Shown: positions 1 to 64,000 of the stretch, one piece after another
Numbering within the stretch: position 1 is the first letter of the stretch
How the letters are laid out: each line of letters opens with the position of its first letter
Virus record (IMG/VR): IMGVR_UViG_3300024308_000302
Span: 186,001 to 250,000 of that record
DNA: 64,000 nt
Strand: one strand, 5' to 3'
Position numbers and translations under genes: made by a program
The notes under the pieces: generated by a model
What the model was told of the DNA's origin: nothing
Database searches by the model: none
Seen by the model: the letters and a program-made list of their open reading frames with translations, nothing else

Positions 1-8
1 GAGAGTTA

Positions 9-464
9 TTAACGGTTCCAATAATTTTCACTATCAACCCAACTGCCGGGTTCAGGTGCTACAGTAGGATATGAATTCAAGTCTTTTGAACAAATTTCAA
101 AAATATCAGTAGTTCCTTGCGTGATTACATGGTTGCCTTTTTGTATACCTGCTGGCATGTTAGTTGGAAAACCATATAAATTATAGCCAATTATAGATCC
201 ATTTAATTGAGCTATCACATTACCCTTTTTATAAGGATATGTATCAGCATTATATTCAGCATAAAAAGTAGTTGAATTAAACGTGCATGGAACAGGTTCT
301 TCTGGGATTACAGGAGTTTCAGTCTCTAAACTTGAAATAATGATTGCATTATTAGGTAAATGTCCACCACGATCAAGTTCTAATGGGATTTTCATTACAA
401 AATCGGCAAAAACAAGCGGGCTTAAAAACAATAATGTTAATGTAAATAGCGATGTCTTTTTCAT
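9..464 (-). CDS. secreted protein, PLExxxGGxLP family member 1
   Basis: Signal peptide ending VFA, then DFVMKIPLELDRGGHLPNNAII, P/E/T linker and a Cys-bounded domain homologous to the three upstream paralogs. Confidence 0.85.
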   Translation of the reverse strand: MKKTSLFTLTLLFLSPLVFADFVMKIPLELDRGGHLPNNAIIISSLETETPVIPEEPVPCTFNSTTFYAEYNADTYPYKKGNVIAQLNGSIIGYNLYGFPTNMPAGIQKGNHVITQGTTDIFEICSKDLNSYPTVAPEPGSWVDSENYWNR

Positions 465-520
465 AATCTTAAAATAGTTATCCTAATAATATTATACACT
501 ATAATATATATATAACAAAT

Positions 521-545
521 AAAAAACCATCATAAGATGGTAATT
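521..545 (-). terminator. intrinsic terminator
   Basis: ACCATC-ATAA-GATGGT hairpin with an A-tract on the left (U-tract on the minus strand). Confidence 0.65.
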
Positions 546-571
546 ATTAAGACAACATATAATTAATATAG

Positions 572-1231
572 TTACAATGCTATATTAACGCCAACAGATT
601 CAAACTCTTGAATGATACCACTATTCCAATCATCACTTGGATTATGAACATCCGCCATACAATTACCATTGCTGGACATATAATACAAATTAGTAACAGT
701 AGCTCCATAACTTGAAGCAATGCCATCAACTGTACTTCTTTTATCCAAGCAAGCAGTTTCAGCAGCATTATCATTACCACCCCATAATGGATGATTTAAT
801 ACTGGTTTAGTATTTAAATTGTCACCACATATTTGATAATAGTTTGCTTGCATAATTGAATTCATTAATTTACCACGCTTAACACCAGAAGGAATCTGTT
901 GAGGATAACCAGCTAAATTATAGCCAATGAGATCACCATTGTAATAATATTCTGTATCGCCAACAGTATAAGGAGTTTCTGGTTTTCCAAGTTTAACAAC
1001 GACAATAAAATCACCATTGTCAGGATTGAAAAGACAATTAGAATCATTATCTGGGTTGCTTTCATTACCGTTACCAATGATAATACTATTATCTGGTAAA
1101 CGACCACCATTAAGAACTTCCAAAGGAACTTTAGCAGTATAAGTAGCTGCAAAAGATAATGGTGTTATCAATACAGTGAGAAGCATTATTTGTTTTGTTA
1201 TATTCATAAAAGAAAAGATATAATTATTCAA
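572..1231 (-). CDS. secreted protein, PLExxxGGxLP family member 2 (start possibly 1207)
   Basis: Signal peptide ending SFA; TYTAKVPLEVLNGGRLPDNSIII; two Cys-pair domains. Confidence 0.88.
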   Translation of the reverse strand: MNNYIFSFMNITKQIMLLTVLITPLSFAATYTAKVPLEVLNGGRLPDNSIIIGNGNESNPDNDSNCLFNPDNGDFIVVVKLGKPETPYTVGDTEYYYNGDLIGYNLAGYPQQIPSGVKRGKLMNSIMQANYYQICGDNLNTKPVLNHPLWGGNDNAAETACLDKRSTVDGIASSYGATVTNLYYMSSNGNCMADVHNPSDDWNSGIIQEFESVGVNIAL

Positions 1232-1264
1232 TAATATTTTAATATATCACAAAGGATAGTCAAT

Positions 1265-1288
1265 AAAAAAACATCCGAAGATGTTTTT
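1265..1288. terminator. intrinsic terminator
   Basis: AAAAAAACATC-CGAA-GATGTTTTT; UUCG loop on the minus strand. Confidence 0.8.
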
Positions 1289-1296
1289 ATTTTTGA

Positions 1297-1908
1297 TTAC
1301 ATACCAATACCAATACCAATTTCATTAAAATCATGTACAATACCATCCCAACCACCTTCTGGATACCTAACATCTGCCATACAATTACCACTGATGTAAT
1401 ATAACCCAGTAACAATCGTTCCATAATTTGCAGCAATAGCATCAGCTTCTGATCTCTTATTTAGACAAGCTTGTTGTTGAGGATCTGACGGAATACTTGG
1501 AAGCCCAGGTGGTGGTACGGCAGGATAGCTACCTAAGTTATCACCACAAATCTCATAAAGTTCACCATATTCATCAGTTGACATGAATTTACCAGCAGAT
1601 AGACCTGCTGGAACATTAACACCATCTTCTGTTGAATAACCAATGAGGTTAGAATTATATGAATAATAAGTTCCACTCTCTTCTATAATGACAAAAGTAC
1701 CAGAATTTTCATCATAATTATATTCACAATTACCTAATTCTGGAGTAGTTGGTTTAGGCGATGAAACATCACCAATGATAATGCTATTGTTTGGTAATCT
1801 GCCACCATTATTGACTTCTAATGGAATTTTAGCAATATAATCAGCAAAAGAAAAGTTTAAAGAAGCTATTAATGCAGCAAATAGAAGAGGTTTTTTTATA
1901 TTTATCAT
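1297..1908 (-). CDS. secreted protein, PLExxxGGxLP family member 3
   Basis: Signal peptide ending SFA; DYIAKIPLEVNNGGRLPNNSIII; same Cys pattern as members 2 and 4. Confidence 0.88.
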   Translation of the reverse strand: MINIKKPLLFAALIASLNFSFADYIAKIPLEVNNGGRLPNNSIIIGDVSSPKPTTPELGNCEYNYDENSGTFVIIEESGTYYSYNSNLIGYSTEDGVNVPAGLSAGKFMSTDEYGELYEICGDNLGSYPAVPPPGLPSIPSDPQQQACLNKRSEADAIAANYGTIVTGLYYISGNCMADVRYPEGGWDGIVHDFNEIGIGIGM

Positions 1909-1975
1909 TATATAAGTAATTGTTTTAATTAAATAATACTATGAGTTACATACAAGTCAATATATTTACAAAAAT

Positions 1976-1999
1976 AAAAAAGCCCCGAAGGGCCATTTT
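1976..1999 (-). terminator. intrinsic terminator (short stem)
   Basis: AAAAAAGCCC-CGAA-GGGC directly after the stop of 2007..2678. Confidence 0.6.
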
Positions 2000-2006
2000 A
2001 GAAAAG

Positions 2007-2678
2007 TTACATAGGAGTTCCTACACCAATTGCATTCAATTCATTAATAACATCATCGCGTGCTTGACCAGAAGGAAGATTGTAATCCGCAGTACAATAA
2101 ACAACATCACTGTCAGTATCCAAGTAAGCACTTAAATTTCTAAGTGTTGATCCATAACTTTCAATAATGCTTCTAACTTGAGGTTCTTTGTCATAACATG
2201 CAGTAATTCGAGGGTCTTCTGGTTCAGGCTCAGGCTCACCAAGATTAGGGGGCGTTACAGTCTCAAATGATGACAAATCATTAGCACAGATTTCAGAATA
2301 ATTAGCTCCAGTTTCAACATCAGTAAACATAACTTTACCACTACTAACACCGGCTGGAACATATGCAGGATACCCAGCTATATTGTAACCAATAAATTGA
2401 CCATTATATAAATATATTGTATCACCCGGAGCAAAAGGAATAAATGGATCTGACAAAGTGAATCTCACAACACTTGTGCCATTATAACGATCATATGCAC
2501 AGTTTCCCACTGGTGTTTCTGGATTAGTAGGTGTTGATGAACCATCACCTATTACAATACTACCTGTAGGCAAACTGCCACCTTGAAGGACTTCAAGAGG
2601 TATTTTAGCTGTATAACCAGCAAAAGAGTAAATTGGGATAATTGCAAGTGCAATTAATGTGAGTTTTTTGATTGACAT
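2007..2678 (-). CDS. secreted protein, PLExxxGGxLP family member 4
   Basis: Signal peptide ending SFA; GYTAKIPLEVLQGGSLPTGSIVI; PEPEPE linker before a second Cys domain. Confidence 0.88.
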   Translation of the reverse strand: MSIKKLTLIALAIIPIYSFAGYTAKIPLEVLQGGSLPTGSIVIGDGSSTPTNPETPVGNCAYDRYNGTSVVRFTLSDPFIPFAPGDTIYLYNGQFIGYNIAGYPAYVPAGVSSGKVMFTDVETGANYSEICANDLSSFETVTPPNLGEPEPEPEDPRITACYDKEPQVRSIIESYGSTLRNLSAYLDTDSDVVYCTADYNLPSGQARDDVINELNAIGVGTPM

Positions 2679-2766
2679 ATAAATAACATTATAATATTAG
2701 TTACCTAAAATATTAATCGATATTAGATATAAGTCAATGTCATATCCATAAATAAAGTTAACTGAA

Positions 2767-2991
2767 TTATTCTGTCAAAACTTGATTTCCATTTTTTTCA
2801 ACATAAGCATCAAAGATTGTACAAAGCTCATCAGACCAGCCATAAGCATTACCGATACCTTTATAAATATCCAATGTTTTTTGCTCATAGAAAGGAATGA
2901 TTGAATCACGCTCCATCATTGATAAAACAGAGTTATAGTCATAACCTAATGTTTCAGCAAAAGAAGCCACATCAGAAATAGAATTAAGCAT
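2767..2991 (-). CDS. small acidic hypothetical protein
   Basis: GGAG RBS upstream of ATG; 74 aa. Confidence 0.75.
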   Translation of the reverse strand: MLNSISDVASFAETLGYDYNSVLSMMERDSIIPFYEQKTLDIYKGIGNAYGWSDELCTIFDAYVEKNGNQVLTE

Positions 2992-3175
2992 AAATAAGTC
3001 TCCATAAAGAAACTAAGTATATCAAAAATTTAAAAAAATAGCTATCATTTAAATGGCCATTAATGACCAATTACCAATAATAAATCGTTATAAATGGTTG
3101 TATGTGGTTTATTAAAAGATTGTTTAAAAGAGAAAAATGTGATAAAATAAAGCAAATTAGAGTCGAGGTCATTGT

Positions 3176-4018
3176 ATGAAGCATTATGAACATGTCCAAA
3201 TTTTTGAATTTGATAAGCTCAATTATGAAAGTATTGAAAACAAAATAAATGCATCAAAAATGGACATCAAGTTTGATATTGATATTTTAAAATCAATTAT
3301 GACTTCATTCAAAGAAGAATTTTTGGTATCTCAAAAAGAAGATATTTCTATATTTGTAACTATTCAAATCACTAATAAAACAAAAAAAGAAATTTATATA
3401 GAATTCGATTCAAAAGAAGTGATTGCTCCACATATATCAATAATTAAAAAGAAATATGAAATAACAAAACGTCTTGATGAATTTAAACACGAAAATCCAA
3501 AAAAAATGTTTATTGGATTCATGGATAAATTAATGGGTGAAGAAACATGTAGTTTAAGTGATAAGAATTACGAAGTTATAAGCCATGATACAAATAAAAA
3601 AATTCCTATTATTTTGAAAAATGCAAAATGGATAGAAAAACTAATAAAAAGCCCAGATAAATTATATACTTCAATTATTAAAAACGGAATTTATACACAT
3701 GAAAAAAGAGTTACTTCTGGAATGTTCCTTATTGACTATAACAAATATGTAATCAGAGTAAGGACTAAACTTAAACACGAAGTGCTAAACACAAAAGAAT
3801 CTGTATTATGTATTAAGATGGAATTATCATCACCAATATACTGTGAAATTACAATTTACGATCAAACTATTGTGATATATAAAAAGGATCTTGATAAAAT
3901 AAAGATTACTAATGTACAAAAGGCAATCTGTGCATTAATGGCAATGAAAGGTTTTGAGATAGATAGTTTTGAAGAGTTTTATGATGTATTGTTAATTGAA
4001 GAAATGAAACTTATCTAA
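3176..4018 (+). CDS. hypothetical protein, C-terminal M(-4) signature family (subgroup B)
   Basis: GAGG RBS; ends DVLLIEEMKLI; N-terminus resembles 37448..38281 and 43693..44514. Confidence 0.85.
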   Translation: MKHYEHVQIFEFDKLNYESIENKINASKMDIKFDIDILKSIMTSFKEEFLVSQKEDISIFVTIQITNKTKKEIYIEFDSKEVIAPHISIIKKKYEITKRLDEFKHENPKKMFIGFMDKLMGEETCSLSDKNYEVISHDTNKKIPIILKNAKWIEKLIKSPDKLYTSIIKNGIYTHEKRVTSGMFLIDYNKYVIRVRTKLKHEVLNTKESVLCIKMELSSPIYCEITIYDQTIVIYKKDLDKIKITNVQKAICALMAMKGFEIDSFEEFYDVLLIEEMKLI

Positions 4019-4035
4019 TTAGTTTAAACAAAAAC

Positions 4036-4064
4036 AAAAAAAAGAGCCGTGAGGCTCTTTTCTT
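4036..4064. terminator. bidirectional intrinsic terminator
   Basis: AAAAAAGAGCC-GTGA-GGCTCTTTT between convergent genes. Confidence 0.85.
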
Positions 4065-5459
4065 TTACTCTTTATCTAACAAAGTTGACATCAATCCAAT
4101 TGGTCGTCCAGTGGAACCATTATGGTCACTTGTACCAGCAATGTCTAAATGAACCCATTTTTCTTTTGGAGCAAATTCACGAAGGAAAACAGCACCATTA
4201 GTAGCACCAGCACCTTGACCTAAGCAAAGGTTATTTAAGTCTGCTACATCACTATCCAAGAAGTGTTTATAATCATCACTCAATGGAAGTCTCCATACAG
4301 TATCACCTGACTCAATGCCTGCTTCAATAAACAGTGCTGACAACTCATCATCTTCTGTAAATAAACCAGAGTGAACATGGCCAATAGCAGAAATAACAGC
4401 ACCAGTTAGCGTTGCAAAGTCAACAGTCAATGCACCATTGAATGTTTGAGCATGACAAAGAGCATCAGCAAGAACAAGACGGCCTTCTGCATCAGTATCT
4501 TCTACTTCAATAGTTTTTCCATTTTTTGCAGTAATAACATCACCCGGTTTCAAAGCACCTGCATCTGGCATATTTTCACAAGTTGCAATGATAGCAACAA
4601 CATTCTTTTTGGAATTAGTACGAATTGCATAAAGCAAAGTACCAAGAACGGTTGCAGCACCACCCATGTCACCTTTCATACGGCCCATGCCCTTCGATGG
4701 TTTGATAGAGATACCACCAGAATCAAAAGTAAGACCTTTACCAACTAAGACAATAGGATCATCACCTTCTTTGCCACCATTGTATTCAATAGTTAATAGG
4801 TGTCCTTCTTCTACTGAGCCTTTTGATACAGCATACAAAGATCCATAACCTTTTTCTTCAAGTTCTTTTCCACTTACAACAGAGACTTTAGTTTTATTAC
4901 TAAGTCCTGCAACTCGCTTGCCTTCTTCAACCAAAACAGTTGGGGTAAGATAATTTGATGGCATATCAATCAATTTCTTTTTAAGAAGAATTGCTTCTGC
5001 TAATGCAACGCCAAAAGACAGGTCTTTTTCAAAAGCTCCAATATCAGAAGAATCATTAAAAAGCAACGAAATATTTTTAGGTGTTACAGCAGTAGTGTTT
5101 GTTTTTGCTGACCAAGGAACAGAATTTTTAACAACAATAGATGATACAAGTTTTTTCATATCAATCAAATCTGAAATTACACAAATATCAGTAATATTTG
5201 ATGGTAATTTACTGATAGCGTTACCAATGGCATCTTCTACTTTTTTAGAATTTTTAGATAAGTGAACAAATGAGTAGTAAACACCAGAATAAAAAATAGA
5301 AAAATCTGATTTATCCAAATACTGGGTCAAATCTTTAGGAATATCAGGGTGAATATCAATCCCATCTTCACTAGATGAAAAAGTCGTTACAATTGCTTGT
5401 GATTTTGAAATGGCAGTAACGATTGAAACAGAAATGTTATTAAATTTATTGTCTAGCAT
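4065..5459 (-). CDS. pepA: M17 family leucyl aminopeptidase
   Basis: Motifs LVGKGLTFDSGG, MKGDMGGAA, DTDAEGRLVLAD, ATLTGA, WVHLDIAG; AGGAG RBS. Confidence 0.95.
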   Translation of the reverse strand: MLDNKFNNISVSIVTAISKSQAIVTTFSSSEDGIDIHPDIPKDLTQYLDKSDFSIFYSGVYYSFVHLSKNSKKVEDAIGNAISKLPSNITDICVISDLIDMKKLVSSIVVKNSVPWSAKTNTTAVTPKNISLLFNDSSDIGAFEKDLSFGVALAEAILLKKKLIDMPSNYLTPTVLVEEGKRVAGLSNKTKVSVVSGKELEEKGYGSLYAVSKGSVEEGHLLTIEYNGGKEGDDPIVLVGKGLTFDSGGISIKPSKGMGRMKGDMGGAATVLGTLLYAIRTNSKKNVVAIIATCENMPDAGALKPGDVITAKNGKTIEVEDTDAEGRLVLADALCHAQTFNGALTVDFATLTGAVISAIGHVHSGLFTEDDELSALFIEAGIESGDTVWRLPLSDDYKHFLDSDVADLNNLCLGQGAGATNGAVFLREFAPKEKWVHLDIAGTSDHNGSTGRPIGLMSTLLDKE

Positions 5460-5540
5460 ATAATCTCCTATAAATGCACAAGTATTCTACAGAAAAAAAA
5501 TGAAAACATCAAGAAATAAAAAACAATATAAGTGTAATTG

Positions 5541-5557
5541 GTGGTTATAATAACCAC
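5541..5557. promoter_or_regulatory. 17-bp perfect palindrome (candidate operator) overlapping a TATAAT
   Basis: GTGGTTAT-A-ATAACCAC in the divergent intergenic region upstream of pepA. Confidence 0.4.
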
Positions 5558-5755
5558 AAAAAAACATGCATTGTCTCTTTAAAATTGACAATTATGGTTA
5601 ATATAATTCGATTGGTAATCACACCATTACTATTGAGAAAAAAGGATTTTTTTAGTGTTTACATGTATAAAAAAAAGATTATAGTGTAAAAATATACTTA
5701 TACATATTAACTAATATTGTATAAGATATTAATTCATTTAAATATAAAAGGTTTT

Positions 5756-6109
5756 ATGAAAAAGTTAATAACAATTATCATAGTTATATCAATAATAAGT
5801 GTGTACTACATAGTACAGATGCCATTAAAAAAATATAAAGATGGTTCATTGGAAACTGAAAGCATAACAAACAGTTATAATACCTTAAAAATAACAACTT
5901 GTTTATATTCAAAACAAAACCATAATTGGAAAGTTAATAAAAAAACACAATCATCAAGTATAGTTTGGGATGAAATTAATGTTGTAAGTGATTTACCAAA
6001 AGGATTAAAAACTTATGTAGATGATGATGGAGTCAATTATATTAAAAATGGTTTACATAAAGACGTAGATGATACATATGAATGGTATGAAGTATGTAGA
6101 ACAAAATAA
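5756..6109 (+). CDS. divergent member of the PLExxxGGxLP secreted/membrane family (start refined to MKKLITII)
   Basis: Hydrophobic N-terminus; YYIVQMPLKKYKDGSLETESI is a degenerate motif; C-terminal YIKNGL...WYEVCRTK parallels YSKGAL...LYTICRDKI of the next gene. Confidence 0.75.
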   Translation: MKKLITIIIVISIISVYYIVQMPLKKYKDGSLETESITNSYNTLKITTCLYSKQNHNWKVNKKTQSSSIVWDEINVVSDLPKGLKTYVDDDGVNYIKNGLHKDVDDTYEWYEVCRTK

Positions 6110-6136
6110 AAATAAAAAAGATTAAAGGAGACTATT

Positions 6137-6523
6137 ATGAATAAAAAAATATTACTTACACTTATTATCTCGATAATAACTTATGCGGCAAACGCAGAAT
6201 ACTTAGCAACTTTTCCATTAGAAGCGAATAATGGTGGTACATTACCAAATGGAAGTATCAATATCGTTAAAAATGAAGCTCACGAACCAACAGAAGAACG
6301 TTGTCAATATGTATACAGCGACACATTGTCAGGAACTAGTGCATGGGCGTACAGAACCGCTGGAGCAAGAACTACATTAAGGTGGAATAAAGAAGAAGTA
6401 TTGCCACTATCAATAAATATACCTGATGAGATAACAATTAATGGATATAAATATTCAAAAGGGGCATTACAAACGCAATCAGGAGGGTATACATTATATA
6501 CAATATGCAGAGACAAAATATGA
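6137..6523 (+). CDS. secreted protein, PLExxxGGxLP family member
   Basis: AGGGAG RBS; signal peptide ending ANA; EYLATFPLEANNGGTLPNGSINI. Confidence 0.88.
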   Translation: MNKKILLTLIISIITYAANAEYLATFPLEANNGGTLPNGSINIVKNEAHEPTEERCQYVYSDTLSGTSAWAYRTAGARTTLRWNKEEVLPLSINIPDEITINGYKYSKGALQTQSGGYTLYTICRDKI

Positions 6524-6543
6524 AAATATCATTTTATTGAAAT

Positions 6544-6574
6544 AAAAATAGTGCTTTCGAAAGCACTATTTTTT
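6544..6574. terminator. bidirectional intrinsic terminator
   Basis: AAAATAGTGCTT-TCGA-AAGCACTATTTT between convergent genes. Confidence 0.85.
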
Positions 6575-6595
6575 ATTCAATAAACTAGATAATAA

Positions 6596-7063
6596 TTATT
6601 CTGTTGATTGACCATAACTAACTGCAGTGATAGAGTTCTTTGGACTGCCATCAATAAGATGATCGGAGAAAGTGAGATAAATTAGCATTTTACGCTCTTT
6701 GTCAATAAATCTAACAACATGCAATTCTTTGAAAAGAATTGAACGTTTTGCAGAAAACACTTCTTGACCATTCTTTAAACCATCATCAAAAGAGATAGGC
6801 CCAGTCTTACGGCAAGCCACACCAGCATCAGAAGAATCAGCACTCAAACCAATAGCCCCGCCTACTCCACCACGTTTAGAGCTTGAAAGATAACAAGCTA
6901 CACCTTTGACTGCTGGGTCATCAAAAGCTGTCACAACAATCTTGTCATTTGGGCCGACCATTTGAAAAGAAGTGGAGACTTCACCAATCACTTCTGAGCC
7001 AAATGCAATGGCAGAAGACAGTACAAGAGCAATAGCAACGGCAGTTTTCTTCAAGAACATCAT
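6596..7063 (-). CDS. creA: CreA family periplasmic protein
   Basis: Signal peptide; DKIVVTAFDDPAVKGVACYLS, SDAGVACRKTGPI, EVFSAKRSILFKELHVVRF, LIDGSPKNS match the CreA pattern. Confidence 0.92.
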   Translation of the reverse strand: MMFLKKTAVAIALVLSSAIAFGSEVIGEVSTSFQMVGPNDKIVVTAFDDPAVKGVACYLSSSKRGGVGGAIGLSADSSDAGVACRKTGPISFDDGLKNGQEVFSAKRSILFKELHVVRFIDKERKMLIYLTFSDHLIDGSPKNSITAVSYGQSTE

Positions 7064-7105
7064 GTATCTCCTATTGAATTAAGACAATATAATAGCAAAT
7101 AGCAA

Positions 7106-7486
7106 TTAATTAATCAAGCACATTTCTTGATTTGAGAACTGTTTAGAGAAGGTTTCCAGTGTATCACCTATAATAAAACGAACACCCAATGAAGCAGATG
7201 GAGTCATAATGATAAGTAATTGAATAAGATCTGTTTCAATATGTTTCAATTCTTGTAAAGATTCTTTAGACTCTCCAAAAGATCCATATAAGCTAATAAC
7301 ACGGTTGTCTTCTACACTCTCTATATTTATTTCATTAATAAAAGCATCTCTTTCGTAATAAGAGTTAACATTATATATATAAAAATCTGATAGCTCTAAC
7401 GTCTCCTGAATATAAGTGCAAACCTCATATAATACTGCAATTTGCTTATCTCGTAACTCTGTAAATTTTGCCTCAATGAAATTCAT
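7106..7486 (-). CDS. hypothetical protein
   Basis: AGGGG RBS; 126 aa open frame. Confidence 0.75.
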   Translation of the reverse strand: MNFIEAKFTELRDKQIAVLYEVCTYIQETLELSDFYIYNVNSYYERDAFINEINIESVEDNRVISLYGSFGESKESLQELKHIETDLIQLLIIMTPSASLGVRFIIGDTLETFSKQFSNQEMCLIN

Positions 7487-7573
7487 ATTTTATCCCCTGT
7501 AATCTAATATATAGATAATAGCAAATTTTTATTTAAAATCAACATTTTTTAGACAAAATGATTAAAAGATATA

Positions 7574-7602
7574 TTGTTAAGTTTGACAGTTTTTGGTATA
7601 AT
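7574..7602 (+). promoter_or_regulatory. sigma70-type promoter (extended -10)
   Basis: TTGTTA-17 nt-TATAAT with TG at -15/-14, upstream of 7628. Confidence 0.6.
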
Positions 7603-7627
7603 CGGAACAAATTAACTGGAGATATCG

Positions 7628-8884
7628 ATGGATAGGATATGGTATCAAAAATTCGCGTTAACTATAATGGAAAATATGTTAGATATATCAAGCATTATAA
7701 ATGACAACCGAAAGTTCGAAAAAACAACAAATACTACAAATACTACATATACAAGTGTTCAGGCATTCGAAGATAAACATGAAATAGGCCGCTATAAATA
7801 TGTAATTGAATTTGTTTTAAAAGAACAATGTAATATATATAAAACAAAAGCAAATCAAAAGGAATTAATTGTAAGCTCACATTGTTACAGTTCTGATATA
7901 ATTAAAGACCTTTCCTTATGGAAAAAAGAAGATTTAATAGATAAGGTAAGCATTTATAAAGTATCATTATTGGAAAATTTTTTTAATGATCTAAATATTA
8001 AACAATACAGTTATATAACTGATTTATTAAAAGAAGATTTAAAAAAGTATGAATTTTCAATTAAAAGTAATCTTGAAGTTATTTTCAACGGGGCTGAAAA
8101 TTTCAAAAAATCTATATCATTGGAAGATTCTGATTTTAACTATGCTAAATACAGTATAAATAATAAAACAATTGTAGCATATAATAATGGTGCAAGGGGC
8201 CAACCATTGTTAATCATTTATGAAAACGATGACAATAAAAATATCAGAGTTCTTTGTGAATATGGGGATAAGATAGACAAATTATTCAATAAAAAGGATA
8301 AATGTTACAGTAAATACAGTGATATTGTAAAATATTGCCTTGAAAATAGTCCTGTATCTATAGTCATTAAAGATGATGAAGTTAAAATATTAGATGAACC
8401 CTATCAAATATTAGAAGCATATCATGCTGCCAAAGCATTAATACGTAAATTTAAATTGGTAAAAAAAGTTCAATATAACAAAGAAAATTTAAAAGAATTG
8501 TTACAATATTCAATTTACCCATCAATAAATGCTCTACTTACACATGGTATGTGGTCAGTAAATGGTATTTGGAATATAAATGAAAACAATGAATACTATT
8601 TTGAATTTAAAGATGACGATATGAACGATATAATTAATGATATTTCATATGATCAAAAGTTGCAATTTAGATATGAAACAAATGAGAGTATTAATGCTGT
8701 AAAAAATAAATCAATTATGAAAACTTTGCCTAATGGAATTATTAAACAAGATTGGTTAAATTTAATTATTGATTCTTATGTATATTATATCAACAATAAC
8801 AATAACTTCAAAGTTAATTCTGTAAAAAGTAATGATATTAAGAGAGTAGAGAAATACTTAAAAACAAATAGATATATAAAATAA
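7628..8884 (+). CDS. hypothetical protein
   Basis: GGAG RBS; 418 aa A-rich frame. Confidence 0.8.
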   Translation: MDRIWYQKFALTIMENMLDISSIINDNRKFEKTTNTTNTTYTSVQAFEDKHEIGRYKYVIEFVLKEQCNIYKTKANQKELIVSSHCYSSDIIKDLSLWKKEDLIDKVSIYKVSLLENFFNDLNIKQYSYITDLLKEDLKKYEFSIKSNLEVIFNGAENFKKSISLEDSDFNYAKYSINNKTIVAYNNGARGQPLLIIYENDDNKNIRVLCEYGDKIDKLFNKKDKCYSKYSDIVKYCLENSPVSIVIKDDEVKILDEPYQILEAYHAAKALIRKFKLVKKVQYNKENLKELLQYSIYPSINALLTHGMWSVNGIWNINENNEYYFEFKDDDMNDIINDISYDQKLQFRYETNESINAVKNKSIMKTLPNGIIKQDWLNLIIDSYVYYINNNNNFKVNSVKSNDIKRVEKYLKTNRYIK

Positions 8885-8906
8885 AGGGAGCCGAAGCTCC
8901 CTTTTT
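8883..8906. terminator. bidirectional intrinsic terminator
   Basis: AAAGGGAGC-CGAA-GCTCCCTTT touching both convergent stop codons. Confidence 0.85.
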
Positions 8907-9882
8907 AGTACCGCATAATTTGATACAAATCAATATCTTTCATTGTCAACGATTCAACATCAGTATTGGTCTTGTCAGATATTTCATACTTCAAACGTTC
9001 AACTGTTTGATTATAAATATCATCTAAGCTTTCATAGTTTTCATGCTGCCTAAGCATGGAGTTACTTGTGAAAGAAACAGTTGTTTTAACAGCATCATCA
9101 AAAACTCTAACATGGAAATGACAAGCATTAGAGCGATAGCCATATGAAAGCTCAAATACCAAGTTGGAATCTTTTACATTGCTGATTCTGTCATTAAAAA
9201 TGATATATACGGGAGTGTCAGCATTTGGATCATCTACAATCTTAAAATAGAAATTCATCAAGCTTAGTTGTTGTTTTATTTTTGATTTCAAATCACCAGT
9301 GAATACTGTATTAACAAAATAAATCAACTCATCAAATGTATAAAAATTATGAACTGTCCGTGTAAGAACTTTAGCCATTTGAGATGGTGGAATATAATTA
9401 ATTCCAAGTTTTTTCAACTTGTCAGTAACAACTGATGTAGTTGACTGATTTAACAACATATTCAATTCTTTAAAGTTTTTTGTTTTGGGATAAATAATAT
9501 CACTCACAGTTTTCAATAGTGAAAGATAGCGAGTTTCAAGGGCAGCTTCATTTTCGATGAAAGCCTGATGTGCAATAACTGTATGTTTCCCGTTTTCCAA
9601 ATTAATCGAGCACCCCGGAAACGGTTGATAAACAATTCGGCTTGTAGAGACTTCAATATTTGATTGAAAATACTCGAAACCACTGACCTTACTATAAAGT
9701 TTAGACAATGATTCCATTTGAGACAAAGAACGCTCTGATACATCAAGAAATGGGGCCAAATAAGCATACAAATCTTTATTTGTTTTCAAAAAATATCGTT
9801 TTTCAACATTTCGATCAATGATCCCATTTTTTTTCACATAATCTTCAATGAACATGAAAACTTTAAAATATAAGTATTCCAT
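8905..9882 (-). CDS. hypothetical protein, C-terminal signature family (subgroup A; Ile at -4, Met at -3)
   Basis: GGAG RBS before the second Met; ends TDVESLTMKDIDLYQIMRY. Confidence 0.82.
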   Translation of the reverse strand: MEYLYFKVFMFIEDYVKKNGIIDRNVEKRYFLKTNKDLYAYLAPFLDVSERSLSQMESLSKLYSKVSGFEYFQSNIEVSTSRIVYQPFPGCSINLENGKHTVIAHQAFIENEAALETRYLSLLKTVSDIIYPKTKNFKELNMLLNQSTTSVVTDKLKKLGINYIPPSQMAKVLTRTVHNFYTFDELIYFVNTVFTGDLKSKIKQQLSLMNFYFKIVDDPNADTPVYIIFNDRISNVKDSNLVFELSYGYRSNACHFHVRVFDDAVKTTVSFTSNSMLRQHENYESLDDIYNQTVERLKYEISDKTNTDVESLTMKDIDLYQIMRY

Positions 9883-9894
9883 ACAATGCTCCAA

Positions 9895-10896
9895 TTAACA
9901 GGCGTACATCTGTAAAAGTAATAAGTGATTAAAGGTTAGGTCTTTAACATCTACTTCCAAGTGGTCACTAACATAACCAGAGAACTGCTCTAATATATAC
10001 AGATAAATTTCATCAAACGAGCTAACATATGGTTCACAATTGTCAAAAGAAAATTCAATATGGTCATCAGAAAAAATAATCTCAAAACCGAAATGTACTG
10101 GGCTTTCATGAATTACCATCTTAAATAAATAATTACTATTCAAATACTTATTAAAAGATAGAGACGAACAAAATTTCATATTGATTGGTATATTCAAATT
10201 CAAAATCTTTTCAATGAACTTAACAAGTTCTATGATCTGATTAAATCTGGCATAATCAGTATCCGTTAAATAATTATACAGTATATCTAAAGATTCATCT
10301 AAGGCAATAACATTGTTAGTTGTGACATGCTTTCCAACCATGTCCAACAAATGAATGCCATTATAGCACAAATACCTTTTGCGAACAACATCCCAACTGG
10401 ATAATGGCAAAATATCTGTGATACTTTTAAAGGTAAAAATTGAAGAATGTAGACTACTTTTTATTTTTGATAGCAATTCATTATATTTGTTTTCAAACAA
10501 TTTATTATTGTTGACAAGAGAAGAAATATGAAATTCAGTACCAGCTAAATAAATTGTTACATTCTTTTTAAAATAGACATATCTTACTTTTATGTAAAAA
10601 TTGGGTTCCAATAATGATATAGATGCATAATTATCAAGCCAACGAACAGAAGCTGAATCTTTTCTTTTGTTATTAATTAAGTTATAGAAATAAATAAGAG
10701 AATATAACTGCATAATTAAATGATGATTAACATTAATCAAGTTTCCAACATACATTGCCATAGAAGGATTCATATCAAATGAGAATCCATTATAAGCAGA
10801 AGTAAATTTGCATTCAGGAATTATTTCAGGAAGGCGATGGATTACATCACTATCAATGATAGGTGGATGAATAAAATTATCAGACATAGTATCCAT
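9895..10896 (-). CDS. hypothetical protein, C-terminal M(-4) family (subgroup A)
   Basis: AGGAG RBS; ends LEVDVKDLTFNHLLLLQMYAC. Confidence 0.85.
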   Translation of the reverse strand: MDTMSDNFIHPPIIDSDVIHRLPEIIPECKFTSAYNGFSFDMNPSMAMYVGNLINVNHHLIMQLYSLIYFYNLINNKRKDSASVRWLDNYASISLLEPNFYIKVRYVYFKKNVTIYLAGTEFHISSLVNNNKLFENKYNELLSKIKSSLHSSIFTFKSITDILPLSSWDVVRKRYLCYNGIHLLDMVGKHVTTNNVIALDESLDILYNYLTDTDYARFNQIIELVKFIEKILNLNIPINMKFCSSLSFNKYLNSNYLFKMVIHESPVHFGFEIIFSDDHIEFSFDNCEPYVSSFDEIYLYILEQFSGYVSDHLEVDVKDLTFNHLLLLQMYAC

Positions 10897-10917
10897 ATAA
10901 GCTCCTAAATATGGTCA

Positions 10918-10946
10918 ATTATAGCATATTTAATGATTTTTGTCTA
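10918..10946 (-). promoter_or_regulatory. sigma70-type promoter (extended -10)
   Basis: Minus strand TAGACA-17 nt-TATAAT with TGC before the -10. Similar TGCTATAAT/TGCTAAAAT/TGCTATACT boxes precede many genes (about 12440, 18415, 30655, 39025, 41045, 56850). Confidence 0.7.
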
Positions 10947-10953
10947 ACAAAAG

Positions 10954-11814
10954 CTATTTTAAGGATTCATCAAAAAGTATGAAAACATGTCCAAGAATTC
11001 TTTTCTTGTCTTCATCAGAGACAAAATTATTGATAATTTCATTATCATCAGTAAACAGTTTAAACTGAGATGAACCACCACCATCAAGATTCAACATCTC
11101 TTGAAATTTAAAAGCATTGCCAATAAGCTGCAGTTCTTCTAATGTACAACCACCAGAACCATCATCGTTGTTTTCAACAAGAATAAAGAATATGTCATCA
11201 CCAATCATTGCAACAGCAGTTCTGGGATGTACTTGTGAGCTATGTCCAAGATAACTTGGAGGATTGATAACACCATTAGGAACTGGTAGATGTGTCTTTA
11301 TAGGTACTACCAGACCATTCTGGATAAGGTGTGGAGTGCAACCTAAAATATATTTGTGTAGATTTAAATCTGCAATAGAATCATTAGCAATAGACCAGTT
11401 ATCTTTTTTCGATTTCTGTATGAAATAACCATAATCATTTACTGGCAGAGTATCTTTAAAGAAGTGCTCACGAATTTTAACAATTCCAACAGGATCGCCT
11501 ACGTTAAAATCTTGATGGTCCCATTCGTAAAAATCTTTTCTGTAATGGTTAAATCCAGCATTGATAATAAACCTAATGCCTTTTTGTTTTTCTATAATGT
11601 CATTTATAGATCCACCTTCGCCAATATGATTATTAGGCGTATCAGGAAGAAGTGCTTCTGATGCTTTTGAAATCAATAGTGTCAAATCTTGATTGACAGC
11701 TTGATTATAACGAATCAAATGAACGACATTTTTCCGTTCTCTAAGGGAGAATAAGTAGCTGGAATAGAAAAAACCAGAAGTGATCACACTTTCTGGTTTG
11801 ATGATGTCATACAT
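10954..11814 (-). CDS. phosphodiester glycosidase (NAGPA/DUF2233-like) family protein
   Basis: FIINAGF, HPRTAVA, GCTLEEL and MLNLDGGGSS motifs; refined start overlaps the upstream stop by 8 nt. Confidence 0.8.
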   Translation of the reverse strand: MYDIIKPESVITSGFFYSSYLFSLRERKNVVHLIRYNQAVNQDLTLLISKASEALLPDTPNNHIGEGGSINDIIEKQKGIRFIINAGFNHYRKDFYEWDHQDFNVGDPVGIVKIREHFFKDTLPVNDYGYFIQKSKKDNWSIANDSIADLNLHKYILGCTPHLIQNGLVVPIKTHLPVPNGVINPPSYLGHSSQVHPRTAVAMIGDDIFFILVENNDDGSGGCTLEELQLIGNAFKFQEMLNLDGGGSSQFKLFTDDNEIINNFVSDEDKKRILGHVFILFDESLK

Positions 11815-12400
11815 TAGGTTTACTCTTATGAATTTTCTTAACCAGACTCTTCGAGGCTGGGTCATCTAGTTTCTCAAGATGCTTAAGACATTCTTTCAAG
11901 AGGTTTTCAGGTTCAGATGGAACAACTTTACCAATTTTATGAGGATCAATTTGTTTATTTAAGATTTCTTCATTTACTTTTGCTTGAGCAACATCACCAT
12001 CTGCATAACTTTTCAAAATTTTAGCAGCAAGATAGTAGTAACGATCATTAAGAACTTTATCTGACCTAAATGACATATCTTTTTCATGAAGTAATTTTCC
12101 ACCAACAAACTCATAAGTGCTTGCCGGAATCATGTCACGAACACTTGTCTCCATAAACTCAGAAGCATAGTTTAGGGCAGACTTTAAATCACCAGACTTC
12201 AGTAAGCTCTGAAAACTTTTCAACTTATACAAATCTTGTTCTTGTAATTCCACAAGTGGCAAGCCTAAATCTTCATCTGACATGAAGTCACCATATGACC
12301 TCTTTTGATTTTGAAAATCTTCACGATCTGCTTTTACTTGTTTTTCGAATGTGATAATAGATGAATTCAAATCATGTAATGCTCTTGCTACATAGTGCAT
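11807..12400 (-). CDS. hypothetical protein
   Basis: AGGA RBS and a TGCTATAAT promoter upstream; basic C-terminal tail. Confidence 0.78.
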   Translation of the reverse strand: MHYVARALHDLNSSIITFEKQVKADREDFQNQKRSYGDFMSDEDLGLPLVELQEQDLYKLKSFQSLLKSGDLKSALNYASEFMETSVRDMIPASTYEFVGGKLLHEKDMSFRSDKVLNDRYYYLAAKILKSYADGDVAQAKVNEEILNKQIDPHKIGKVVPSEPENLLKECLKHLEKLDDPASKSLVKKIHKSKPNV

Positions 12401-12494
12401 GTTAAAAAATCCTAAATGTTAATTAATAATCCAATTATAGCATAAATTATCAAAAAAGACAGAGAAAGAATAAGATACCATTCCGAAAATGGCA

Positions 12495-13622
12495 TCATTT
12501 CAAATAAGTGGCAAACTTGTCTCGGTATTCTTTTTGTTGTTCAGTTGTCAATTCTTTATAGCGAGTTTTGAAACCATTAACAGTCAATTTAGCAAAGATA
12601 GCATCACCAGAATGAAGCGTCACTGTCACACCAGCATCCTTGAAGTAATCAGTAGGCACTCTTGGCAAATGAGCGGCTGTCGTTTCACCTGAAAGGGTGG
12701 AATTGAACATGTTTGTTTTAGACAAGCAGAGATAGCCATTTGCAAAGATAAGGCTGTATTTATCAGAAATATCTTCTGCATTGAAATCTACAGATTCTTG
12801 TAGACCACATTTGACCAAGCAACGAGTCATTTTTTCAATGTTAGCATCAATTTCGGCATCAGTTTGTTTCAAAATAAGCTTACCAGTAACATTGAAGTAA
12901 ATACTAAGCAAACCAGCCAAAACAAAAAGATCCTGCTTAGACATAATAAGTTTGCTATTCATAATTTTCCAGAACAAATCAACATCTTTATGAACAAGCA
13001 AGATTTTCAGAACATAATAGTAAGGAATTTCAAATCCATTTTTATGTTCAATAATTTGGTTCATACGTTTAAACATGAGTTCTTTAGGAACAGGAGACTG
13101 ATGGTTGTTCTCATGCTCATAATAGGAGTAATACATAACACCATGAAAAATGCTTTCTGACAGTTTACCTTTGATTTTAAGGTCATCTACAAAGAACATA
13201 TCCCAATAATATTCATTTCTTGAGATGTTATTCATGTCAAGAACCTTAAGACGAAGATTGTTGATTTCATTAGCAGAAAGATTTTTTTCATTGAAAGTTT
13301 TATTAATCAGCCATTCTTCTGCGAGAGTATTTTTCAAAGGAGCAGCATGGCTACGGCCATGACCACAAGCGATGGCATCCCATGCTTTACTAATAAAAGC
13401 TTTTTTAGTTAACCAGCCAAGATCCCAAAGAAGATTCAAAGCTTCAATCCAATTGCTATAAAAGAATTCTTGCAGGGCAGCAGACGCAAGATTTTTATTA
13501 GGCTCGCCATTTTCAAACCAATGCTTCACAAGATTAATATCATGCTTCTCCAACATAGCCTTCATGATTGGAATATTGAATGCCACTTGAGTGGAATATT
13601 GTGGGTCATAATTTTTGGTCAT
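12495..13622 (-). CDS. hypothetical protein (start refined to MTKNY)
   Basis: AGGAG RBS at the refined start; long open frame. Confidence 0.82.
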   Translation of the reverse strand: MTKNYDPQYSTQVAFNIPIMKAMLEKHDINLVKHWFENGEPNKNLASAALQEFFYSNWIEALNLLWDLGWLTKKAFISKAWDAIACGHGRSHAAPLKNTLAEEWLINKTFNEKNLSANEINNLRLKVLDMNNISRNEYYWDMFFVDDLKIKGKLSESIFHGVMYYSYYEHENNHQSPVPKELMFKRMNQIIEHKNGFEIPYYYVLKILLVHKDVDLFWKIMNSKLIMSKQDLFVLAGLLSIYFNVTGKLILKQTDAEIDANIEKMTRCLVKCGLQESVDFNAEDISDKYSLIFANGYLCLSKTNMFNSTLSGETTAAHLPRVPTDYFKDAGVTVTLHSGDAIFAKLTVNGFKTRYKELTTEQQKEYRDKFATYLK

Positions 13623-13682
13623 GGGATAACTCCTAAAATTTGACAAATTATACCACAACGAGCCATAAAATGAAAGTTTTTA

Positions 13683-14774
13683 TTATAAAATTAACATTTC
13701 ATGTATTTTTAAGTCTGGTAATCTGAAATCATCTCGATGCATTTGAAAAGTCTTCTCCAGTCTCAAAATAAGATTTTCTTTTAAATGGTCATAGATAGAA
13801 TCTAAATCAGTTAGAACAATTTGATTTATTGGATCATAAAATTCTATTGTTCCATCATCAAAAAGTAAAATAGATTCTCGACAATCTAAATTTAAATTAA
13901 CTCCAAAATGAAACTGATAAAACTGATTCAATTCTGCATATTTTGATGTTTTATTGAACGTTATACTAAAATGGTTAGAAACACACTCGCTCCATTTAAT
14001 ATCTCTTTTGAAAAATGTTTCTTGAAAAGACGTTAAAGCAACAATGTTTTTTAATTTTTTTGCAAATGATTCTGAGAAACTATCTTTTAAAAAGGAATTG
14101 AAAGTTTTTAAATCTACAGTAACAGTATGTTGTCCAAGATTCATGCAGTTTATAAAAATACTTGAATCGTCAACTTGGTAACGTTTAATGAAGTCTGTTA
14201 ACGATACAATTTTCAGATCGGTGTTAATTAAACGACTGTTTATAAAATTCACATTAGACATTTTATTAATTTCAAAAAAATGTTTAAAGGTCTTAACATT
14301 TGAATTAAGTGCTTTCTTTATATCTGATAAAATTTCATTATATGCGACCTCATAATCATTAGTATAAACCATAAGAGAATACGCCATTTCAAATGATAAA
14401 TTTAAATTAGAATTTTGTTTTTTACATTGACTATAAAGTGTTAAAAAGTAATAGTAATCATGATCAAAAATCTCAAATAAAGAAAATTCAAAACTTAAAC
14501 AATCACCATTATAAACCAGATTAATATAAACATCTAAGTTTTCAAGCCCTTGTATCAAAGCTAAAAAACTATTGGCAAAAATATATTGATTAATTAATGA
14601 TGAATTAGATTTTGTTAAATTAGAAATAAATTGTATTACAATAGGATTTGAATAAACAGAATAATAAAAATGTTTTCTACCACCACGTATAATTTCTTGT
14701 TCAATTAACGGTAATTCGTGTTTAGAAACTAAATCTTTGAACTGACATATAATATCATTTTCGATGCCTGTCAT
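13683..14774 (-). CDS. hypothetical protein, C-terminal M(-4) family (subgroup A)
   Basis: AAGGA RBS; ends FQMHRDDFRLPDLKIHEMLIL. Confidence 0.85.
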   Translation of the reverse strand: MTGIENDIICQFKDLVSKHELPLIEQEIIRGGRKHFYYSVYSNPIVIQFISNLTKSNSSLINQYIFANSFLALIQGLENLDVYINLVYNGDCLSFEFSLFEIFDHDYYYFLTLYSQCKKQNSNLNLSFEMAYSLMVYTNDYEVAYNEILSDIKKALNSNVKTFKHFFEINKMSNVNFINSRLINTDLKIVSLTDFIKRYQVDDSSIFINCMNLGQHTVTVDLKTFNSFLKDSFSESFAKKLKNIVALTSFQETFFKRDIKWSECVSNHFSITFNKTSKYAELNQFYQFHFGVNLNLDCRESILLFDDGTIEFYDPINQIVLTDLDSIYDHLKENLILRLEKTFQMHRDDFRLPDLKIHEMLIL

Positions 14775-14786
14775 AATTAATCCTTA

Positions 14787-15524
14787 TTATTTTTTAGAAA
14801 CAAAAATCAAACGGCTTGAATTTACATCAGGTTGAGAACGATTAGTGTCAGCAAAACATTGAATTTCTTTGAAACCAGCCTGCTCTAATAATGAAATAAT
14901 TTCATCTTTAGTATACATCTTAGTTAATCCACTACCTTCAAAAATTTTCTTTTTATTTTGATTTTTAATGACAAAATCAGAAATAAGACATCTATTTTCA
15001 ATTCGAGATTTTCGTTCACACTTGAAATGAGTGCCATCTACGTTCCGCTCAAGAACCGTAGTTTTTTCAAAATTAGAAATAACAAAGTCTGAGTTGTAAT
15101 ACTCCAAAACAAAAGTACCATTAGATCGTAAATGCTTGTTAGCATTCTGCAAGAATTTTAAATTAAGTGCATCATCTTCAAAATATCCCCAACTAGTATG
15201 CCAATTAATAACAAAATGAGTTAGGGCAACACATTTATCGTCCAATATATCGTGCTGCATAAATTTACTCGTTACCTGAGCAGCTTTTGCTTTTTTATTG
15301 GCCGTTTCAATATATTCCTCACATAAGTCAACACCAAGCGTCTTACAGCCTAATGACTGGGCCAAAGCTATAGATAGAGTTCCTTCACCACAACATTGCT
15401 CAAGAACTTGAGTAGTGTAACTTACACCCAGCGATTTAAAAAAAGCAATAAGGTCATCATTCACAGTATTGATAAGAAAAAAATTTCTTGTAATGTTGTT
15501 AAAAAAATCTGTACTCCAATTCAT
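14787..15524 (-). CDS. class I SAM-dependent methyltransferase
   Basis: Motif I VLEQCCGEGTLS, acidic GVDLCEEY, and FVINWHTSWGYF typical of small-molecule Methyltransf_25-type enzymes. Confidence 0.88.
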   Translation of the reverse strand: MNWSTDFFNNITRNFFLINTVNDDLIAFFKSLGVSYTTQVLEQCCGEGTLSIALAQSLGCKTLGVDLCEEYIETANKKAKAAQVTSKFMQHDILDDKCVALTHFVINWHTSWGYFEDDALNLKFLQNANKHLRSNGTFVLEYYNSDFVISNFEKTTVLERNVDGTHFKCERKSRIENRCLISDFVIKNQNKKKIFEGSGLTKMYTKDEIISLLEQAGFKEIQCFADTNRSQPDVNSSRLIFVSKK

Positions 15525-15560
15525 TTAAAATCTCCAATTATTATAGTATACAACAAAAAC

Positions 15561-15583
15561 AAAAAAGAGCCAGAAGGCTCTTT
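15561..15583 (-). terminator. intrinsic terminator
   Basis: AAAAAAGAGCC-AGAA-GGCTCTT abutting the stop at 15582. Confidence 0.8.
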
Positions 15584-15893
15584 AATTGACTTTGTTTTCT
15601 CTTTTTTTCATGTATTCTAAAAAGTGTGAGACATCTTTGCTAAGAATCTCATTCCTTTCAACGTTTAATTCATTTAAAATAGCCTGAATACTTGCAAGGT
15701 CGTTATCATTGATAGCTTTTTGAATTCTTTGGAAATAAGGTTCTTCCATCTGAGCAACACTTTTGGCTCCAGCAAAGACAGAAGCATTAATTGCTGTATT
15801 AATTTTATTTTTATCTACAAAAGTTGCACTTTTAAGCAATTTGTAAGTAAGAACAATACCAAGAGCAATCAAAATAAATTCAAAAAGATCCAT
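15582..15893 (-). CDS. small membrane-anchored hypothetical protein
   Basis: GAGG RBS; N-terminal hydrophobic helix. Confidence 0.78.
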   Translation of the reverse strand: MDLFEFILIALGIVLTYKLLKSATFVDKNKINTAINASVFAGAKSVAQMEEPYFQRIQKAINDNDLASIQAILNELNVERNEILSKDVSHFLEYMKKRENKVN

Positions 15894-15951
15894 AAGTCAC
15901 CTCATAAAAAAGATAAGCAATGATAACATAAATTATCTATTTAATCAACTT

Positions 15952-16311
15952 TTAATGAAATTTTACATTTTCAATATAGTTAATACGCTCTTCAAGTTTC
16001 TGAGCCATTTCTTTACGAATTGTATCACAAGTCTTGGTGACCCATTCTTGTTTTCGAGCTTCAAATTCTTCATCTGAAATATTCAGTTCAAATGATGACA
16101 TGCCATTGGAGTAACAATCATAAGAAATATATACCAATGTTGTATTACCATTATCGTCAATAATATTGATCTCAGTAGTGCTATCAATAACATGTTTCAC
16201 AACAATCCCATCATATACTTTTCCAAGCTGATAAGGAGTGTCAGGTCTTGTTGCCACATTCACTTGAAATTTTACTTTGTCACCTACTTGAGCCAAATCA
16301 GACTTTCGCAT
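15952..16311 (-). CDS. hypothetical protein with a KOW/SH3-like N-terminus
   Basis: AAGGA RBS; AQVGDKVKF...GKVYDGIVV beta-barrel-like pattern. Confidence 0.72.
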   Translation of the reverse strand: MRKSDLAQVGDKVKFQVNVATRPDTPYQLGKVYDGIVVKHVIDSTTEINIIDDNGNTTLVYISYDCYSNGMSSFELNISDEEFEARKQEWVTKTCDTIRKEMAQKLEERINYIENVKFH

Positions 16312-16375
16312 ACAAAATTCCTTCAATAAATTAATTGAGATTATGATAATTCATTTGTGCTACTAAGTCAATGAT

Positions 16376-16834
16376 TTAACTAGTAATTTTTCTATATGTT
16401 TTCTCAAATGCTGTTTTTTCAATCCTATAGACTTCTGGAATTGAAGGTTCAGTAGTTGCTAAATAATCACCAGAACACACTAACATTTCTTCGCTCCATG
16501 GAGCAATGAACTTGAAAGAGTCTCCAAGATATTTGAAAGCAATACATGTACCAGAAGGAGTGAAATCTTGGAAATCGTCAGTTAGCGGTTTATCAACAAC
16601 ATATCGTGCTTTAAATTTATCCATAGACATTGTATAAAGCTCGCCTTTAGGGCCACGTACAACAACATGATTAGAACCAGCTTTATTTTCAGTTTCAACA
16701 ACATTATCAATTATGGTAATAACAACTTCACCATCTATAGCCTTTCGGACAGAAACTAAGCCTACTTTTTTATATTTGTTAGCTTTTTCTATATTATCCT
16801 TAAAATATTCAATCATATCTTCTTGTTTAAACAT
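16376..16834 (-). CDS. PGDYG-like phage protein (tentative)
   Basis: AGGAG RBS; two repeats of the type VVRGPKGELY...FKARY and GDYLA...EVYRIEKTAFEKTY. Confidence 0.6.
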   Translation of the reverse strand: MFKQEDMIEYFKDNIEKANKYKKVGLVSVRKAIDGEVVITIIDNVVETENKAGSNHVVVRGPKGELYTMSMDKFKARYVVDKPLTDDFQDFTPSGTCIAFKYLGDSFKFIAPWSEEMLVCSGDYLATTEPSIPEVYRIEKTAFEKTYRKITS

Positions 16835-16869
16835 CAATATTTCTCCTATATTATTTTTTTTAGAAACGC

Positions 16870-16890
16870 AAAAAGAGGCCGAAGCCTCTT
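16870..16890 (-). terminator. GAGGC-family terminator (exact 20-mer)
   Basis: AAAAGAGGC-CGAA-GCCTCTT overlapping the stop at 16889. Confidence 0.88.
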
Positions 16891-17341
16891 ATTCTTTCAA
16901 ATATACATGTTTATAATGTGGTTTTAGTGGTTTTAGTTTTAAAGCTTCTTCTTTAGTGATTTCATCACAATATCGAAGGTATGACATAATAGGACAATAA
17001 CTTTTTGAATATTCTTCTTTCACATCTGAGATATTCTTACAATCCTCCTGCCATGCCAAAGCTTTAGAATATTGTTCAGCACTACATGCAGTCAAAAAAG
17101 GTGTTGCCATATTCACAATGACTAGATTGTTAACATCTTCTGGATGTGATGTTTCTGGCCTCATTACTGGTGTAAAGTAATCTTTGTTTTTAACGTTATC
17201 TGCCAAATTTTTATTACTCGAATTAGCAGCCTCTGAACCAGCAGCAATGATGGCAGTGTTATTTGCAATACTTACAGCAAGGTTCGCAGATGCAAAAGGG
17301 GCAATCATAAAGCACAGCATAAACATAATAATTTTTTTCAT
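16889..17341 (-). CDS. secreted Cys-rich protein, paralog of 17849..18379
   Basis: Signal peptide; ATPFLTAC...WQEDC...SYCPIMSYLRYCDEIT. Confidence 0.85.
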   Translation of the reverse strand: MKKIIMFMLCFMIAPFASANLAVSIANNTAIIAAGSEAANSSNKNLADNVKNKDYFTPVMRPETSHPEDVNNLVIVNMATPFLTACSAEQYSKALAWQEDCKNISDVKEEYSKSYCPIMSYLRYCDEITKEEALKLKPLKPHYKHVYLKE

Positions 17342-17356
17342 TTAAATCTCCAATAA

Positions 17357-17803
17357 TTAAGCAGTTTGTTCTTCATCTTTTGTTTTGATAACAAAAAGTC
17401 CACAAGACATTGCAATCAAAACACAGAAAAGGTTTGCAAGGTAAAGCATGATACAAACAGTACGCCAGAAGTCACCAGTAACATTACCATTCATATTGTC
17501 TTGACTAAGTTCAAGTTTCATAGTAACTGGTTGATTACCACTTGCTTCAAAATCACGATATACTTTGTCATTGATTGGCCGATAGAACTTTTGACCAGTC
17601 AAATTGTCAACAAAATAACCATTGATATTGTATTGAACATTTTTCTTATGTTCATAAGTGACTGCTTTCGTGTCAATCATGGTAACTTCACGAACCTGTT
17701 TATTTAACAGTGAACTCGAATAGTTATTCAATGACAAAGTTAGGGCCAGAACGATGCCAGAAATAAAAAGAATAATCAGAGTATTTTTAATATTCAGTTT
17801 CAT
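17357..17803 (-). CDS. membrane protein (2 TM)
   Basis: GAGG RBS; N- and C-terminal hydrophobic helices. Confidence 0.8.
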   Translation of the reverse strand: MKLNIKNTLIILFISGIVLALTLSLNNYSSSLLNKQVREVTMIDTKAVTYEHKKNVQYNINGYFVDNLTGQKFYRPINDKVYRDFEASGNQPVTMKLELSQDNMNGNVTGDFWRTVCIMLYLANLFCVLIAMSCGLFVIKTKDEEQTA

Positions 17804-17848
17804 AGATAGAGCCTCTATTAGTATTTTAGAAAGTTAGCAAAATATAAA

Positions 17849-18379
17849 TTATTGATCACGAAGAAAAACATGTTTATAGCCTTCTTTCAGTGGACGCAGT
17901 TTGATAGCTTCTTCTGGTGTGATTTCATCACAATACCTAAAATATGACAGCAATGGGCAATACGAACTATCCAAGCCCGAATCAGAATCTTGTTCAATAA
18001 TTTTCTTACAATCCGCTTGCCAATCTTCTGCTTTTGCTACTTGCTCCACAGTACAAGCTGTAAGCAATGGAGTCGCTACTTCAACAGCCGTTGCAGCAGA
18101 AGAACTGTGAGAACTTGACATGAGCATAATTGGAACAAACAATGGAAGCACACTGGAATTTGACGAAATGCCATTTTTAGATGAAACGCTTTGGCGAGCA
18201 GGTGGAGGTGTAACAGCCTTAGCAGGAGCAGAAACTGATGGTCGAACAGTAGGAGCCGGAGCAATACGTGGAGCCATAACAGGCACACGAATTGGAGTGA
18301 TGATTGTAATTGCAAGAGCTTCAAAAGAGACAGCAAGGCCCATAATCAGAGCAATGGAACTAAGCACAGTCTTTTTCAT
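17849..18379 (-). CDS. secreted Cys-rich protein with a Pro/Ala/Ser linker
   Basis: GAGG RBS; signal peptide; ATPLLTAC...WQADC...SYCPLLSYFRYCDEIT. Confidence 0.85.
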   Translation of the reverse strand: MKKTVLSSIALIMGLAVSFEALAITIITPIRVPVMAPRIAPAPTVRPSVSAPAKAVTPPPARQSVSSKNGISSNSSVLPLFVPIMLMSSSHSSSAATAVEVATPLLTACTVEQVAKAEDWQADCKKIIEQDSDSGLDSSYCPLLSYFRYCDEITPEEAIKLRPLKEGYKHVFLRDQ

Positions 18380-18441
18380 TATGAATCCTCAATAGAATAA
18401 AAAGTAGACGAATTATAGCAACCTTCAAGATGATTGTACAG

Positions 18442-18633
18442 CTATTCAGCCGATTTTTTGTAAAGGTTCAAAACGGTAACACCAGTGATATCATCAACAC
18501 AGTCATTCACCAGAACTGTATCGTTGCCATGAATATTTTTAAGAGAAATCAAATACATAATAGCTTCATCAATGGTTTTGCCATCCAGAGCAAAATCAAC
18601 AGAGTCAGGAAGGTCAATCAGAGAAAGAGACAT
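18442..18633 (-). CDS. small acidic hypothetical protein
   Basis: GAGGA RBS; 63 aa. Confidence 0.75.
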   Translation of the reverse strand: MSLSLIDLPDSVDFALDGKTIDEAIMYLISLKNIHGNDTVLVNDCVDDITGVTVLNLYKKSAE

Positions 18634-18751
18634 AGTGGTTCCTCAATATTGAAAAGTAATGAATGATACCAAAAAAAAGAGATGATGTCTACAATTTGTT
18701 GAATTAATTCAAAATTGGCGTACTGTATATATATTAACTATTGGAGAAGAA

Positions 18752-19201
18752 ATGCTAAAATCAATAATTATGACACTTCTTATGACAACAGTGACTTATG
18801 CAGAAACCACACATTCACCAATTAATGAAATTTTTGGATTTGAATTAGGAATGGATGTTACAAATTACAAAGGTGATACTGTTACTCTTTCAAATGGTGA
18901 CAAAGGAATGGTTGTCCCAGTAGATGTGAAAGGTTTTAAAAATGTATTGATAACATATGATCAGCAAACAAATAAAATAATTAGTATAGCAACAATGAAA
19001 GAACAACCTAATAATTGCCAAGAAGAAGCAAAAGTAATTATGGAGGTTTTGTCAGATAAATATGGTAAATTTGACAGAAAAGAAAGAAATGGAAAAACAG
19101 AATATTACATACAAGATAAAAATAAAAGACTGGTTGTAGCCTGCGATGAACCAGAAGTGTCTGAGGTATCAATAATATTACTTGATTATCAACCAGAATA
19201 A
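18752..19201 (+). CDS. secreted protein, paralog of 19890..20390
   Basis: GGAG RBS; signal peptide; PINEIFGFELG motif and a Cys pair. Confidence 0.82.
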   Translation: MLKSIIMTLLMTTVTYAETTHSPINEIFGFELGMDVTNYKGDTVTLSNGDKGMVVPVDVKGFKNVLITYDQQTNKIISIATMKEQPNNCQEEAKVIMEVLSDKYGKFDRKERNGKTEYYIQDKNKRLVVACDEPEVSEVSIILLDYQPE

Positions 19202-19230
19202 TTGACTACAAAACTCGAATTTGCTATAAT
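19202..19230 (+). promoter_or_regulatory. near-consensus sigma70 promoter
   Basis: TTGACT-17 nt-TATAAT with extended TG, immediately after the previous stop codon. Confidence 0.8.
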
Positions 19231-19254
19231 TAACAAATTTAGAGGACTTAAACT

Positions 19255-19779
19255 ATGCAAGTTAAATATAAAGTTAATTTTGAATTTAACAAAAAAATTG
19301 ATGAAGTCTTGCTCAATATATTAACTGGCTTTGGATGGCCAGATTTATATTCTTTGTATAGCGACAAATCAATTAAAATTTTTGAAGATATTGGTGAAAG
19401 GTTATCTCACATAAACAAGACAGATAGAAATTGGTGGGGTAATAATATTAAAACAGAAGTAGCAATATCTGATTGTGATTCTGCGGAGTATATTCAATCT
19501 GTCAAACATGATGAAACAAGAAATGTATATATTTTAACAATCAAAGTAGAAGATCGACCAACTGAGCAATATATTAAAAATACATCTCAAAGATTCAAAT
19601 ACTATATGAATGAAGTAGTCCCAGCACTATTAGAAAAATACATGGAACAAGAAAAATATATGAAATACTTTGAAGATGTAATTGGTTGTAAAATTGAAGA
19701 TATTGATGCTGTCAAAATAGTTAGTATCAATATTGAAGAAGAAATCACCATTAATGTTAAGCATACTGTAGAAATATAA
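19255..19779 (+). CDS. hypothetical protein
   Basis: GAGGA RBS, own promoter and terminator. Confidence 0.82.
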   Translation: MQVKYKVNFEFNKKIDEVLLNILTGFGWPDLYSLYSDKSIKIFEDIGERLSHINKTDRNWWGNNIKTEVAISDCDSAEYIQSVKHDETRNVYILTIKVEDRPTEQYIKNTSQRFKYYMNEVVPALLEKYMEQEKYMKYFEDVIGCKIEDIDAVKIVSINIEEEITINVKHTVEI

Positions 19780-19796
19780 TTAATGTTATCAAAAAT

Positions 19797-19820
19797 AAAA
19801 GAGGCTTCGGCCTCTTTTTT
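19797..19820 (+). terminator. GAGGC-family terminator (exact 20-mer, plus orientation)
   Basis: AAAAGAGGC-TTCG-GCCTCTTTTTT. Confidence 0.88.
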
Positions 19821-19889
19821 GTTGACTAACGGGATATTGACTTTCATAACATTGTAATTAAAATGAGATCAAAACATCCAAGGTAAACC

Positions 19890-20390
19890 ATGAAAAAGAT
19901 ATTTATTGCAGCCGCATTATTTACATTGAGCTTCGCCACAACAGTAGTGCCAATAGATAATATTTTTGGTATTAAGCTTGGGGACAAAATAGCAACAAGA
20001 AATGATAGATTTCTAAGAATTGATGACGTTAACAATACTATATATGAGAGAATAAATTTCAAAGGTTTTGACAAAATATCAATTAAGTATACACCAAAAA
20101 CAAAAACAATATATCAAGTATATACAGAGAAAGATGTATCAGAAGGCTGTATAGATGAATTAGAAATAATAAATGGTATATTAGAAAAAAAATATGGAAC
20201 AATGACAAAAAATGATAATCTTGTTAATGCAGAGCATATGATTAAACAAGGGAACAAGACTTTAATATCAGGATGCAGAGGAACAAGCTATACTAAACTA
20301 TATATCATGTTAACTGATGAAGAATTAAAATCAAATTCAAAAAAAGAAACTATTGAAATTCAAGCAGATAGAGAACTCGAAAATCTATAA
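19890..20390 (+). CDS. secreted protein, paralog of 18752..19201
   Basis: AAGG RBS; signal peptide; PIDNIFGIKLG motif and a Cys pair. Confidence 0.82.
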   Translation: MKKIFIAAALFTLSFATTVVPIDNIFGIKLGDKIATRNDRFLRIDDVNNTIYERINFKGFDKISIKYTPKTKTIYQVYTEKDVSEGCIDELEIINGILEKKYGTMTKNDNLVNAEHMIKQGNKTLISGCRGTSYTKLYIMLTDEELKSNSKKETIEIQADRELENL

Positions 20391-20409
20391 AAGAGGTCGA
20401 AACCTCTTT
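20389..20409. terminator. GAGGC-family variant terminator
   Basis: AAAAGAGGT-CGAA-ACCTCTTT (compensatory C>T/G>A change) between convergent stops. Confidence 0.85.
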
Positions 20410-21403
20410 AGTATTCAATCATTTCTTGGACTAACAACCTATCGTCCCATTTATTAACATCAAATTGTTCTGGATGGTAAGCTGATGGAATATAAAGTTC
20501 TGGTAATACTTCAGACCATTTGGCATAGTTATAGCCTACATATTTCAGAAGTTCGTATAAACCTTGTTTCAATGAGCTTTTATTATATGATTTATTAAAA
20601 GACTCTTTAGACCACCCATTAAAATTAACTAAAATAACTAAATTTTCATTTTCTAAAGTCATTTTTACAATAGTCTGATTATAACAATTAATTAAACAAA
20701 CTTTCGTATTAAGAATAGAATAGTCATCATTAAAATAAACTTCAATTTTATATGTAAGCAACATGCCTTCACCGCCATCAAAGATTGTTCTAAACAAACG
20801 TTTGTTATCATCATCAATATTAAGATTAAATGAGATTACAAAACTAGTATTATTAGCGATGAGCCGTTTGTTATTAAAAATGCCAAAACCAGCATCGAAA
20901 TCTACATTATTAAGAATTGCTGAGCAGACTTCTTCCTTATCAGATTTTGATACGTTAAAATAATCAAAGGTAATACTCAAATTATCAGAAATCAATTTTC
21001 TATTGGATTCGTTTAGCATAAAAGCTTTTTTGTGATTTTTAATTATAAGTTCATTAGTAGCAATATCAAAATCTTTATCACGCATATCATAGACTGAAAA
21101 ACCATTATTCTCATATAAAACATATACAAATCTTTTCTTTTTTTTCAAAGAATTCACAATATAATAGTTTGCCTGTATCGTTCTTTTAGATCTTTCAAAA
21201 ACTTTTTCTTGATCAATGCTATCTTTAATTTTTGAACAATCAAAAATATTTGGCAACATAACAATAATGTGTTTACCAACATACCAGTTTAATTCATCTA
21301 TTGTTTTAAAATTTTTAACAAAGGTTGCATAGTCTCTAAACATGATATGATCTCTAATAAAAATTAACATTATTATACCAATATACAAAGGGAATAACAA
21401 CAA
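20408..21403 (-). CDS. hypothetical protein, C-terminal M(-4) family (subgroup C; start may be 21343)
   Basis: Ends LPELYIPSAYHPEQFDVNKWDDRLLVQEMIEY. Confidence 0.8.
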   Translation of the reverse strand: MLLFPLYIGIIMLIFIRDHIMFRDYATFVKNFKTIDELNWYVGKHIIVMLPNIFDCSKIKDSIDQEKVFERSKRTIQANYYIVNSLKKKKRFVYVLYENNGFSVYDMRDKDFDIATNELIIKNHKKAFMLNESNRKLISDNLSITFDYFNVSKSDKEEVCSAILNNVDFDAGFGIFNNKRLIANNTSFVISFNLNIDDDNKRLFRTIFDGGEGMLLTYKIEVYFNDDYSILNTKVCLINCYNQTIVKMTLENENLVILVNFNGWSKESFNKSYNKSSLKQGLYELLKYVGYNYAKWSEVLPELYIPSAYHPEQFDVNKWDDRLLVQEMIEY

Positions 21404-21432
21404 AATTAAAAATAAATATTAATAAAAAAAAG

Positions 21433-21461
21433 TAGACTGATAATCTGATTGGATGTATAAT
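21433..21461 (+). promoter_or_regulatory. sigma70-type promoter (extended -10)
   Basis: TAGACT-17 nt-TATAAT with TG. Confidence 0.72.
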
Positions 21462-21487
21462 ACACATTCACATTATGGAGACTACTA

Positions 21488-21829
21488 ATGAATTTGAAAA
21501 ACGATCTGTATTTTTCTGTAGCACGAAATGTTTCTGATGACTATCTGATTCTTATGATGGTAAGGAAACAAACGTGGGATACTTATGAGATGAAAGATGA
21601 TCCTGATGAGCTATCTGATGTTGCATATGATTTCACTTTGGAAGGGTATGTGTTTGAAGTGACAGGACAGAACGGTGAAGATTGCATTGATAGCATCGAA
21701 CGTGAAAATGGTGAAGAAGTAGACGGTCAAAAACTGATTGAAGATCTTGAAGCTGCAGGCTATACCGTAAATCAAGATATTGCTGAGCACTTCCAATCAG
21801 AAACCGATGGGTATTTCGAACCGGCTTAA
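21488..21829 (+). CDS. small highly acidic protein
   Basis: GGAG RBS; 29 D/E versus 7 K/R in 113 aa. Confidence 0.85.
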   Translation: MNLKNDLYFSVARNVSDDYLILMMVRKQTWDTYEMKDDPDELSDVAYDFTLEGYVFEVTGQNGEDCIDSIERENGEEVDGQKLIEDLEAAGYTVNQDIAEHFQSETDGYFEPA

Positions 21830-21841
21830 TAATAACGGTTT

Positions 21842-21869
21842 AAAAAAGAGGCTTTGGCCTCTTTTTTTT
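21842..21869. terminator. GAGGC-family bidirectional terminator
   Basis: AAAAAAGAGGC-TTTG-GCCTCTTTTTTT. Confidence 0.88.
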
Positions 21870-21876
21870 GCTTAAA

Positions 21877-22932
21877 TTAATAAGTCATCATCATAAACAA
21901 ATCAACATCTTTAATAGTTATTTTAGAACTATCTATGCCAAGTTTATTACTTAATAATTCAGTAATTAATGTCAGATAATGATCATATATATCATTTAAT
22001 GTATCTAAATAAACAGGAATATATAATAGTGGATTAGAATAATAAAATGTCCCATCAGAAAATAACTCTAAACTTATATGTGGATGAGATTTATAAGTAA
22101 GAATAAATTGTCTATTATAAGATTGAAATTTTAATGGTTTAACAAAACATATATCAATAAAATCAGCTTTTTTATTATGTTCGAGATTATAATAAAATTG
22201 CATTATTGATAATACTTGATTAAATTCTTTAAAAGTTTCCTTTGGTAAGAAATTTTTAACAATACTTGAAAATTGATAGTATTGAAGACGATAAAAATGA
22301 TCATTATTGAATTCATTAACTCGTTCAAGTATTTTATACTCATCTGGAATACAAGTATGTGCCATATAAGACATGCCAGATTTCTTTATTTCTTCACTCA
22401 TCAAGTAATATGATTCATTTTTTACATAATGCATCAATGATTTCATATCTTTAATATTAGGATTTAGTTTAGATTTAATGCTATTAAATGAGTATTCATA
22501 TGCAGCATCAAAATTAAAAGAATCAGAAAATTGTTTGTGGCTATTAGTCAAAAACAGTTCATAATTAGAAACACTATTATTATTGATTGATAAGTTAACG
22601 ATATCTATTCTATTGTTTCTATACATGTTATTAGAAATAAGATAAAAAATTGAATGTTTAGAAATACCAATTCTCACTTTAATAACAGTTGGCAAATCTC
22701 GCATGAGATAAACTAGTTGATTTAAGGAGACAAACTGTTTAAGAAAGCTTTTAGGTATATTGATTATTTCGTATAAATGATTGACAACATCATCGTTAAA
22801 ATCCAAAAGGAATTCTTGATTCTCTGTTGAGGAATTAACAATGACTAATTTATCTTTAGACAACTGTAGTTCTATCAATTTCTTAGCACTATCTACAATA
22901 TCATCAAATAATGCTATTTTATAATCAGACAT
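21877..22932 (-). CDS. hypothetical protein, C-terminal M(-4) family (subgroup A)
   Basis: AGGAG RBS; ends LGIDSSKITIKDVDLFMMMTY. Confidence 0.85.
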   Translation of the reverse strand: MSDYKIALFDDIVDSAKKLIELQLSKDKLVIVNSSTENQEFLLDFNDDVVNHLYEIINIPKSFLKQFVSLNQLVYLMRDLPTVIKVRIGISKHSIFYLISNNMYRNNRIDIVNLSINNNSVSNYELFLTNSHKQFSDSFNFDAAYEYSFNSIKSKLNPNIKDMKSLMHYVKNESYYLMSEEIKKSGMSYMAHTCIPDEYKILERVNEFNNDHFYRLQYYQFSSIVKNFLPKETFKEFNQVLSIMQFYYNLEHNKKADFIDICFVKPLKFQSYNRQFILTYKSHPHISLELFSDGTFYYSNPLLYIPVYLDTLNDIYDHYLTLITELLSNKLGIDSSKITIKDVDLFMMMTY

Positions 22933-22954
22933 GTTTAACTCCTTTGAATATCTA

Positions 22955-23512
22955 TTATTCTAATATAAGTTTTTGAATGTCATAAGAATTTGGATATGTT
23001 TTAAAATCAAGTTGATGACCATGCATAAAAGTAAAATTATAAGTTTCAACCATTAATGAGGTGACATTATAATTTTTATCTCGTTGAATAATAATATCCT
23101 TATAAACTTCTTCATCATCAGCAAGATTAGGTTTTTTAGGGCCTACAGTTATTTGATGAGAAATTTGTTCTATACGACCTTTTTTATGTATAAAGTAAAC
23201 ATGCTCTTTTAACGTTGAGTCATCTGCAACATTATAATTGCTAAAAGATCCTAAATTATCGACCTTAACTTTAATGGAATCGAGACTCATTCGATAACTA
23301 CTTGCAATAACTTGTTTAGTTTTTTTGTTATAAAATTGATAACCGCCAAACAAATGAATTTTTATGGCATAGTCTTTATAATCAAAAGTATCAACATTAT
23401 AGAGTTTATTAAGCAAAAAGCAGGTTTCTTTCTTTAAACGGTCAAGAGAATACATATGACGTTTAGTCCACATCATTGGTATGAATAAAGTGTTTAAAAT
23501 AGGTATCAGCAT
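22955..23512 (-). CDS. hypothetical protein
   Basis: GGAG RBS; 185 aa. Confidence 0.75.
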   Translation of the reverse strand: MLIPILNTLFIPMMWTKRHMYSLDRLKKETCFLLNKLYNVDTFDYKDYAIKIHLFGGYQFYNKKTKQVIASSYRMSLDSIKVKVDNLGSFSNYNVADDSTLKEHVYFIHKKGRIEQISHQITVGPKKPNLADDEEVYKDIIIQRDKNYNVTSLMVETYNFTFMHGHQLDFKTYPNSYDIQKLILE

Positions 23513-23565
23513 ACAATATCTCCAAAATAATTTCCATTGTAGATTACAATGATTTGATAGTCAAC

Positions 23566-23585
23566 AAAAAAGAGGCTACTGCCTC
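23566..23585 (-). terminator. GAGGC-family terminator
   Basis: AAAAAAGAGGC-TACT-GCCTC; the TGA stop of 23584..25026 lies in the stem. Confidence 0.8.
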
Positions 23586-25026
23586 ATATTTTGTGTTTTA
23601 ATGGTTTACTTAATTCTTTTTCTTTAACTGAGTCATTTATTTTTTCATATATCTGATGAGCTTCTTTCAGAGATGTTGCTTCTGAAAGTTCCATTAGATG
23701 AACAAAATTAGTCACATTTAAGGTGTGAATTAGTTTAGGATAATCAAACTTGATTAAATCGGCCATTTCTTTTTCTTCTACATATCTAAAAATAGAACTT
23801 TCACGATTTAAGTTCATAACAATATTATTCTTTTCAAAATAATCTAAAACAGGTCTTATATGATCTTTATATTTTGAACGATCTACTTCCATTGATATAA
23901 CTGATTCAACATCACTACACAAAGTCAAAGAACCCTTTTTTTCTAACATGAGATGATGATAATAAACTTTGAAAAAAGAATTATCACCAGAAATATGAAC
24001 ATGGTTATCTTTTGTATTATTTATATAGTGCTTTGGCATGTATGAATAACCTTCTGTCAAAGCTGGTCTTGCTGAACCAATATAACCAACATCAAATAAT
24101 TCAAAATCAGTGAAACTATGTTGTAGTTCAACACCAGATGCTCGAATAGTGTTATCATCTGTCACAGTACAAGTTATATCATCAATAGATGTAAACCAAT
24201 CAGGGTAAGAATCTTTTACCAATTGAACAAACTTATTCAATTCAGGTGTGTCTAACAATTGTTGTTCTGTTTTTGAATTTAATAACATACCTAACTTCAT
24301 ACATTGTCTTCTTTTAAAAGGTTCAAAAGCTTCATCAAAAACTGTATAGTATTTATCCATCATTTCATTATGAGTACGAATTGCATCTGGTCTTGATGAC
24401 TCATAGCTAAAGTAATAATTATTATAAAGATCAAAAAGGTTATAAATTCTAAATTGTTTCAACAAATGCGTGTTAGCTTGAATAACAGAGATAACATTAT
24501 CAAGACCAGTTCTTACTGAACTTGAACGTTCTTTTTTTTCAGCAACAACTGAATCAAGATTTCTGAATTCTTCTACAAATCTAAACGCAGGTAATTTTTG
24601 TAAATCACTTTTAAGTTTAACAAGATCTAAGTCATCATGAAAAGCAAGTTCAAAATTGGTAATAAATTCTTTAAATCCTTTACTATCATTCAATGCTTTG
24701 TAAATTTTATTCAAATAATCAAAATCACTTTCTTGAATAACTGGAATATATTCTATTGAACTGGCCACATCTCTATCCATGTTTTTAAAAATATTGGAAT
24801 CATCTTCTTTATAAATCAATTTAGAATAGTTCTTTAATAATATAGGATATCCTTCGTTGTTGGTCTTAACTAAAGAAAAATCATAAAGTCCTTTCATAAA
24901 AGTTTCATTAGTGAATTTTAAAGCAGCATAATAATCAAAATTTTGGTAAGTTCCATCATTTATATTATGTTCTTCTTTAAAATCATTGAGTAGATTTAAA
25001 TAATCATTATAATTGGCTTTTTTCAT
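23584..25026 (-). CDS. hypothetical protein, gene B of duplicated operon (paralog of 44593..46089)
   Basis: ATGA-coupled to the upstream gene; shares DDNTIRASG and HISGDNSFFK with its paralog. Confidence 0.85.
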   Translation of the reverse strand: MKKANYNDYLNLLNDFKEEHNINDGTYQNFDYYAALKFTNETFMKGLYDFSLVKTNNEGYPILLKNYSKLIYKEDDSNIFKNMDRDVASSIEYIPVIQESDFDYLNKIYKALNDSKGFKEFITNFELAFHDDLDLVKLKSDLQKLPAFRFVEEFRNLDSVVAEKKERSSSVRTGLDNVISVIQANTHLLKQFRIYNLFDLYNNYYFSYESSRPDAIRTHNEMMDKYYTVFDEAFEPFKRRQCMKLGMLLNSKTEQQLLDTPELNKFVQLVKDSYPDWFTSIDDITCTVTDDNTIRASGVELQHSFTDFELFDVGYIGSARPALTEGYSYMPKHYINNTKDNHVHISGDNSFFKVYYHHLMLEKKGSLTLCSDVESVISMEVDRSKYKDHIRPVLDYFEKNNIVMNLNRESSIFRYVEEKEMADLIKFDYPKLIHTLNVTNFVHLMELSEATSLKEAHQIYEKINDSVKEKELSKPLKHKI

Positions 25027-26924
25027 GCGACTCTCTGTTTAAATTGTTTTTTATTTTGTGTACTATTTTCTTCTACTATGCCTAACATGTTTTTTAATTT
25101 TTCAACTGAATCATCATCTAGGACATGTCTATCTTTATTTGTATACAATGTTGCATTATATGCCTGCTCAAATCTTATATCTTTATCATAAACACGATCA
25201 TCATTTTTGTAATGCATGGCATAATCTTCACCATTAGGCTTAATAGTAAATCCAATCATGGAGGATATATCAGAAGACGCCTTATTAAAGTCATACATAA
25301 TATATTGACGATTAGAACATTTAACTTTTGATTCATCTTCAAGTGTATATGTTGATCCTGTGTTGGTTACATATTGTTCAAAGTAATCTAAATCACGAAC
25401 AATACACCATGAAGTAGATCCAAAAGCTTGACATTGCTCATGAGTTTTTATCTCAAATGTAACAATGTTCTTATCATCATATATCTTTTCTATACCAAAA
25501 GATTCTAATTTGGCAGTCAGGTCTTCTTGTGTAAACTGATCAAAATGATTTAAAGTTCTTGTCAACATATTAATAACATCATCATTGTCTTTTAAAGCAG
25601 CTATCTTTCTACCAACAAATGTTTGCAATTGTGATGTTGTAACATTATTGTCATATAATGATTTAAAGTGGGGTTCTGTTTCATCATTGAAATGATGTTT
25701 ATATTTAGAACTCAGAATACTATAAGCGAACTGCTTTATTTTATTACGTGCAACAATATGATTGATTTCATCATCAATTGCCTCAAAAGACTTGTCTTTG
25801 AAATTATTCAAATCAAAATTATACTGTTTTAAAACAGCATGATTCTCCAATAATGATTGCACGGCTTTAATGCCATTAGCATATTTTTTTTCTTCAAGTA
25901 TTTTTTGTTGGAAGAATGGAACACTTTTTGGTTTCTTTCTTAATAAGTAGGCAACAGCATCAAGATGAAGTTCTTTCGTGAACTTTTCTAAGGTTTCATT
26001 ATCTTTTATAGTATGATACTGATTATCTTTTCTATAAACTAAACTCTTATCATCAAAGTAATAAACCTTGTCTATCTTTTGAGAGGCAGTAAAAGTTATA
26101 TCAAATACAGAACTATCAGTTAAAAGTTTAGTGGCTAAAAATGATTCAACAGAGCTATCAGATAAATTAGAAGAAGCATCTCTAATAAAAATATCAGCTT
26201 TAGACATGAAAAAGTCAGGATCATACTTTGTTAAAATAAACTTTACTTTATCATTGAATTCTTTATTTTCTTTTTCATATTTAATCAATAGATCAGAAAA
26301 ATCTTGAGTATTTATTGAATTTTGAACATAATCATTGATATATTTAAAAAGATACTTTCTTTCATCTTCATGAATAAAAGAAATACTCAACTCATCAAGT
26401 AAATTATAATAGGTATTTATAAAAGTATTAAATTTATTATATGTATCAACAATTTTTATACCTAATTCCATTATTTCATAATGGTTGTCATCTAAATTGT
26501 GAACATCTTCAATACTGAGTTCATTATCATAGCCATCAAAATTTTGTAATTTATTTTGAACTAAAGTACGCCATTCTCTATTCAAGGCATAATTACGTTC
26601 AGTAAAAGAAGAAATAGATGAAAACTTTCTTTCTGGTTGTGGATAAACTTGTGGCATATAAACCAAAAGAGCATCAATTGATGTAATTTTTGTAATATCT
26701 GTATCTTGGATAGAAGAAACAATACCTATTTTTTCATAAACTAATTTACTCAAAGTTGCATTTTTATCAACAGGCTTAGCATTAAGTTCGCTTTGAGAAA
26801 ACTCTGGGATAAATGTCATTTCATTATAGTTTAAATGAATATCATCATCCATGTGAAGATCAGCAGTGTATATTCTTAGATCATTTAATTTTTCAATCTG
26901 TTTTAAATTCTCATTTAATTCCAT
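25023..26924 (-). CDS. gene A of duplicated operon; C-terminal FGSxSWCIVRD domain (PcfJ-like, tentative)
   Basis: Shares LKQYNFDLN, KIKQFAYSILSSKYKHHFN and AFGSTSWCIVRD with 46086..47924. Confidence 0.82.
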   Translation of the reverse strand: MELNENLKQIEKLNDLRIYTADLHMDDDIHLNYNEMTFIPEFSQSELNAKPVDKNATLSKLVYEKIGIVSSIQDTDITKITSIDALLVYMPQVYPQPERKFSSISSFTERNYALNREWRTLVQNKLQNFDGYDNELSIEDVHNLDDNHYEIMELGIKIVDTYNKFNTFINTYYNLLDELSISFIHEDERKYLFKYINDYVQNSINTQDFSDLLIKYEKENKEFNDKVKFILTKYDPDFFMSKADIFIRDASSNLSDSSVESFLATKLLTDSSVFDITFTASQKIDKVYYFDDKSLVYRKDNQYHTIKDNETLEKFTKELHLDAVAYLLRKKPKSVPFFQQKILEEKKYANGIKAVQSLLENHAVLKQYNFDLNNFKDKSFEAIDDEINHIVARNKIKQFAYSILSSKYKHHFNDETEPHFKSLYDNNVTTSQLQTFVGRKIAALKDNDDVINMLTRTLNHFDQFTQEDLTAKLESFGIEKIYDDKNIVTFEIKTHEQCQAFGSTSWCIVRDLDYFEQYVTNTGSTYTLEDESKVKCSNRQYIMYDFNKASSDISSMIGFTIKPNGEDYAMHYKNDDRVYDKDIRFEQAYNATLYTNKDRHVLDDDSVEKLKNMLGIVEENSTQNKKQFKQRVA

Positions 26925-26983
26925 ATAAACATATAATATTAGTATATCTAAAAGTATAACATAAAAATAAATATTTAAAATAG

Positions 26984-27004
26984 AAAAAGAGGCCGAAGCC
27001 TCTT
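26984..27004 (-). terminator. GAGGC-family terminator (exact 20-mer)
   Basis: AAAAAGAGGC-CGAA-GCCTCTT. Confidence 0.88.
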
Positions 27005-27023
27005 GATTTAAAGATTCAAAATA

Positions 27024-27257
27024 TTATTTATTGAAATCGCTCATAACTTTTGCAATATCAGCAGCACTGGCATTGATTTTAAGCGATGGCTTTCCTTTAG
27101 ACAATGAAGATGTTTCTGCTCGGAACGATTCTTGCTCTTCCAAGGTAACTTGACGGAAACCATTTTTAGCATTTTCTGCCTCTGCTTCTTTATCACCCAT
27201 AGTCATGGAACACATACGAGTTTTATCATTCACCCAATATTTAATGGCAGGTTTCAT
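27024..27257 (-). CDS. small hypothetical protein
   Basis: AGGAG RBS; 77 aa. Confidence 0.78.
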   Translation of the reverse strand: MKPAIKYWVNDKTRMCSMTMGDKEAEAENAKNGFRQVTLEEQESFRAETSSLSKGKPSLKINASAADIAKVMSDFNK

Positions 27258-27328
27258 ACTTTCTCTCCTAAAAATTAGATAAGCCGATTATACACGATAG
27301 CAGTCATTCAAACAAGTTTATTTTGCGA

Positions 27329-27988
27329 TCAAACTTTAGTCATCTGCAAAATAATATGATCTTTCAATCTGATGTCATTTAAATTTATGTTAAGTGGTTG
27401 GCAAGCAAATTCAATTAAAAATGTATCAATCATATGTTGTAGTGATAGATAAGTATAAATATCTTTTCCAATATAAGCAAGGAATCGATGAGACAACACA
27501 ACTTTATTATTTGAAATATCAAAAAAGAACCTGATATAAATTCCTATATGCATTTCACTGACAAAAGCATTAATGGGGTCTAATCGATTAGGCGTACCTA
27601 TTATTTTTTTTCTAATATATTTATTATAATTATTATCTGATGTATATTTTGTATTCTGAAATAAGAAACAGTTTAAAAATAGAAGCTTATTATCAATGTC
27701 ATGAATAGCAGTTTTAATATCAAGTTCGAGAGATTGTGTTAACGGAATATTAAAAATATCCTGAACAACATCAAAATCAACATCAGAAATAAAATCTATC
27801 ATGTAATCATCACCAGACTTAATGATTTCAAACCTACAGTGCTCATGTAATGAATCAAAGATCATAAAAAAGACAGGAATCTTATTTGGTGAATCATCAG
27901 TAACAATAGACATCGTATAGTCTTGACGATTATATTCAAGGTTTTTAAATTTTTCTTTTAATGCCTCTAACACCTTAAAATTTTTCAT
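27329..27988 (-). CDS. hypothetical protein, C-terminal M(-4) family (subgroup A)
   Basis: Overlaps the upstream stop; ends LNINLNDIRLKDHIILQMTKV. Confidence 0.8.
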   Translation of the reverse strand: MKNFKVLEALKEKFKNLEYNRQDYTMSIVTDDSPNKIPVFFMIFDSLHEHCRFEIIKSGDDYMIDFISDVDFDVVQDIFNIPLTQSLELDIKTAIHDIDNKLLFLNCFLFQNTKYTSDNNYNKYIRKKIIGTPNRLDPINAFVSEMHIGIYIRFFFDISNNKVVLSHRFLAYIGKDIYTYLSLQHMIDTFLIEFACQPLNINLNDIRLKDHIILQMTKV

Positions 27989-28802
27989 AATCTAAAATAT
28001 ACTCAACGATATTATAAAACATGTCAATAATAGGGTTCTTTGCAACAGCTTTATCACCATCGACCTCAAAGATAATCATACCATCATGGAGGTATTTAAA
28101 GAAGTAGGGTTCAAAGTCAGCAGTATCCCAATCAAAATCAGGATTGTTAAGTTCTTCTAATTCTTTTCCATAATCATTGTTTTCACCATAAACAACAAAG
28201 CCAGTTGGTGTGAATTCAACCATATACATGGTAGCAGATGCATAACAAGCAATCATAAATTTATTGTCATACATGTAAATATAGAAATCGGAATCACAAT
28301 AACCTTTAAGATTGGAATGATAGTCATCTTCCATATTCTTAACTTGTTTATGGTCAACAGCAAACTGATATAATTTTGGAATCATGAGTTTTAAATCTTT
28401 TTCATACTTCTCTTTTCTGGGATCATCAATAGCATTCATGCCATTCTGAACAGCCGTTAAGACATTTTCTACTGAAAAGTTAGTATATTTAGCAATGATT
28501 GTTGCAAAATAAAATACATTATGACCAACAATATTGGCAAAAATACCATCATTTTTAAATGCAGAACCTAATGCATACATATAATTGTTACTTTCATTGG
28601 TAGACATCAATGTTTGTAAAGTAATATCAGGATCAGTAATTTGAACAATATAAAAGTCTCTATCAAAATAATACACATCAAAATAAGTGTAATGCATCAC
28701 ACGAGACTGGTTTACCTTAATGATATCTTTAATCAAATTAGACGCAATACAATTGAAAATAGTTAGAGCGTTATCGAAAAAACTTGGGTTTACAAGATAC
28801 AT
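27975..28802 (-). CDS. hypothetical protein
   Basis: GGAG RBS; 275 aa. Confidence 0.8.
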   Translation of the reverse strand: MYLVNPSFFDNALTIFNCIASNLIKDIIKVNQSRVMHYTYFDVYYFDRDFYIVQITDPDITLQTLMSTNESNNYMYALGSAFKNDGIFANIVGHNVFYFATIIAKYTNFSVENVLTAVQNGMNAIDDPRKEKYEKDLKLMIPKLYQFAVDHKQVKNMEDDYHSNLKGYCDSDFYIYMYDNKFMIACYASATMYMVEFTPTGFVVYGENNDYGKELEELNNPDFDWDTADFEPYFFKYLHDGMIIFEVDGDKAVAKNPIIDMFYNIVEYILDYEKF

Positions 28803-28863
28803 AATATCTCCAATAAAATGATAAAATAGGGACTATTTTATAATAAATGTTAAAAGGCAACCA

Positions 28864-29568
28864 TTAACTAACTAATGTTCCAACCTTTTCACCTAAAGCA
28901 ATAGAACTCAAGTTGTTCTTGCCCATAACGTCACAAACAACAATTGGAATATTGAAGTCTTTACACATTGTAAAAGCAGTCATATCCATAACTTCCAAAT
29001 TCTGATCTATAGCTTCTTTGAATGTCAAAGTATCATATTTAACAGCATCTGAATATTTATTAGGATCTTTGTTATATATACCATCTACTTTGGTAGCTTT
29101 AATAATTAAATCACAGTTTAACTCTTTAGCTTTAAGACTTGAAGCAGTATCAGTAGTTGAGAATGGATTACCAGTACCAGCAGAGAGAATAACAACACGT
29201 TTCTTATTGAGATGTTTTACAGCTTTAAGACGAATGAAAGGTTCAGCAACTTCATTAACAGCAATGGCTGTCATCACACGGTTTTCAATACCTTTGGATT
29301 TGAGCACATCTTGCAAATAGAGGCCATTCATAATAGTAGCCATCATACCCATATAGTCGGCTGTTGCAGGGTCTACACCATGCCCATTCAAGCTTTTACC
29401 ACGACAAATATTACCACCACCTACGACAATAGCAATCTCTGCACCCAATTTGTGCAAGCCAGCAATTTCGTCCACAATAGCATTAACTGTTTCTTTACTA
29501 TAACCAAATTTATCATCACCCATAAGTGACTCACCACTTAACTTCAACAGTATACGTTTATATTTCAT
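28864..29568 (-). CDS. pyrH: UMP kinase
   Basis: KYKRILLKLSGESL, VVGGGNICRG, DYMGMMATIMN, GTGNPFSTTD, KATKVDGIY, VMDMTAF. Confidence 0.96.
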   Translation of the reverse strand: MKYKRILLKLSGESLMGDDKFGYSKETVNAIVDEIAGLHKLGAEIAIVVGGGNICRGKSLNGHGVDPATADYMGMMATIMNGLYLQDVLKSKGIENRVMTAIAVNEVAEPFIRLKAVKHLNKKRVVILSAGTGNPFSTTDTASSLKAKELNCDLIIKATKVDGIYNKDPNKYSDAVKYDTLTFKEAIDQNLEVMDMTAFTMCKDFNIPIVVCDVMGKNNLSSIALGEKVGTLVS

Positions 29569-29645
29569 GTAAGATCCTCATATTCGCTTTCGATATAATA
29601 TATTATTGAATACAAACAGTCAATATTTCCATAATAATAATAAAT

Positions 29646-29669
29646 AAAAAAACCACCCGAAGGTGGTTT
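29646..29669 (-). terminator. intrinsic terminator (identical to the one at 59484)
   Basis: AAAAAACCACC-CGAA-GGTGGTTT. Confidence 0.85.
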
Positions 29670-29687
29670 ATTAAGTATTCTAACTAT

Positions 29688-30023
29688 TTAAACTTTCATA
29701 TTTTTTAAGTTTTCAATTGAATCCTCAATAGTAGCCGCATTAGAAGAGTGCTTTTTTTGCTTACGGATAAGAGATTCAATTTCTTCATCAATACGTGCAT
29801 TGAATTCCGAATCGTTTTCTTCTCTGGTCAAAACGATTTCTTCGTCAATGTTGCTATAGCCAGAATCGAATCGAATATTAGCAGCAGAACCATATTGGCT
29901 AATCAATTCAGCAACACGTTGTTGTACTTCAGCCAGTGTAGAGCATTCAGTAATCATATTTTCAACACAAATACGAGTCTCAATAACTTTCCGCTGGAAT
30001 GCTGCACTTTTAGTTTTTGACAT
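29688..30023 (-). CDS. hypothetical protein
   Basis: AGGAG RBS; 111 aa. Confidence 0.8.
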   Translation of the reverse strand: MSKTKSAAFQRKVIETRICVENMITECSTLAEVQQRVAELISQYGSAANIRFDSGYSNIDEEIVLTREENDSEFNARIDEEIESLIRKQKKHSSNAATIEDSIENLKNMKV

Positions 30024-30074
30024 TTCTATAACTCCTATTTAACAACAGTGTGATTTAAGATTTAATGTAACAAT

Positions 30075-30620
30075 TTAAAGGCTAAACAGAACTTTTTCCA
30101 TTGGACTTTGCATTTGAGGCCAGAAATAATAGCCTTTATAATCATTTGAATACATTTTGTACATGTACTCTGCAAATTCAAGATTAGACATATGGTCAAA
30201 AGGATTTTCAGAGATCATTTTGGTGCAATGTCTTTCCAAAAACTTCGCCATTTGTCCTTCAACTTGAGCAAAAAGCTCATCCCCAAAAACTCGACGCTGA
30301 ATTGAAACCGCATCAACTAAGTTTTTAAAATTGTAATAAGTAGTATGTAGAAACATAACAGTAACATTCAAAATGAAAGGTGCTTCCAAAATATCTTTTT
30401 TCTGTTGAGCGAAGACATGCTCAAGCTCAGAAGTAGTAATAAGTTTCACATAATCAAGGTCATCACTTACAACAGAACGCATAACATCCCAACGCCAAGT
30501 CGATGGATCACTGTTAGGTGCAGCGTGTTTTTTCAAAACATCAACCAAAGGAGCCACATCTTTCGTAATATTGTTTTTGATGTCATCAAAAGCAGCTTCA
30601 AAATCTCTAACAAGATCCAT
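30075..30620 (-). CDS. hypothetical protein
   Basis: AGGTG RBS and a TGCTATAAT promoter. Confidence 0.8.
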   Translation of the reverse strand: MDLVRDFEAAFDDIKNNITKDVAPLVDVLKKHAAPNSDPSTWRWDVMRSVVSDDLDYVKLITTSELEHVFAQQKKDILEAPFILNVTVMFLHTTYYNFKNLVDAVSIQRRVFGDELFAQVEGQMAKFLERHCTKMISENPFDHMSNLEFAEYMYKMYSNDYKGYYFWPQMQSPMEKVLFSL

Positions 30621-30698
30621 AAATCACCTATGAGTGTTTGTTTATGGTTGAATTATAGCACAAATATTGAAATAGGTCTAATTGTTTATTTAATTTAA

Positions 30699-31343
30699 TC
30701 AAACAAAAATCATTTCAATAAGCGAAATTGTATTTTTCAAAGAATCAACATTATCAAATGACAAATCTTCGTTCATCTTAGTTTTGAAGATGTTTTTAAT
30801 CTTACTCTTTGTAGAATCTGAGGCTGATTCGAAGTCATCAGCAAACATATTCATAAGTTTATAGAAAACAACCTTTAATTCATCAAATGATTTAAAAGGA
30901 GTCATACTTAAAGCAGGTTTATTATCTAGAAATGCTCTAACAGTTAAATTGTTTTTTTTGTACTGAGAGCATTGAAATAATATCTTTTTCCCTAAAACAG
31001 TAGCTGGCATTTGAATGAAGTGATCTGAATAATCTAAATCATCTTTAAAGAATTCTGATTGTGCAAATATATCATTAGAAATAATACGAAGTCCAGAATC
31101 ATCATACCAATACAATAAAGCATCTGACAAAACAATGTTATACAAAGATTTTTGGCTTTCCAAACTTAATATATATCGAACATCATTAGACTTCTGATGA
31201 ATGCTGAAACTAAATACTGGAATTTCATTAATGAAACAATACTCAAAAATAGTGAGATTATTTTTTAAAGAAATTATTTTGTCAGATAGCATAACTAAAT
31301 ACAGTTGACTAACAATTGAATTAAGCTGCACATTAGACTCCAC
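30699..31343 (-). CDS. hypothetical protein, C-terminal M(-4) family (subgroup B-like)
   Basis: GTG start; ends LSFDNVDSLKNTISLIEMIFV. Confidence 0.78.
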   Translation of the reverse strand: MESNVQLNSIVSQLYLVMLSDKIISLKNNLTIFEYCFINEIPVFSFSIHQKSNDVRYILSLESQKSLYNIVLSDALLYWYDDSGLRIISNDIFAQSEFFKDDLDYSDHFIQMPATVLGKKILFQCSQYKKNNLTVRAFLDNKPALSMTPFKSFDELKVVFYKLMNMFADDFESASDSTKSKIKNIFKTKMNEDLSFDNVDSLKNTISLIEMIFV

Positions 31344-31390
31344 TATATAAAATATTAAGTATTATAACAAAATCAATAAAATTTGTAAAC

Positions 31391-31413
31391 AAAAAAGAGG
31401 CCGAAGCCTCTTT
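31391..31413 (-). terminator. GAGGC-family terminator (exact 20-mer)
   Basis: AAAAAAGAGGC-CGAA-GCCTCTTT. Confidence 0.88.
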
Positions 31414-31427
31414 AGAAGTTCAAGAAA

Positions 31428-31961
31428 TTATTTACGTTTCTTAGAAGGTTCCTTGAAAGTGATATAACGCAATTCTTCCTCAGATAGTTTCGACTTTACA
31501 GATTCAATGATAGAAAGGAACTTTGCATTGTTTTTTTGTTTTAGTTCTTCCTCTGCTTTAAGATTGGCATCAATTTCATCTTTAAAGTGTTTATATTGTT
31601 TAGTCACAATATCTTCAAAATTCATCCAAACAAAGTCAAAAGGAACTTTTTCTTGATAAAGATCGAATACCTTATCTTTATATCTGGTAGGCTTTCCAGC
31701 AATAACAACAGAAACAAAATCAGTATGACGGTCAACATCAAAGAAACCATTAGTTTCAGCCTCTTCATTAAGATTGTCAAAATCCCACCAATCCAAATCA
31801 TATTCAGTAATATCAGCAATCATACGAACAACATAATTAAGTCGTTCTGAAATGGAATTACGAAGAGTTTTAAGTTCTGCAACAGTTATCTTGCCTTCGA
31901 TTACAAGACGCATTACAGCAGCATCAAGTGGTTCAACAAACACTGCATGATTTTTACTCAT
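31428..31961 (-). CDS. hypothetical protein
   Basis: GAGGA RBS; 177 aa. Confidence 0.8.
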   Translation of the reverse strand: MSKNHAVFVEPLDAAVMRLVIEGKITVAELKTLRNSISERLNYVVRMIADITEYDLDWWDFDNLNEEAETNGFFDVDRHTDFVSVVIAGKPTRYKDKVFDLYQEKVPFDFVWMNFEDIVTKQYKHFKDEIDANLKAEEELKQKNNAKFLSIIESVKSKLSEEELRYITFKEPSKKRK

Positions 31962-32027
31962 AGTTAAGTCCTCTGAATTTTAGAAATAAATTATACCATA
32001 TTTCGGATATAGTAACAAACAAAATTT

Positions 32028-32414
32028 TTAATTTTTAAGCCGATATGAATGTGCTAGCCCCTTTGAATGAAAAGTCTTTCCATCCAAAATAACTTCAACC
32101 TTGATGTTTGCACCACCTTTAATCACAAGACCAGTGTAGGTATTGCCATCAAAATCAAATTCAACAGTAGTGCCTTTCTCAATGTTCAAAAAACAATCAG
32201 AATAAGCTTTGGCCAGTGAATCTGGCATATCTCGTTTAGAGAGTAACGAATAGTTCAAAACAGATGGTGAAACATGTGAAAGAGTCTTCAAAGATTGAGA
32301 AACATTATCAAAAAGAACAAGATTGAGGTATTTGCCAGCTTTTTGAACAAAGCCAACATAAGATAAACCATTATGGTTCAAAGAAAAAATGTCACCACGC
32401 TTAAGATCGCTCAT
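32028..32414 (-). CDS. hypothetical protein with a tandem KOW/SH3-like repeat
   Basis: GGAG RBS; KRGDIFSLNHNGLSYVGFVQKAG parallels EKGTTVEFDFDGNTYTGLVIKGG. Confidence 0.75.
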   Translation of the reverse strand: MSDLKRGDIFSLNHNGLSYVGFVQKAGKYLNLVLFDNVSQSLKTLSHVSPSVLNYSLLSKRDMPDSLAKAYSDCFLNIEKGTTVEFDFDGNTYTGLVIKGGANIKVEVILDGKTFHSKGLAHSYRLKN

Positions 32415-32544
32415 AAACACGCTCCATTGAAGGTAATGGCTTATTATACCATAAAGGATCTCTTATATTCAACAAATAATGATTGATTAGGTTCTTATTT
32501 TTAGTTATAATACACATCGAAATAAAATTTTGAGGAATAGAAAA

Positions 32545-32925
32545 GTGATCGATAATCTGAAAAAAGAGATTTCAAACCTTGAACAACTTCTTACTCTGAA
32601 AAAAGAAGAGTTGGCTAAATTGATTGAAGATGAGAAATTCAAAAATAAAAATCAATTGATTGCCCTTGCTGAAATGAGAGATCAATTTGCTGGCATTACT
32701 GATCTACTTTTGGTAAATAACACCCCAGAAGATATTGAAAACGTAAGAAAGCAATTTGAAGATAACTTCATGTGTGGATATAGAGTACATTTCTACAAAA
32801 TTAAAGACATTAAAAAAGCATATAGATTTTTAAATGAAAACATGGACAACAGTTCGTACAGTCAATCAACATTGTATGAATGGATGGATAAGAACGAAAA
32901 ATATTTAATTAATAAGGAATATTAA
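32545..32925 (+). CDS. hypothetical coiled-coil protein (GTG start assumed)
   Basis: GAGGA RBS upstream of GTG; N-terminal heptad pattern. Confidence 0.72.
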   Translation: MIDNLKKEISNLEQLLTLKKEELAKLIEDEKFKNKNQLIALAEMRDQFAGITDLLLVNNTPEDIENVRKQFEDNFMCGYRVHFYKIKDIKKAYRFLNENMDNSSYSQSTLYEWMDKNEKYLINKEY

Positions 32926-32941
32926 TCAAAACAAAAGTAAT

Positions 32942-32968
32942 AAAAAAAGAGGCTAATGCCTCTTTTTT
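32942..32968. terminator. GAGGC-family bidirectional terminator
   Basis: AAAAAAAGAGGC-TAAT-GCCTCTTTTTT between convergent genes. Confidence 0.85.
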
Positions 32969-32983
32969 ATTGATATAAACTTA

Positions 32984-33562
32984 TTATGTAATCGCAAAAA
33001 CACCTTCATAATCCACACTATAACCAATCTTTTTAAGATTATTCATGGCTTCTTGCATTTGCTTATGTCGAAAATCGGAAATCTCAGCATCAGTTAGTTC
33101 TAGTCGAGTAATAACAACTGTTACACCATCTTGCAGTTTGACATAAGAAGATTCATCATCATAACAAATAATTCGATCTTCAAGGACTAGCGAATTATTC
33201 AACATTTTGTTTTCTAAAGCCCAACAAAGAGTACCAATAACATTATGTTGACCATTTTTAAGAGGTTCTGCAATAAAGAGTTCTTTAAAAGCAGAAAGAT
33301 CGTTATTTTCAGTATCGACACCAAAGCGTGCTAAACTTTCAGCAAACTTATCATTTAAAGTGGACAATTCATCATTTTGAATAATAAAAGATTCAGAATT
33401 ATCATTAAGAAGAATATTGACAATATAACGACAATTAGGCTCAACACTGGTATGCATGAAAGCATCAATGGCTTTTTCAAGTTTGAGCTTTAGAGCAATC
33501 AAAGTATTTGCTGCTTCTTGAGTATTTTTGGCTTTACCAATATCAATGCGTGCAGATGTCAT
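32984..33562 (-). CDS. hypothetical protein
   Basis: AAGGAG RBS; 192 aa. Confidence 0.8.
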   Translation of the reverse strand: MTSARIDIGKAKNTQEAANTLIALKLKLEKAIDAFMHTSVEPNCRYIVNILLNDNSESFIIQNDELSTLNDKFAESLARFGVDTENNDLSAFKELFIAEPLKNGQHNVIGTLCWALENKMLNNSLVLEDRIICYDDESSYVKLQDGVTVVITRLELTDAEISDFRHKQMQEAMNNLKKIGYSVDYEGVFAIT

Positions 33563-33679
33563 CTATGTGTTCTCCTTAAATGTTGTTAAATTATATCAAA
33601 AACAAAGGTTACGTGCAATTAATAATGTTAAATTAGAACCATCTCAATCACTGAAACAGATTGCTCAAATAAACTCTAT

Positions 33680-34711
33680 TTAAATATAAGCCATTTGATA
33701 TAATTCTAAATGTTCTTTCGTAAAGTCTTCAAGTTTGATACCAAGATCTGATAACAAGCCATCCCTGTAAAGGGCTAACAGATAATCATACAATGAATTC
33801 AAATTATTAAATTTTACAGTATTAAACTTTCCATCAGTGTCATGATAAGTTAATATGTATTTCTCAGGATCTTCAATAATACTAATAGAAATATATTTGC
33901 TATCACTCCAGACACTCGATGAATTGAAGTCATGAAAACATATTGAATATATAGAATGAGTAAAATGTTTGTTATTTGCAAATATTTTATTTAAATTATC
34001 AGTTTCAAAATCAAAGTTAAAATAAGTTCCATTAAGTGATTTATTCAAAGCTACTGCAGAAAAATTAATTAAAGAAAATATTTGATTAAATATACGACAG
34101 TCATCTGAAGGAAAAATTTTAGCAGTGATACTTGTCATTTCATTATAGTTAAGTGGATTAGAAGTATCAATTGAGAAGTCTTTCAAACACTCTTCTTTTG
34201 TGTACATATTCATATTTAAAGATTTAATACGTTCATCAAATAAAACATATCTATCCATACAACGAATTCGATTCAAATCTTTAAGGGTTTTAATTGTCGG
34301 ATGAAAAGTAATTAATTCAAGCGAAAATTGATAAATATTTTCAAATGTAGACTTCTCACTATATGAACGAACATGCCAACCATCAGCCAAAGTAAAAAGA
34401 ATACTTAATTCAAGCGTGATATCTATAAGAATGTGATTTTCAAAAATAAAAAGTTCACTTTTTTGATTGAATTTTTGAGGAATAGGGGCTTCTGATTCTA
34501 TATAATGCTTGAATTGAACCAAAGCGTGCTGTTGAAGCATAGAAGATGCTGATAACCCAGTTAAATCTTTAAGATAATAAGCAAATTCTTTATTAAAATT
34601 GAAAGAATAATAATCATACTTATCATAAATTAAAGAATGCTCAAAATCATTTTTGGATGATCCAATAAATATTTTCAATTTTTCGTAAATATCATAAATA
34701 AATTGATTCAT
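33680..34711 (-). CDS. hypothetical protein, C-terminal M(-4) family (subgroup A)
   Basis: GGAGG RBS; ends LGIKLEDFTKEHLELYQMAYI. Confidence 0.85.
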   Translation of the reverse strand: MNQFIYDIYEKLKIFIGSSKNDFEHSLIYDKYDYYSFNFNKEFAYYLKDLTGLSASSMLQQHALVQFKHYIESEAPIPQKFNQKSELFIFENHILIDITLELSILFTLADGWHVRSYSEKSTFENIYQFSLELITFHPTIKTLKDLNRIRCMDRYVLFDERIKSLNMNMYTKEECLKDFSIDTSNPLNYNEMTSITAKIFPSDDCRIFNQIFSLINFSAVALNKSLNGTYFNFDFETDNLNKIFANNKHFTHSIYSICFHDFNSSSVWSDSKYISISIIEDPEKYILTYHDTDGKFNTVKFNNLNSLYDYLLALYRDGLLSDLGIKLEDFTKEHLELYQMAYI

Positions 34712-34836
34712 AATGCCTCCAAAATATGATGCCTAAGTATATCATAGCAGTAGTACATAAGCAATTAGATAAGATAAAATGTACACAAAACAAAAATGTG
34801 ATATAATAATATTAATATCTAATTAAAGACGAATAT

Positions 34837-35430
34837 ATGAAAAAAAATAAATTATTTAAAGCTCATATAAGTGACATGATGAAAATAGATGTGAGACATT
34901 TCTATTCAATAATGCATGAAAAAGAAAAACAAAAAAAAGAGATACAAGAAGAAATATCTAAAAATAGCAAATATCATAAAGGATGTGTTATGTTAGCAGG
35001 CGGAATAGGATTGCTTACTATTGGTATGGCCATAACAAATAACTATGATGTTTATAAAATAGATAAAGACATCATACATGCCAGTTTTGTAACAACATTA
35101 TTTGCTGGAGCAATTAGTTCAAAAATTTATAAACATTTGAATGAACTTATTAATCAACATTTTAAAATGCTCAAAGATCCAATAAGTTACAAACATGAAC
35201 AATTTGAAAAAAAATTAGTTGAATACTTAAATGAACAAGGTCATCCAACAGAATACCAATATATATCAACAATAGATGATTATTTTGAGCTTAAAAACAT
35301 ATCAAAAAATTCAGAAAATTATGAAAAAGAATTACATCAGAAAACAACAAAATATGTAGAAAAAATCATTAATGCTTATATAGAACCAGACGTTGCAAGA
35401 AAAAACACAATAAAACAAAACAAGCCATAG
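34837..35430 (+). CDS. membrane protein (2 central TM)
   Basis: Hydrophobic VMLAGGIGLLTIGMAIT and ASFVTTLFAGAIS segments; basic tail. Confidence 0.75.
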   Translation: MKKNKLFKAHISDMMKIDVRHFYSIMHEKEKQKKEIQEEISKNSKYHKGCVMLAGGIGLLTIGMAITNNYDVYKIDKDIIHASFVTTLFAGAISSKIYKHLNELINQHFKMLKDPISYKHEQFEKKLVEYLNEQGHPTEYQYISTIDDYFELKNISKNSENYEKELHQKTTKYVEKIINAYIEPDVARKNTIKQNKP

Positions 35431-35510
35431 ATATATTTAATAATTTTTTCTTTATTTTGAGGTCTTAATATGATAAAATATGTTATCGAAATATTATAAA
35501 AAGGCTGATT

Positions 35511-36155
35511 ATGATAGAAATTAAAGATATTGCAAGCTTGAAAGAAGCATTAACTACAGACAGTCAATCAGGTCTGTTTGTTAAGCCTTTGAAAGAATTT
35601 ATTAAAGAAGGTATTGTAATGGATTCTGGAACTAGACCAGAGTATCGATATCCATTAGATGAAGATGCTAATGAAATATTATTATTCCAAGTGAAAAAAT
35701 CTGTTATTACATTCAAAAGTTATATGAAAAAAATAAATGAAAATTATCAATATCATAGATCAAATGACTTACCAGCTACTATCACATACAACGATAATGG
35801 GTATCCTTTTTTTTATCAATGGTTTATTGAAGGATATAAATGTAGAGACAACGTAATGAAACCAATCACTGTTGAAAACAATGGTGATGAATTCTGGCAT
35901 TTCAAATACCAATATGATATCAGTGAAACACATCTACTTGCAGTCGCAAATATTACATATATTCATTCTAAACGACAAGATAAGCTAAGAGATATAGCTA
36001 TTGAGTGTAATGGAACATATATAGATTATAATTTAGAAAAAGCAAAAAGAATGGTGCCAGAAATTGATGACATTAAATTTGAAGATTGCTTTGATTTAAG
36101 TAAAAATATATTCACCGAAGATTATATTACAGTAATTGAAATGGCAAACATATAA
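35511..36155 (+). CDS. hypothetical protein, C-terminal M(-4) family
   Basis: AAGG RBS; ends LSKNIFTEDYITVIEMANI. Confidence 0.82.
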   Translation: MIEIKDIASLKEALTTDSQSGLFVKPLKEFIKEGIVMDSGTRPEYRYPLDEDANEILLFQVKKSVITFKSYMKKINENYQYHRSNDLPATITYNDNGYPFFYQWFIEGYKCRDNVMKPITVENNGDEFWHFKYQYDISETHLLAVANITYIHSKRQDKLRDIAIECNGTYIDYNLEKAKRMVPEIDDIKFEDCFDLSKNIFTEDYITVIEMANI

Positions 36156-36166
36156 TTATTGGAAAT

Positions 36167-36190
36167 AAAAGAGGCTGAAGCCTCTTTTTT
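36167..36190. terminator. GAGGC-family bidirectional terminator
   Basis: AAAAGAGGC-TGAA-GCCTCTTTTTT. Confidence 0.85.
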
Positions 36191-36195
36191 ATTGC

Positions 36196-36567
36196 TTAGT
36201 AATTGTCTGAATATATAATTAACTCAACTTTATCAATCATATGTTCAAGTCCAACCTTGCGAAGTGCATCAAGAAACTCAGATTTCAAATTGGCAGATAT
36301 TGAACCATATTCGGCATTAATCTTACTGAATTCAGATAGAGTAACTGCTTTACCATAATGAGGCAACTCACCAAGCGATCTCAAAACAGCAGTAGACCAA
36401 TCATGTTGTGGGTAATCTTCTGTATGACTTACAAAAACAAATCCGACCTTTGAATCTATCATTTGTAGATTTCTATCATTCTCAACTATATTTTGAGCAT
36501 TATCAAACTCAAACTCTTTAATTGAAGATGATAAAAAACCATAACCATATTTAAGATAATGTTGCAT
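36196..36567 (-). CDS. hypothetical protein (start refined to MQHYL)
   Basis: AGGAG RBS at the refined start. Confidence 0.78.
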   Translation of the reverse strand: MQHYLKYGYGFLSSSIKEFEFDNAQNIVENDRNLQMIDSKVGFVFVSHTEDYPQHDWSTAVLRSLGELPHYGKAVTLSEFSKINAEYGSISANLKSEFLDALRKVGLEHMIDKVELIIYSDNY

Positions 36568-36696
36568 AATGTAACTCCTTAAAACATATAATAATATCAT
36601 TTAAATAATAAAAAGTAAAGTTTAATAATTTCTTTACATTGACTTTTTTTATAAAAAAAATATATTAAATATACGAAAAAATAAAAGGAGATAACA

Positions 36697-37419
36697 ATGA
36701 CAAATATTAAAAAGCTTGCATTAATAATAGCCACAACAGTAATAACAACAAATATAGCATTTGCAGGTACAAACAAAGAAGAAACTCGTAAAGAAAATGA
36801 AAACATGAAACAAAAGATCCTAGACAATAAAGCAATCTTGGAAAAAGAACGTGAAATGTTATTTCCCAAGCAAGAGTCTTATGATATAAGTACAATAACT
36901 GTTACTTTTTCTCCAAAAAATCAAGAAGATGATATAGTGTCAGAATTAATAGCAATGAATGAATTATTAATAAAAACAAATAACATTAACCAAACAATCA
37001 ATAATTATGGAAATATTAAAGAATATGAAAGCCAATCTCAAAGTATTCTTTCTAATACATTAAGTAGAGTATCACAAGAAAGAATAATGAATTACAAATA
37101 TAAACAAGAAGATGGTGTAATAAATTCAGTAGATATAAAGTTAAGTAACGTAAAATCATATAAACTAAGAGAAACTGACGATAATAAATATACATTATTC
37201 TTTAATATAAAAAATGAAAAATTAGGTAAAAGTAATGAACAATTGAATTCTGACGAGTATTCATTATCAAAGATACCATCAATAAAAACGGATGAACTTA
37301 ATCAAGCAGTTGTTTTAAAGAAAGGAGAATATAAAGTAGTCAACATATATCAGAACCTACCTAATGATAAAGATATCGGGAAAGAATACACTGCAACTAT
37401 TATGAAGTTGACACAATAA
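36697..37419 (+). CDS. secreted protein; C-terminus weakly resembles the end of a secretin-type domain
   Basis: AGGAG RBS; signal peptide ending AFA; KIPSIKTDELNQAVVLKKGEYKVV. Confidence 0.75.
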   Translation: MTNIKKLALIIATTVITTNIAFAGTNKEETRKENENMKQKILDNKAILEKEREMLFPKQESYDISTITVTFSPKNQEDDIVSELIAMNELLIKTNNINQTINNYGNIKEYESQSQSILSNTLSRVSQERIMNYKYKQEDGVINSVDIKLSNVKSYKLRETDDNKYTLFFNIKNEKLGKSNEQLNSDEYSLSKIPSIKTDELNQAVVLKKGEYKVVNIYQNLPNDKDIGKEYTATIMKLTQ

Positions 37420-37425
37420 TAAATT

Positions 37426-37449
37426 AAAGAGGCTAGAAAGCCTCTTTTT
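37426..37449. terminator. GAGGC-family bidirectional terminator
   Basis: AAAGAGGC-TAGAAA-GCCTCTTTTT between convergent stops. Confidence 0.82.
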
Positions 37450-38281
37450 AAATGTTTTTCATTTCTTCTATTATTAAAAAATCTTTAAGTTCTGCAATGG
37501 AATTAACATTGACATTGTTTATTTTGAACATTGAAAATATAAGATTTCGAAAAGCACAAAAATCAGATTGAATAAATTCATCATAAGGAATAGTGAGTGA
37601 TTGATTATAAACAAATATATTACACGTAATATAATATTCGTTATATTGAATATGTTCTTTAACTCTAAATGAAAGAATAGTATCTTTAGCATTATTATTC
37701 ATTTTAGCTTTGCTATCAAATCTAATTTCAGCAACAGAAAAAGTTATTTCGAATTCATCATAAGGATCTTTAAATACTTCACCATATAAGCCATAATCAT
37801 ATATTGATTTAAATATAAATCCTTCAAACTCAAAAATGTTATCTATTTGCTTTAGTGCATGCAATAATTTACCAGAATTTAAAAAACAATAATTTCTGTA
37901 ATAGTTATTAGATGATGATGCTTCTAAATAATCAACCATAAACATACGAAAAATGTCTATGGCTGATTTACCATCAATAAAAAGATCTTGTATGTATATA
38001 TTAATAGTTATGATGCTAGGAACTAACTTTAAATGACGAAATAAAGAATGCTCTTGTTCAAATGAAATATATAATCTACCATCATTAACTTCAAAAGTAA
38101 CACGAATAGAAAAATCATCCTTGTAAACAATCTTAGACTCATCTTGGACAATTTTAAAAAGGTCAATAATTTTATCAGAATTTACAATTTCTAAATTTTG
38201 AATTGAATTAATATATTTAACAACTGCATCACAATTAACAGTATGCAGTTTAAATAATGAAGTTGATTCAATATATTTCAT
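37448..38281 (-). CDS. hypothetical protein, C-terminal M(-4) family (subgroup B)
   Basis: Starts MKYIESTSLF; ends NVNSIAELKDFLIIEEMKNI. Confidence 0.85.
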   Translation of the reverse strand: MKYIESTSLFKLHTVNCDAVVKYINSIQNLEIVNSDKIIDLFKIVQDESKIVYKDDFSIRVTFEVNDGRLYISFEQEHSLFRHLKLVPSIITINIYIQDLFIDGKSAIDIFRMFMVDYLEASSSNNYYRNYCFLNSGKLLHALKQIDNIFEFEGFIFKSIYDYGLYGEVFKDPYDEFEITFSVAEIRFDSKAKMNNNAKDTILSFRVKEHIQYNEYYITCNIFVYNQSLTIPYDEFIQSDFCAFRNLIFSMFKINNVNVNSIAELKDFLIIEEMKNI

Positions 38282-38295
38282 ACAAAACCTATTAT

Positions 38296-39003
38296 TTATT
38301 TCAATTTAAGTTTTTTAAGCATACAGTATTCATCAGGGTCTGCATTTTTATCATTTTTGTAAACAAAACCAAGACCTTCCAACAATGATACAATTTCACG
38401 AATCGTAGAACTTGACACAGAATCAGTCAGAACAAAGTGTTCTTCATCACATTTATCAAAAGTATCTGGAAGAATTCCTCTTAGAATATCAGTGATATAT
38501 TCATTAGTATCTTCATTTCGTTTACGATAGTACATAAAAATACAATATGATTCACCATCGTTTTCGAACATAGATGTATCAAGACCATTGTTCACAGTAG
38601 AAATGTCATTTGCATAAATCAAATCTGGGAAATAGAAACAAAATTCATTTGCAATTTTCGTCTGATTATCTACAGGCATTGATTTAATTTGATTGATAGT
38701 GTTCTCAACAAAATCATAGTCATCATCAGCATCAAGTTTTTTTAGTGCTGATTTAACAAATTTACTACCATCGAATTCTGTTGGGTCTTTAGCAGTTGAA
38801 TTTGGATTACCATTATGAACAATCAATGAACCATCAGCTAATTCTTTGACCATATAGATATTGCCAGAAATATCAGAGAATTCTCTAATATAAAGTCCAT
38901 CTGAATCTTTATATTTAGTCAGCCTTTTCAATTTTGCAGAACTGGTCAAATTGAATTCTTTGTTAAGAAAATTTTTGCAATCATCAGTAGTAACAGTAGA
39001 CAT
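38296..39003 (-). CDS. acidic hypothetical protein
   Basis: AGGAG RBS; 235 aa. Confidence 0.82.
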   Translation of the reverse strand: MSTVTTDDCKNFLNKEFNLTSSAKLKRLTKYKDSDGLYIREFSDISGNIYMVKELADGSLIVHNGNPNSTAKDPTEFDGSKFVKSALKKLDADDDYDFVENTINQIKSMPVDNQTKIANEFCFYFPDLIYANDISTVNNGLDTSMFENDGESYCIFMYYRKRNEDTNEYITDILRGILPDTFDKCDEEHFVLTDSVSSSTIREIVSLLEGLGFVYKNDKNADPDEYCMLKKLKLK

Positions 39004-39034
39004 AATAACTCCTATAAATTATTTATTTAGCACA

Positions 39035-39493
39035 TTAAATAGAAATACGTGAAGGTGGCTGGAAATTAGACAGATCAATAACTGGGTTAGGTTCAAATAA
39101 AAGCCAGTTTCTACTAAGAAGATATTTACAGAATATAAAATTATCTTCTGAAAATTCAACATAAGGACTGGTTTTATCAACAGTATTTAGATCAATGCCT
39201 TCATAAGCAAAATATTTTGCATCTTTTTTATCAAGAATTTCATGTTCACTAATAGTCAAAGGTGTCATATCTTCTTTAAGCAGACAGCTTGCCAAGTTAA
39301 TAATCAAGAAATTAGTTGGAATTATGTATACCAACATATATTTAGCAGACATAGTGTTCATTTCTTTACCAAGATTGCTGGCATAGAACATATGATTTCG
39401 TGATTCAAAAGCATCATCAGGAATAGTGAATAGATAATGCTGACCTTGAGAAAGCGGATTATTATTTAAATCAAAAAGACCAGAATTAGCCAT
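39035..39493 (-). CDS. YopX-like protein (degenerate motif; start refined to MANSG)
   Basis: GGAG RBS; SGLFDLNNNPLSQGQ resembles the YopX TGLKDKNGKEIYEGD motif. Confidence 0.55.
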   Translation of the reverse strand: MANSGLFDLNNNPLSQGQHYLFTIPDDAFESRNHMFYASNLGKEMNTMSAKYMLVYIIPTNFLIINLASCLLKEDMTPLTISEHEILDKKDAKYFAYEGIDLNTVDKTSPYVEFSEDNFIFCKYLLSRNWLLFEPNPVIDLSNFQPPSRISI

Positions 39494-39929
39494 TGATATG
39501 CTCCCTATTAACAAGAGGGGATTGTTTAATCCACAAATTATCACTGATAATACCTTTAAACAACTGGAAATGTTTATGAGTAGGCACATTATAGACTCTA
39601 TGTGGTTGCAAGTCTTTTGGATAGCTATCTAAATAATCATCAAAAGTCATGCCTTCGTTATCTTCGGCAAAACTATATTCAACTACAGTGAGAGCTTTAT
39701 TCTGTGAATCAATAAAGATCAAATCAATTTCATAGCGAAGTTCACCAGTAGGTTTGATATAAGCCTGCATATATTGAATATCAAAAAGTTCAATCATCTT
39801 GTTGAGAGTACGAGCTTCCCGTTGTTCATCAGTCAAATCACTGAGTTTGAGGATAATATAGTCACCTTCATAAATATCTAGACCAGAAGGATCTTTGAAA
39901 CCAGTGAAACGAAGCTCTTGATTAGACAT
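39486..39929 (-). CDS. YopX-like protein (start refined to MSNQE)
   Basis: AGGA RBS; FTGFKDPSGLDIYEGDYI motif. Confidence 0.65.
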   Translation of the reverse strand: MSNQELRFTGFKDPSGLDIYEGDYIILKLSDLTDEQREARTLNKMIELFDIQYMQAYIKPTGELRYEIDLIFIDSQNKALTVVEYSFAEDNEGMTFDDYLDSYPKDLQPHRVYNVPTHKHFQLFKGIISDNLWIKQSPLVNREHING

Positions 39930-39984
39930 ATAATATTCCTGTATGAGATGAAACATTATATCAAAATTAACAAGAAATGGCAAT

Positions 39985-40008
39985 AAAAAAGTCAGCAGAT
40001 GCTGACTT
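39985..40008 (-). terminator. intrinsic terminator
   Basis: AAAAAAGTCAGC-AGAT-GCTGACTT abutting the stop at 40007. Confidence 0.82.
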
Positions 40009-40243
40009 AATGGTCTTCTACAATCAATGGGTTCGCCAAGAATTTGTGATATTCATCACCATTTTCAAAAAAAGCATCAATGTCATTATAAGTAAATTTT
40101 TGTTTATAACTAAAATACCCATAATAAAGCAATGATGATTGCTCTTTTTGTATTGAAAATTCAGTTAACATTATAGCTTCAAAAGAAGCTTTGTCTGAAA
40201 ATTTTGCATTAATCTTATACGGCTGTTCAAAAATTCCAATCAT
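40007..40243 (-). CDS. small hypothetical protein
   Basis: GGAG RBS; 78 aa. Confidence 0.75.
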   Translation of the reverse strand: MIGIFEQPYKINAKFSDKASFEAIMLTEFSIQKEQSSLLYYGYFSYKQKFTYNDIDAFFENGDEYHKFLANPLIVEDH

Positions 40244-40255
40244 AATAGTCTCCGT

Positions 40256-41017
40256 TCAAATACAAATCATTTGTAACAACTCAATTTTTTGCTCAATACT
40301 CATATCATCAAAATCACTACATTTACTACCATGTGTAGAAATAATAAGCTCATCAATAACAGATTCAATATTATAATTGAAATCTTTGTCCACGTCTACA
40401 ATTTTGTTTGCGGCCCAAAAATCTTCTTCAAATAAAGTTTCATTTTTAACTAAATAAGCCTTTTTATTTTTTAAATTAAATGCAACCTTAAATTCTTGCT
40501 CTTTTTTAGAAAAAATTGTAATAAATGGAATACAAACAATATCATTTTGTTTATTAAACTTAAAAGATATATAAATACGACAGTTCGCCTTAAAACCATC
40601 AATAAAAGAATTAATAATAAAAAAATCATAAAGAACAAATTCAGTAGTCTTATTGAAAGAATTATTATACAAAACACAATCAGAGTTGAACTTTTCAAGA
40701 GACTGAAAAGTTTGTTTAAATATATTATGTTGATTTAATGAATTTAAAAAAAGATCTATAGTTTGAAAAGAATGTTTATAATTATTCATATCAAAAAGAT
40801 TTCTTATTTCAGATTCATTATCATTAGGGCCAGACACCCCAATTATGTACCCAGAATTATGAGAAATTGTCATAGATAAATCTTCTCTACCAGAAGAATT
40901 AAAAGCCCTTAAAATACAATGCGAAGGGCCATTATTCAAAGAAAGTTCACTATCAGGGTAATGCCTTGAAAAAAATAAGTTAGCTTGTGCTAAAATAGAA
41001 GATTGATTATTTGGCAT
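40256..41017 (-). CDS. hypothetical protein, C-terminal M(-4) family
   Basis: AGGTG RBS; ends CSDFDDMSIEQKIELLQMICI. Confidence 0.82.
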   Translation of the reverse strand: MPNNQSSILAQANLFFSRHYPDSELSLNNGPSHCILRAFNSSGREDLSMTISHNSGYIIGVSGPNDNESEIRNLFDMNNYKHSFQTIDLFLNSLNQHNIFKQTFQSLEKFNSDCVLYNNSFNKTTEFVLYDFFIINSFIDGFKANCRIYISFKFNKQNDIVCIPFITIFSKKEQEFKVAFNLKNKKAYLVKNETLFEEDFWAANKIVDVDKDFNYNIESVIDELIISTHGSKCSDFDDMSIEQKIELLQMICI

Positions 41018-41077
41018 AATAACACCTATAAAATAAAGACTGTTATTTTAGCACAAACGAGTAAAAAAAGTAAAGCT

Positions 41078-41097
41078 AAAAAAGGCCAAAGCCTTTT
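41078..41097 (-). terminator. intrinsic terminator
   Basis: AAAAAAGGC-CAAA-GCCTTTT abutting the stop at 41096. Confidence 0.75.
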
Positions 41098-41623
41098 ATT
41101 TGTTTGTTAGGTATTTACCTATGAATGTAATAACAAGTTGAGTACCAACTTCTGTTTGTATTTCACCTAAACCATCATATGGAGAAACACTACCAGTAAT
41201 CTCAGTAGCTGATATCTGAACAACACATGTATAAGGCCCAGTGCCTGTACAATTTTGATATGGAATTGATATATTGCCATACACTAATCCCATACCACTT
41301 ACTTCCTCAAGAGTCACAGAATCTATAACAATTTTGTTTGTAGTAGTCAATGTATACGTCACTGTATTTTTATCAACTAATCCTGCTGGTGTTTGAGCAG
41401 TGATGATAGCATTGGTTGATGGAGTGTCACCAAAAGAACCACCTGTATCCACATAAGTAGGAGTCTCAGGGTCAGTAGGCGTCTCTGAATTACTTAATAT
41501 AAATTGTATTGAATTAACTGGAAGAGAACCACCATTAACCTGCTCAAGTGGGACTTGAACTTGATAATCGGCATAGACACAACTTGAAGCAAGCAAAGCA
41601 ATAGAAGTAATTAACTTTTTCAT
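41096..41623 (-). CDS. secreted protein, PLExxxGGxLP family member with an unrelated C-terminal domain
   Basis: AAGGA RBS; signal peptide ending VYA; DYQVQVPLEQVNGGSLPVNSIQF; ETPTDPETPT linker. Confidence 0.88.
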   Translation of the reverse strand: MKKLITSIALLASSCVYADYQVQVPLEQVNGGSLPVNSIQFILSNSETPTDPETPTYVDTGGSFGDTPSTNAIITAQTPAGLVDKNTVTYTLTTTNKIVIDSVTLEEVSGMGLVYGNISIPYQNCTGTGPYTCVVQISATEITGSVSPYDGLGEIQTEVGTQLVITFIGKYLTNK

Positions 41624-41763
41624 ATGATCCTTTTTTATTGTAATAAATATATTTTTTCATATATCATAATAATGTCAATACGATAAGTATTAAATTTAAA
41701 TTAAATAGAAATAGCGATTTGATCGCAATTTCAAAAAAATATAATATTTAATAAAAAATAAAC

Positions 41764-41788
41764 AAAAAAAGCCCTAAGAAGGGCTTTT
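41764..41788 (-). terminator. intrinsic terminator
   Basis: AAAAAAAGCCCT-AAGA-AGGGCTTTT. Confidence 0.8.
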
Positions 41789-41807
41789 GGTTGAGTGTGT
41801 AATGTAG

Positions 41808-41942
41808 TTACAGTTCTTTTCCTTTATTCTGAGTAGCTTCAGCTTGTTCCCAAGCAGCTTCTTTTTCCTTTTCATTCTGCTCTTTCAATTGAGCGTAAGC
41901 AAGTTCGATTTCTTGTTCTTTAGTCAGTGCAGCTTTAGTCAT
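41808..41942 (-). CDS. 44-aa charged helical peptide not in the ORF track
   Basis: MTKAALTKEQEIELAYAQLKEQNEKEKEAAWEQAEATQNKGKEL; GGAG RBS; TGCTCCACAT -10-like region upstream; own terminator. Confidence 0.8.
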   Translation of the reverse strand: MTKAALTKEQEIELAYAQLKEQNEKEKEAAWEQAEATQNKGKEL

Positions 41943-42107
41943 TGTGTTTCTCCGTTACTTCGTTGTTTATGTGGAGCAAGTATAGCTCAAAATGAAGATG
42001 TTGTAAACAAAAAAAATAAAAAAAATCAAAAATATGAGAAGTTTTCAAAAGTAAGATTGACTTATAATAAGTTCGATGCAAAAATGACATTTTTAAAAGG
42101 AGTTTGT

Positions 42108-42866
42108 ATGGACACAATGTCTATTTTAAGTAGTATTTTTTTTCTAATCGTTATTTTCTTATTTTACCAAGAAGCGGCTCTAGTCATTGGTATTGTATTA
42201 GGTGTATTTTTGTTTTTATACAATTTTTTATGGGACATTCCAAAATCATTGATGGAATTTATATTAGAAAATGGGCTGTCAGAACATGTAGATTATTTTT
42301 ATGATGCCAGAATACCAATAGTATCAATTAGCTTATTATTAATAGTAATTTGGTCGATACCAGTAGGGATGACGGAAAAGTTTGGCACAAAAACAGCAAA
42401 AATAATAGCTGTCATTTTTGGCGTTGTTCCATTTGTAGGATTGTTGACATATATACACAGCGATACACAAGAAGGCTATTTTAAAAATGTATTTAACAGT
42501 AAATATGAAGATCTATCGTCAGCAAATATGTATTTCAATAATTCAAAAGTTGGTAAGGAATTGAGAAATGCAATTGATACTAAAAATTATACTGTAATAA
42601 ATAAATATTATCCTAAAAATAGCAGTCTTGAAGATTATGTTAACAAAAAAGTAAATGCTTTGTCTGTCGAGGAATATATTAACAAAAAAGCATTGATTAC
42701 AAGTATAAATGTTCCAATTATAACAGAAAAGTTTAAATCAATCGCAAATGATAATTACATAACTCTTGAAGAGTATGAACAATTTAAAAAAGAAGTGCTA
42801 GAAATTGCAAACTTTAACCCATTAAAGCTTAACTCTGAACAATTAAGATTCATATACAGCATTTAA
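42108..42866 (+). CDS. membrane protein (start refined; the ORF-track N-terminus is antisense to the 44-aa gene)
   Basis: AAGGAG RBS before ATG at 42108; about 4 hydrophobic helices, then a soluble domain. Confidence 0.8.
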   Translation: MDTMSILSSIFFLIVIFLFYQEAALVIGIVLGVFLFLYNFLWDIPKSLMEFILENGLSEHVDYFYDARIPIVSISLLLIVIWSIPVGMTEKFGTKTAKIIAVIFGVVPFVGLLTYIHSDTQEGYFKNVFNSKYEDLSSANMYFNNSKVGKELRNAIDTKNYTVINKYYPKNSSLEDYVNKKVNALSVEEYINKKALITSINVPIITEKFKSIANDNYITLEEYEQFKKEVLEIANFNPLKLNSEQLRFIYSI

Positions 42867-42874
42867 ACAAAAAT

Positions 42875-42895
42875 AAACCGCTTAAGCGGTTTTTT
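42875..42895. terminator. bidirectional intrinsic terminator
   Basis: AAACCGC-TTAA-GCGGTTTTTT between convergent genes. Confidence 0.82.
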
Positions 42896-42900
42896 ATTTA

Positions 42901-43671
42901 TTAAATATACATCATTTTAAAAACAGTAATGTCATCATCTACCATATCATCAATCTTTTTGCCTAACACTGGTAAAGTATATTCAACTTCCATGAAGTCC
43001 TTCAGTTTAGAAGCAAATTTATTATCTGGTGTTTTTAACACTTTTCTTACAAAGTTGATTCGTCTATATTCTACTTTTTCATTAAAAGTAAAAGAGTAAT
43101 AGATAACATATTTAAATACATCAGAAAATATGACACTACCTCTTTTTTGTACAGAATGACGTAATGTATTGTTTACATCCAACATATCACCAAGCAATTT
43201 ATTGTAGAAGTCAACGACTTTCAAATCTACATCAGTATAGGTATTAACACTATATGACTGTTTAAATGAATCTTTCAAATAAATATCACTAATGTCTATT
43301 TCTAAGTCTCGTGGCAATCCATTATTGTAGATTGTAAATGCAGCCGTTAGTAATAAAGTCTCACCAGTAGGCTCAATTGTCGCTTCATAGACAACAGAAA
43401 GAGAGTCAAGACCTGTAGACCAAATACTGGTATTTACAAATAATTCTTTGTAAAAAATGTTATGACGATTATCAAATAGATCGTCTAGGTGTTCATATTT
43501 ATCTACTGGAACAATATTTTTGAGTTGTTCTTTATTAAGTGTTGATAGGTTTTCAATAAATATATTTTCTTTTTTCAGGCGAACAATTGCATTATCAAAT
43601 ATTTCTTTTTTCGTTTTAGAAATATATGTACCTAATGTATTAAAATTAGTAAATTTTTGATTTTTAGTCAT
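42901..43671 (-). CDS. hypothetical protein, C-terminal M(-4) family (subgroup A)
   Basis: Ends LGKKIDDMVDDDITVFKMMYI. Confidence 0.83.
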   Translation of the reverse strand: MTKNQKFTNFNTLGTYISKTKKEIFDNAIVRLKKENIFIENLSTLNKEQLKNIVPVDKYEHLDDLFDNRHNIFYKELFVNTSIWSTGLDSLSVVYEATIEPTGETLLLTAAFTIYNNGLPRDLEIDISDIYLKDSFKQSYSVNTYTDVDLKVVDFYNKLLGDMLDVNNTLRHSVQKRGSVIFSDVFKYVIYYSFTFNEKVEYRRINFVRKVLKTPDNKFASKLKDFMEVEYTLPVLGKKIDDMVDDDITVFKMMYI

Positions 43672-43692
43672 AATAACTCTCGAATATAAATA

Positions 43693-44514
43693 TTAAATGT
43701 CCATCATTTCTTGTAATGTAAATTCATTTTTCAAATCAGAAATATTTGAAATGTTCATTTTTTTAAGTTTAAGGACAGATACAATTGCAGTTTCAATTAA
43801 TTCATTATCTGCTGACATGAACTCATCATATGTCAACATAAGTTCTTGTCCATACATATAGAAATATAAAGCATATTTTTCAGGTACATGAATATCATTT
43901 GCTGGATTAAAAAGAAATTTAATAGAAAATGTATTATTACTGAGCTTAAAAATAGATGAAGAATATTCAACTTCAAATAAATCAATAATTTTTTTTGATT
44001 CTTCTGGATAAAATTTGTTACTAACAACTGTATTGAATAAACTATCATTTAAAATTAAAAGAGAATCAATTTTTTTGATTGCTGATAAAATACAATTAAA
44101 ATTTGCTTTTGAATAATGGTTTTTAATGTCGCCATAAATAAAACCAATATAATGTCTACAAAATTCATTAAAAAGATATTCTCCTGAAAGTTTTCCTTTT
44201 CGTGAGTCATAAAATGTAACATTAAAAAAATCATAATCTGTATGCTCATTATTAATTTGTGGCAATAGTTTGCCATCTGTCTCAAAAAGAATATTTAAAG
44301 ATGGGTCAAGATTGCCAGAAATTTCAAAAATAATTGTTACAGGAAAATCAACTTTGTTACTCACAAGCGATTCAGACTTAAGAAGAGTCAAAAATTCAGC
44401 TAGAATATCTAAATCAATAGTAAATTTTTTCTTAGACTCTGTATTTTTTTTACCAAGTGCTACATAATTGATTTTATCAATATTAAACAGTGTTGTTTTT
44501 TCGATATATTTCAT
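43693..44514 (-). CDS. hypothetical protein, C-terminal M(-4) family (subgroup B; start refined to MKYIEK)
   Basis: GGA RBS; ends MNISNISDLKNEFTLQEMMDI. Confidence 0.83.
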   Translation of the reverse strand: MKYIEKTTLFNIDKINYVALGKKNTESKKKFTIDLDILAEFLTLLKSESLVSNKVDFPVTIIFEISGNLDPSLNILFETDGKLLPQINNEHTDYDFFNVTFYDSRKGKLSGEYLFNEFCRHYIGFIYGDIKNHYSKANFNCILSAIKKIDSLLILNDSLFNTVVSNKFYPEESKKIIDLFEVEYSSSIFKLSNNTFSIKFLFNPANDIHVPEKYALYFYMYGQELMLTYDEFMSADNELIETAIVSVLKLKKMNISNISDLKNEFTLQEMMDI

Positions 44515-44570
44515 AAATAGTCCACAGATAATTTCTTCGTATATTACCAAAAAAGAATTAATAAATCAAT

Positions 44571-44594
44571 AAAAAAGATGCCTAAGCATCTTTT
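44571..44594 (-). terminator. intrinsic terminator
   Basis: AAAAAAGATGC-CTAA-GCATCTTTT abutting the stop at 44593. Confidence 0.82.
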
Positions 44595-46089
44595 ATATTT
44601 TATTTTTTATCTTATTTTTAATTGTCTTCCCATCGTCAGTGCTCTTATAAAGTTCAAATGCTTCATCGTAAGATTTAGCTTCTGTAATAGCAATAGCCTT
44701 TAAGAAGTCTCCATTTTGATATAGAGATAACAAATTTGGATAATTGTTTTTTATCAAGTTCGCTAACTCATCTGGTTTAATATATGTCAATAAACTACTG
44801 TTTGCAGTATGATCTAAATGAAGGACAATTTTATGTTCTTGAAGGTAATCTAAAACAGGAGCAATATAGGCAAGTTTTTCTTCTGCTGTAGCAGTATAGG
44901 ATAAAGCTGAATCAATTACAAAACAAACTTTCAAATTATCTCGTTGTTCAATACATAAATTATGGTAATACATTTTAAAGAAACTATTATCACCAGAAAT
45001 GTGAATGTAGTTATAATCACTCTCTAAATATCTTTTAGATAAAGAATGATAACCATAAGTTAGACTTGGTTCGGCTGACAAAATAGAAATCTTGGGATCT
45101 ATTAAATCAAAATCAGCAGTCGTTTCAGACAAAGGAATACCAGAAGCTCTTATAGTGTTATCATCAATAACAATTTCCATCATAGAGTCTGAAACGGATT
45201 TAAACCATTCAGGACGATTATTTTCAATAAAACTAATAAAATCATTAAGAACTGGTGTATTTAGCATATCTTCTTCACTTTTAGCATTTGCCATTACACC
45301 AAGAACTACAGATTCTTTTGCCTGAAACAAATAGAAGTAATCATCAAATTCTTTATAGTAGTCATCCATAAGCTCTATATAAGTTTGATCAGCATCTATA
45401 ACAGTAATGTTAAATTTATGCTCAAATTTATGTGGTCTTAAATTAGCATCTAAAGGAATTTCTTTGTCCAACAAATCAATAATATTCTTAACGTAGAAGC
45501 TAACAGATTGAGCACTGACATCATTACTATTCATTACATCCTTAAAGCAATTAAAAGTATGACACAATTTAACAATAGGTAAATTTTGAATAGTATATGA
45601 AAAGTCAGTAAGATGATTTTTTTCACTAAATGCTAAATTGAATTTAGATATAAAATCTTTAAAACCATCACTATCATCTAATATATCATTAATAATTTTA
45701 ACCACTTGTTTATCTGAATTATTTAAAATCGGAATTGCATTAAAATCGTCGTTACGTGTTGGCTTTATTGAATTTAAAGTATCAGCAAGAGCTAAAGAAT
45801 ATTCATAGGCTTCATTTTCGTCTTCTGTTGGTTGCTTGGAATTTAACTTGGACTCAATAAATTTACCGTGTTCATTTTCTGTTAAAATTCTTTTTGATCT
45901 GTAACTTATGGCTAAAGGATTATCTTCTAAATCAGTTTTGGATAAACTGAGATCATAAAAGTCCTTTAATAATGTTGTTTTATAGAATTTTAAAGTTGAC
46001 AATTCATTGAAATAGTTGTCATTAATAGAATTAGACAATTTAAATTCTTCACGCAATTTTATAAAATCTTCTGCTTTTGCTTTTTTCAT
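44593..46089 (-). CDS. gene B of duplicated operon (paralog of 23584..25026)
   Basis: ATGA coupling; MKKA start; DDNTIRASG, HISGDNSFFK. Confidence 0.85.
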   Translation of the reverse strand: MKKAKAEDFIKLREEFKLSNSINDNYFNELSTLKFYKTTLLKDFYDLSLSKTDLEDNPLAISYRSKRILTENEHGKFIESKLNSKQPTEDENEAYEYSLALADTLNSIKPTRNDDFNAIPILNNSDKQVVKIINDILDDSDGFKDFISKFNLAFSEKNHLTDFSYTIQNLPIVKLCHTFNCFKDVMNSNDVSAQSVSFYVKNIIDLLDKEIPLDANLRPHKFEHKFNITVIDADQTYIELMDDYYKEFDDYFYLFQAKESVVLGVMANAKSEEDMLNTPVLNDFISFIENNRPEWFKSVSDSMMEIVIDDNTIRASGIPLSETTADFDLIDPKISILSAEPSLTYGYHSLSKRYLESDYNYIHISGDNSFFKMYYHNLCIEQRDNLKVCFVIDSALSYTATAEEKLAYIAPVLDYLQEHKIVLHLDHTANSSLLTYIKPDELANLIKNNYPNLLSLYQNGDFLKAIAITEAKSYDEAFELYKSTDDGKTIKNKIKNKI

Positions 46090-47924
46090 GATAATCTCTG
46101 TTTTAATTTAACTTTGTTTTCTTTAATGACACCATTTTCTTTTAAGTAACTTTCAAGTGAATCAATGGTACTTTCTGTCATTGAGTGTTCTTCTCTGTTT
46201 GCATAAAGAGCTGCTTTTTGTGCAATTTCAATTTGTTTAGTAATATCTGAACCATATAACTCATCATCATTTTTTAAGTGTTGAGCATAAGAAGAACCAG
46301 ATTGATCAAGTGTAAAACCAATCATGGAATAAATGTCAGTAGAGCGTTTATTAAAGTCACATAGAATGTATTGTCGATTATTAACGTCCGTTACATACTG
46401 ATCAAAATAATCCTCATCACGAACTATACACCAAGATTTTGAGCCGAAAGCAACACATTGTTCATAATCTTTAACTTCAAAAACATAAATGCCATTATCA
46501 GCATATAACTTATTCAAACCAAATGATTCTAATTTTAAATCAATAACTTCTGGCGTAAATTGATCGAAATAATTCAATAATCCAGTTAGCATATTAATGA
46601 CATCTTCATTGTTTTTCATGGCTGCAATTTTCTTACCAACAAAAGTTTGAAGTTGTGATGAAGTAACTTTATTATCATACAATGATTTAAAATGTGGTTC
46701 GGTTTCTTCATTGAAGTGATGTTTATATTTTGAACTCAAAATAGTATAAGCAAATTGTTTTATTTTGTTTTTATATACAATATTATTAATTTTATCATCA
46801 ATACCTTCAAAATTTTTATCTTTCAAAGAGTTTAAATCAAAATTATATTGTTTCAAAACCGGGTAGTGCTCTAACAATGAATGAACTGTCTTGATAGCGT
46901 TTTCAACACCATCTTCATGTATCTTGTTTTTAAAGAATGGAATATGAGATGGTTTCTTTCTTAGAATAAATGAAACTGCATCACTATGAACATCACGATT
47001 AAATTGTTCTAATTCTTTGTTATTAGTGATTGTGTTATAAACTCCATTCTTTAAATAAGCAATGCTATTATCATTAAAAACTAAAACCTTATTTATTTTT
47101 TGAGAGGATGTAAGTTCAAGTGTAGCAAAGACTTCCTCAGAAATATTTTTAGTATGTATAAACTTTTCTAAAGAGTTATCACTAGGAATTTTTGATTCTT
47201 GTTCTATGAATTGAACAGCCTGAGATATCAAATATGTAGGATCTAATTTGGTGATTTCGTTTTTTACTGTCTGAATATAATTATTATTAGCAGATTCATA
47301 CTTATGATACGAATCATAAAAATCTTTAATATCTGGTATTGCATCAACTAATTTATTAATTGATTTTATAATGTACCCCTTATCTTCTTCATGTAAAAAA
47401 GATTTAGACAATTGTTCATTTAAAACATAATATGAGAATAAGAATTTATTAATCAAGACATAGTTCTTTTGAAGATCAGCAGCAAAATCTTCAACTATTT
47501 CGCGTTTAGTAATCAAATCATCAGTTATAGATTCATCAAAATGATCAAACTCTTCCATCTTTTCTAAATACAAGTTATACCATGCTTTATTTAACTCTTT
47601 ATTATTTTTAACAACATCACGTACTTGCATTTTTTTAGTGTAATCTGGAGCAACTTTGCTATAATGATCAACAGCATCAGCAGTTGATTCAAATTTGATA
47701 TGATCAGTCTCTTTTATTATATTTAAGATATTATCTAATCTATTTATGGTTTCAGATAAAGGAACTGCGTGTTCATTGACAGAGTTTACTTTATTCTCTT
47801 TGAAGAAAGGTATAAATGTTAATTCGTTATATTTTAATTTAGCAGAACTGTAACTCCAAAGAGAACCACCAACTCTTAATTCATTAAGGCTATCAATTTT
47901 ACTTAAAATTTCTTCAAGATTCAT
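46086..47924 (-). CDS. gene A of duplicated operon (paralog of 25023..26924; start refined to MNLEE)
   Basis: AFGSKSWCIVRD, KIKQFAYTILSSKYKHHFN. Confidence 0.82.
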   Translation of the reverse strand: MNLEEILSKIDSLNELRVGGSLWSYSSAKLKYNELTFIPFFKENKVNSVNEHAVPLSETINRLDNILNIIKETDHIKFESTADAVDHYSKVAPDYTKKMQVRDVVKNNKELNKAWYNLYLEKMEEFDHFDESITDDLITKREIVEDFAADLQKNYVLINKFLFSYYVLNEQLSKSFLHEEDKGYIIKSINKLVDAIPDIKDFYDSYHKYESANNNYIQTVKNEITKLDPTYLISQAVQFIEQESKIPSDNSLEKFIHTKNISEEVFATLELTSSQKINKVLVFNDNSIAYLKNGVYNTITNNKELEQFNRDVHSDAVSFILRKKPSHIPFFKNKIHEDGVENAIKTVHSLLEHYPVLKQYNFDLNSLKDKNFEGIDDKINNIVYKNKIKQFAYTILSSKYKHHFNEETEPHFKSLYDNKVTSSQLQTFVGKKIAAMKNNEDVINMLTGLLNYFDQFTPEVIDLKLESFGLNKLYADNGIYVFEVKDYEQCVAFGSKSWCIVRDEDYFDQYVTDVNNRQYILCDFNKRSTDIYSMIGFTLDQSGSSYAQHLKNDDELYGSDITKQIEIAQKAALYANREEHSMTESTIDSLESYLKENGVIKENKVKLKQRLS

Positions 47925-47998
47925 GTTTAAATTATTATTTGATTGTATTTTTATATTGTAACATATAAACAAGAAAAAAATAGACTAAAAAAAACAAT

Positions 47999-48020
47999 AA
48001 AAAAGAGGCCGAAGCCCCTT
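47999..48020 (-). terminator. GAGGC-family terminator (one mismatch)
   Basis: AAAAAAGAGGC-CGAA-GCCCCTT. Confidence 0.75.
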
Positions 48021-48039
48021 AAAAGTTAGATTAATGTTA

Positions 48040-48726
48040 TTAACTCAAAGACAAGATACTATTTTTATAGATATCAAAAGGATTTGAAGAATCTGATGAT
48101 TCTGCACAAATACCACAAGATTCCCATTTTTTACCAATCATAGAGAGGAATGTGTTGATAAATTTCACTTCTGCCAGATAAGGTAAATCTGATTCATTAA
48201 ATACATTAGGAACAATACTCCCAGAACGATTTGTTCCTAGCTTTGTTCTATAGGGTTCATCTTCAAAAGTTGGCAATCCTTTAGTTTCACTGTGAATATA
48301 CTCAACGAATCTATCCGAGAAATCATTGAAATTTAGTTTCATATTAGAAAAGCTAGAACGTGCCTTGAAGTCGCTCACAATTGAGTCATAAACATTTTGA
48401 TGACAAGCAAAGAAACTCAATACATAATCTTTATCATCATATTCTACTTCTTTTTCTGATCCACGAAGATTTAGGAAGTCACTCCAAGTAACATGACGAC
48501 CAATCAACTCAGAAATCATGCTTAGCATAAAATCTTCACGGTTTTTATCTTGTGGATCAATATAGAATAGATCTTCTTGAAATACGCCACGAACAGAAAC
48601 AGGAAATGGACGAACATTGACATTAGAAACAGAAGTATCTGTATATTTTTTGCTGATAAGAATAGGAATCAAAACCGCTTTTGGGTTTTGATAAAAAGGC
48701 ATGCCAGTAATAGAACATGTGAACAT
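48040..48726 (-). CDS. hypothetical protein
   Basis: GAGG RBS; 228 aa. Confidence 0.8.
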   Translation of the reverse strand: MFTCSITGMPFYQNPKAVLIPILISKKYTDTSVSNVNVRPFPVSVRGVFQEDLFYIDPQDKNREDFMLSMISELIGRHVTWSDFLNLRGSEKEVEYDDKDYVLSFFACHQNVYDSIVSDFKARSSFSNMKLNFNDFSDRFVEYIHSETKGLPTFEDEPYRTKLGTNRSGSIVPNVFNESDLPYLAEVKFINTFLSMIGKKWESCGICAESSDSSNPFDIYKNSILSLS

Positions 48727-48750
48727 AAATATTACCTCTTTAGTTAAGAA

Positions 48751-49440
48751 TTAATTGGCATCAGGTGTAATAACCTTGCCTACATATCGTTTACCAGTTG
48801 AATAATCAGCATAAAGCTCAAATACAACATAGGTATCGTGGTCTTTCAAATTATCCAGAATAAAACTTTTATCATTATGGTTTGGAACAAGAGGCCCAAC
48901 CATTTCTTGAAGTGTTTCATTAGGCAAAATTGGAAGTAAATGGCTGTTAAAGTTATCTCTCTTAGTACATCCATAACCTTTATAGAGATTTTTACTATCA
49001 ATAATGAATGTATTTAGATCTTCATCTGCTTTAAATTTCAGATAAACAAACTTGTCTTTGATAAGTTGATCACCATCATATAGAAAGTTTGAAGCAAAAG
49101 ATTGAGCATCTACTTTTTTGCGGAAAGTATATTCATTAAAAAGATCAACAAGTGCTTGGCTATCAAATTCCGAAAATCCTCTTTGAACCAAATACTCTAT
49201 TTTTTTTGAAAAAGAAGTATGAAAGTCAAAAGTTTCAAAATAATTATAACAAAGATCAAGATGAATTCTAAAACGATCTTTAATAATAAAGTCACTAGCA
49301 AAACACAAAATGGTAGATTCTGGTGTAGGCGAATGAAGGAATGCAACAGCAATGCTGCTATCTTGTTTACCTAAAATAACATTCAGCTTGGTAAGGAATT
49401 CGTTTTGTTTTTCATGAACTTCTGAAATATTTAGGCTCAT
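48751..49440 (-). CDS. hypothetical protein
   Basis: GGAG RBS; 229 aa. Confidence 0.8.
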   Translation of the reverse strand: MSLNISEVHEKQNEFLTKLNVILGKQDSSIAVAFLHSPTPESTILCFASDFIIKDRFRIHLDLCYNYFETFDFHTSFSKKIEYLVQRGFSEFDSQALVDLFNEYTFRKKVDAQSFASNFLYDGDQLIKDKFVYLKFKADEDLNTFIIDSKNLYKGYGCTKRDNFNSHLLPILPNETLQEMVGPLVPNHNDKSFILDNLKDHDTYVVFELYADYSTGKRYVGKVITPDAN

Positions 49441-49516
49441 TTAAAAGCTCCATCAAAATGTGTGGTGTATTGAATGACATCAGAGATTATATCAAAAATG
49501 ATGGAAAGAATCAAAC

Positions 49517-49540
49517 AAAAAAAGAAGCATACGCCTCTTT
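49517..49540 (-). terminator. degenerate GAGGC-family terminator
   Basis: AAAAAAAGAAGC-ATAC-GCCTCTTT (G-U pair on the minus strand). Confidence 0.6.
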
Positions 49541-49634
49541 CTGATTGCTATATAATGTCATTTTAAGGTTTCATATTATTGATATTTTTCTTTTGTAAGC
49601 ATAGAAGACTAAGTAAATTTAAATAAATTTTAAA

Positions 49635-50096
49635 TTAAAGTACAAATAGTTGTTTAAATTCTTCTTTAGTTAGCGTTCCATCAATATAGGCTTGTGTTAC
49701 ATTATAATAAGATCCATTTTTATATTTTTCTAATATTCTTTTACCACCAATATATTTAACAACTGTACTTATGTATAATAGTTTTTCAGGTATTTCTTCT
49801 GGTTCCTGTATATGCTCTTTTTTATGTTCATTTATAAAATAATCATACCTTTTACTGCTTTCTTCATCATCATAAAAATGAGTATGAAGGTAAAATTCTT
49901 CAATATTGTCAAACAGTTTAATAGAATCTGGATTAGAATCATGAATAAATAAATAAACGCCACTTTTTTTACTGATAATACTATTACCTGAAAGATCTCG
50001 GGCTAAAACTTCAGAATTTCCATCAAGAAGAAATAACTCTGAGTTAAATTTTATATTATCCTGATTAATATTAATAGTAAAATACTTTGATTTCAA
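49635..50096 (-). CDS. SUKH/SMI1-KNR4-like immunity protein (tentative)
   Basis: TTG start with AGGAG RBS, 1 nt after the nuclease stop; LARDLSGNSII...GVYLFIHD...KLFDNIEEF matches the SUKH core pattern. Confidence 0.6.
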   Translation of the reverse strand: MKSKYFTININQDNIKFNSELFLLDGNSEVLARDLSGNSIISKKSGVYLFIHDSNPDSIKLFDNIEEFYLHTHFYDDEESSKRYDYFINEHKKEHIQEPEEIPEKLLYISTVVKYIGGKRILEKYKNGSYYNVTQAYIDGTLTKEEFKQLFVL

Positions 50097-50097
50097 T

Positions 50098-50614
50098 TTA
50101 ATTTACTCCTGAGTTTCTTAAAAATGAAGCTCCACCTTGATGACGTACACTATCATGTACAATTCTTTTAACTAAAGACATTGATTTTCCATCAGGCTCA
50201 TGATGAAAGATAAGGTCATTTTTATTTACAAAGTCTATATTATCAATCCCTGAATAAAGACTTTGTATAAAATCGATGAAGTTTATAAATTTCAGTAGCC
50301 CTTTCTTCTGTAATTGGAATAAGATTTAATAATTTAGACTTTTCTGAGTTATGTTCAAAAACATTATAAAACCAAGAACCAACAGCAGCAGTATAGGTAT
50401 TCCCCGGAGCACATGAAACTCTTTTAAATTTTGGAATTGGATTGCCAAAACCATCAACAGTAGTAACAGTTGAAATATAAAGAGCTGAATTATCTCCTTT
50501 ATCACTATCAATATAAAACTTTGAACCCAAATAAGGATTGTCTTTATACAATTTAATAACTTCAAGTAATACAAACAATAAAAATAGAGAGCAAATAATA
50601 AGAATAATATTCAT
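50098..50614 (-). pseudogene. frameshifted WHH-type HNH/EndoVII nuclease with an N-terminal membrane anchor
   Basis: The 50243..50614 frame has a TM helix and DGFGNPIPKF. The +1 frame, open 50325..50098, encodes LIFHHEPDGKSMSLVKRIVHDSVRHQGGAS (WHH-domain pattern). Confidence 0.78.
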
Positions 50615-50682
50615 ATAGAAATCCTATAATAAAAAACAATAAATAGCAGTCTATCATTATACTACTTATAAATTTCCTTCAC

Positions 50683-50711
50683 ATTATAACAAAAAATGGT
50701 AGATTTGTAAA
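50683..50711 (-). promoter_or_regulatory. sigma70-type promoter of the nuclease-immunity pair
   Basis: Minus strand TTTACA-17 nt-TATAAT with extended TG. Confidence 0.7.
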
Positions 50712-50887
50712 CAATTATAAAGAATATCACCTGTAAAATATTTGAAGGCAACTAGAAGCTTAGCCAAAGTAATAAAAAAGATGATTATATAAAGAACACT
50801 TTTGTTAAATGTAAAATTTTAATTTAACTTATTGATTGAATATAAAAAGTAGATATGATTAAATAATTAAAGACAAAGGTAAAAGAA

Positions 50888-51199
50888 ATGGAATATATAA
50901 ACGCTAACGGAATAAATAATAACTCAAATCAACCACAACCAGAAAATGAAGAAGTAGATAAATGTATTAAATATTTAAAAAATATAATAGAAAATGATGT
51001 ATATAACAAAACCACTAGCAGCTATGCTCTTAAACATTTAATAGACAAAGAAGAGACATATGTCTCAAATGGTGCATTTATAGAAGCATTGCGTATATTA
51101 AAAATGAGTTATGAAAGATGTTCTGAAGAGTCGCCAAATGTTTGGGTAAAATTTGATATAAAAGATTTAGAAAGAGCAATAAAAGAATACAAAAGTTGA
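50888..51199 (+). CDS. small hypothetical protein (SSYALKH...YVSNG motif)
   Basis: 103 aa; followed by a terminator; the motif recurs in phage proteins, function not assigned. Confidence 0.72.
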   Translation: MEYINANGINNNSNQPQPENEEVDKCIKYLKNIIENDVYNKTTSSYALKHLIDKEETYVSNGAFIEALRILKMSYERCSEESPNVWVKFDIKDLERAIKEYKS

Positions 51200-51200
51200 T

Positions 51201-51225
51201 AAAAAAGAGGCTTCGGCCTCTTTTT
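51201..51225. terminator. GAGGC-family terminator (exact 20-mer, plus orientation)
   Basis: AAAAAAGAGGC-TTCG-GCCTCTTTTT. Confidence 0.88.
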
Positions 51226-51316
51226 ATCATCACTCTACATTATTTTTTCTTCTTGCTACGCTCATCAAACTTCTCAAATGTAGCATTTGCATATATAGAA
51301 AGATAATTTAAAAAAA

Positions 51317-51898
51317 TTATGCAATTAGATCATATTTTAATTTATGATCATTGATTTTCTGTTTAAACATTTCAGTCATTTCATCTAATGTTAAAAGATG
51401 AAGATGTTCTTCTAGCTCATACCAACATCTAAAATCTTTTAAATAAGAGATAATCATTTCTTTATCACAAGGACCAAGAAGAATATAATAAATTTTATAC
51501 TTTTCACGACATGAAAACTTCTCAGTAATATACTCAGAATATTTTTTTAATTCTACTACAAGTCTACCAATAAGTTCTTCATTTGCTTTTTTAACATTCA
51601 CCGTTTTTTCTGAAATAGATTTAACTTCAATATTTAAATAATAATCCGCAAAATCGGCAATTTTAAATGCTTCTGACGACCTGAAATTACTTTCTCTCTT
51701 GTGTAACCGCACTTGGCTGTCTAAAACAAATGGAAATCTGTTGAAATATTCAGCTTTTACAGTCTCACCTTTTTTTAAAGCCATCTGATATAATTTTACT
51801 AATTTATCACGTTGATTAATAAAACAACCAATTTCTTTAAGCCTTTTTTCAACAATCTTCTCTGCTTTCTTTCCATTTATATACGAAACTTTAGACAT
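51317..51898 (-). CDS. PD-(D/E)XK restriction-like nuclease
   Basis: N-terminal GKKAE helix; IADF...LNIEVKS catalytic D...ExK pattern. Confidence 0.65.
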   Translation of the reverse strand: MSKVSYINGKKAEKIVEKRLKEIGCFINQRDKLVKLYQMALKKGETVKAEYFNRFPFVLDSQVRLHKRESNFRSSEAFKIADFADYYLNIEVKSISEKTVNVKKANEELIGRLVVELKKYSEYITEKFSCREKYKIYYILLGPCDKEMIISYLKDFRCWYELEEHLHLLTLDEMTEMFKQKINDHKLKYDLIA

Positions 51899-52067
51899 TA
51901 GAATATAAACCTTTATATCTTGAATTTGAAAGTATTATAGCATGAAGACTGTTTTCATGCTACTATTTTTTGTTGTTGGCTGAAATAAGATAGTCCATAG
52001 ATTTAGTATTGAGTTGATTTTTTTTATTTTGATAATAAAATTTTAATAATTAATAAAAGAATAAAAG

Positions 52068-53198
52068 ATGACAGAAATTAAGAATATAAGAATATTATTA
52101 GAATACTATTTTAATAATTTTAAAGATGAATACGCAATAGCTACTTCAGTATTAATGTATGTAGATACAAGTAGCGAATTTGCAATAAAAAAAGAAATTG
52201 AGAAAAGAGTTGATCTTTTTGACAATAAAGATATAGACATTAAAGATAAATGTGAAAAAGTTTTTAATATTTTAGAAGATATAAAAGAAAATATTGGATT
52301 AAATTTTGGTAAAAACGAACAAATATTATATAATGAAAATAAATTTACATCAAGCTTCAAATTGCTTTCTGATTTTTGCAAAGGTGCTTCAATAATAAAT
52401 TCTGCATATTCCAAGGAATATATAGATATGACAGGAAAAGGATATAAAAGAATGTTGTCACAATTATTGACAAAAATCAATAACAACTTAATTGAAGTCA
52501 TTATTGAAAAAAAGAATAATAATCTTGATAGTATAGTAAAATCAGAAACTGATTATATAAGTAATATGAAAAGTAATAAAACAAATAATGGCATAAAATT
52601 GCTTAATTATCATGCTTCAATAGAAAGGGATAGAAAAGAGTATATAGAAAATGAAATAAAAAAAATAAATAATGATAATAAAATAATTGGTGAAGCAATA
52701 GGTTGTTTTTTGTTAAACTATCATAAAACATACGAATTTGAAATAGATCATTATACCGAATTAATAAAACACTTAAGAAAAAATATAGAGCCAAAAGAAA
52801 GAACTGAATTTGAAGGTGTGATACAAGCATCAGATTATGCTATTAGCTATTGGGCTACTAATTTTGACAAAATAAAAAGTGAAGAACAAAAAATAAATGA
52901 TGAATTTGAAAGTTGGAATTTAAAAAGCTTTCTTAGCTCTGTAGTTGCAGGAAAATTATTGACACAGAAAAATATTGACGAATTAACTTTTATAAGTGAG
53001 TTAAGGTTTATTAACAACAATAACGGGCAAGAAATGAACAGTATTGAAGTTAAAAAAATATTTGATAAAGCAATGGAAGAAAAACAAAAAATTAAACAAA
53101 AAGTAAAAGTAAAGGAACCAGAAATACTAAAAGAAATAGAAAAAAAAGAAGAAAAAATAGGTTTTATAAAAAGAGGCATAAATTGGTTTTATAAATAA
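52068..53198 (+). CDS. helical hypothetical protein with an amphipathic C-terminal tail
   Basis: 376 aa, very A-rich; ends KIGFIKRGINWFYK. Confidence 0.78.
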   Translation: MTEIKNIRILLEYYFNNFKDEYAIATSVLMYVDTSSEFAIKKEIEKRVDLFDNKDIDIKDKCEKVFNILEDIKENIGLNFGKNEQILYNENKFTSSFKLLSDFCKGASIINSAYSKEYIDMTGKGYKRMLSQLLTKINNNLIEVIIEKKNNNLDSIVKSETDYISNMKSNKTNNGIKLLNYHASIERDRKEYIENEIKKINNDNKIIGEAIGCFLLNYHKTYEFEIDHYTELIKHLRKNIEPKERTEFEGVIQASDYAISYWATNFDKIKSEEQKINDEFESWNLKSFLSSVVAGKLLTQKNIDELTFISELRFINNNNGQEMNSIEVKKIFDKAMEEKQKIKQKVKVKEPEILKEIEKKEEKIGFIKRGINWFYK

Positions 53199-53200
53199 AG

Positions 53201-53357
53201 AAGAGGCAGAAGCCTCTTATGTTTTTGGCAGTTTCTCCGAATATTCACGCTTCTTCTAAGAAGTGGTGACACCCAAATAACCGTCCAAGGTTACATCATT
53301 TTTTGTGCTTGTTGCGACTGTCAAACTTACCAAAGCATGGAAGCCCGAAATCCTTTC
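53201..53357. repeat. direct repeat copy 1 (terminator + hairpin + last about 20 codons of the RNA ligase gene)
   Basis: Matches 56022..56177 except two substitutions and a 1-nt insertion. Confidence 0.95.
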
Positions 53358-53628
53358 ATATGTAGAAAGATCATGTAAAGTTTTATTTATCATACTCATT
53401 AAAATATTGAATTTACTTACTGTACAGAATATCTTAAAACTAAGATGTATCTGATATACAACATATTTTTATAAATATATTTTTGAAATTAATTAATGAA
53501 GATTATAATTATAAAAAAAGGAAAATAAAATCAATGAAATGCACTATTGATTTTCAAAAAAATAAAAAGTATCATAGTAAAAACACTAATTTTTTTTAGA
53601 TAAGTATAGAAATAATTAAGGAGATATT

Positions 53629-53817
53629 ATGACAACTAAAGCAGAAATATATAACGAAAAAGATGAGTTAATAAATACTTTTGAAGGTGTTAATTTAATT
53701 CCAATAAAAGATGGAAGTTCAATATTCGCAAATAGTTCATCGCAAAGACCAGTATTATATTATAATTTAAAACCGGGCCATTATATTAAGAATATATTAA
53801 CATCAATAACTAAATAA
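53629..53817 (+). CDS. small hypothetical protein
   Basis: AAGGAG RBS; 62 aa; followed by a terminator. Confidence 0.75.
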   Translation: MTTKAEIYNEKDELINTFEGVNLIPIKDGSSIFANSSSQRPVLYYNLKPGHYIKNILTSITK

Positions 53818-53835
53818 ACAAGATAAAAATAGAAT

Positions 53836-53863
53836 AAAAAAGAGGCTACTGCCTCTTTTTTTT
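53836..53863. terminator. GAGGC-family bidirectional terminator
   Basis: AAAAAAGAGGC-TACT-GCCTCTTTTTTTT. Confidence 0.85.
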
Positions 53864-53962
53864 ACCATCATACTATATCAATTTTTCTTCTTATAACGTT
53901 CATAAAAATTGAAGAATGAAGCAAAACTAAAATCTTTAAATATGTCAAAAGTAATTAAACTT

Positions 53963-55600
53963 TTAAATAACATCAATAACAAGATTAATTGCAAAAGAAT
54001 TATTAAGAAGATCTGATTTTAAGTCAGGATAACCAGCATAAATATTATTTGTTATAGCCACTCTAATTGGTTCATATAAATTATCTTCTAAATATGTTTT
54101 TAAATTATCATCTTGTATCGAATCTATGATTTCGTCAAATAAATCATTAAAATCTTCTAAGCAATAATTTAAGATCTCGCTTTTACTAATAGTTGAAAGA
54201 AAAGGAATATTGAAATTTTTCAAATTTAAAGAATTTCCACCTTTGGACAAATAAATATAAACACAATTTTTAAAAGAATAAAATAATTTATAGTATAAAA
54301 TATAATTGACTAATTTTTTTCGATAAACAGCTTTCATTTTATTACTGATAACTTTTCTTTTGGCTGCTTTATATTTATTAGTAGAGAAAAAGAGTTCCAA
54401 GAAACTTGGGTTATCTTTCAAAGAATCAGAATAGGCATTAAATAAATCATAAATAATATCTATGTTATTTATTTTTTTGAGCATATTTTTAGGACAATAA
54501 TATATGCCAATTTTATTTGACGACAAAGAATCGCAATTATTGTTGATATTTTTAAGATGCCATTTTTTGTTTTGTTTTTTTAATTCATTAAAATAAGTAT
54601 TTTTTGCTTTAATTTCTTTATTTTTTTCTTTCATTGTTTTTAAAATGGTGCTCTCTTTATATATTGGTGGATTACACAGTATACAAACGTTATTTCTGGC
54701 ATATGATTTTCTTATGCCTTTTATTGAACAATTAACACAATTAATAGTTTTTAACTTTAAAAATTTTCTACAAATGTAACAAGAAAAAGAATCTGATGAT
54801 CTTGATAATTTTATCAGGGTTTTATAATCATGATAATGCTCTCCAAAAAAATTAACACAATTTGGACATTTAACTTTATCGATTACAACAGGTATTCTGA
54901 AAATAACATCATTATATGAAGAATGATTAAAAAGAATAATAAAGTGTTTTAAATCATCATAAAGAAAATAAGTAGGCAATTTATTTATGCTTAAATGTTT
55001 ATTTATTGTATACAAAGGCATTAAAGAAACAGCAGCTACAAAATAATTAGAACGTGCCAAATTGGTAAGATTATTAATCATATCTTTCCTAAAATATAAA
55101 AAATAATCTATTAAAAATTGTTTTTTCTTACTCAAAACAAAATAACAAACAATATAGTCATTTAAAATTTTATTTAAATCATTTTTAATATTTTCTACAT
55201 TGAAAAGGTATGAAGTGTGGCTGTCAGCATTTCGCTTTGAATTAATATCATAAAATAACAAATTGAAATCATTATAATTAATTGGATTTTTTTCGAAAAA
55301 ATCATTACCATGTAGACTCTTAACAATATCAATTAGAATCGATGCATTTACTGATCTTATGGTATTACCTGTTTCAGAAGAGATATTAGCGTTTACATCT
55401 TTTTCAACAACTAAGCCTCGTAATGTGAGTTCACAATAATCATGTAAAGATGAATAAAGCTCTGTATAAAATAAATTAATATTACGCTTCCCAATATAAC
55501 CAGAATCTATAAATGCTGAAATATTGAAAAAATTCTCAAAGAAAATGGCATTAGCTTTATTATAGAAAAGATCTGGATCTGAATTAAACATTTTACTCAT
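53963..55600 (-). CDS. HEPN-like RNase domain plus multi-CxxC zinc-finger protein (start refined to MSKMF)
   Basis: AGGAGG RBS; DYCELTLR helix and KRNADSH (RxxxxH, 55217..55237); CPNC, CYIC, CVNC, CILC. Confidence 0.65.
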   Translation of the reverse strand: MSKMFNSDPDLFYNKANAIFFENFFNISAFIDSGYIGKRNINLFYTELYSSLHDYCELTLRGLVVEKDVNANISSETGNTIRSVNASILIDIVKSLHGNDFFEKNPINYNDFNLLFYDINSKRNADSHTSYLFNVENIKNDLNKILNDYIVCYFVLSKKKQFLIDYFLYFRKDMINNLTNLARSNYFVAAVSLMPLYTINKHLSINKLPTYFLYDDLKHFIILFNHSSYNDVIFRIPVVIDKVKCPNCVNFFGEHYHDYKTLIKLSRSSDSFSCYICRKFLKLKTINCVNCSIKGIRKSYARNNVCILCNPPIYKESTILKTMKEKNKEIKAKNTYFNELKKQNKKWHLKNINNNCDSLSSNKIGIYYCPKNMLKKINNIDIIYDLFNAYSDSLKDNPSFLELFFSTNKYKAAKRKVISNKMKAVYRKKLVNYILYYKLFYSFKNCVYIYLSKGGNSLNLKNFNIPFLSTISKSEILNYCLEDFNDLFDEIIDSIQDDNLKTYLEDNLYEPIRVAITNNIYAGYPDLKSDLLNNSFAINLVIDVI

Positions 55601-56021
55601 AAAACCTCCTAAATTAAAATTTATATCCAATATTACATAATATATCATAAATAAAGTAGTCTTTAAAAAAATAGAGTCTTTTTGAACTATGAAAATAGGT
55701 AATAAAAATAAAACCAACTATTTTTATATCTTTATATCATATAAATTAATAAAAAATATACAAAAAAGACATATAACGTGTAATATATTATAAATAAAGT
55801 AAATTGTTAATACAAATATATTATTGAAAAATGAAAATATTTTTTACGTTTTTTATAAATCTAAACGAAGATTTATAAAGTTAATTTATATATAATAATG
55901 CTTATTTTATAAGCTTATTTCTTAAGTTTTTGAACAAATACATATAAAACAGCAATTTTAGAACATTTTTTATCAATATATGTAAAAATAAAAACGTGAA
56001 GTTTTTTTAATAGAAATAAAA

Positions 56022-56177
56022 AAGAGGCCGAAGCCTCTTATGTTTTTGGCAGTTTCTCCGAATATTCACGCTTCTTCTAAGAAGTGGTGACACCCAAATA
56101 ACCGTCCAAGGTACATCATTTTTTGTTCTTGTTGCGACTGTCAAACTTACCAAAGCATGGAAGCCCGAAATCCTTTC
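56022..56177. repeat. direct repeat copy 2
   Basis: Native 3' end, 3' UTR and GAGGC terminator (56018..56039) of the ligase gene. Confidence 0.95.
56046..56109 (-). ncRNA. candidate structured 3' UTR: 64-nt rod-like hairpin (second copy 53225..53288)
   Basis: UUGG-A-CGGUU/AACUG-CCAA closes UUUGGGUG/UAUUCGGA, UCAC/GUGA and CUUCU-UAGA-AGAAG; the G-U pairs form only on the sense strand. Confidence 0.4.
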
Positions 56178-56769
56178 TCCTTAATTTAGCATAACGCCCA
56201 TCAGGATGGTGGAAAACAAGTCCTTCTTCGTTTTCAAACTTGTCTTCGAAAAGTTTTTTCAAACCTTCAAAAGAGAAGTCAGTCACTTCAAACGCAACAC
56301 TACCATGTTCCCAGAGTTCGTGGCGAGTAAGGTTGTAGGGGTTGCCATTAACCTTTGGGCCAACAAGTTCGTAGGTTTTGCCATCCTTCAACTCTCCAGA
56401 ATTTGCAAGAGCCTCAAGGTGAAACTTGTCCTCTGGACCTTCACCAACAGGAACCCAGTGTGGGAAATGCAGGCTATGAGCAGCAGGCTTAGCTTCACAA
56501 GGAATAGCACCTGCTGGAACCTCATTGAACATATGGTCTTCTGGTACAAACTTATCGCCCAATTTACGAGCCAATTTCGAGAAATTCGATTTCAGCTTGC
56601 GGTCAAAGCGTTTAAACAGTTTGCCATCCTTGAAGTAGGCAGACGAACCATCAAACTTGATAGTAGCCTTGCCTTCACCACGAACAACCCATTCCGCACC
56701 CGGAGTAACAACATCGGTAGCAAGATCAGTATTACGGTCAATCACGAACAGAGTTTTGATTTTTTTCAT
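56116..56769 (-). CDS. ATP-dependent RNA ligase, RLIG1 (C12orf29)/DUF5565-like
   Basis: Motif I KFDGS, RFDRK, HFPHWVPV, motif III ELVGPKVNGNPY, motif IV EGLVFH, motif V YAKLRRKDFGL; AGGAG RBS. Confidence 0.82.
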   Translation of the reverse strand: MKKIKTLFVIDRNTDLATDVVTPGAEWVVRGEGKATIKFDGSSAYFKDGKLFKRFDRKLKSNFSKLARKLGDKFVPEDHMFNEVPAGAIPCEAKPAAHSLHFPHWVPVGEGPEDKFHLEALANSGELKDGKTYELVGPKVNGNPYNLTRHELWEHGSVAFEVTDFSFEGLKKLFEDKFENEEGLVFHHPDGRYAKLRRKDFGLPCFGKFDSRNKNKK

Positions 56770-56849
56770 GTTAAATCTCCTAAATAGATTAAAGTAGTTT
56801 TCGAATCCAACCGCCTCTATTTAAGGGTTTCCCCTCTGTTTGTGAAGCT

Positions 56850-56878
56850 AGTATAGCAAAACACGACCTATTGTGCAA
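56850..56878 (-). promoter_or_regulatory. sigma70-type promoter of the RNA ligase gene
   Basis: TTGCAC-17 nt-TATACT with extended TG; implies a leader of about 75 nt. Confidence 0.68.
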
Positions 56879-56911
56879 GATTTTTTTTAACCAATGATAT
56901 CGAAATTACTA

Positions 56912-57559
56912 TCAAATAATTAACATCCTGAGTGTAATTAGATTATTTTCAAATTCACTAGTATTAATACGATAAGCACCATCAAAGTACCATTCTGGAA
57001 ACAATTCCTTTGTAATTTCTTTATCATCATTGAGAAATACTTCAAGAAGCCTAAATTCATCATCTAATGGACAAAGCATATTACGATGCTTAGTAACGTT
57101 CAAAACAATATCTTGACTTGATTTTGATTTAAGATAATGAAGCGATTGATATTCAAAGTTGCTATCATATGAAATTGAGATTTTGTAACCTAACATGCCA
57201 GATTTAGAGCATCTTTTTACAATCGTATAAGATAAATCGACATTTGATATAATACCATTATTGTCAGTAGTAACTATACAATTACTTCCAAAAACAATAT
57301 TACTATTAAGCTGTTTTAAAAAATGAGAAATAGGCAATATCGGACTTAAACCAGTTAGCTCGATTTTTTGATTGTTGTAGGCATAAAACTTATCAAAATT
57401 TTTGATATTCTGTTGTTCGCTCATAAAAGAACTGTCAAATTTATTGAATACCAATCGTGCAATATTGCTTACAAAAGATTGAGCTTGTTTCTTTTTTTTC
57501 ATAGCTGCATCATAGTTTTCTTGATAAACACTATAATTTGATTTTAAGGTAGGCGTCAT
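56912..57559 (-). CDS. hypothetical protein, C-terminal M(-4) family (subgroup C)
   Basis: AAGG RBS; ends FPEWYFDGAYRINTSEFENNLITLRMLII. Confidence 0.82.
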   Translation of the reverse strand: MTPTLKSNYSVYQENYDAAMKKKKQAQSFVSNIARLVFNKFDSSFMSEQQNIKNFDKFYAYNNQKIELTGLSPILPISHFLKQLNSNIVFGSNCIVTTDNNGIISNVDLSYTIVKRCSKSGMLGYKISISYDSNFEYQSLHYLKSKSSQDIVLNVTKHRNMLCPLDDEFRLLEVFLNDDKEITKELFPEWYFDGAYRINTSEFENNLITLRMLII

Positions 57560-57573
57560 AATTAATTACCTTT

Positions 57574-57801
57574 TTAAATAAAAAGTCGAGTAAAATCAAC
57601 AATAACATCTCTATTATTGTTGCATTGTTTACCACAGCATTTACATTTACGATTTGACTTTTGAATGTCTTCCAAAACAGCCAAAGCTCGCTTGTTAGCA
57701 GCGATAGCTCTTGATTCAGCTTCTTTTGCTCTAGCTAAAGCATAATCAGCACGAGCAAACAAATCAGTCAGGTTGGACAATGATTTTAACTCCTTTACCA
57801 T
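57574..57801 (-). CDS. small coiled-coil protein with a C-terminal Cys cluster (start 57801, or TTG at 57780)
   Basis: Ala-rich helix then RKCKCCGKQC; AAGGAG precedes the TTG. Confidence 0.7.
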   Translation of the reverse strand: MVKELKSLSNLTDLFARADYALARAKEAESRAIAANKRALAVLEDIQKSNRKCKCCGKQCNNNRDVIVDFTRLFI

Positions 57802-58345
57802 TCGTATATTCAGGCAAGCTGCTCCAAACATAAAGGTTATCTACAAAATGTGGTGGTTCAACACGTTCAATTTCAAGAGCTTCTGCCATTTTTGTTGCAC
57901 GAGTAATAGCTTCTTCTGAAGTTAAGAAACTTGCAATGATTACTGTATTTTCGACTTCATATTTGATAATTGCACCATTATCTTCTGGATCAAAAGATGG
58001 CCTATAACCACTGACACCACGTTTAACGTTTTGAATGATAATCGAATAGGATTGATCATTACTGGGGTCATAATCAAGGTACTTAAGTTCATAACAAATA
58101 GCAAAATTACCTTTGCCAAAGTCTTCAAAATTCTTCCATCCCATAACAGAACGACCTGTAGCCCCACTGGTCCAATCTTTTTTCGTAATATAGACTAAAG
58201 TTCCTTTGGACAATCCATAAACATCCTGATTGAGAACTGTTTTAATAATGCAATCTTTTAATTGTTTAGTCTCATCCAAATTGTCTGTTTTTTTTGGGGT
58301 GCTCTCACCAAAAATTAAATCACCAAACTTTTTAAGACCATCCAT
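57764..58345 (-). CDS. hypothetical protein
   Basis: AAGGAG RBS; 193 aa. Confidence 0.8.
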   Translation of the reverse strand: MDGLKKFGDLIFGESTPKKTDNLDETKQLKDCIIKTVLNQDVYGLSKGTLVYITKKDWTSGATGRSVMGWKNFEDFGKGNFAICYELKYLDYDPSNDQSYSIIIQNVKRGVSGYRPSFDPEDNGAIIKYEVENTVIIASFLTSEEAITRATKMAEALEIERVEPPHFVDNLYVWSSLPEYTNGKGVKIIVQPD

Positions 58346-58453
58346 AATGTTCTCCTTAGATTTAGGTGTATTATATCAAATTTTTGAAAATTACTCAAGC
58401 GATAAACATCATTTCAAAAAGTCAAGGTATAATCATTCAGGATTTTGGTGTCC

Positions 58454-59404
58454 TTAACCTTTAAATTTGTTACAAACTTGAATCTTTTGTTTTTCATTTT
58501 TACGCTGGAAATTCAACTTATAGAAAACCATCTGGTTGAGCACATCAAGCGTATACGCGGCATCATTGCCAGCAACATGCAGTCTCAAATAAGGAATATC
58601 AAATGTACGAAGGGCTGTTCGAAGAGAAGCTGTCTCATTTTTAACATGATCACTGTTCAAGAAATGAAACTCATTTTTTGAAACATAAGAAGTATCAATG
58701 AAATTCATATTCTCAATAAACTCTTCTTCAAGGCCAAGCTGTTTCAGAATACTAATTTCAGTACAAAGATTATGGCCAACCAAATAATCACAATCAGAAA
58801 AATGCTCTTTGAAAATATCCAAAATAGCAGTTTTGTCGATATTGGAGGTTTCACCATAGTTAAAACGGTCTTTAGACTCATTTGAGAAAGAATAGTTGTA
58901 TGACATTCTTTGGCCATTTACTTGAATAGAAACACCCATTTCAAGCGGTTCAAAGTAATCACCAATGGTTACAAATTCAAAATCAAGAGCCATTAATTTC
59001 TTATCAGCAATATTTGTAGGCAATGGCCGATTGAATGACTCAATTAAATTTGATTTCTTTTTTTTCTTAGTAACACAAGCTTCCTGACGCAATAGCTCAA
59101 GTTCACGCAAATCATTTAAAGAGTTCACAAAAAAGCAGGCGTCTACTTCTGTAACTGTACTTTTCTCATAAGGTGCTGTTTTTTTCTTGATTCGAAAACG
59201 TTTATAAAGCTCGTTTTGAAATAATTGAAAAGATTCAACATCAATATAGAGCAATGAATTTTGAGTGTAGATTTTAGAGAAAATTTTAAGGTCAATAAGG
59301 TTTTCAGAGGTAAAAAACTTTTTAACAGCAGCAATTTTTTCAGATTCTTCCAATGGAATTCGGTTAAATGTTACGCCACGAATTTTGTCAATATTGTAGT
59401 ACAT
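58454..59404 (-). CDS. DEDDh 3'-5' exonuclease
   Basis: ExoI LMALDFEF, ExoII YLVGHNL, FIDTS, ExoIII LHVAGNDAAYT; GAGG RBS. Confidence 0.85.
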   Translation of the reverse strand: MYYNIDKIRGVTFNRIPLEESEKIAAVKKFFTSENLIDLKIFSKIYTQNSLLYIDVESFQLFQNELYKRFRIKKKTAPYEKSTVTEVDACFFVNSLNDLRELELLRQEACVTKKKKKSNLIESFNRPLPTNIADKKLMALDFEFVTIGDYFEPLEMGVSIQVNGQRMSYNYSFSNESKDRFNYGETSNIDKTAILDIFKEHFSDCDYLVGHNLCTEISILKQLGLEEEFIENMNFIDTSYVSKNEFHFLNSDHVKNETASLRTALRTFDIPYLRLHVAGNDAAYTLDVLNQMVFYKLNFQRKNEKQKIQVCNKFKG

Positions 59405-59483
59405 GACAACCTCATATTCTTTAAAAGATAGCTGATTGTATCATGATCCAAAATAAAAATGAACCCCCATACGTCGAGAAAAT

Positions 59484-59503
59484 AAAAACCACCCGAAGGT
59501 GGT
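59484..59503 (-). terminator. intrinsic terminator
   Basis: AAAAACCACC-CGAA-GGTGGT, same sequence as 29646. Confidence 0.8.
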
Positions 59504-59515
59504 ATAATATAACAT

Positions 59516-60559
59516 TTAAAATCTTGCCATTTTTAAAATTTCAAAATCTTTAATATTGATTTCTTCTGCTGCAATATCCAAATTTTTCTTAAAAATCTCA
59601 GCAATATCATCCCTAAGAGCCTTATGAATATTATCAACACCATCAAAAGAGATTGTTTTAAAATTATGTGATGATCTAATATCAATTTTTCTATAAGAAA
59701 TAAAATGATTTTCAGTAGTAACAACAAAAAATCTATGAAAATCCGATGGAGTATCTTCAATATTTATAGTATAACAATCATAATGGTCTTTAAATTTATT
59801 AGGATCAATCTCTAAAGTAATAAATCCTTTCAATGAATTAAATTCTTGTTTACTACCTGTCAAATTTATATAAAAAGCCAATGGATAAAATACTGAAACA
59901 ATATCATCTAATTTAGACTTTGAAAAAAATGGACTTAAAGCTTTTCTTATTGATTTTGGATGCAAATCAAATTTAATCGAATTTGAACCATCATTTGTTT
60001 CAATATATTTACTTTTTAATTCATCTTCACTCATGTAAACAAAAGAATTATCAGGAATTTTTGATGTAATAATATCTACATAATCCAAAGCCAATTTATC
60101 AATAAATTCTTTTAAAGTAATATTTTTTGGCATAATATCTTGTAATTTTCTTAAAAGTTCTGAATAGCACTTATCATAAGCAGAACCAGCCAACATTTCA
60201 CTAAAGGTATATCTATTATTAAAGAGATCAATATAAATATTTTCAAGGGTCTGATTTTTTCTAATAGCAAATTTAAGATCCCCAAAGAAAAAAACTAATT
60301 TATCTATATAAAACCCAACACAAACTTTATCTGCTTTTTTTTGAAGATCCCCATAAAGAACAGATGAACGAAGATCTGACAAATTTTTTAATTGATCAAA
60401 TTTTCGATAATCAATTTTAAACATTTCATCAAGAAATATAAAAGTATTTGCATCTGCTTCGAACATATAGACATCAGAATTTATACTGGAAGATTTCATT
60501 TTTGAGAAATCATAAAGTTCATGAAGACGTTCTTTTTTTTGAGTCATAAGATCTGTCAC
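59516..60559 (-). CDS. hypothetical protein, C-terminal M(-4) family (subgroup A; GTG start), tandem paralog of 60710..61801
   Basis: GGAGG RBS before GTG; RLHELYDF, IDYRKFDQLKNL; ends LDIAAEEINIKDFEILKMARF. Confidence 0.83.
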   Translation of the reverse strand: MTDLMTQKKERLHELYDFSKMKSSSINSDVYMFEADANTFIFLDEMFKIDYRKFDQLKNLSDLRSSVLYGDLQKKADKVCVGFYIDKLVFFFGDLKFAIRKNQTLENIYIDLFNNRYTFSEMLAGSAYDKCYSELLRKLQDIMPKNITLKEFIDKLALDYVDIITSKIPDNSFVYMSEDELKSKYIETNDGSNSIKFDLHPKSIRKALSPFFSKSKLDDIVSVFYPLAFYINLTGSKQEFNSLKGFITLEIDPNKFKDHYDCYTINIEDTPSDFHRFFVVTTENHFISYRKIDIRSSHNFKTISFDGVDNIHKALRDDIAEIFKKNLDIAAEEINIKDFEILKMARF

Positions 60560-60660
60560 AAGTGTACCTCCAAATATCCAAATATAAAATGAATTTAAAC
60601 TTTGAGCTATGATTATATCAATATAGGGAAAAATTTGCAATATTTATTCAGAGAATAAAA

Positions 60661-60682
60661 AATACCACTCGAAAGTGGCATC
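60661..60682 (-). terminator. intrinsic terminator
   Basis: ACCACT-CGAA-AGTGG with a left A-tract. Confidence 0.6.
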
Positions 60683-60709
60683 TTATGTAAATTATGTAAC
60701 TGAAGAACA

Positions 60710-61801
60710 TTAGAAACTAATCATAGTAATCAGTTCAATATCTTGATTACTAATATCTTGCTGTTCAATGTTTAATTTCTCCTTAAACACATTGGCAATA
60801 TCCTTTTTAAGTTCATTGTATACAGCATCAATACCTTTAATTTTAGTTACCTCATAACTTTGAGTAGCAATATTGATGCGATCTCTATGATTAGTATTAT
60901 AAGAAATAAAATAATCATCAGTAGTAATACCAATAGATCGATATTTCATAATATTGGAGAAATGCATAGTTTCAGGCATATCAATACCCATAAAGTAACA
61001 ATCATGATGTCTACTAAATTTATTTATACCATTCAAAGGTCCAATATAACCATGAAGTTCCTCAAACTTACCAGATGGATTATCAACAAGAGATAAAAAC
61101 GCAAAATGAGAAAGCACAAATACTATATGATTTAATTTGTCTGTCGGGAAAAACGGTTTCAATGCTTGTCTAATTTCTGCTGGTTTCAACCCAAATTTTC
61201 TAATAGCAGTAGCCATATTAGAATCATCATAATCATCAGAAACATTAGAATATTTTTCAATAAATTCTTCATTATCAACATATACAAAAGCATTATCAGT
61301 AATAGAAGCATTAATAATGTCTTTGGGAGAAGATTTATTTTTAAAATTAAATTCGGCTAATGTGATATCAGATGGTAATAGGGAATTCAATTCTTCCAGT
61401 TTTTTTTGATAGTATTCTTCATAAGCTGAATTATCAATAAAAGAATTAAATGAAAAGAAAGTTTCATGTATACCAATTTTTGCATTTTCAATTTTTTGGC
61501 CACGATTAATATGAAACTTAATGTTACAGTTAAATTTTAATGTACCAGAATCAATAGCAACAATACAAGAAACTGATTTATCTATATCATGATTCCTAAT
61601 ATGCATTATAAGATTATTTAAATTTTTAATTTGATCAAGTTTCCTATAATCCAACGTAAAGAACTCATTTAAAAAAATAATAGATCGCTCATCATTCTCA
61701 AAAAAATAAAAAGTTGTACTACCAATACATTTAGTTTTTGCTGAATCAAAATCATACAGTTCACGAAGACGTGTTTCCATGAGTTGCATTACATCAATCA
61801 T
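60710..61801 (-). CDS. hypothetical protein, C-terminal M(-4) family (subgroup A)
   Basis: GAGGA RBS; RLRELYDF, LDYRKLDQIKNL; ends LNIEQQDISNQDIELITMISF. Confidence 0.85.
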   Translation of the reverse strand: MIDVMQLMETRLRELYDFDSAKTKCIGSTTFYFFENDERSIIFLNEFFTLDYRKLDQIKNLNNLIMHIRNHDIDKSVSCIVAIDSGTLKFNCNIKFHINRGQKIENAKIGIHETFFSFNSFIDNSAYEEYYQKKLEELNSLLPSDITLAEFNFKNKSSPKDIINASITDNAFVYVDNEEFIEKYSNVSDDYDDSNMATAIRKFGLKPAEIRQALKPFFPTDKLNHIVFVLSHFAFLSLVDNPSGKFEELHGYIGPLNGINKFSRHHDCYFMGIDMPETMHFSNIMKYRSIGITTDDYFISYNTNHRDRINIATQSYEVTKIKGIDAVYNELKKDIANVFKEKLNIEQQDISNQDIELITMISF

Positions 61802-61869
61802 ATAAAATCCTCAAGTTGATTAATTAAAAATCAAAAATATAAAATATGTAGAAAAACATTGTATAATAT

Positions 61870-61891
61870 AAAAAAGAGGCCGAAGCCTCTT
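61870..61891 (-). terminator. GAGGC-family terminator (exact 20-mer)
   Basis: AAAAAAGAGGC-CGAA-GCCTCTT. Confidence 0.88.
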
Positions 61892-61904
61892 GAAAATTAT
61901 TTAA

Positions 61905-62390
61905 TTAACGGGTTAAGGTGTAATGATTAATAGAATCCATTACATCTTCTGAAACCAAAGTTTCCCGACAATCACCAGAACCATCCAGCACACCAGTCGC
62001 AATAATAATGTCAGATGGTGCAAGTTTAACACCAACAAGGGTTCGATATTGTACTGCTTGTTCAAAAATATCAACACCAGCAGAATTAGCAAGGTTGATT
62101 TCATCAAAAATCAAAACGATCTTTTTTTGTCCTTCAACACGAATCTGATTAAGATCCAAAATCCACTTCGGAAGTGCAGGTTCCTGCCCAAGAACTGGCA
62201 AACTCATAAAATCAATGACATCAACAATAGGAGTCCGAATAATGCAAACATGATAATCTGGGTCACTGAATTTTTCCAACAGCCTACTCTGTGTTCCATG
62301 CCCAACTTTACCCCAAACAACAAAACTTTTGGATAGGTCCAGTTCATTAACACCAACCACTTGCACTTCACGAGTTTTTTGAGTAGTCAC
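61905..62390 (-). CDS. stand-alone MoxR-like AAA domain with a degenerate Walker A
   Basis: GTG start with GAGGA RBS; VVWGKVGHGTQS (Lys absent), LIFDEINLA Walker B, IIIATG. Confidence 0.65.
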   Translation of the reverse strand: MTTQKTREVQVVGVNELDLSKSFVVWGKVGHGTQSRLLEKFSDPDYHVCIIRTPIVDVIDFMSLPVLGQEPALPKWILDLNQIRVEGQKKIVLIFDEINLANSAGVDIFEQAVQYRTLVGVKLAPSDIIIATGVLDGSGDCRETLVSEDVMDSINHYTLTR

Positions 62391-62459
62391 TTTATAAATT
62401 CCTCTGTTTTAATGATGAATTAAGTATAACATAAAATGGAAATGAGAGCAATCAACTTA

Positions 62460-62684
62460 TTAAATCAAAGAATCTGTTTCAAGAATAAATATGTTTTTTG
62501 TATCTGCTACTGGAGTATCCAAGCCTCTGCTGTCAGATAGTTGTTCTTCATTTTGTGGAATATAAAACATCGAATCATCCTCTTTAAGAGAAAAATCGAT
62601 AGGCTCAGGTTTAGGGAACACACTTCTTCGTATTTTTTCTATGTTAAACGCTAAAACTGATGTGTCTATGATAGTAGAATTCAT
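62460..62684 (-). CDS. small hypothetical protein
   Basis: GGAG RBS; 74 aa. Confidence 0.68.
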   Translation of the reverse strand: MNSTIIDTSVLAFNIEKIRRSVFPKPEPIDFSLKEDDSMFYIPQNEEQLSDSRGLDTPVADTKNIFILETDSLI

Positions 62685-62717
62685 GTCAAAACTCCGTTTT
62701 TGATATATGCCATTTTA

Positions 62718-63143
62718 TTATATCATATTATTGATAACTTCAACAAATGCACCTTTATTATTAAAAAGATACAAAGTATCAACAATTTTGTTATTGCGTG
62801 GGTCCATCACAATAGAAACCATTTTTTCCTTAGAAATGTTTGAAGCAACTTCTTCTTTAACAACAGCTAAAAATTCAGGAAAATTACCAATATCACCAGC
62901 ACAATCAGGTGTAATTCTTTTGCTCGGATGAATCATGAAAATACGTGGTTCACCAGAAGTCCAACCAACAGCAAGAACACTACCAGTGTCTTGATTTCTA
63001 AAAAATGGAATCAGATACATATAAGAATTAAAGCCATGTTTTTTATTGCCCATCGCACAAGCCAGAGCTTCAAAGTTTTGAAGACAATCTACAATATCAA
63101 CAACACTATCAAGAGAAATATTGTATTTGAACATAATCATCAT
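62718..63143 (-). CDS. hypothetical protein, paralog of 63492..>64000
   Basis: AGGA RBS; YLIPFFRNQD, MVSI, LFNNKGAFVEV. Confidence 0.8.
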   Translation of the reverse strand: MMIMFKYNISLDSVVDIVDCLQNFEALACAMGNKKHGFNSYMYLIPFFRNQDTGSVLAVGWTSGEPRIFMIHPSKRITPDCAGDIGNFPEFLAVVKEEVASNISKEKMVSIVMDPRNNKIVDTLYLFNNKGAFVEVINNMI

Positions 63144-63258
63144 CCTATAATGTAATGTCCAATTATACCATAAAACAGACCGAATATCTACTATATTATC
63201 TAAAATTTGATATTTTTTAAAAAAGGTATATCATATATAAACAAAATTATTGGAGAAT

Positions 63259-63462
63259 ATGATGGACTTCGAATTATTAATAAGCATAAATTGGATGTCA
63301 ATAGTCGGCATATTGATGGTTATGGCTTCCATCTATTTATTAGGTAGCTATATAGAAAAAGTTAGAATTAAAAACAAAGACCCAAAAGGATTATCTGAAA
63401 TATTAATATTCATATTGTTAATTGGTGGTATTGCTTTATTTTTCATACCAATAATGAATTAA
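63259..63462 (+). CDS. small 2-TM membrane protein
   Basis: GGAG RBS before ATG; two hydrophobic helices. Confidence 0.72.
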   Translation: MMDFELLISINWMSIVGILMVMASIYLLGSYIEKVRIKNKDPKGLSEILIFILLIGGIALFFIPIMN

Positions 63463-63484
63463 AAGGCTGATTAAGTCAGCCTTT
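63461..63484. terminator. bidirectional intrinsic terminator
   Basis: AAAGGCTGA-TTAAG-TCAGCCTTT between convergent genes. Confidence 0.8.
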
Positions 63485-63491
63485 CATGATT

Positions 63492-64000
63492 TCAAACTTT
63501 AGTAACATCAATAAATGGCCCATTATCATCAAACAATTTTACAACCCCCTTACGTCTATGTGTATAATAGCCATCAGTTTTACCATAATAAGAATTGTTT
63601 TTATAGTATTCCATAGCATTATGAATAGATACCATATTAGGATGAGTTAAATTTTTAATAATAATATCCTTTTTATTTTCTATGAACTCAATAAAATTCA
63701 TATCAAAATAAGAAATCTCAAAATCTTTTTCATAAGATTTTTCAGGTTTTCTCATTCTATAGAGAACAAGTTCCAATTTAAAAAAGTCATAACTTGCTAA
63801 AATGACAGATTTATCTTTTTTTCGAAAAAGTGGAATTAAAAATCGATGACAATAATCAGTACAAGGATCATAAGCAGGACGTTCACGTTTAGTGGCAAGA
63901 TAATCAATCGCATAAGCTTTTTGTGAAAGCATCTTAATGCAATTAATAATACTTGCAGTATCAGTTAATTGAATTGACTCATTAAAACTAGAATAAAGGG
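63492..64000 (-). CDS. 5'-truncated hypothetical protein, paralog of 62718..63143
   Basis: Frame stays open to the window edge; FNESIQLTDTASIINCI aligns with YNISLDSVVDIVDCL; FLIPLFRKKD, LFDDNGPFIDV. Confidence 0.75.
   Translation of the reverse strand, partial: LYSSFNESIQLTDTASIINCIKMLSQKAYAIDYLATKRERPAYDPCTDYCHRFLIPLFRKKDKSVILASYDFFKLELVLYRMRKPEKSYEKDFEISYFDMNFIEFIENKKDIIIKNLTHPNMVSIHNAMEYYKNNSYYGKTDGYYTHRRKGVVKLFDDNGPFIDVTKV

What the first reader, a model, noticed from the sequence alone, without database searches (positions are those of the whole stretch)
53201..56177. HEPN-zinc-finger cargo inserted between 157-bp direct repeats that duplicate the RNA ligase 3' end
Seen: 53201..53357 and 56022..56177 differ by only two substitutions and one indel. 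Each holds the GAGGC terminator, the 64-nt hairpin and the last about 20 ligase codons. Between them (about 2.8 kb repeat to repeat) lie a 62-aa gene, a bidirectional terminator and a 545-aa protein with an RxxxxH motif and four CxxC pairs, all in extremely AT-rich DNA. No integrase or transposase is present. Established: HEPN RxxxxH domains are RNases used in toxin and abortive-infection systems, and phage RNA ligases repair RNA cut by such nucleases. Inference: a recent recombinase-free capture that can be excised or amplified through the repeats. It places an RNase next to an RNA ligase, giving a possible switchable RNase/repair (toxin-antidote) module.
Basis: partly seen in the sequence, partly recalled or inferred. 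Interest (0 to 1): 0.75.

Follow-up and report, generated by a model that had tools for sequence, protein, structure and literature searches.

The report
Removable HEPN nuclease cassette behind ligase
A 2.8-kb gene cassette carrying a probable RNA-cutting (HEPN) protein sits between two near-identical copies of the end of an RNA ligase gene; some natural samples have it and others cleanly lack it, showing how short repeated gene ends let viral-type genomes swap accessory genes without any dedicated enzyme.

Summary
Two 168-bp direct repeats (53190-53358 and 56011-56177; 4 substitutions, 1 indel) each hold the last 19 ligase codons, a 76-nt hairpin and a GAGGC terminator. They are the only two copies in the 290-kb record.

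The predicted empty site exists. One public run has a contig identical to the window with exactly one repeat copy plus the 2.65-kb cargo missing. At least five runs hold the flanks but not the cargo.

The 545-aa protein belongs to a tiny new family (5 representatives in 1.8 billion). It has an invariant RNxxxH, four invariant CxxC pairs and an N-terminal domain whose best fold matches are all HEPN.

The history is older and more layered than "one recent capture". The region holds four ligase-tail-plus-terminator modules. The 62-aa gene is an old convergent neighbour of the ligase, not a partner of the nuclease. The junction beside copy A recurs in a distant relative, where the orthologous nuclease gene lies in an 11.5-kb segment with a four-gene tyrosine-recombinase module, between ligase core and displaced tail.

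The nuclease/ligase toxin-antidote idea has no support: the two genes are separate transcription units and each occurs without the other. Verdict: a new variant of known repeat-mediated cassette shuffling, carrying a new HEPN family.

The parts
56178..56769 (-). Conserved core of the RLIG1-family RNA ligase gene (the full ORF is 56116-56769, 217 aa, with a KFDG nucleotidyl-transferase motif).
   Evidence: PHROG 14301 at 5e-47 and Pfam RLIG1 at 36.5 bits. 83% aa identity to the L018 ligase and 56% (127 of 225 aligned positions) to the L003 ligase; similarity to L003 ends at residue 201. GC 0.44.
56011..56177 (-). Repeat copy B, attached to the ligase core. It holds the ligase tail codons KDFGLPCFGKFDSRNKNKK plus stop (56116-56175), the hairpin (about 56040-56115) and the GAGGC terminator (56022-56039).
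55601..56010 (-). A 410-nt spacer upstream of the nuclease gene. It is the most AT-rich stretch of the whole record (GC 0.15), has promoter-like sites, and holds an internal 60-nt direct repeat. Its first 20 nt after the terminator match L003 at the same position (18 of 20).
53963..55600 (-). 545-aa HEPN/zinc-ribbon gene. The N-terminal HEPN-like domain is about residues 6-160, with invariant R123, N124 and H128. Four invariant CxxC pairs lie at residues 245-309. The C-terminal helical part is modelled at low confidence.
53836..53962 (-). Module R3: a degenerate junction motif right after the nuclease stop codon, an old ligase-tail relic (53878-53937, reading KDFSFASFFNFYERYKKKN*), and a bidirectional GAGGC terminator (53836-53861). 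It has no long hairpin.
   Evidence: It is colinear with the ligase tail plus terminator of L018.
53629..53817 (+). 62-aa gene, convergent with the nuclease gene. Together with R3 it is a remnant of an older arrangement of ligase tail, terminator and convergent small gene.
   Evidence: Homologue P0007 (56% identity) is the immediate convergent neighbour of the ligase in L018-L020. L018 1986-2322 aligns to window 53614-53937 (70%, E 3e-37).
53359..53628 (.). Spacer holding the promoter-like sites of the 62-aa gene. At its left end is a 22-nt junction motif (minus strand, 53379 down to 53358) that abuts copy A. The motif is preceded by a possible relic of a gene end (NEYDK*).
53190..53358 (-). 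Repeat copy A: an orphan ligase tail (tail codons 53299-53355 plus stop 53296-53298, preceded by an in-frame stop codon), the hairpin and the terminator (53201-53218). Its left edge overlaps the stop codon of the 376-aa gene. The 47-aa ORF 53256-53399 is a by-product of this fragment, not a conserved gene.
52068..53198 (+). 376-aa gene of unknown function, convergent with the ligase direction. In the cargo-less form it is the ligase's direct neighbour.
51198..51312 (-). Module R4, behind the unrelated 193-aa gene (51317-51898). It holds the junction motif (51291-51312, 3 mismatches), a ligase-tail relic (51240-51290, reading ...FEKFDERSKKKK*) and a GAGGC terminator (51201-51225).
   Evidence: Within the local alignment of the relic to the L018 tail, a 36-nt stretch has a single mismatch (my count from the printed alignment). 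The last 8 codons plus flank match the 3' end of the L003 nuclease gene (39 of 44). The 193-aa protein itself is unrelated to the nuclease family.

Best explanation
The 3' end of this RLIG1-family RNA ligase gene is a recombination hotspot. The last 19 codons (a tail outside the conserved ligase core) and the terminator behind them have been copied several times, so short stretches of identical DNA are scattered over 5 kb.

The 2.8-kb segment between the two youngest copies (A and B, about 97% identical) is a dispensable cassette. It is present in some natural populations and cleanly absent in others. The two forms differ by one crossover between A and B, mapped to the 15 nt around the ligase stop codon. 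The crossover was by homologous or, less likely, site-specific recombination. No recombinase is encoded in the cassette or the record, so the host or phage general recombination system is the likely agent. Loss would be intramolecular. Gain would come by recombination with a cassette-bearing relative or an excised circle. Either way the ligase stays intact.

The payload is one gene: a 545-aa protein of a very small new family. It has an N-terminal HEPN domain with an RNxxxH catalytic motif, two zinc ribbons and a helical C-terminal part. It most likely acts as a stand-alone, conditionally activated RNase of the abortive-infection or competitor-exclusion type, as ApeA and other single-protein HEPN systems do.

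The nuclease gene, with its conserved 3' flank, was originally inserted at the boundary between ligase core and tail. This probably happened as part of an integrative element with tyrosine recombinases, as still seen in relative L003. The window's copy is a recombinase-less remnant.

Shown: the repeats, the empty site, the crossover interval, the four tail modules, the conserved junction and the family conservation. Inferred: HEPN RNase activity, the biological role, the element origin and the direction of the change.
For: Repeats and their uniqueness.

Empty site:
- Run X7 has a 4118-bp contig equal to window 52701-53291 joined to 56112-57600, with 0 mismatches. The cargo depth in X7 is about 0.
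- The 0.33 word share of X7 equals the flank fraction of the stretch.
- The cargo-only search does not list X7, X9, X15, X16, X6, X10 or X12, although these held 0.15-0.35 of the larger stretch.
- The single copy in X7 is A-type at four differences and B-type at the fifth. This places the joint in 53292-53306.
- The cargo-bearing form is in three independent studies.

Tail modules:
- Alignments and shuffle tests give z of 7 to 19.
- Only four tail-like sequences exist in 290 kb, all within 5 kb.
- Relatives L018, L028 and L029 show that the tail is the true C-terminus of this ligase clade. A different gene follows the ligase in each.

Conserved junction: window copy A against L003 16030-16200 is 37 of 43 identical, with the same in-frame stop before KDFG.

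L003 context: the order is ligase core, a different tail, proteins of 394, 560, 591 and 125 aa with integrase domains, the nuclease orthologue, then the orphan tail.

HEPN:
- Invariant R123, N124 and H128 and 8 invariant Cys.
- Sub-threshold HEPN_Apea hits in 2 of 5 members, over the motif region.
- The N-domain model has pLDDT 79, and its nine best matches among 48,161 PDB chains are HEPN or HEPN-like proteins, Z 7.7-8.8.
- The nearest language-model clusters are named HEPN and zinc ribbon.
Against: - Fold Z scores of about 8.8 are in the range that helical bundles can reach by chance, according to the tool's own note. No HEPN profile passes a curated cut-off. The C-terminal 60% of the protein is poorly modelled. 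No activity data exist.
- The direction of change (gain or loss) is unresolved. A crossover in a 15-nt window is only about 9% of the repeat length, so a site-specific event or a later point mutation in copy A are equally possible.
- The element-origin idea rests on one relative (L003), plus a different recombinase cluster near a 32%-identical homologue (L009/L010).
- Scans of IMG/VR and JGI metagenome contigs found no further example of the junction.
- Contig evidence cannot show rare variants, circles or tandem copies.
- The nature of the replicon is unverified: no capsid, terminase or sheath Pfam hit, no PHROG hit for 10 large ORFs, and the parent contig is 1.54 Mb.
Confidence: 0.6

Rival explanations
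1. Non-autonomous site-specific element. The cassette is the stripped-down relative of an integrative element of the SE/GInt/Tn554 type (three tyrosine-recombinase-fold proteins plus a small helper). This element targets the core/tail boundary of RLIG1 ligase genes and carries a replacement tail, so that the ligase survives insertion. Copies A and B would be attL/attR-like sites. Insertion and excision would be catalysed in trans by recombinases of a co-resident element. The 22-nt junction motif would be the element's conserved end.
For: - In L003 an 11.5-kb segment begins right after the ligase with a 394/560/591/125-aa module carrying Phage_integrase domains. It ends at the same motif|KDFG junction as copy A.
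- That module has the gene sizes and order described for SE elements (IntA, Tfp, IntB, Srap; PMC10214605).
- The homologue in L009/L010 also lies beside a tyrosine-recombinase cluster.
- The 18 of 20 nt after the ligase terminator are shared by the window and L003.
- The motif (91% identical) and the nuclease (70% aa) are better conserved than the ligases (56% aa). That fits horizontal movement of the nuclease unit.
- The joint in X7 lies in one short interval at the stop codon.
Against: - No tyrosine or serine recombinase is found in the 290-kb record.
- The recombinases of L003 and L009 are not detectably related to each other.
- The two tails flanking the L003 segment are not similar to each other, so L003 has no long att-like repeat.
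- A 168-bp identity is far longer than a recombinase core needs and is enough for homologous recombination.
- The motif always follows a nuclease-gene 3' end or its relic, so it may simply be that gene's 3' flank.
- The left-end match is weak (19 of 500 shuffles score as well).
- Only one autonomous example is known.
Confidence: 0.25
2. The nuclease and the ligase form a functional pair, in which an RNase toxin is repaired or neutralised by the ligase or by the 62-aa protein. The pair would be switchable, because the repeats let the RNase gene be excised or amplified.
For: - A HEPN-type gene lies directly downstream of an RNA ligase gene in two diverged genomes, the window and L003.
- Phage ligases are known to repair tRNA cut by host anticodon nucleases (established knowledge: T4 Rnl1/Pnk against PrrC).
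- ApeA-type HEPN proteins cleave tRNA anticodon loops (preprint 10.64898/2026.01.26.701840).
- The cassette is indeed excisable.
Against: - The genes are separate transcription units, with a terminator and a 410-nt spacer between them.
- The ligase occurs without the nuclease in X7, L018, L028 and L029.
- The nuclease family occurs without a ligase within 8 kb in L009/L010.
- The homologue of the 62-aa gene is a ligase neighbour where no nuclease exists. The gene is convergent, not co-transcribed.
- HEPN RNases leave 2',3'-cyclic phosphate and 5'-OH ends, which an ATP-dependent 5'-P/3'-OH ligase cannot seal without an end-healing enzyme (established knowledge). None was recognised among the neighbours.
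- The adjacency is explained by insertion-site history.
Confidence: 0.12
3. The repeated unit is kept because it is a functional RNA element. It would be a 3'-UTR or small-RNA module (hairpin plus terminator, with the junction motif as its promoter in copy A). The duplication would then be a regulatory gene duplication, and the cargo incidental.
For: - The hairpins are more stable than shuffled sequences (z = -3.3 to -3.7).
- Copy A is preceded by a conserved motif ending in ...ACATATG and is followed about 150 nt later by a terminator. This is the layout of a small transcription unit.
- The junction is conserved in L003.
- Copies A and B are much more alike than the older relics.
Against: - There is no Rfam match.
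- The long hairpin is absent from L003, L018, L028, L029 and from modules R3 and R4.
- The part conserved across genomes is the ligase-tail coding sequence, not the hairpin.
- There are no transcript data.
- The motif also directly follows gene stop codons where a promoter is not expected.
Confidence: 0.05
4. Assembly artefact: the repeat or the cargo placement is a mis-join in the metagenome assembly.
For: The window comes from a metagenome contig of 1.54 Mb. Repeats of this size can cause mis-joins.
Against: - The two copies differ at five positions, and both versions are present in the source run.
- An independent assembly of the source run spans 53328-56059. The repeat-internal contig has about 1.7 times the flank depth.
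- An unrelated soil sample gives 0-mismatch contigs across the junction from cargo through copy B into the ligase.
Confidence: 0.02

Closest known systems
PeSL-mediated modular shuffling in T4-type phages (Arbiol et al. 2010, PMC2839356; Comeau et al. 2014, PMC4122927)
   Same: Short repeated regulatory cassettes containing terminator stem-loops flank non-essential ORFan genes in hyperplastic regions. Recombination between neighbouring cassettes creates the insertions, deletions and replacements that distinguish close relatives, without a dedicated recombinase. Here, too, near-identical genomes differ by exactly one inter-repeat segment.
   Different: The repeated unit here is not a promoter plus stem-loop. 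It is the 3' coding tail of one particular gene (the ligase) plus hairpin and terminator. It occurs only at this one locus (4 copies in 290 kb) rather than genome-wide. Mini-circles were not tested. The replicon is not a T4-type phage.
Integrative elements that insert into the 3' end of a gene and carry a replacement 3' end (tRNA/tmRNA-targeting islands; e14 and phage 21 in the E. coli icd gene; recalled from established literature, not re-read here)
   Same: Direct repeats made of the target gene's 3' end flank the element. The gene stays intact after insertion, and a displaced, slightly different 3' fragment is left at the far side. Older displaced fragments can accumulate.
   Different: No integrase is present in the window's cassette or record. 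An integrase module is seen only in relative L003. The order of divergence of the relics does not fit simple tandem accretion, because the inner relic R3 is older than the outer copy A.
SE / GInt / Tn554-type elements with several tyrosine recombinases (PMC10214605)
   Same: The L003 segment next to the ligase starts with four co-directional, overlapping genes of 394, 560, 591 and 125 aa. Three of them have Phage_integrase matches. This is the size and order pattern of IntA-Tfp-IntB-Srap. Such elements are target-specific and carry cargo.
   Different: Those elements are known from Gamma- and Betaproteobacteria or Firmicutes chromosomes and plasmids. They leave 6-bp footprints, not 168-bp repeats. 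Sequence relationship to SE or GInt proteins was not tested. The module is absent from the window.
ApeA and other single-protein HEPN anti-phage RNases (Pfam HEPN_Apea PF18739; HEPN survey PMC3710099; ApeA preprint 10.64898/2026.01.26.701840)
   Same: Both have an RNxxxH motif in a four-helix HEPN domain and a large single polypeptide with extra domains. HEPN_Apea is the best (sub-threshold) Pfam match of two family members. Homologue P0004 lies in a defence-island-like neighbourhood.
   Different: The scores are below the Pfam cut-off (18.8 against 24.4 bits). This family has two zinc ribbons and a different C-terminal part, and its HEPN domain is N-terminal. Oligomeric state, ligand pocket and tRNA cleavage are unknown. 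It is carried on a virus-classified record rather than a bacterial chromosome.
HEPN-MNT type II/VII toxin-antitoxin pairs
   Same: The best structural matches of the N-domain include HEPN toxins of HEPN-MNT systems.
   Different: There is no MNT nucleotidyltransferase partner. The protein is four times larger than those toxins. The neighbouring 62-aa gene is convergent and has a different evolutionary origin.

Membership tests
HEPN superfamily (545-aa protein) | Conserved Rx4-6H motif, commonly R-N-x-x-x-H. | tested here: met
   RNADSH at residues 123-128. R123, N124 and H128 are invariant in all 5 family representatives at 28-70% identity.
HEPN superfamily (545-aa protein) | All-alpha, four-helix up-and-down bundle fold. 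| tested here: met
   The N-domain model has pLDDT 79.2 and pTM 0.79. The nine best of 48,161 PDB chains are HEPN or HEPN-like proteins, Z 7.7-8.8, covering 112-130 of 119-141 residues. The full-length model gives the same result. AFDB matches are named RiboL-PSP-HEPN, AbiU2-like and DUF4145. Caveat: these Z values are moderate for helical bundles.
HEPN superfamily (545-aa protein) | Significant profile match to a curated HEPN family. | tested here: inconclusive
   HEPN_Apea hits at E 0.0023 and 0.027 for 2 of 5 members, 18.8 bits against a cut-off of 24.4, over the region up to the motif. The window protein itself has no hit. There is no PADLOC or PDB sequence hit.
HEPN superfamily (545-aa protein) | Metal-independent RNase activity that depends on the R and H residues. 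| not testable with these tools
   This needs expression and cleavage assays.
ApeA defence family | Membership of Pfam PF18739 at its gathering score; doughnut-shaped oligomer with an activating ligand pocket; tRNA anticodon cleavage. | tested here: not met
   Scores are below the gathering score. The architecture differs: zinc ribbons and an N-terminal HEPN domain. The other features were not tested. It may work like ApeA, but I do not file it as a member.
RLIG1 / DUF5565 RNA ligase family (217-aa protein) | Profile match above the curated cut-off, and a nucleotidyl-transferase motif I lysine (KxDG). | tested here: met
   Pfam RLIG1 at 36.5 bits against 25, and PHROG 14301 at 5e-47 over residues 1-203. 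KFDG is read directly from the translation. There are 197 relatives at E <= 1e-30, some named DUF5565 / RNA ligase 1 family. Activity was not tested.
PeSL-type shuffling cassettes | Repeated promoter plus stem-loop units spread through hyperplastic regions. | tested here: not met
   The repeated unit is gene tail plus hairpin plus terminator. It occurs only at this locus. The GAGGC terminators alone are genome-wide, 22 copies.
PeSL-type shuffling cassettes | Recombination between neighbouring units produces indels between near-identical genomes. | tested here: met
   The X7 contig has 0 mismatches and lacks exactly one unit plus the cargo. The joint lies inside the repeat, and the cargo words are absent from that run.
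PeSL-type shuffling cassettes | Excised mini-circles. | not testable with these tools
   Only assembled contigs of older runs were available. This needs outward-facing PCR or raw or long reads.
Integrase-mediated insertion into a gene 3' end (icd/e14 type, tRNA-island type) | The element is flanked by direct repeats of the target gene's 3' end, and the target gene is restored. | tested here: met
Integrase-mediated insertion into a gene 3' end (icd/e14 type, tRNA-island type) | The element encodes its own site-specific recombinase. | tested here: not met
   No PF00589 or PF00239 match in the 290-kb record. The two cargo ORFs have no Pfam or PHROG hit. This feature is met only in relative L003.
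SE / GInt / Tn554-like elements (applies to L003, not the window) | A four-gene core: an ordinary tyrosine recombinase, a large recombinase-fold protein, a large recombinase and a small auxiliary protein, at one end of the element. | tested here: inconclusive
   Gene sizes, order and overlaps fit, and three genes have Phage_integrase matches (E 1.8e-16, 4e-4, 8e-5). Homology to SE or GInt proteins, the RHRY residues and the 6-bp footprint were not tested.
HEPN-MNT toxin-antitoxin | An adjacent, co-transcribed MNT nucleotidyltransferase antitoxin. | tested here: not met
   The neighbours have no nucleotidyltransferase match. The 62-aa gene is convergent.

The most novel reading that the evidence does not exclude
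A previously undescribed family of target-specific integrative elements lives inside large phage-like genomes. Its autonomous form carries a multi-tyrosine-recombinase module of SE/GInt/Tn554 type. It inserts at the core/tail boundary of RLIG1 RNA-ligase genes and brings a replacement tail so that the ligase survives. It delivers a new HEPN/zinc-ribbon RNase as cargo. The window holds a miniature, recombinase-less derivative that is still polymorphic in nature. The trail of four ligase tails would then record repeated visits. The choice of an RNA-repair gene as landing site might itself be adaptive for an RNase-carrying element.
Probability: 0.25. Interest if true: 0.7.

Novelty: new variant of a known kind. 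Interest (0 to 1): 0.55.

Why it matters
It gives a clean natural example, with both alleles observed, of how accessory genes enter and leave large virus-type genomes using nothing more than duplicated gene ends. The target gene is kept intact in the process.

It shows that such a site can be reused repeatedly: four tail relics, and a different neighbour in every relative. This makes the ligase 3' end a useful marker for finding mobile cargo in related genomes.

It defines a very rare HEPN/zinc-ribbon protein family, with only five representatives in 1.8 billion clusters. In the two other contexts with enough flanking DNA the family sits next to tyrosine-recombinase modules, which makes it a candidate new defence or inter-virus competition nuclease.

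It also warns against reading gene adjacency (RNase next to ligase) as functional coupling when an insertion hotspot explains it.

Tried and rejected
- DNA similarity to 50,697 phage records found no match.
- Rfam on 50.5-58.5 kb found nothing.
- The window nuclease has no Pfam, PHROG or PADLOC hit.
- A PDB sequence-profile search with the N-domain gave only a chance hit.
- A language-model search with residues 215-545 gave no usable hit.
- A scan of IMG/VR for relatives of the nuclease found none.
- A scan of IMG/VR for the junction motif gave four chance hits in coding DNA, none with a ligase tail.
- A scan of JGI metagenome contigs for the junction found only the window's own contig.
- A scan of GTDB genomes for the ligase found nothing closer than 52% identity, so the host or lineage could not be named.
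- "The ligase is the foreign, GC-rich gene": rejected. GC 0.40-0.49 patches are common in this record, so it is the cargo and its neighbours that are unusually AT-rich.
- "The 193-aa protein is a truncated nuclease": rejected. Only its last codons and 3' flank are shared.
- "Terminal inverted repeats around the L003 recombinase trio": none is convincing.
- L003 and L009 recombinases are not related by BLASTP.
- Hallmark virus genes (Terminase_6N/6C, HK97 capsid, sheath) were not found by Pfam search of the record. None of ten large window ORFs has a PHROG hit. The virus classification is therefore IMG/VR's, not verified by me.
- Distant ligase relatives L005 and L006 (39-41% identity) were looked at but gave no useful context.

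Full report
**1. Observation**

The window is bases 186001-250000 of a 290,157-bp IMG/VR virus record. IMG/VR classes it as a provirus inside a 1.54-Mb metagenome contig.

The direct repeat is real. Copy A is 53190-53358 and copy B is 56011-56177. Two further substitutions lie at the left edge. A search of the whole record finds only these two copies.

Read on the minus strand, each copy holds three things:
- The last 19 codons and stop of a 217-aa ORF.
- A long imperfect hairpin, -34 kcal/mol, z about -3.5 against shuffles.
- A GAGGC-stem intrinsic terminator. The record has 22 terminators of this type.

The 217-aa ORF is an RLIG1/DUF5565-family RNA ligase. It scores 5e-47 against PHROG 14301 and is above the cut-off for Pfam RLIG1. 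It carries a KFDG motif.

Between the copies lie:
- a 410-nt spacer, the most AT-rich 400 nt of the record;
- a 545-aa ORF with a good ribosome-binding site;
- a bidirectional terminator;
- a convergent 62-aa ORF.

No tyrosine or serine recombinase domain is detectable anywhere in the record.

**2. The empty site exists**

I laid Logan contigs of four public runs on 52000-57600.

- Run X7 ("organism A") has a 4118-bp contig that matches 52701-53291 and then continues at 56112-57600. It has no mismatch on either side. Cargo depth in that run is essentially zero.
- X7's share of sampled words from the 4.4-kb stretch (0.33) equals the fraction made up by the flanks.
- A second index search with the cargo alone lists X1-X5, X11 and X23. 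It does not list X7, X9, X15, X16, X6, X10 or X12, which had held 0.15-0.35 of the larger stretch.

So a cargo-less form, identical in its flanks, occurs in several independent samples. The cargo-bearing form occurs in three independent studies: subsurface, soil and freshwater.

The single repeat copy in X7 is A-type at four of the five differences and B-type at the fifth. This places the joint in the 15 nt 53292-53306, around the ligase stop codon.

This pattern fits three histories equally:
- deletion by a crossover between A and B;
- the reverse insertion;
- an ancestral empty site plus one later mutation in the orphan copy A.

I therefore cannot tell gain from loss.

Assembly artefact is excluded. 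An independent assembly of the source run spans 53328-56059. The repeat-internal contig has about 1.7 times the flank depth. An unrelated soil sample has perfect contigs across the junction from cargo through copy B into the ligase.

**3. The payload protein**

The 545-aa protein has almost no relatives. An exhaustive HMMER search of 1.84 billion cluster representatives finds four others, at 70, 35, 32 and 28% identity.

In their alignment, R123, N124 and H128 (RNxxxH) and all eight cysteines of four CxxC pairs are invariant.

Four weak but independent lines point to a HEPN domain at the N-terminus:
- The motif itself.
- Sub-threshold Pfam HEPN_Apea hits for two members, over the segment leading to the motif.
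- An AlphaFold model of residues 1-175 (pLDDT 79, pTM 0.79). Its nine best matches among 48,161 PDB chains are HEPN or HEPN-like proteins, at Z 7.7-8.8 and over nearly their full length. The full-length model and AlphaFold DB clusters give concordant results.
- Language-model neighbours named HEPN and zinc ribbon.

The Z values are moderate for helical bundles and no curated profile is passed. I put the HEPN fold at about 0.8 and RNase activity at about 0.55. The zinc-ribbon region and the C-terminal helical part are poorly modelled.

**4. The locus history is layered**

The repeat boundary at 53358 falls exactly where the conserved ligase core ends (...RRKD|FG...). The PHROG profile and the L003 ligase stop aligning there.

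The tail KDF[GNS]..FGKFD.R.K.KK* is nevertheless the true C-terminus in this ligase clade. It is present in L018, L028 and L029, at 78-84% identity.

Besides A and B, two older tail-plus-terminator relics exist:
- R3 lies directly behind the nuclease gene and reads KDFSFASFFNFYERYKKKN*.
- R4 lies behind an unrelated 193-aa gene and reads ...FEKFDERSKKKK*.

Both lack the long hairpin. Both resemble the hairpin-less tails of L018 and L028. Shuffle tests give z of 7 to 19. These four are the only tail-like sequences in 290 kb.

The 62-aa gene has one homologue family (56% identity). In L018-L020 that homologue is the immediate convergent neighbour of the ligase, with no nuclease present. L018 1986-2322 is colinear with window 53614-53937. 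So the block of 62-aa gene, terminator and R3 is a remnant of an older arrangement of ligase tail plus neighbour. The nuclease gene was inserted into that arrangement at the core/tail boundary.

What follows the ligase differs in every relative examined:

| Genome | Gene after the ligase |
|---|---|
| L018 | 69-aa gene |
| L028 | 208-aa gene |
| L029 | Peptidase_M17 |
| X7 | 376-aa gene |
| Window | nuclease gene |

**5. A conserved junction and a possible autonomous element**

A 22-nt motif abuts copy A on its cargo side (minus strand, 53379 down to 53358). The same motif, with three mismatches, abuts R4.

The motif also occurs twice in L003, a 30-kb contig sharing seven genes with this record.
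- One L003 copy lies directly after the stop codon of the 531-aa nuclease orthologue.
- The other is followed by an orphan ligase tail (KDFGFEFGLPDPRNKK...) with the same in-frame stop before KDFG. It is 37 of 43 nt identical to the window junction, z = 11.

L003's own ligase has an unrelated tail after KKD. So in L003 about 11.5 kb separates ligase core from original tail. That segment starts with four overlapping genes of 394, 560, 591 and 125 aa. Three of them carry Phage_integrase matches. This is the architecture described for SE/GInt/Tn554-type elements (PMC10214605). The nuclease orthologue and five other genes follow.

A 32%-identical homologue (L009/L010) also lies beside a different tyrosine-recombinase cluster. 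Its island holds NADAR, HNH and DUF4238 genes and no ligase.

The last eight codons and 3' flank of the window's 193-aa gene match the 3' end of the L003 nuclease gene (39 of 44 nt). The 193-aa protein itself is unrelated to the nuclease family. I infer that the unit of nuclease 3' end, motif and ligase tail is an old insertion junction whose gene body has since been overwritten in places.

Scans of IMG/VR and JGI contigs found no further instance of the junction. This part therefore rests on two genomes.

**6. Mechanism: best reading and rivals**

Best reading (confidence 0.6):
- The cassette is a presence/absence polymorphism maintained by recombination between dispersed copies of the ligase tail and terminator. 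In principle this resembles PeSL shuffling in T4-type phages (PMC2839356, PMC4122927).
- The repeated unit, however, is the 3' end of one specific gene. This keeps the ligase intact after each event, as in integrative elements that carry a replacement 3' end of their target.
- The payload is a stand-alone HEPN RNase of a new family. It is probably used in abortive infection or competitor exclusion, by analogy with ApeA (PMC3710099).

Rivals:
- A non-autonomous site-specific element mobilised in trans (0.25).
- A functional RNA element (0.05).
- An assembly artefact (0.02).

Evidence against the toxin-antidote reading:
- The two genes are separate transcription units.
- Each gene occurs without the other.
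- The 62-aa gene has a different origin.
- HEPN products (2',3'-cyclic phosphate and 5'-OH ends; established knowledge) are not substrates for a 5'-P/3'-OH ligase without end healing, and no healing enzyme was recognised nearby.

**7. Caveats**

- Contigs show presence, not rare variants. Circles and amplification were not testable.
- The direction of change is open.
- The nature of the replicon is unverified. There are no capsid, terminase or sheath hits. Ten large ORFs have no PHROG hit. A cellular-type M17 peptidase lies at 4065-5459.
- The organism behind X7 is coded and unknown to me.

**8. Verdict**

An excisable cassette with a HEPN payload: yes. A single recent capture and an RNase/ligase module: no.
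- Novelty: a new variant of a known kind. This is repeat-mediated cassette shuffling anchored on a gene's own 3' end, carrying a new HEPN/zinc-ribbon family.
- Interest: 0.55.

Noticed in passing
L003:4792-9801: Four overlapping co-directional genes (394, 560, 591 and 125 aa) lie directly after the ligase terminator of a phage-like contig, and three carry Phage_integrase matches. This is the architecture of SE/GInt/Tn554-type multi-recombinase elements, which by the paper read here are known from Gammaproteobacteria (SE), Gamma-/Betaproteobacteria (GInt) and Staphylococcus/Enterococcus (Tn554).
   Followed up: partly
L009:1-15559 and L010: The 616-aa family member lies in a defence-island-like block: two NADAR genes, a tyrosine-recombinase cluster (702, 634, 186 and 427 aa), an HNH_2 protein, a DUF4238 protein and a weak methylase match.
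   Followed up: partly
window 4065-5459 (-) and L029:6787-8187: A cellular-type Peptidase_M17 (leucyl aminopeptidase) gene, E 5e-107. In relative L029 the M17 gene lies directly downstream of the ligase, whereas here it is 50 kb away. This is further evidence of rearrangement at the ligase 3' end.
   Followed up: no
whole record; window examples at 16875, 19801, 21848, 26989, 31397, 51207, 61876: There are 22 near-identical intrinsic terminators with a GAGGC-N4-GCCTC stem, eleven of them with the exact loop CGAA and two more with its complement TTCG. This is an unusually uniform terminator family.
   Followed up: partly
window 55601-56010: The spacer upstream of the nuclease gene is the lowest-GC stretch of the 290-kb record (0.15). 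It contains an internal direct repeat of about 60 nt (55638-55697 against 55781-55839, 76%).
   Followed up: no
window, ten ORFs of 340-633 aa (for example 25023-26924, 46086-47972): None of these ORFs has a PHROG hit, and only one has a Pfam hit. No capsid, terminase or sheath Pfam domain is found in the record. The parent contig is 1.54 Mb and ligase relatives sit on contigs of 0.6-0.8 Mb. The virus classification deserves checking.
   Followed up: partly
run X3, laid on window 53226-53334 and 56198-56861: A soil metagenome holds, at about 410-fold depth, a relative roughly 85-95% identical in the ligase and about 84% in its 3' hairpin, with different DNA downstream. The same run holds low-depth contigs identical to the window.
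   Followed up: no
L003:11601-11656 and 16073-16196: In L003 the junction motif plus a similar terminator occurs twice, 4.5 kb apart. The two copies bracket five genes (150, 298, 401, 176 and 357 aa). This may be another repeat-bounded cassette block.
   Followed up: no
window 58454-59404 (-): A 316-aa protein with a DEDDh_C exonuclease domain (E 1e-17) lies three genes upstream of the ligase.
   Followed up: no
window 53256-53399 (-): The 47-aa ORF called on this contig is a by-product of the orphan ligase fragment. The same frame is closed in copy B.
   Followed up: yes
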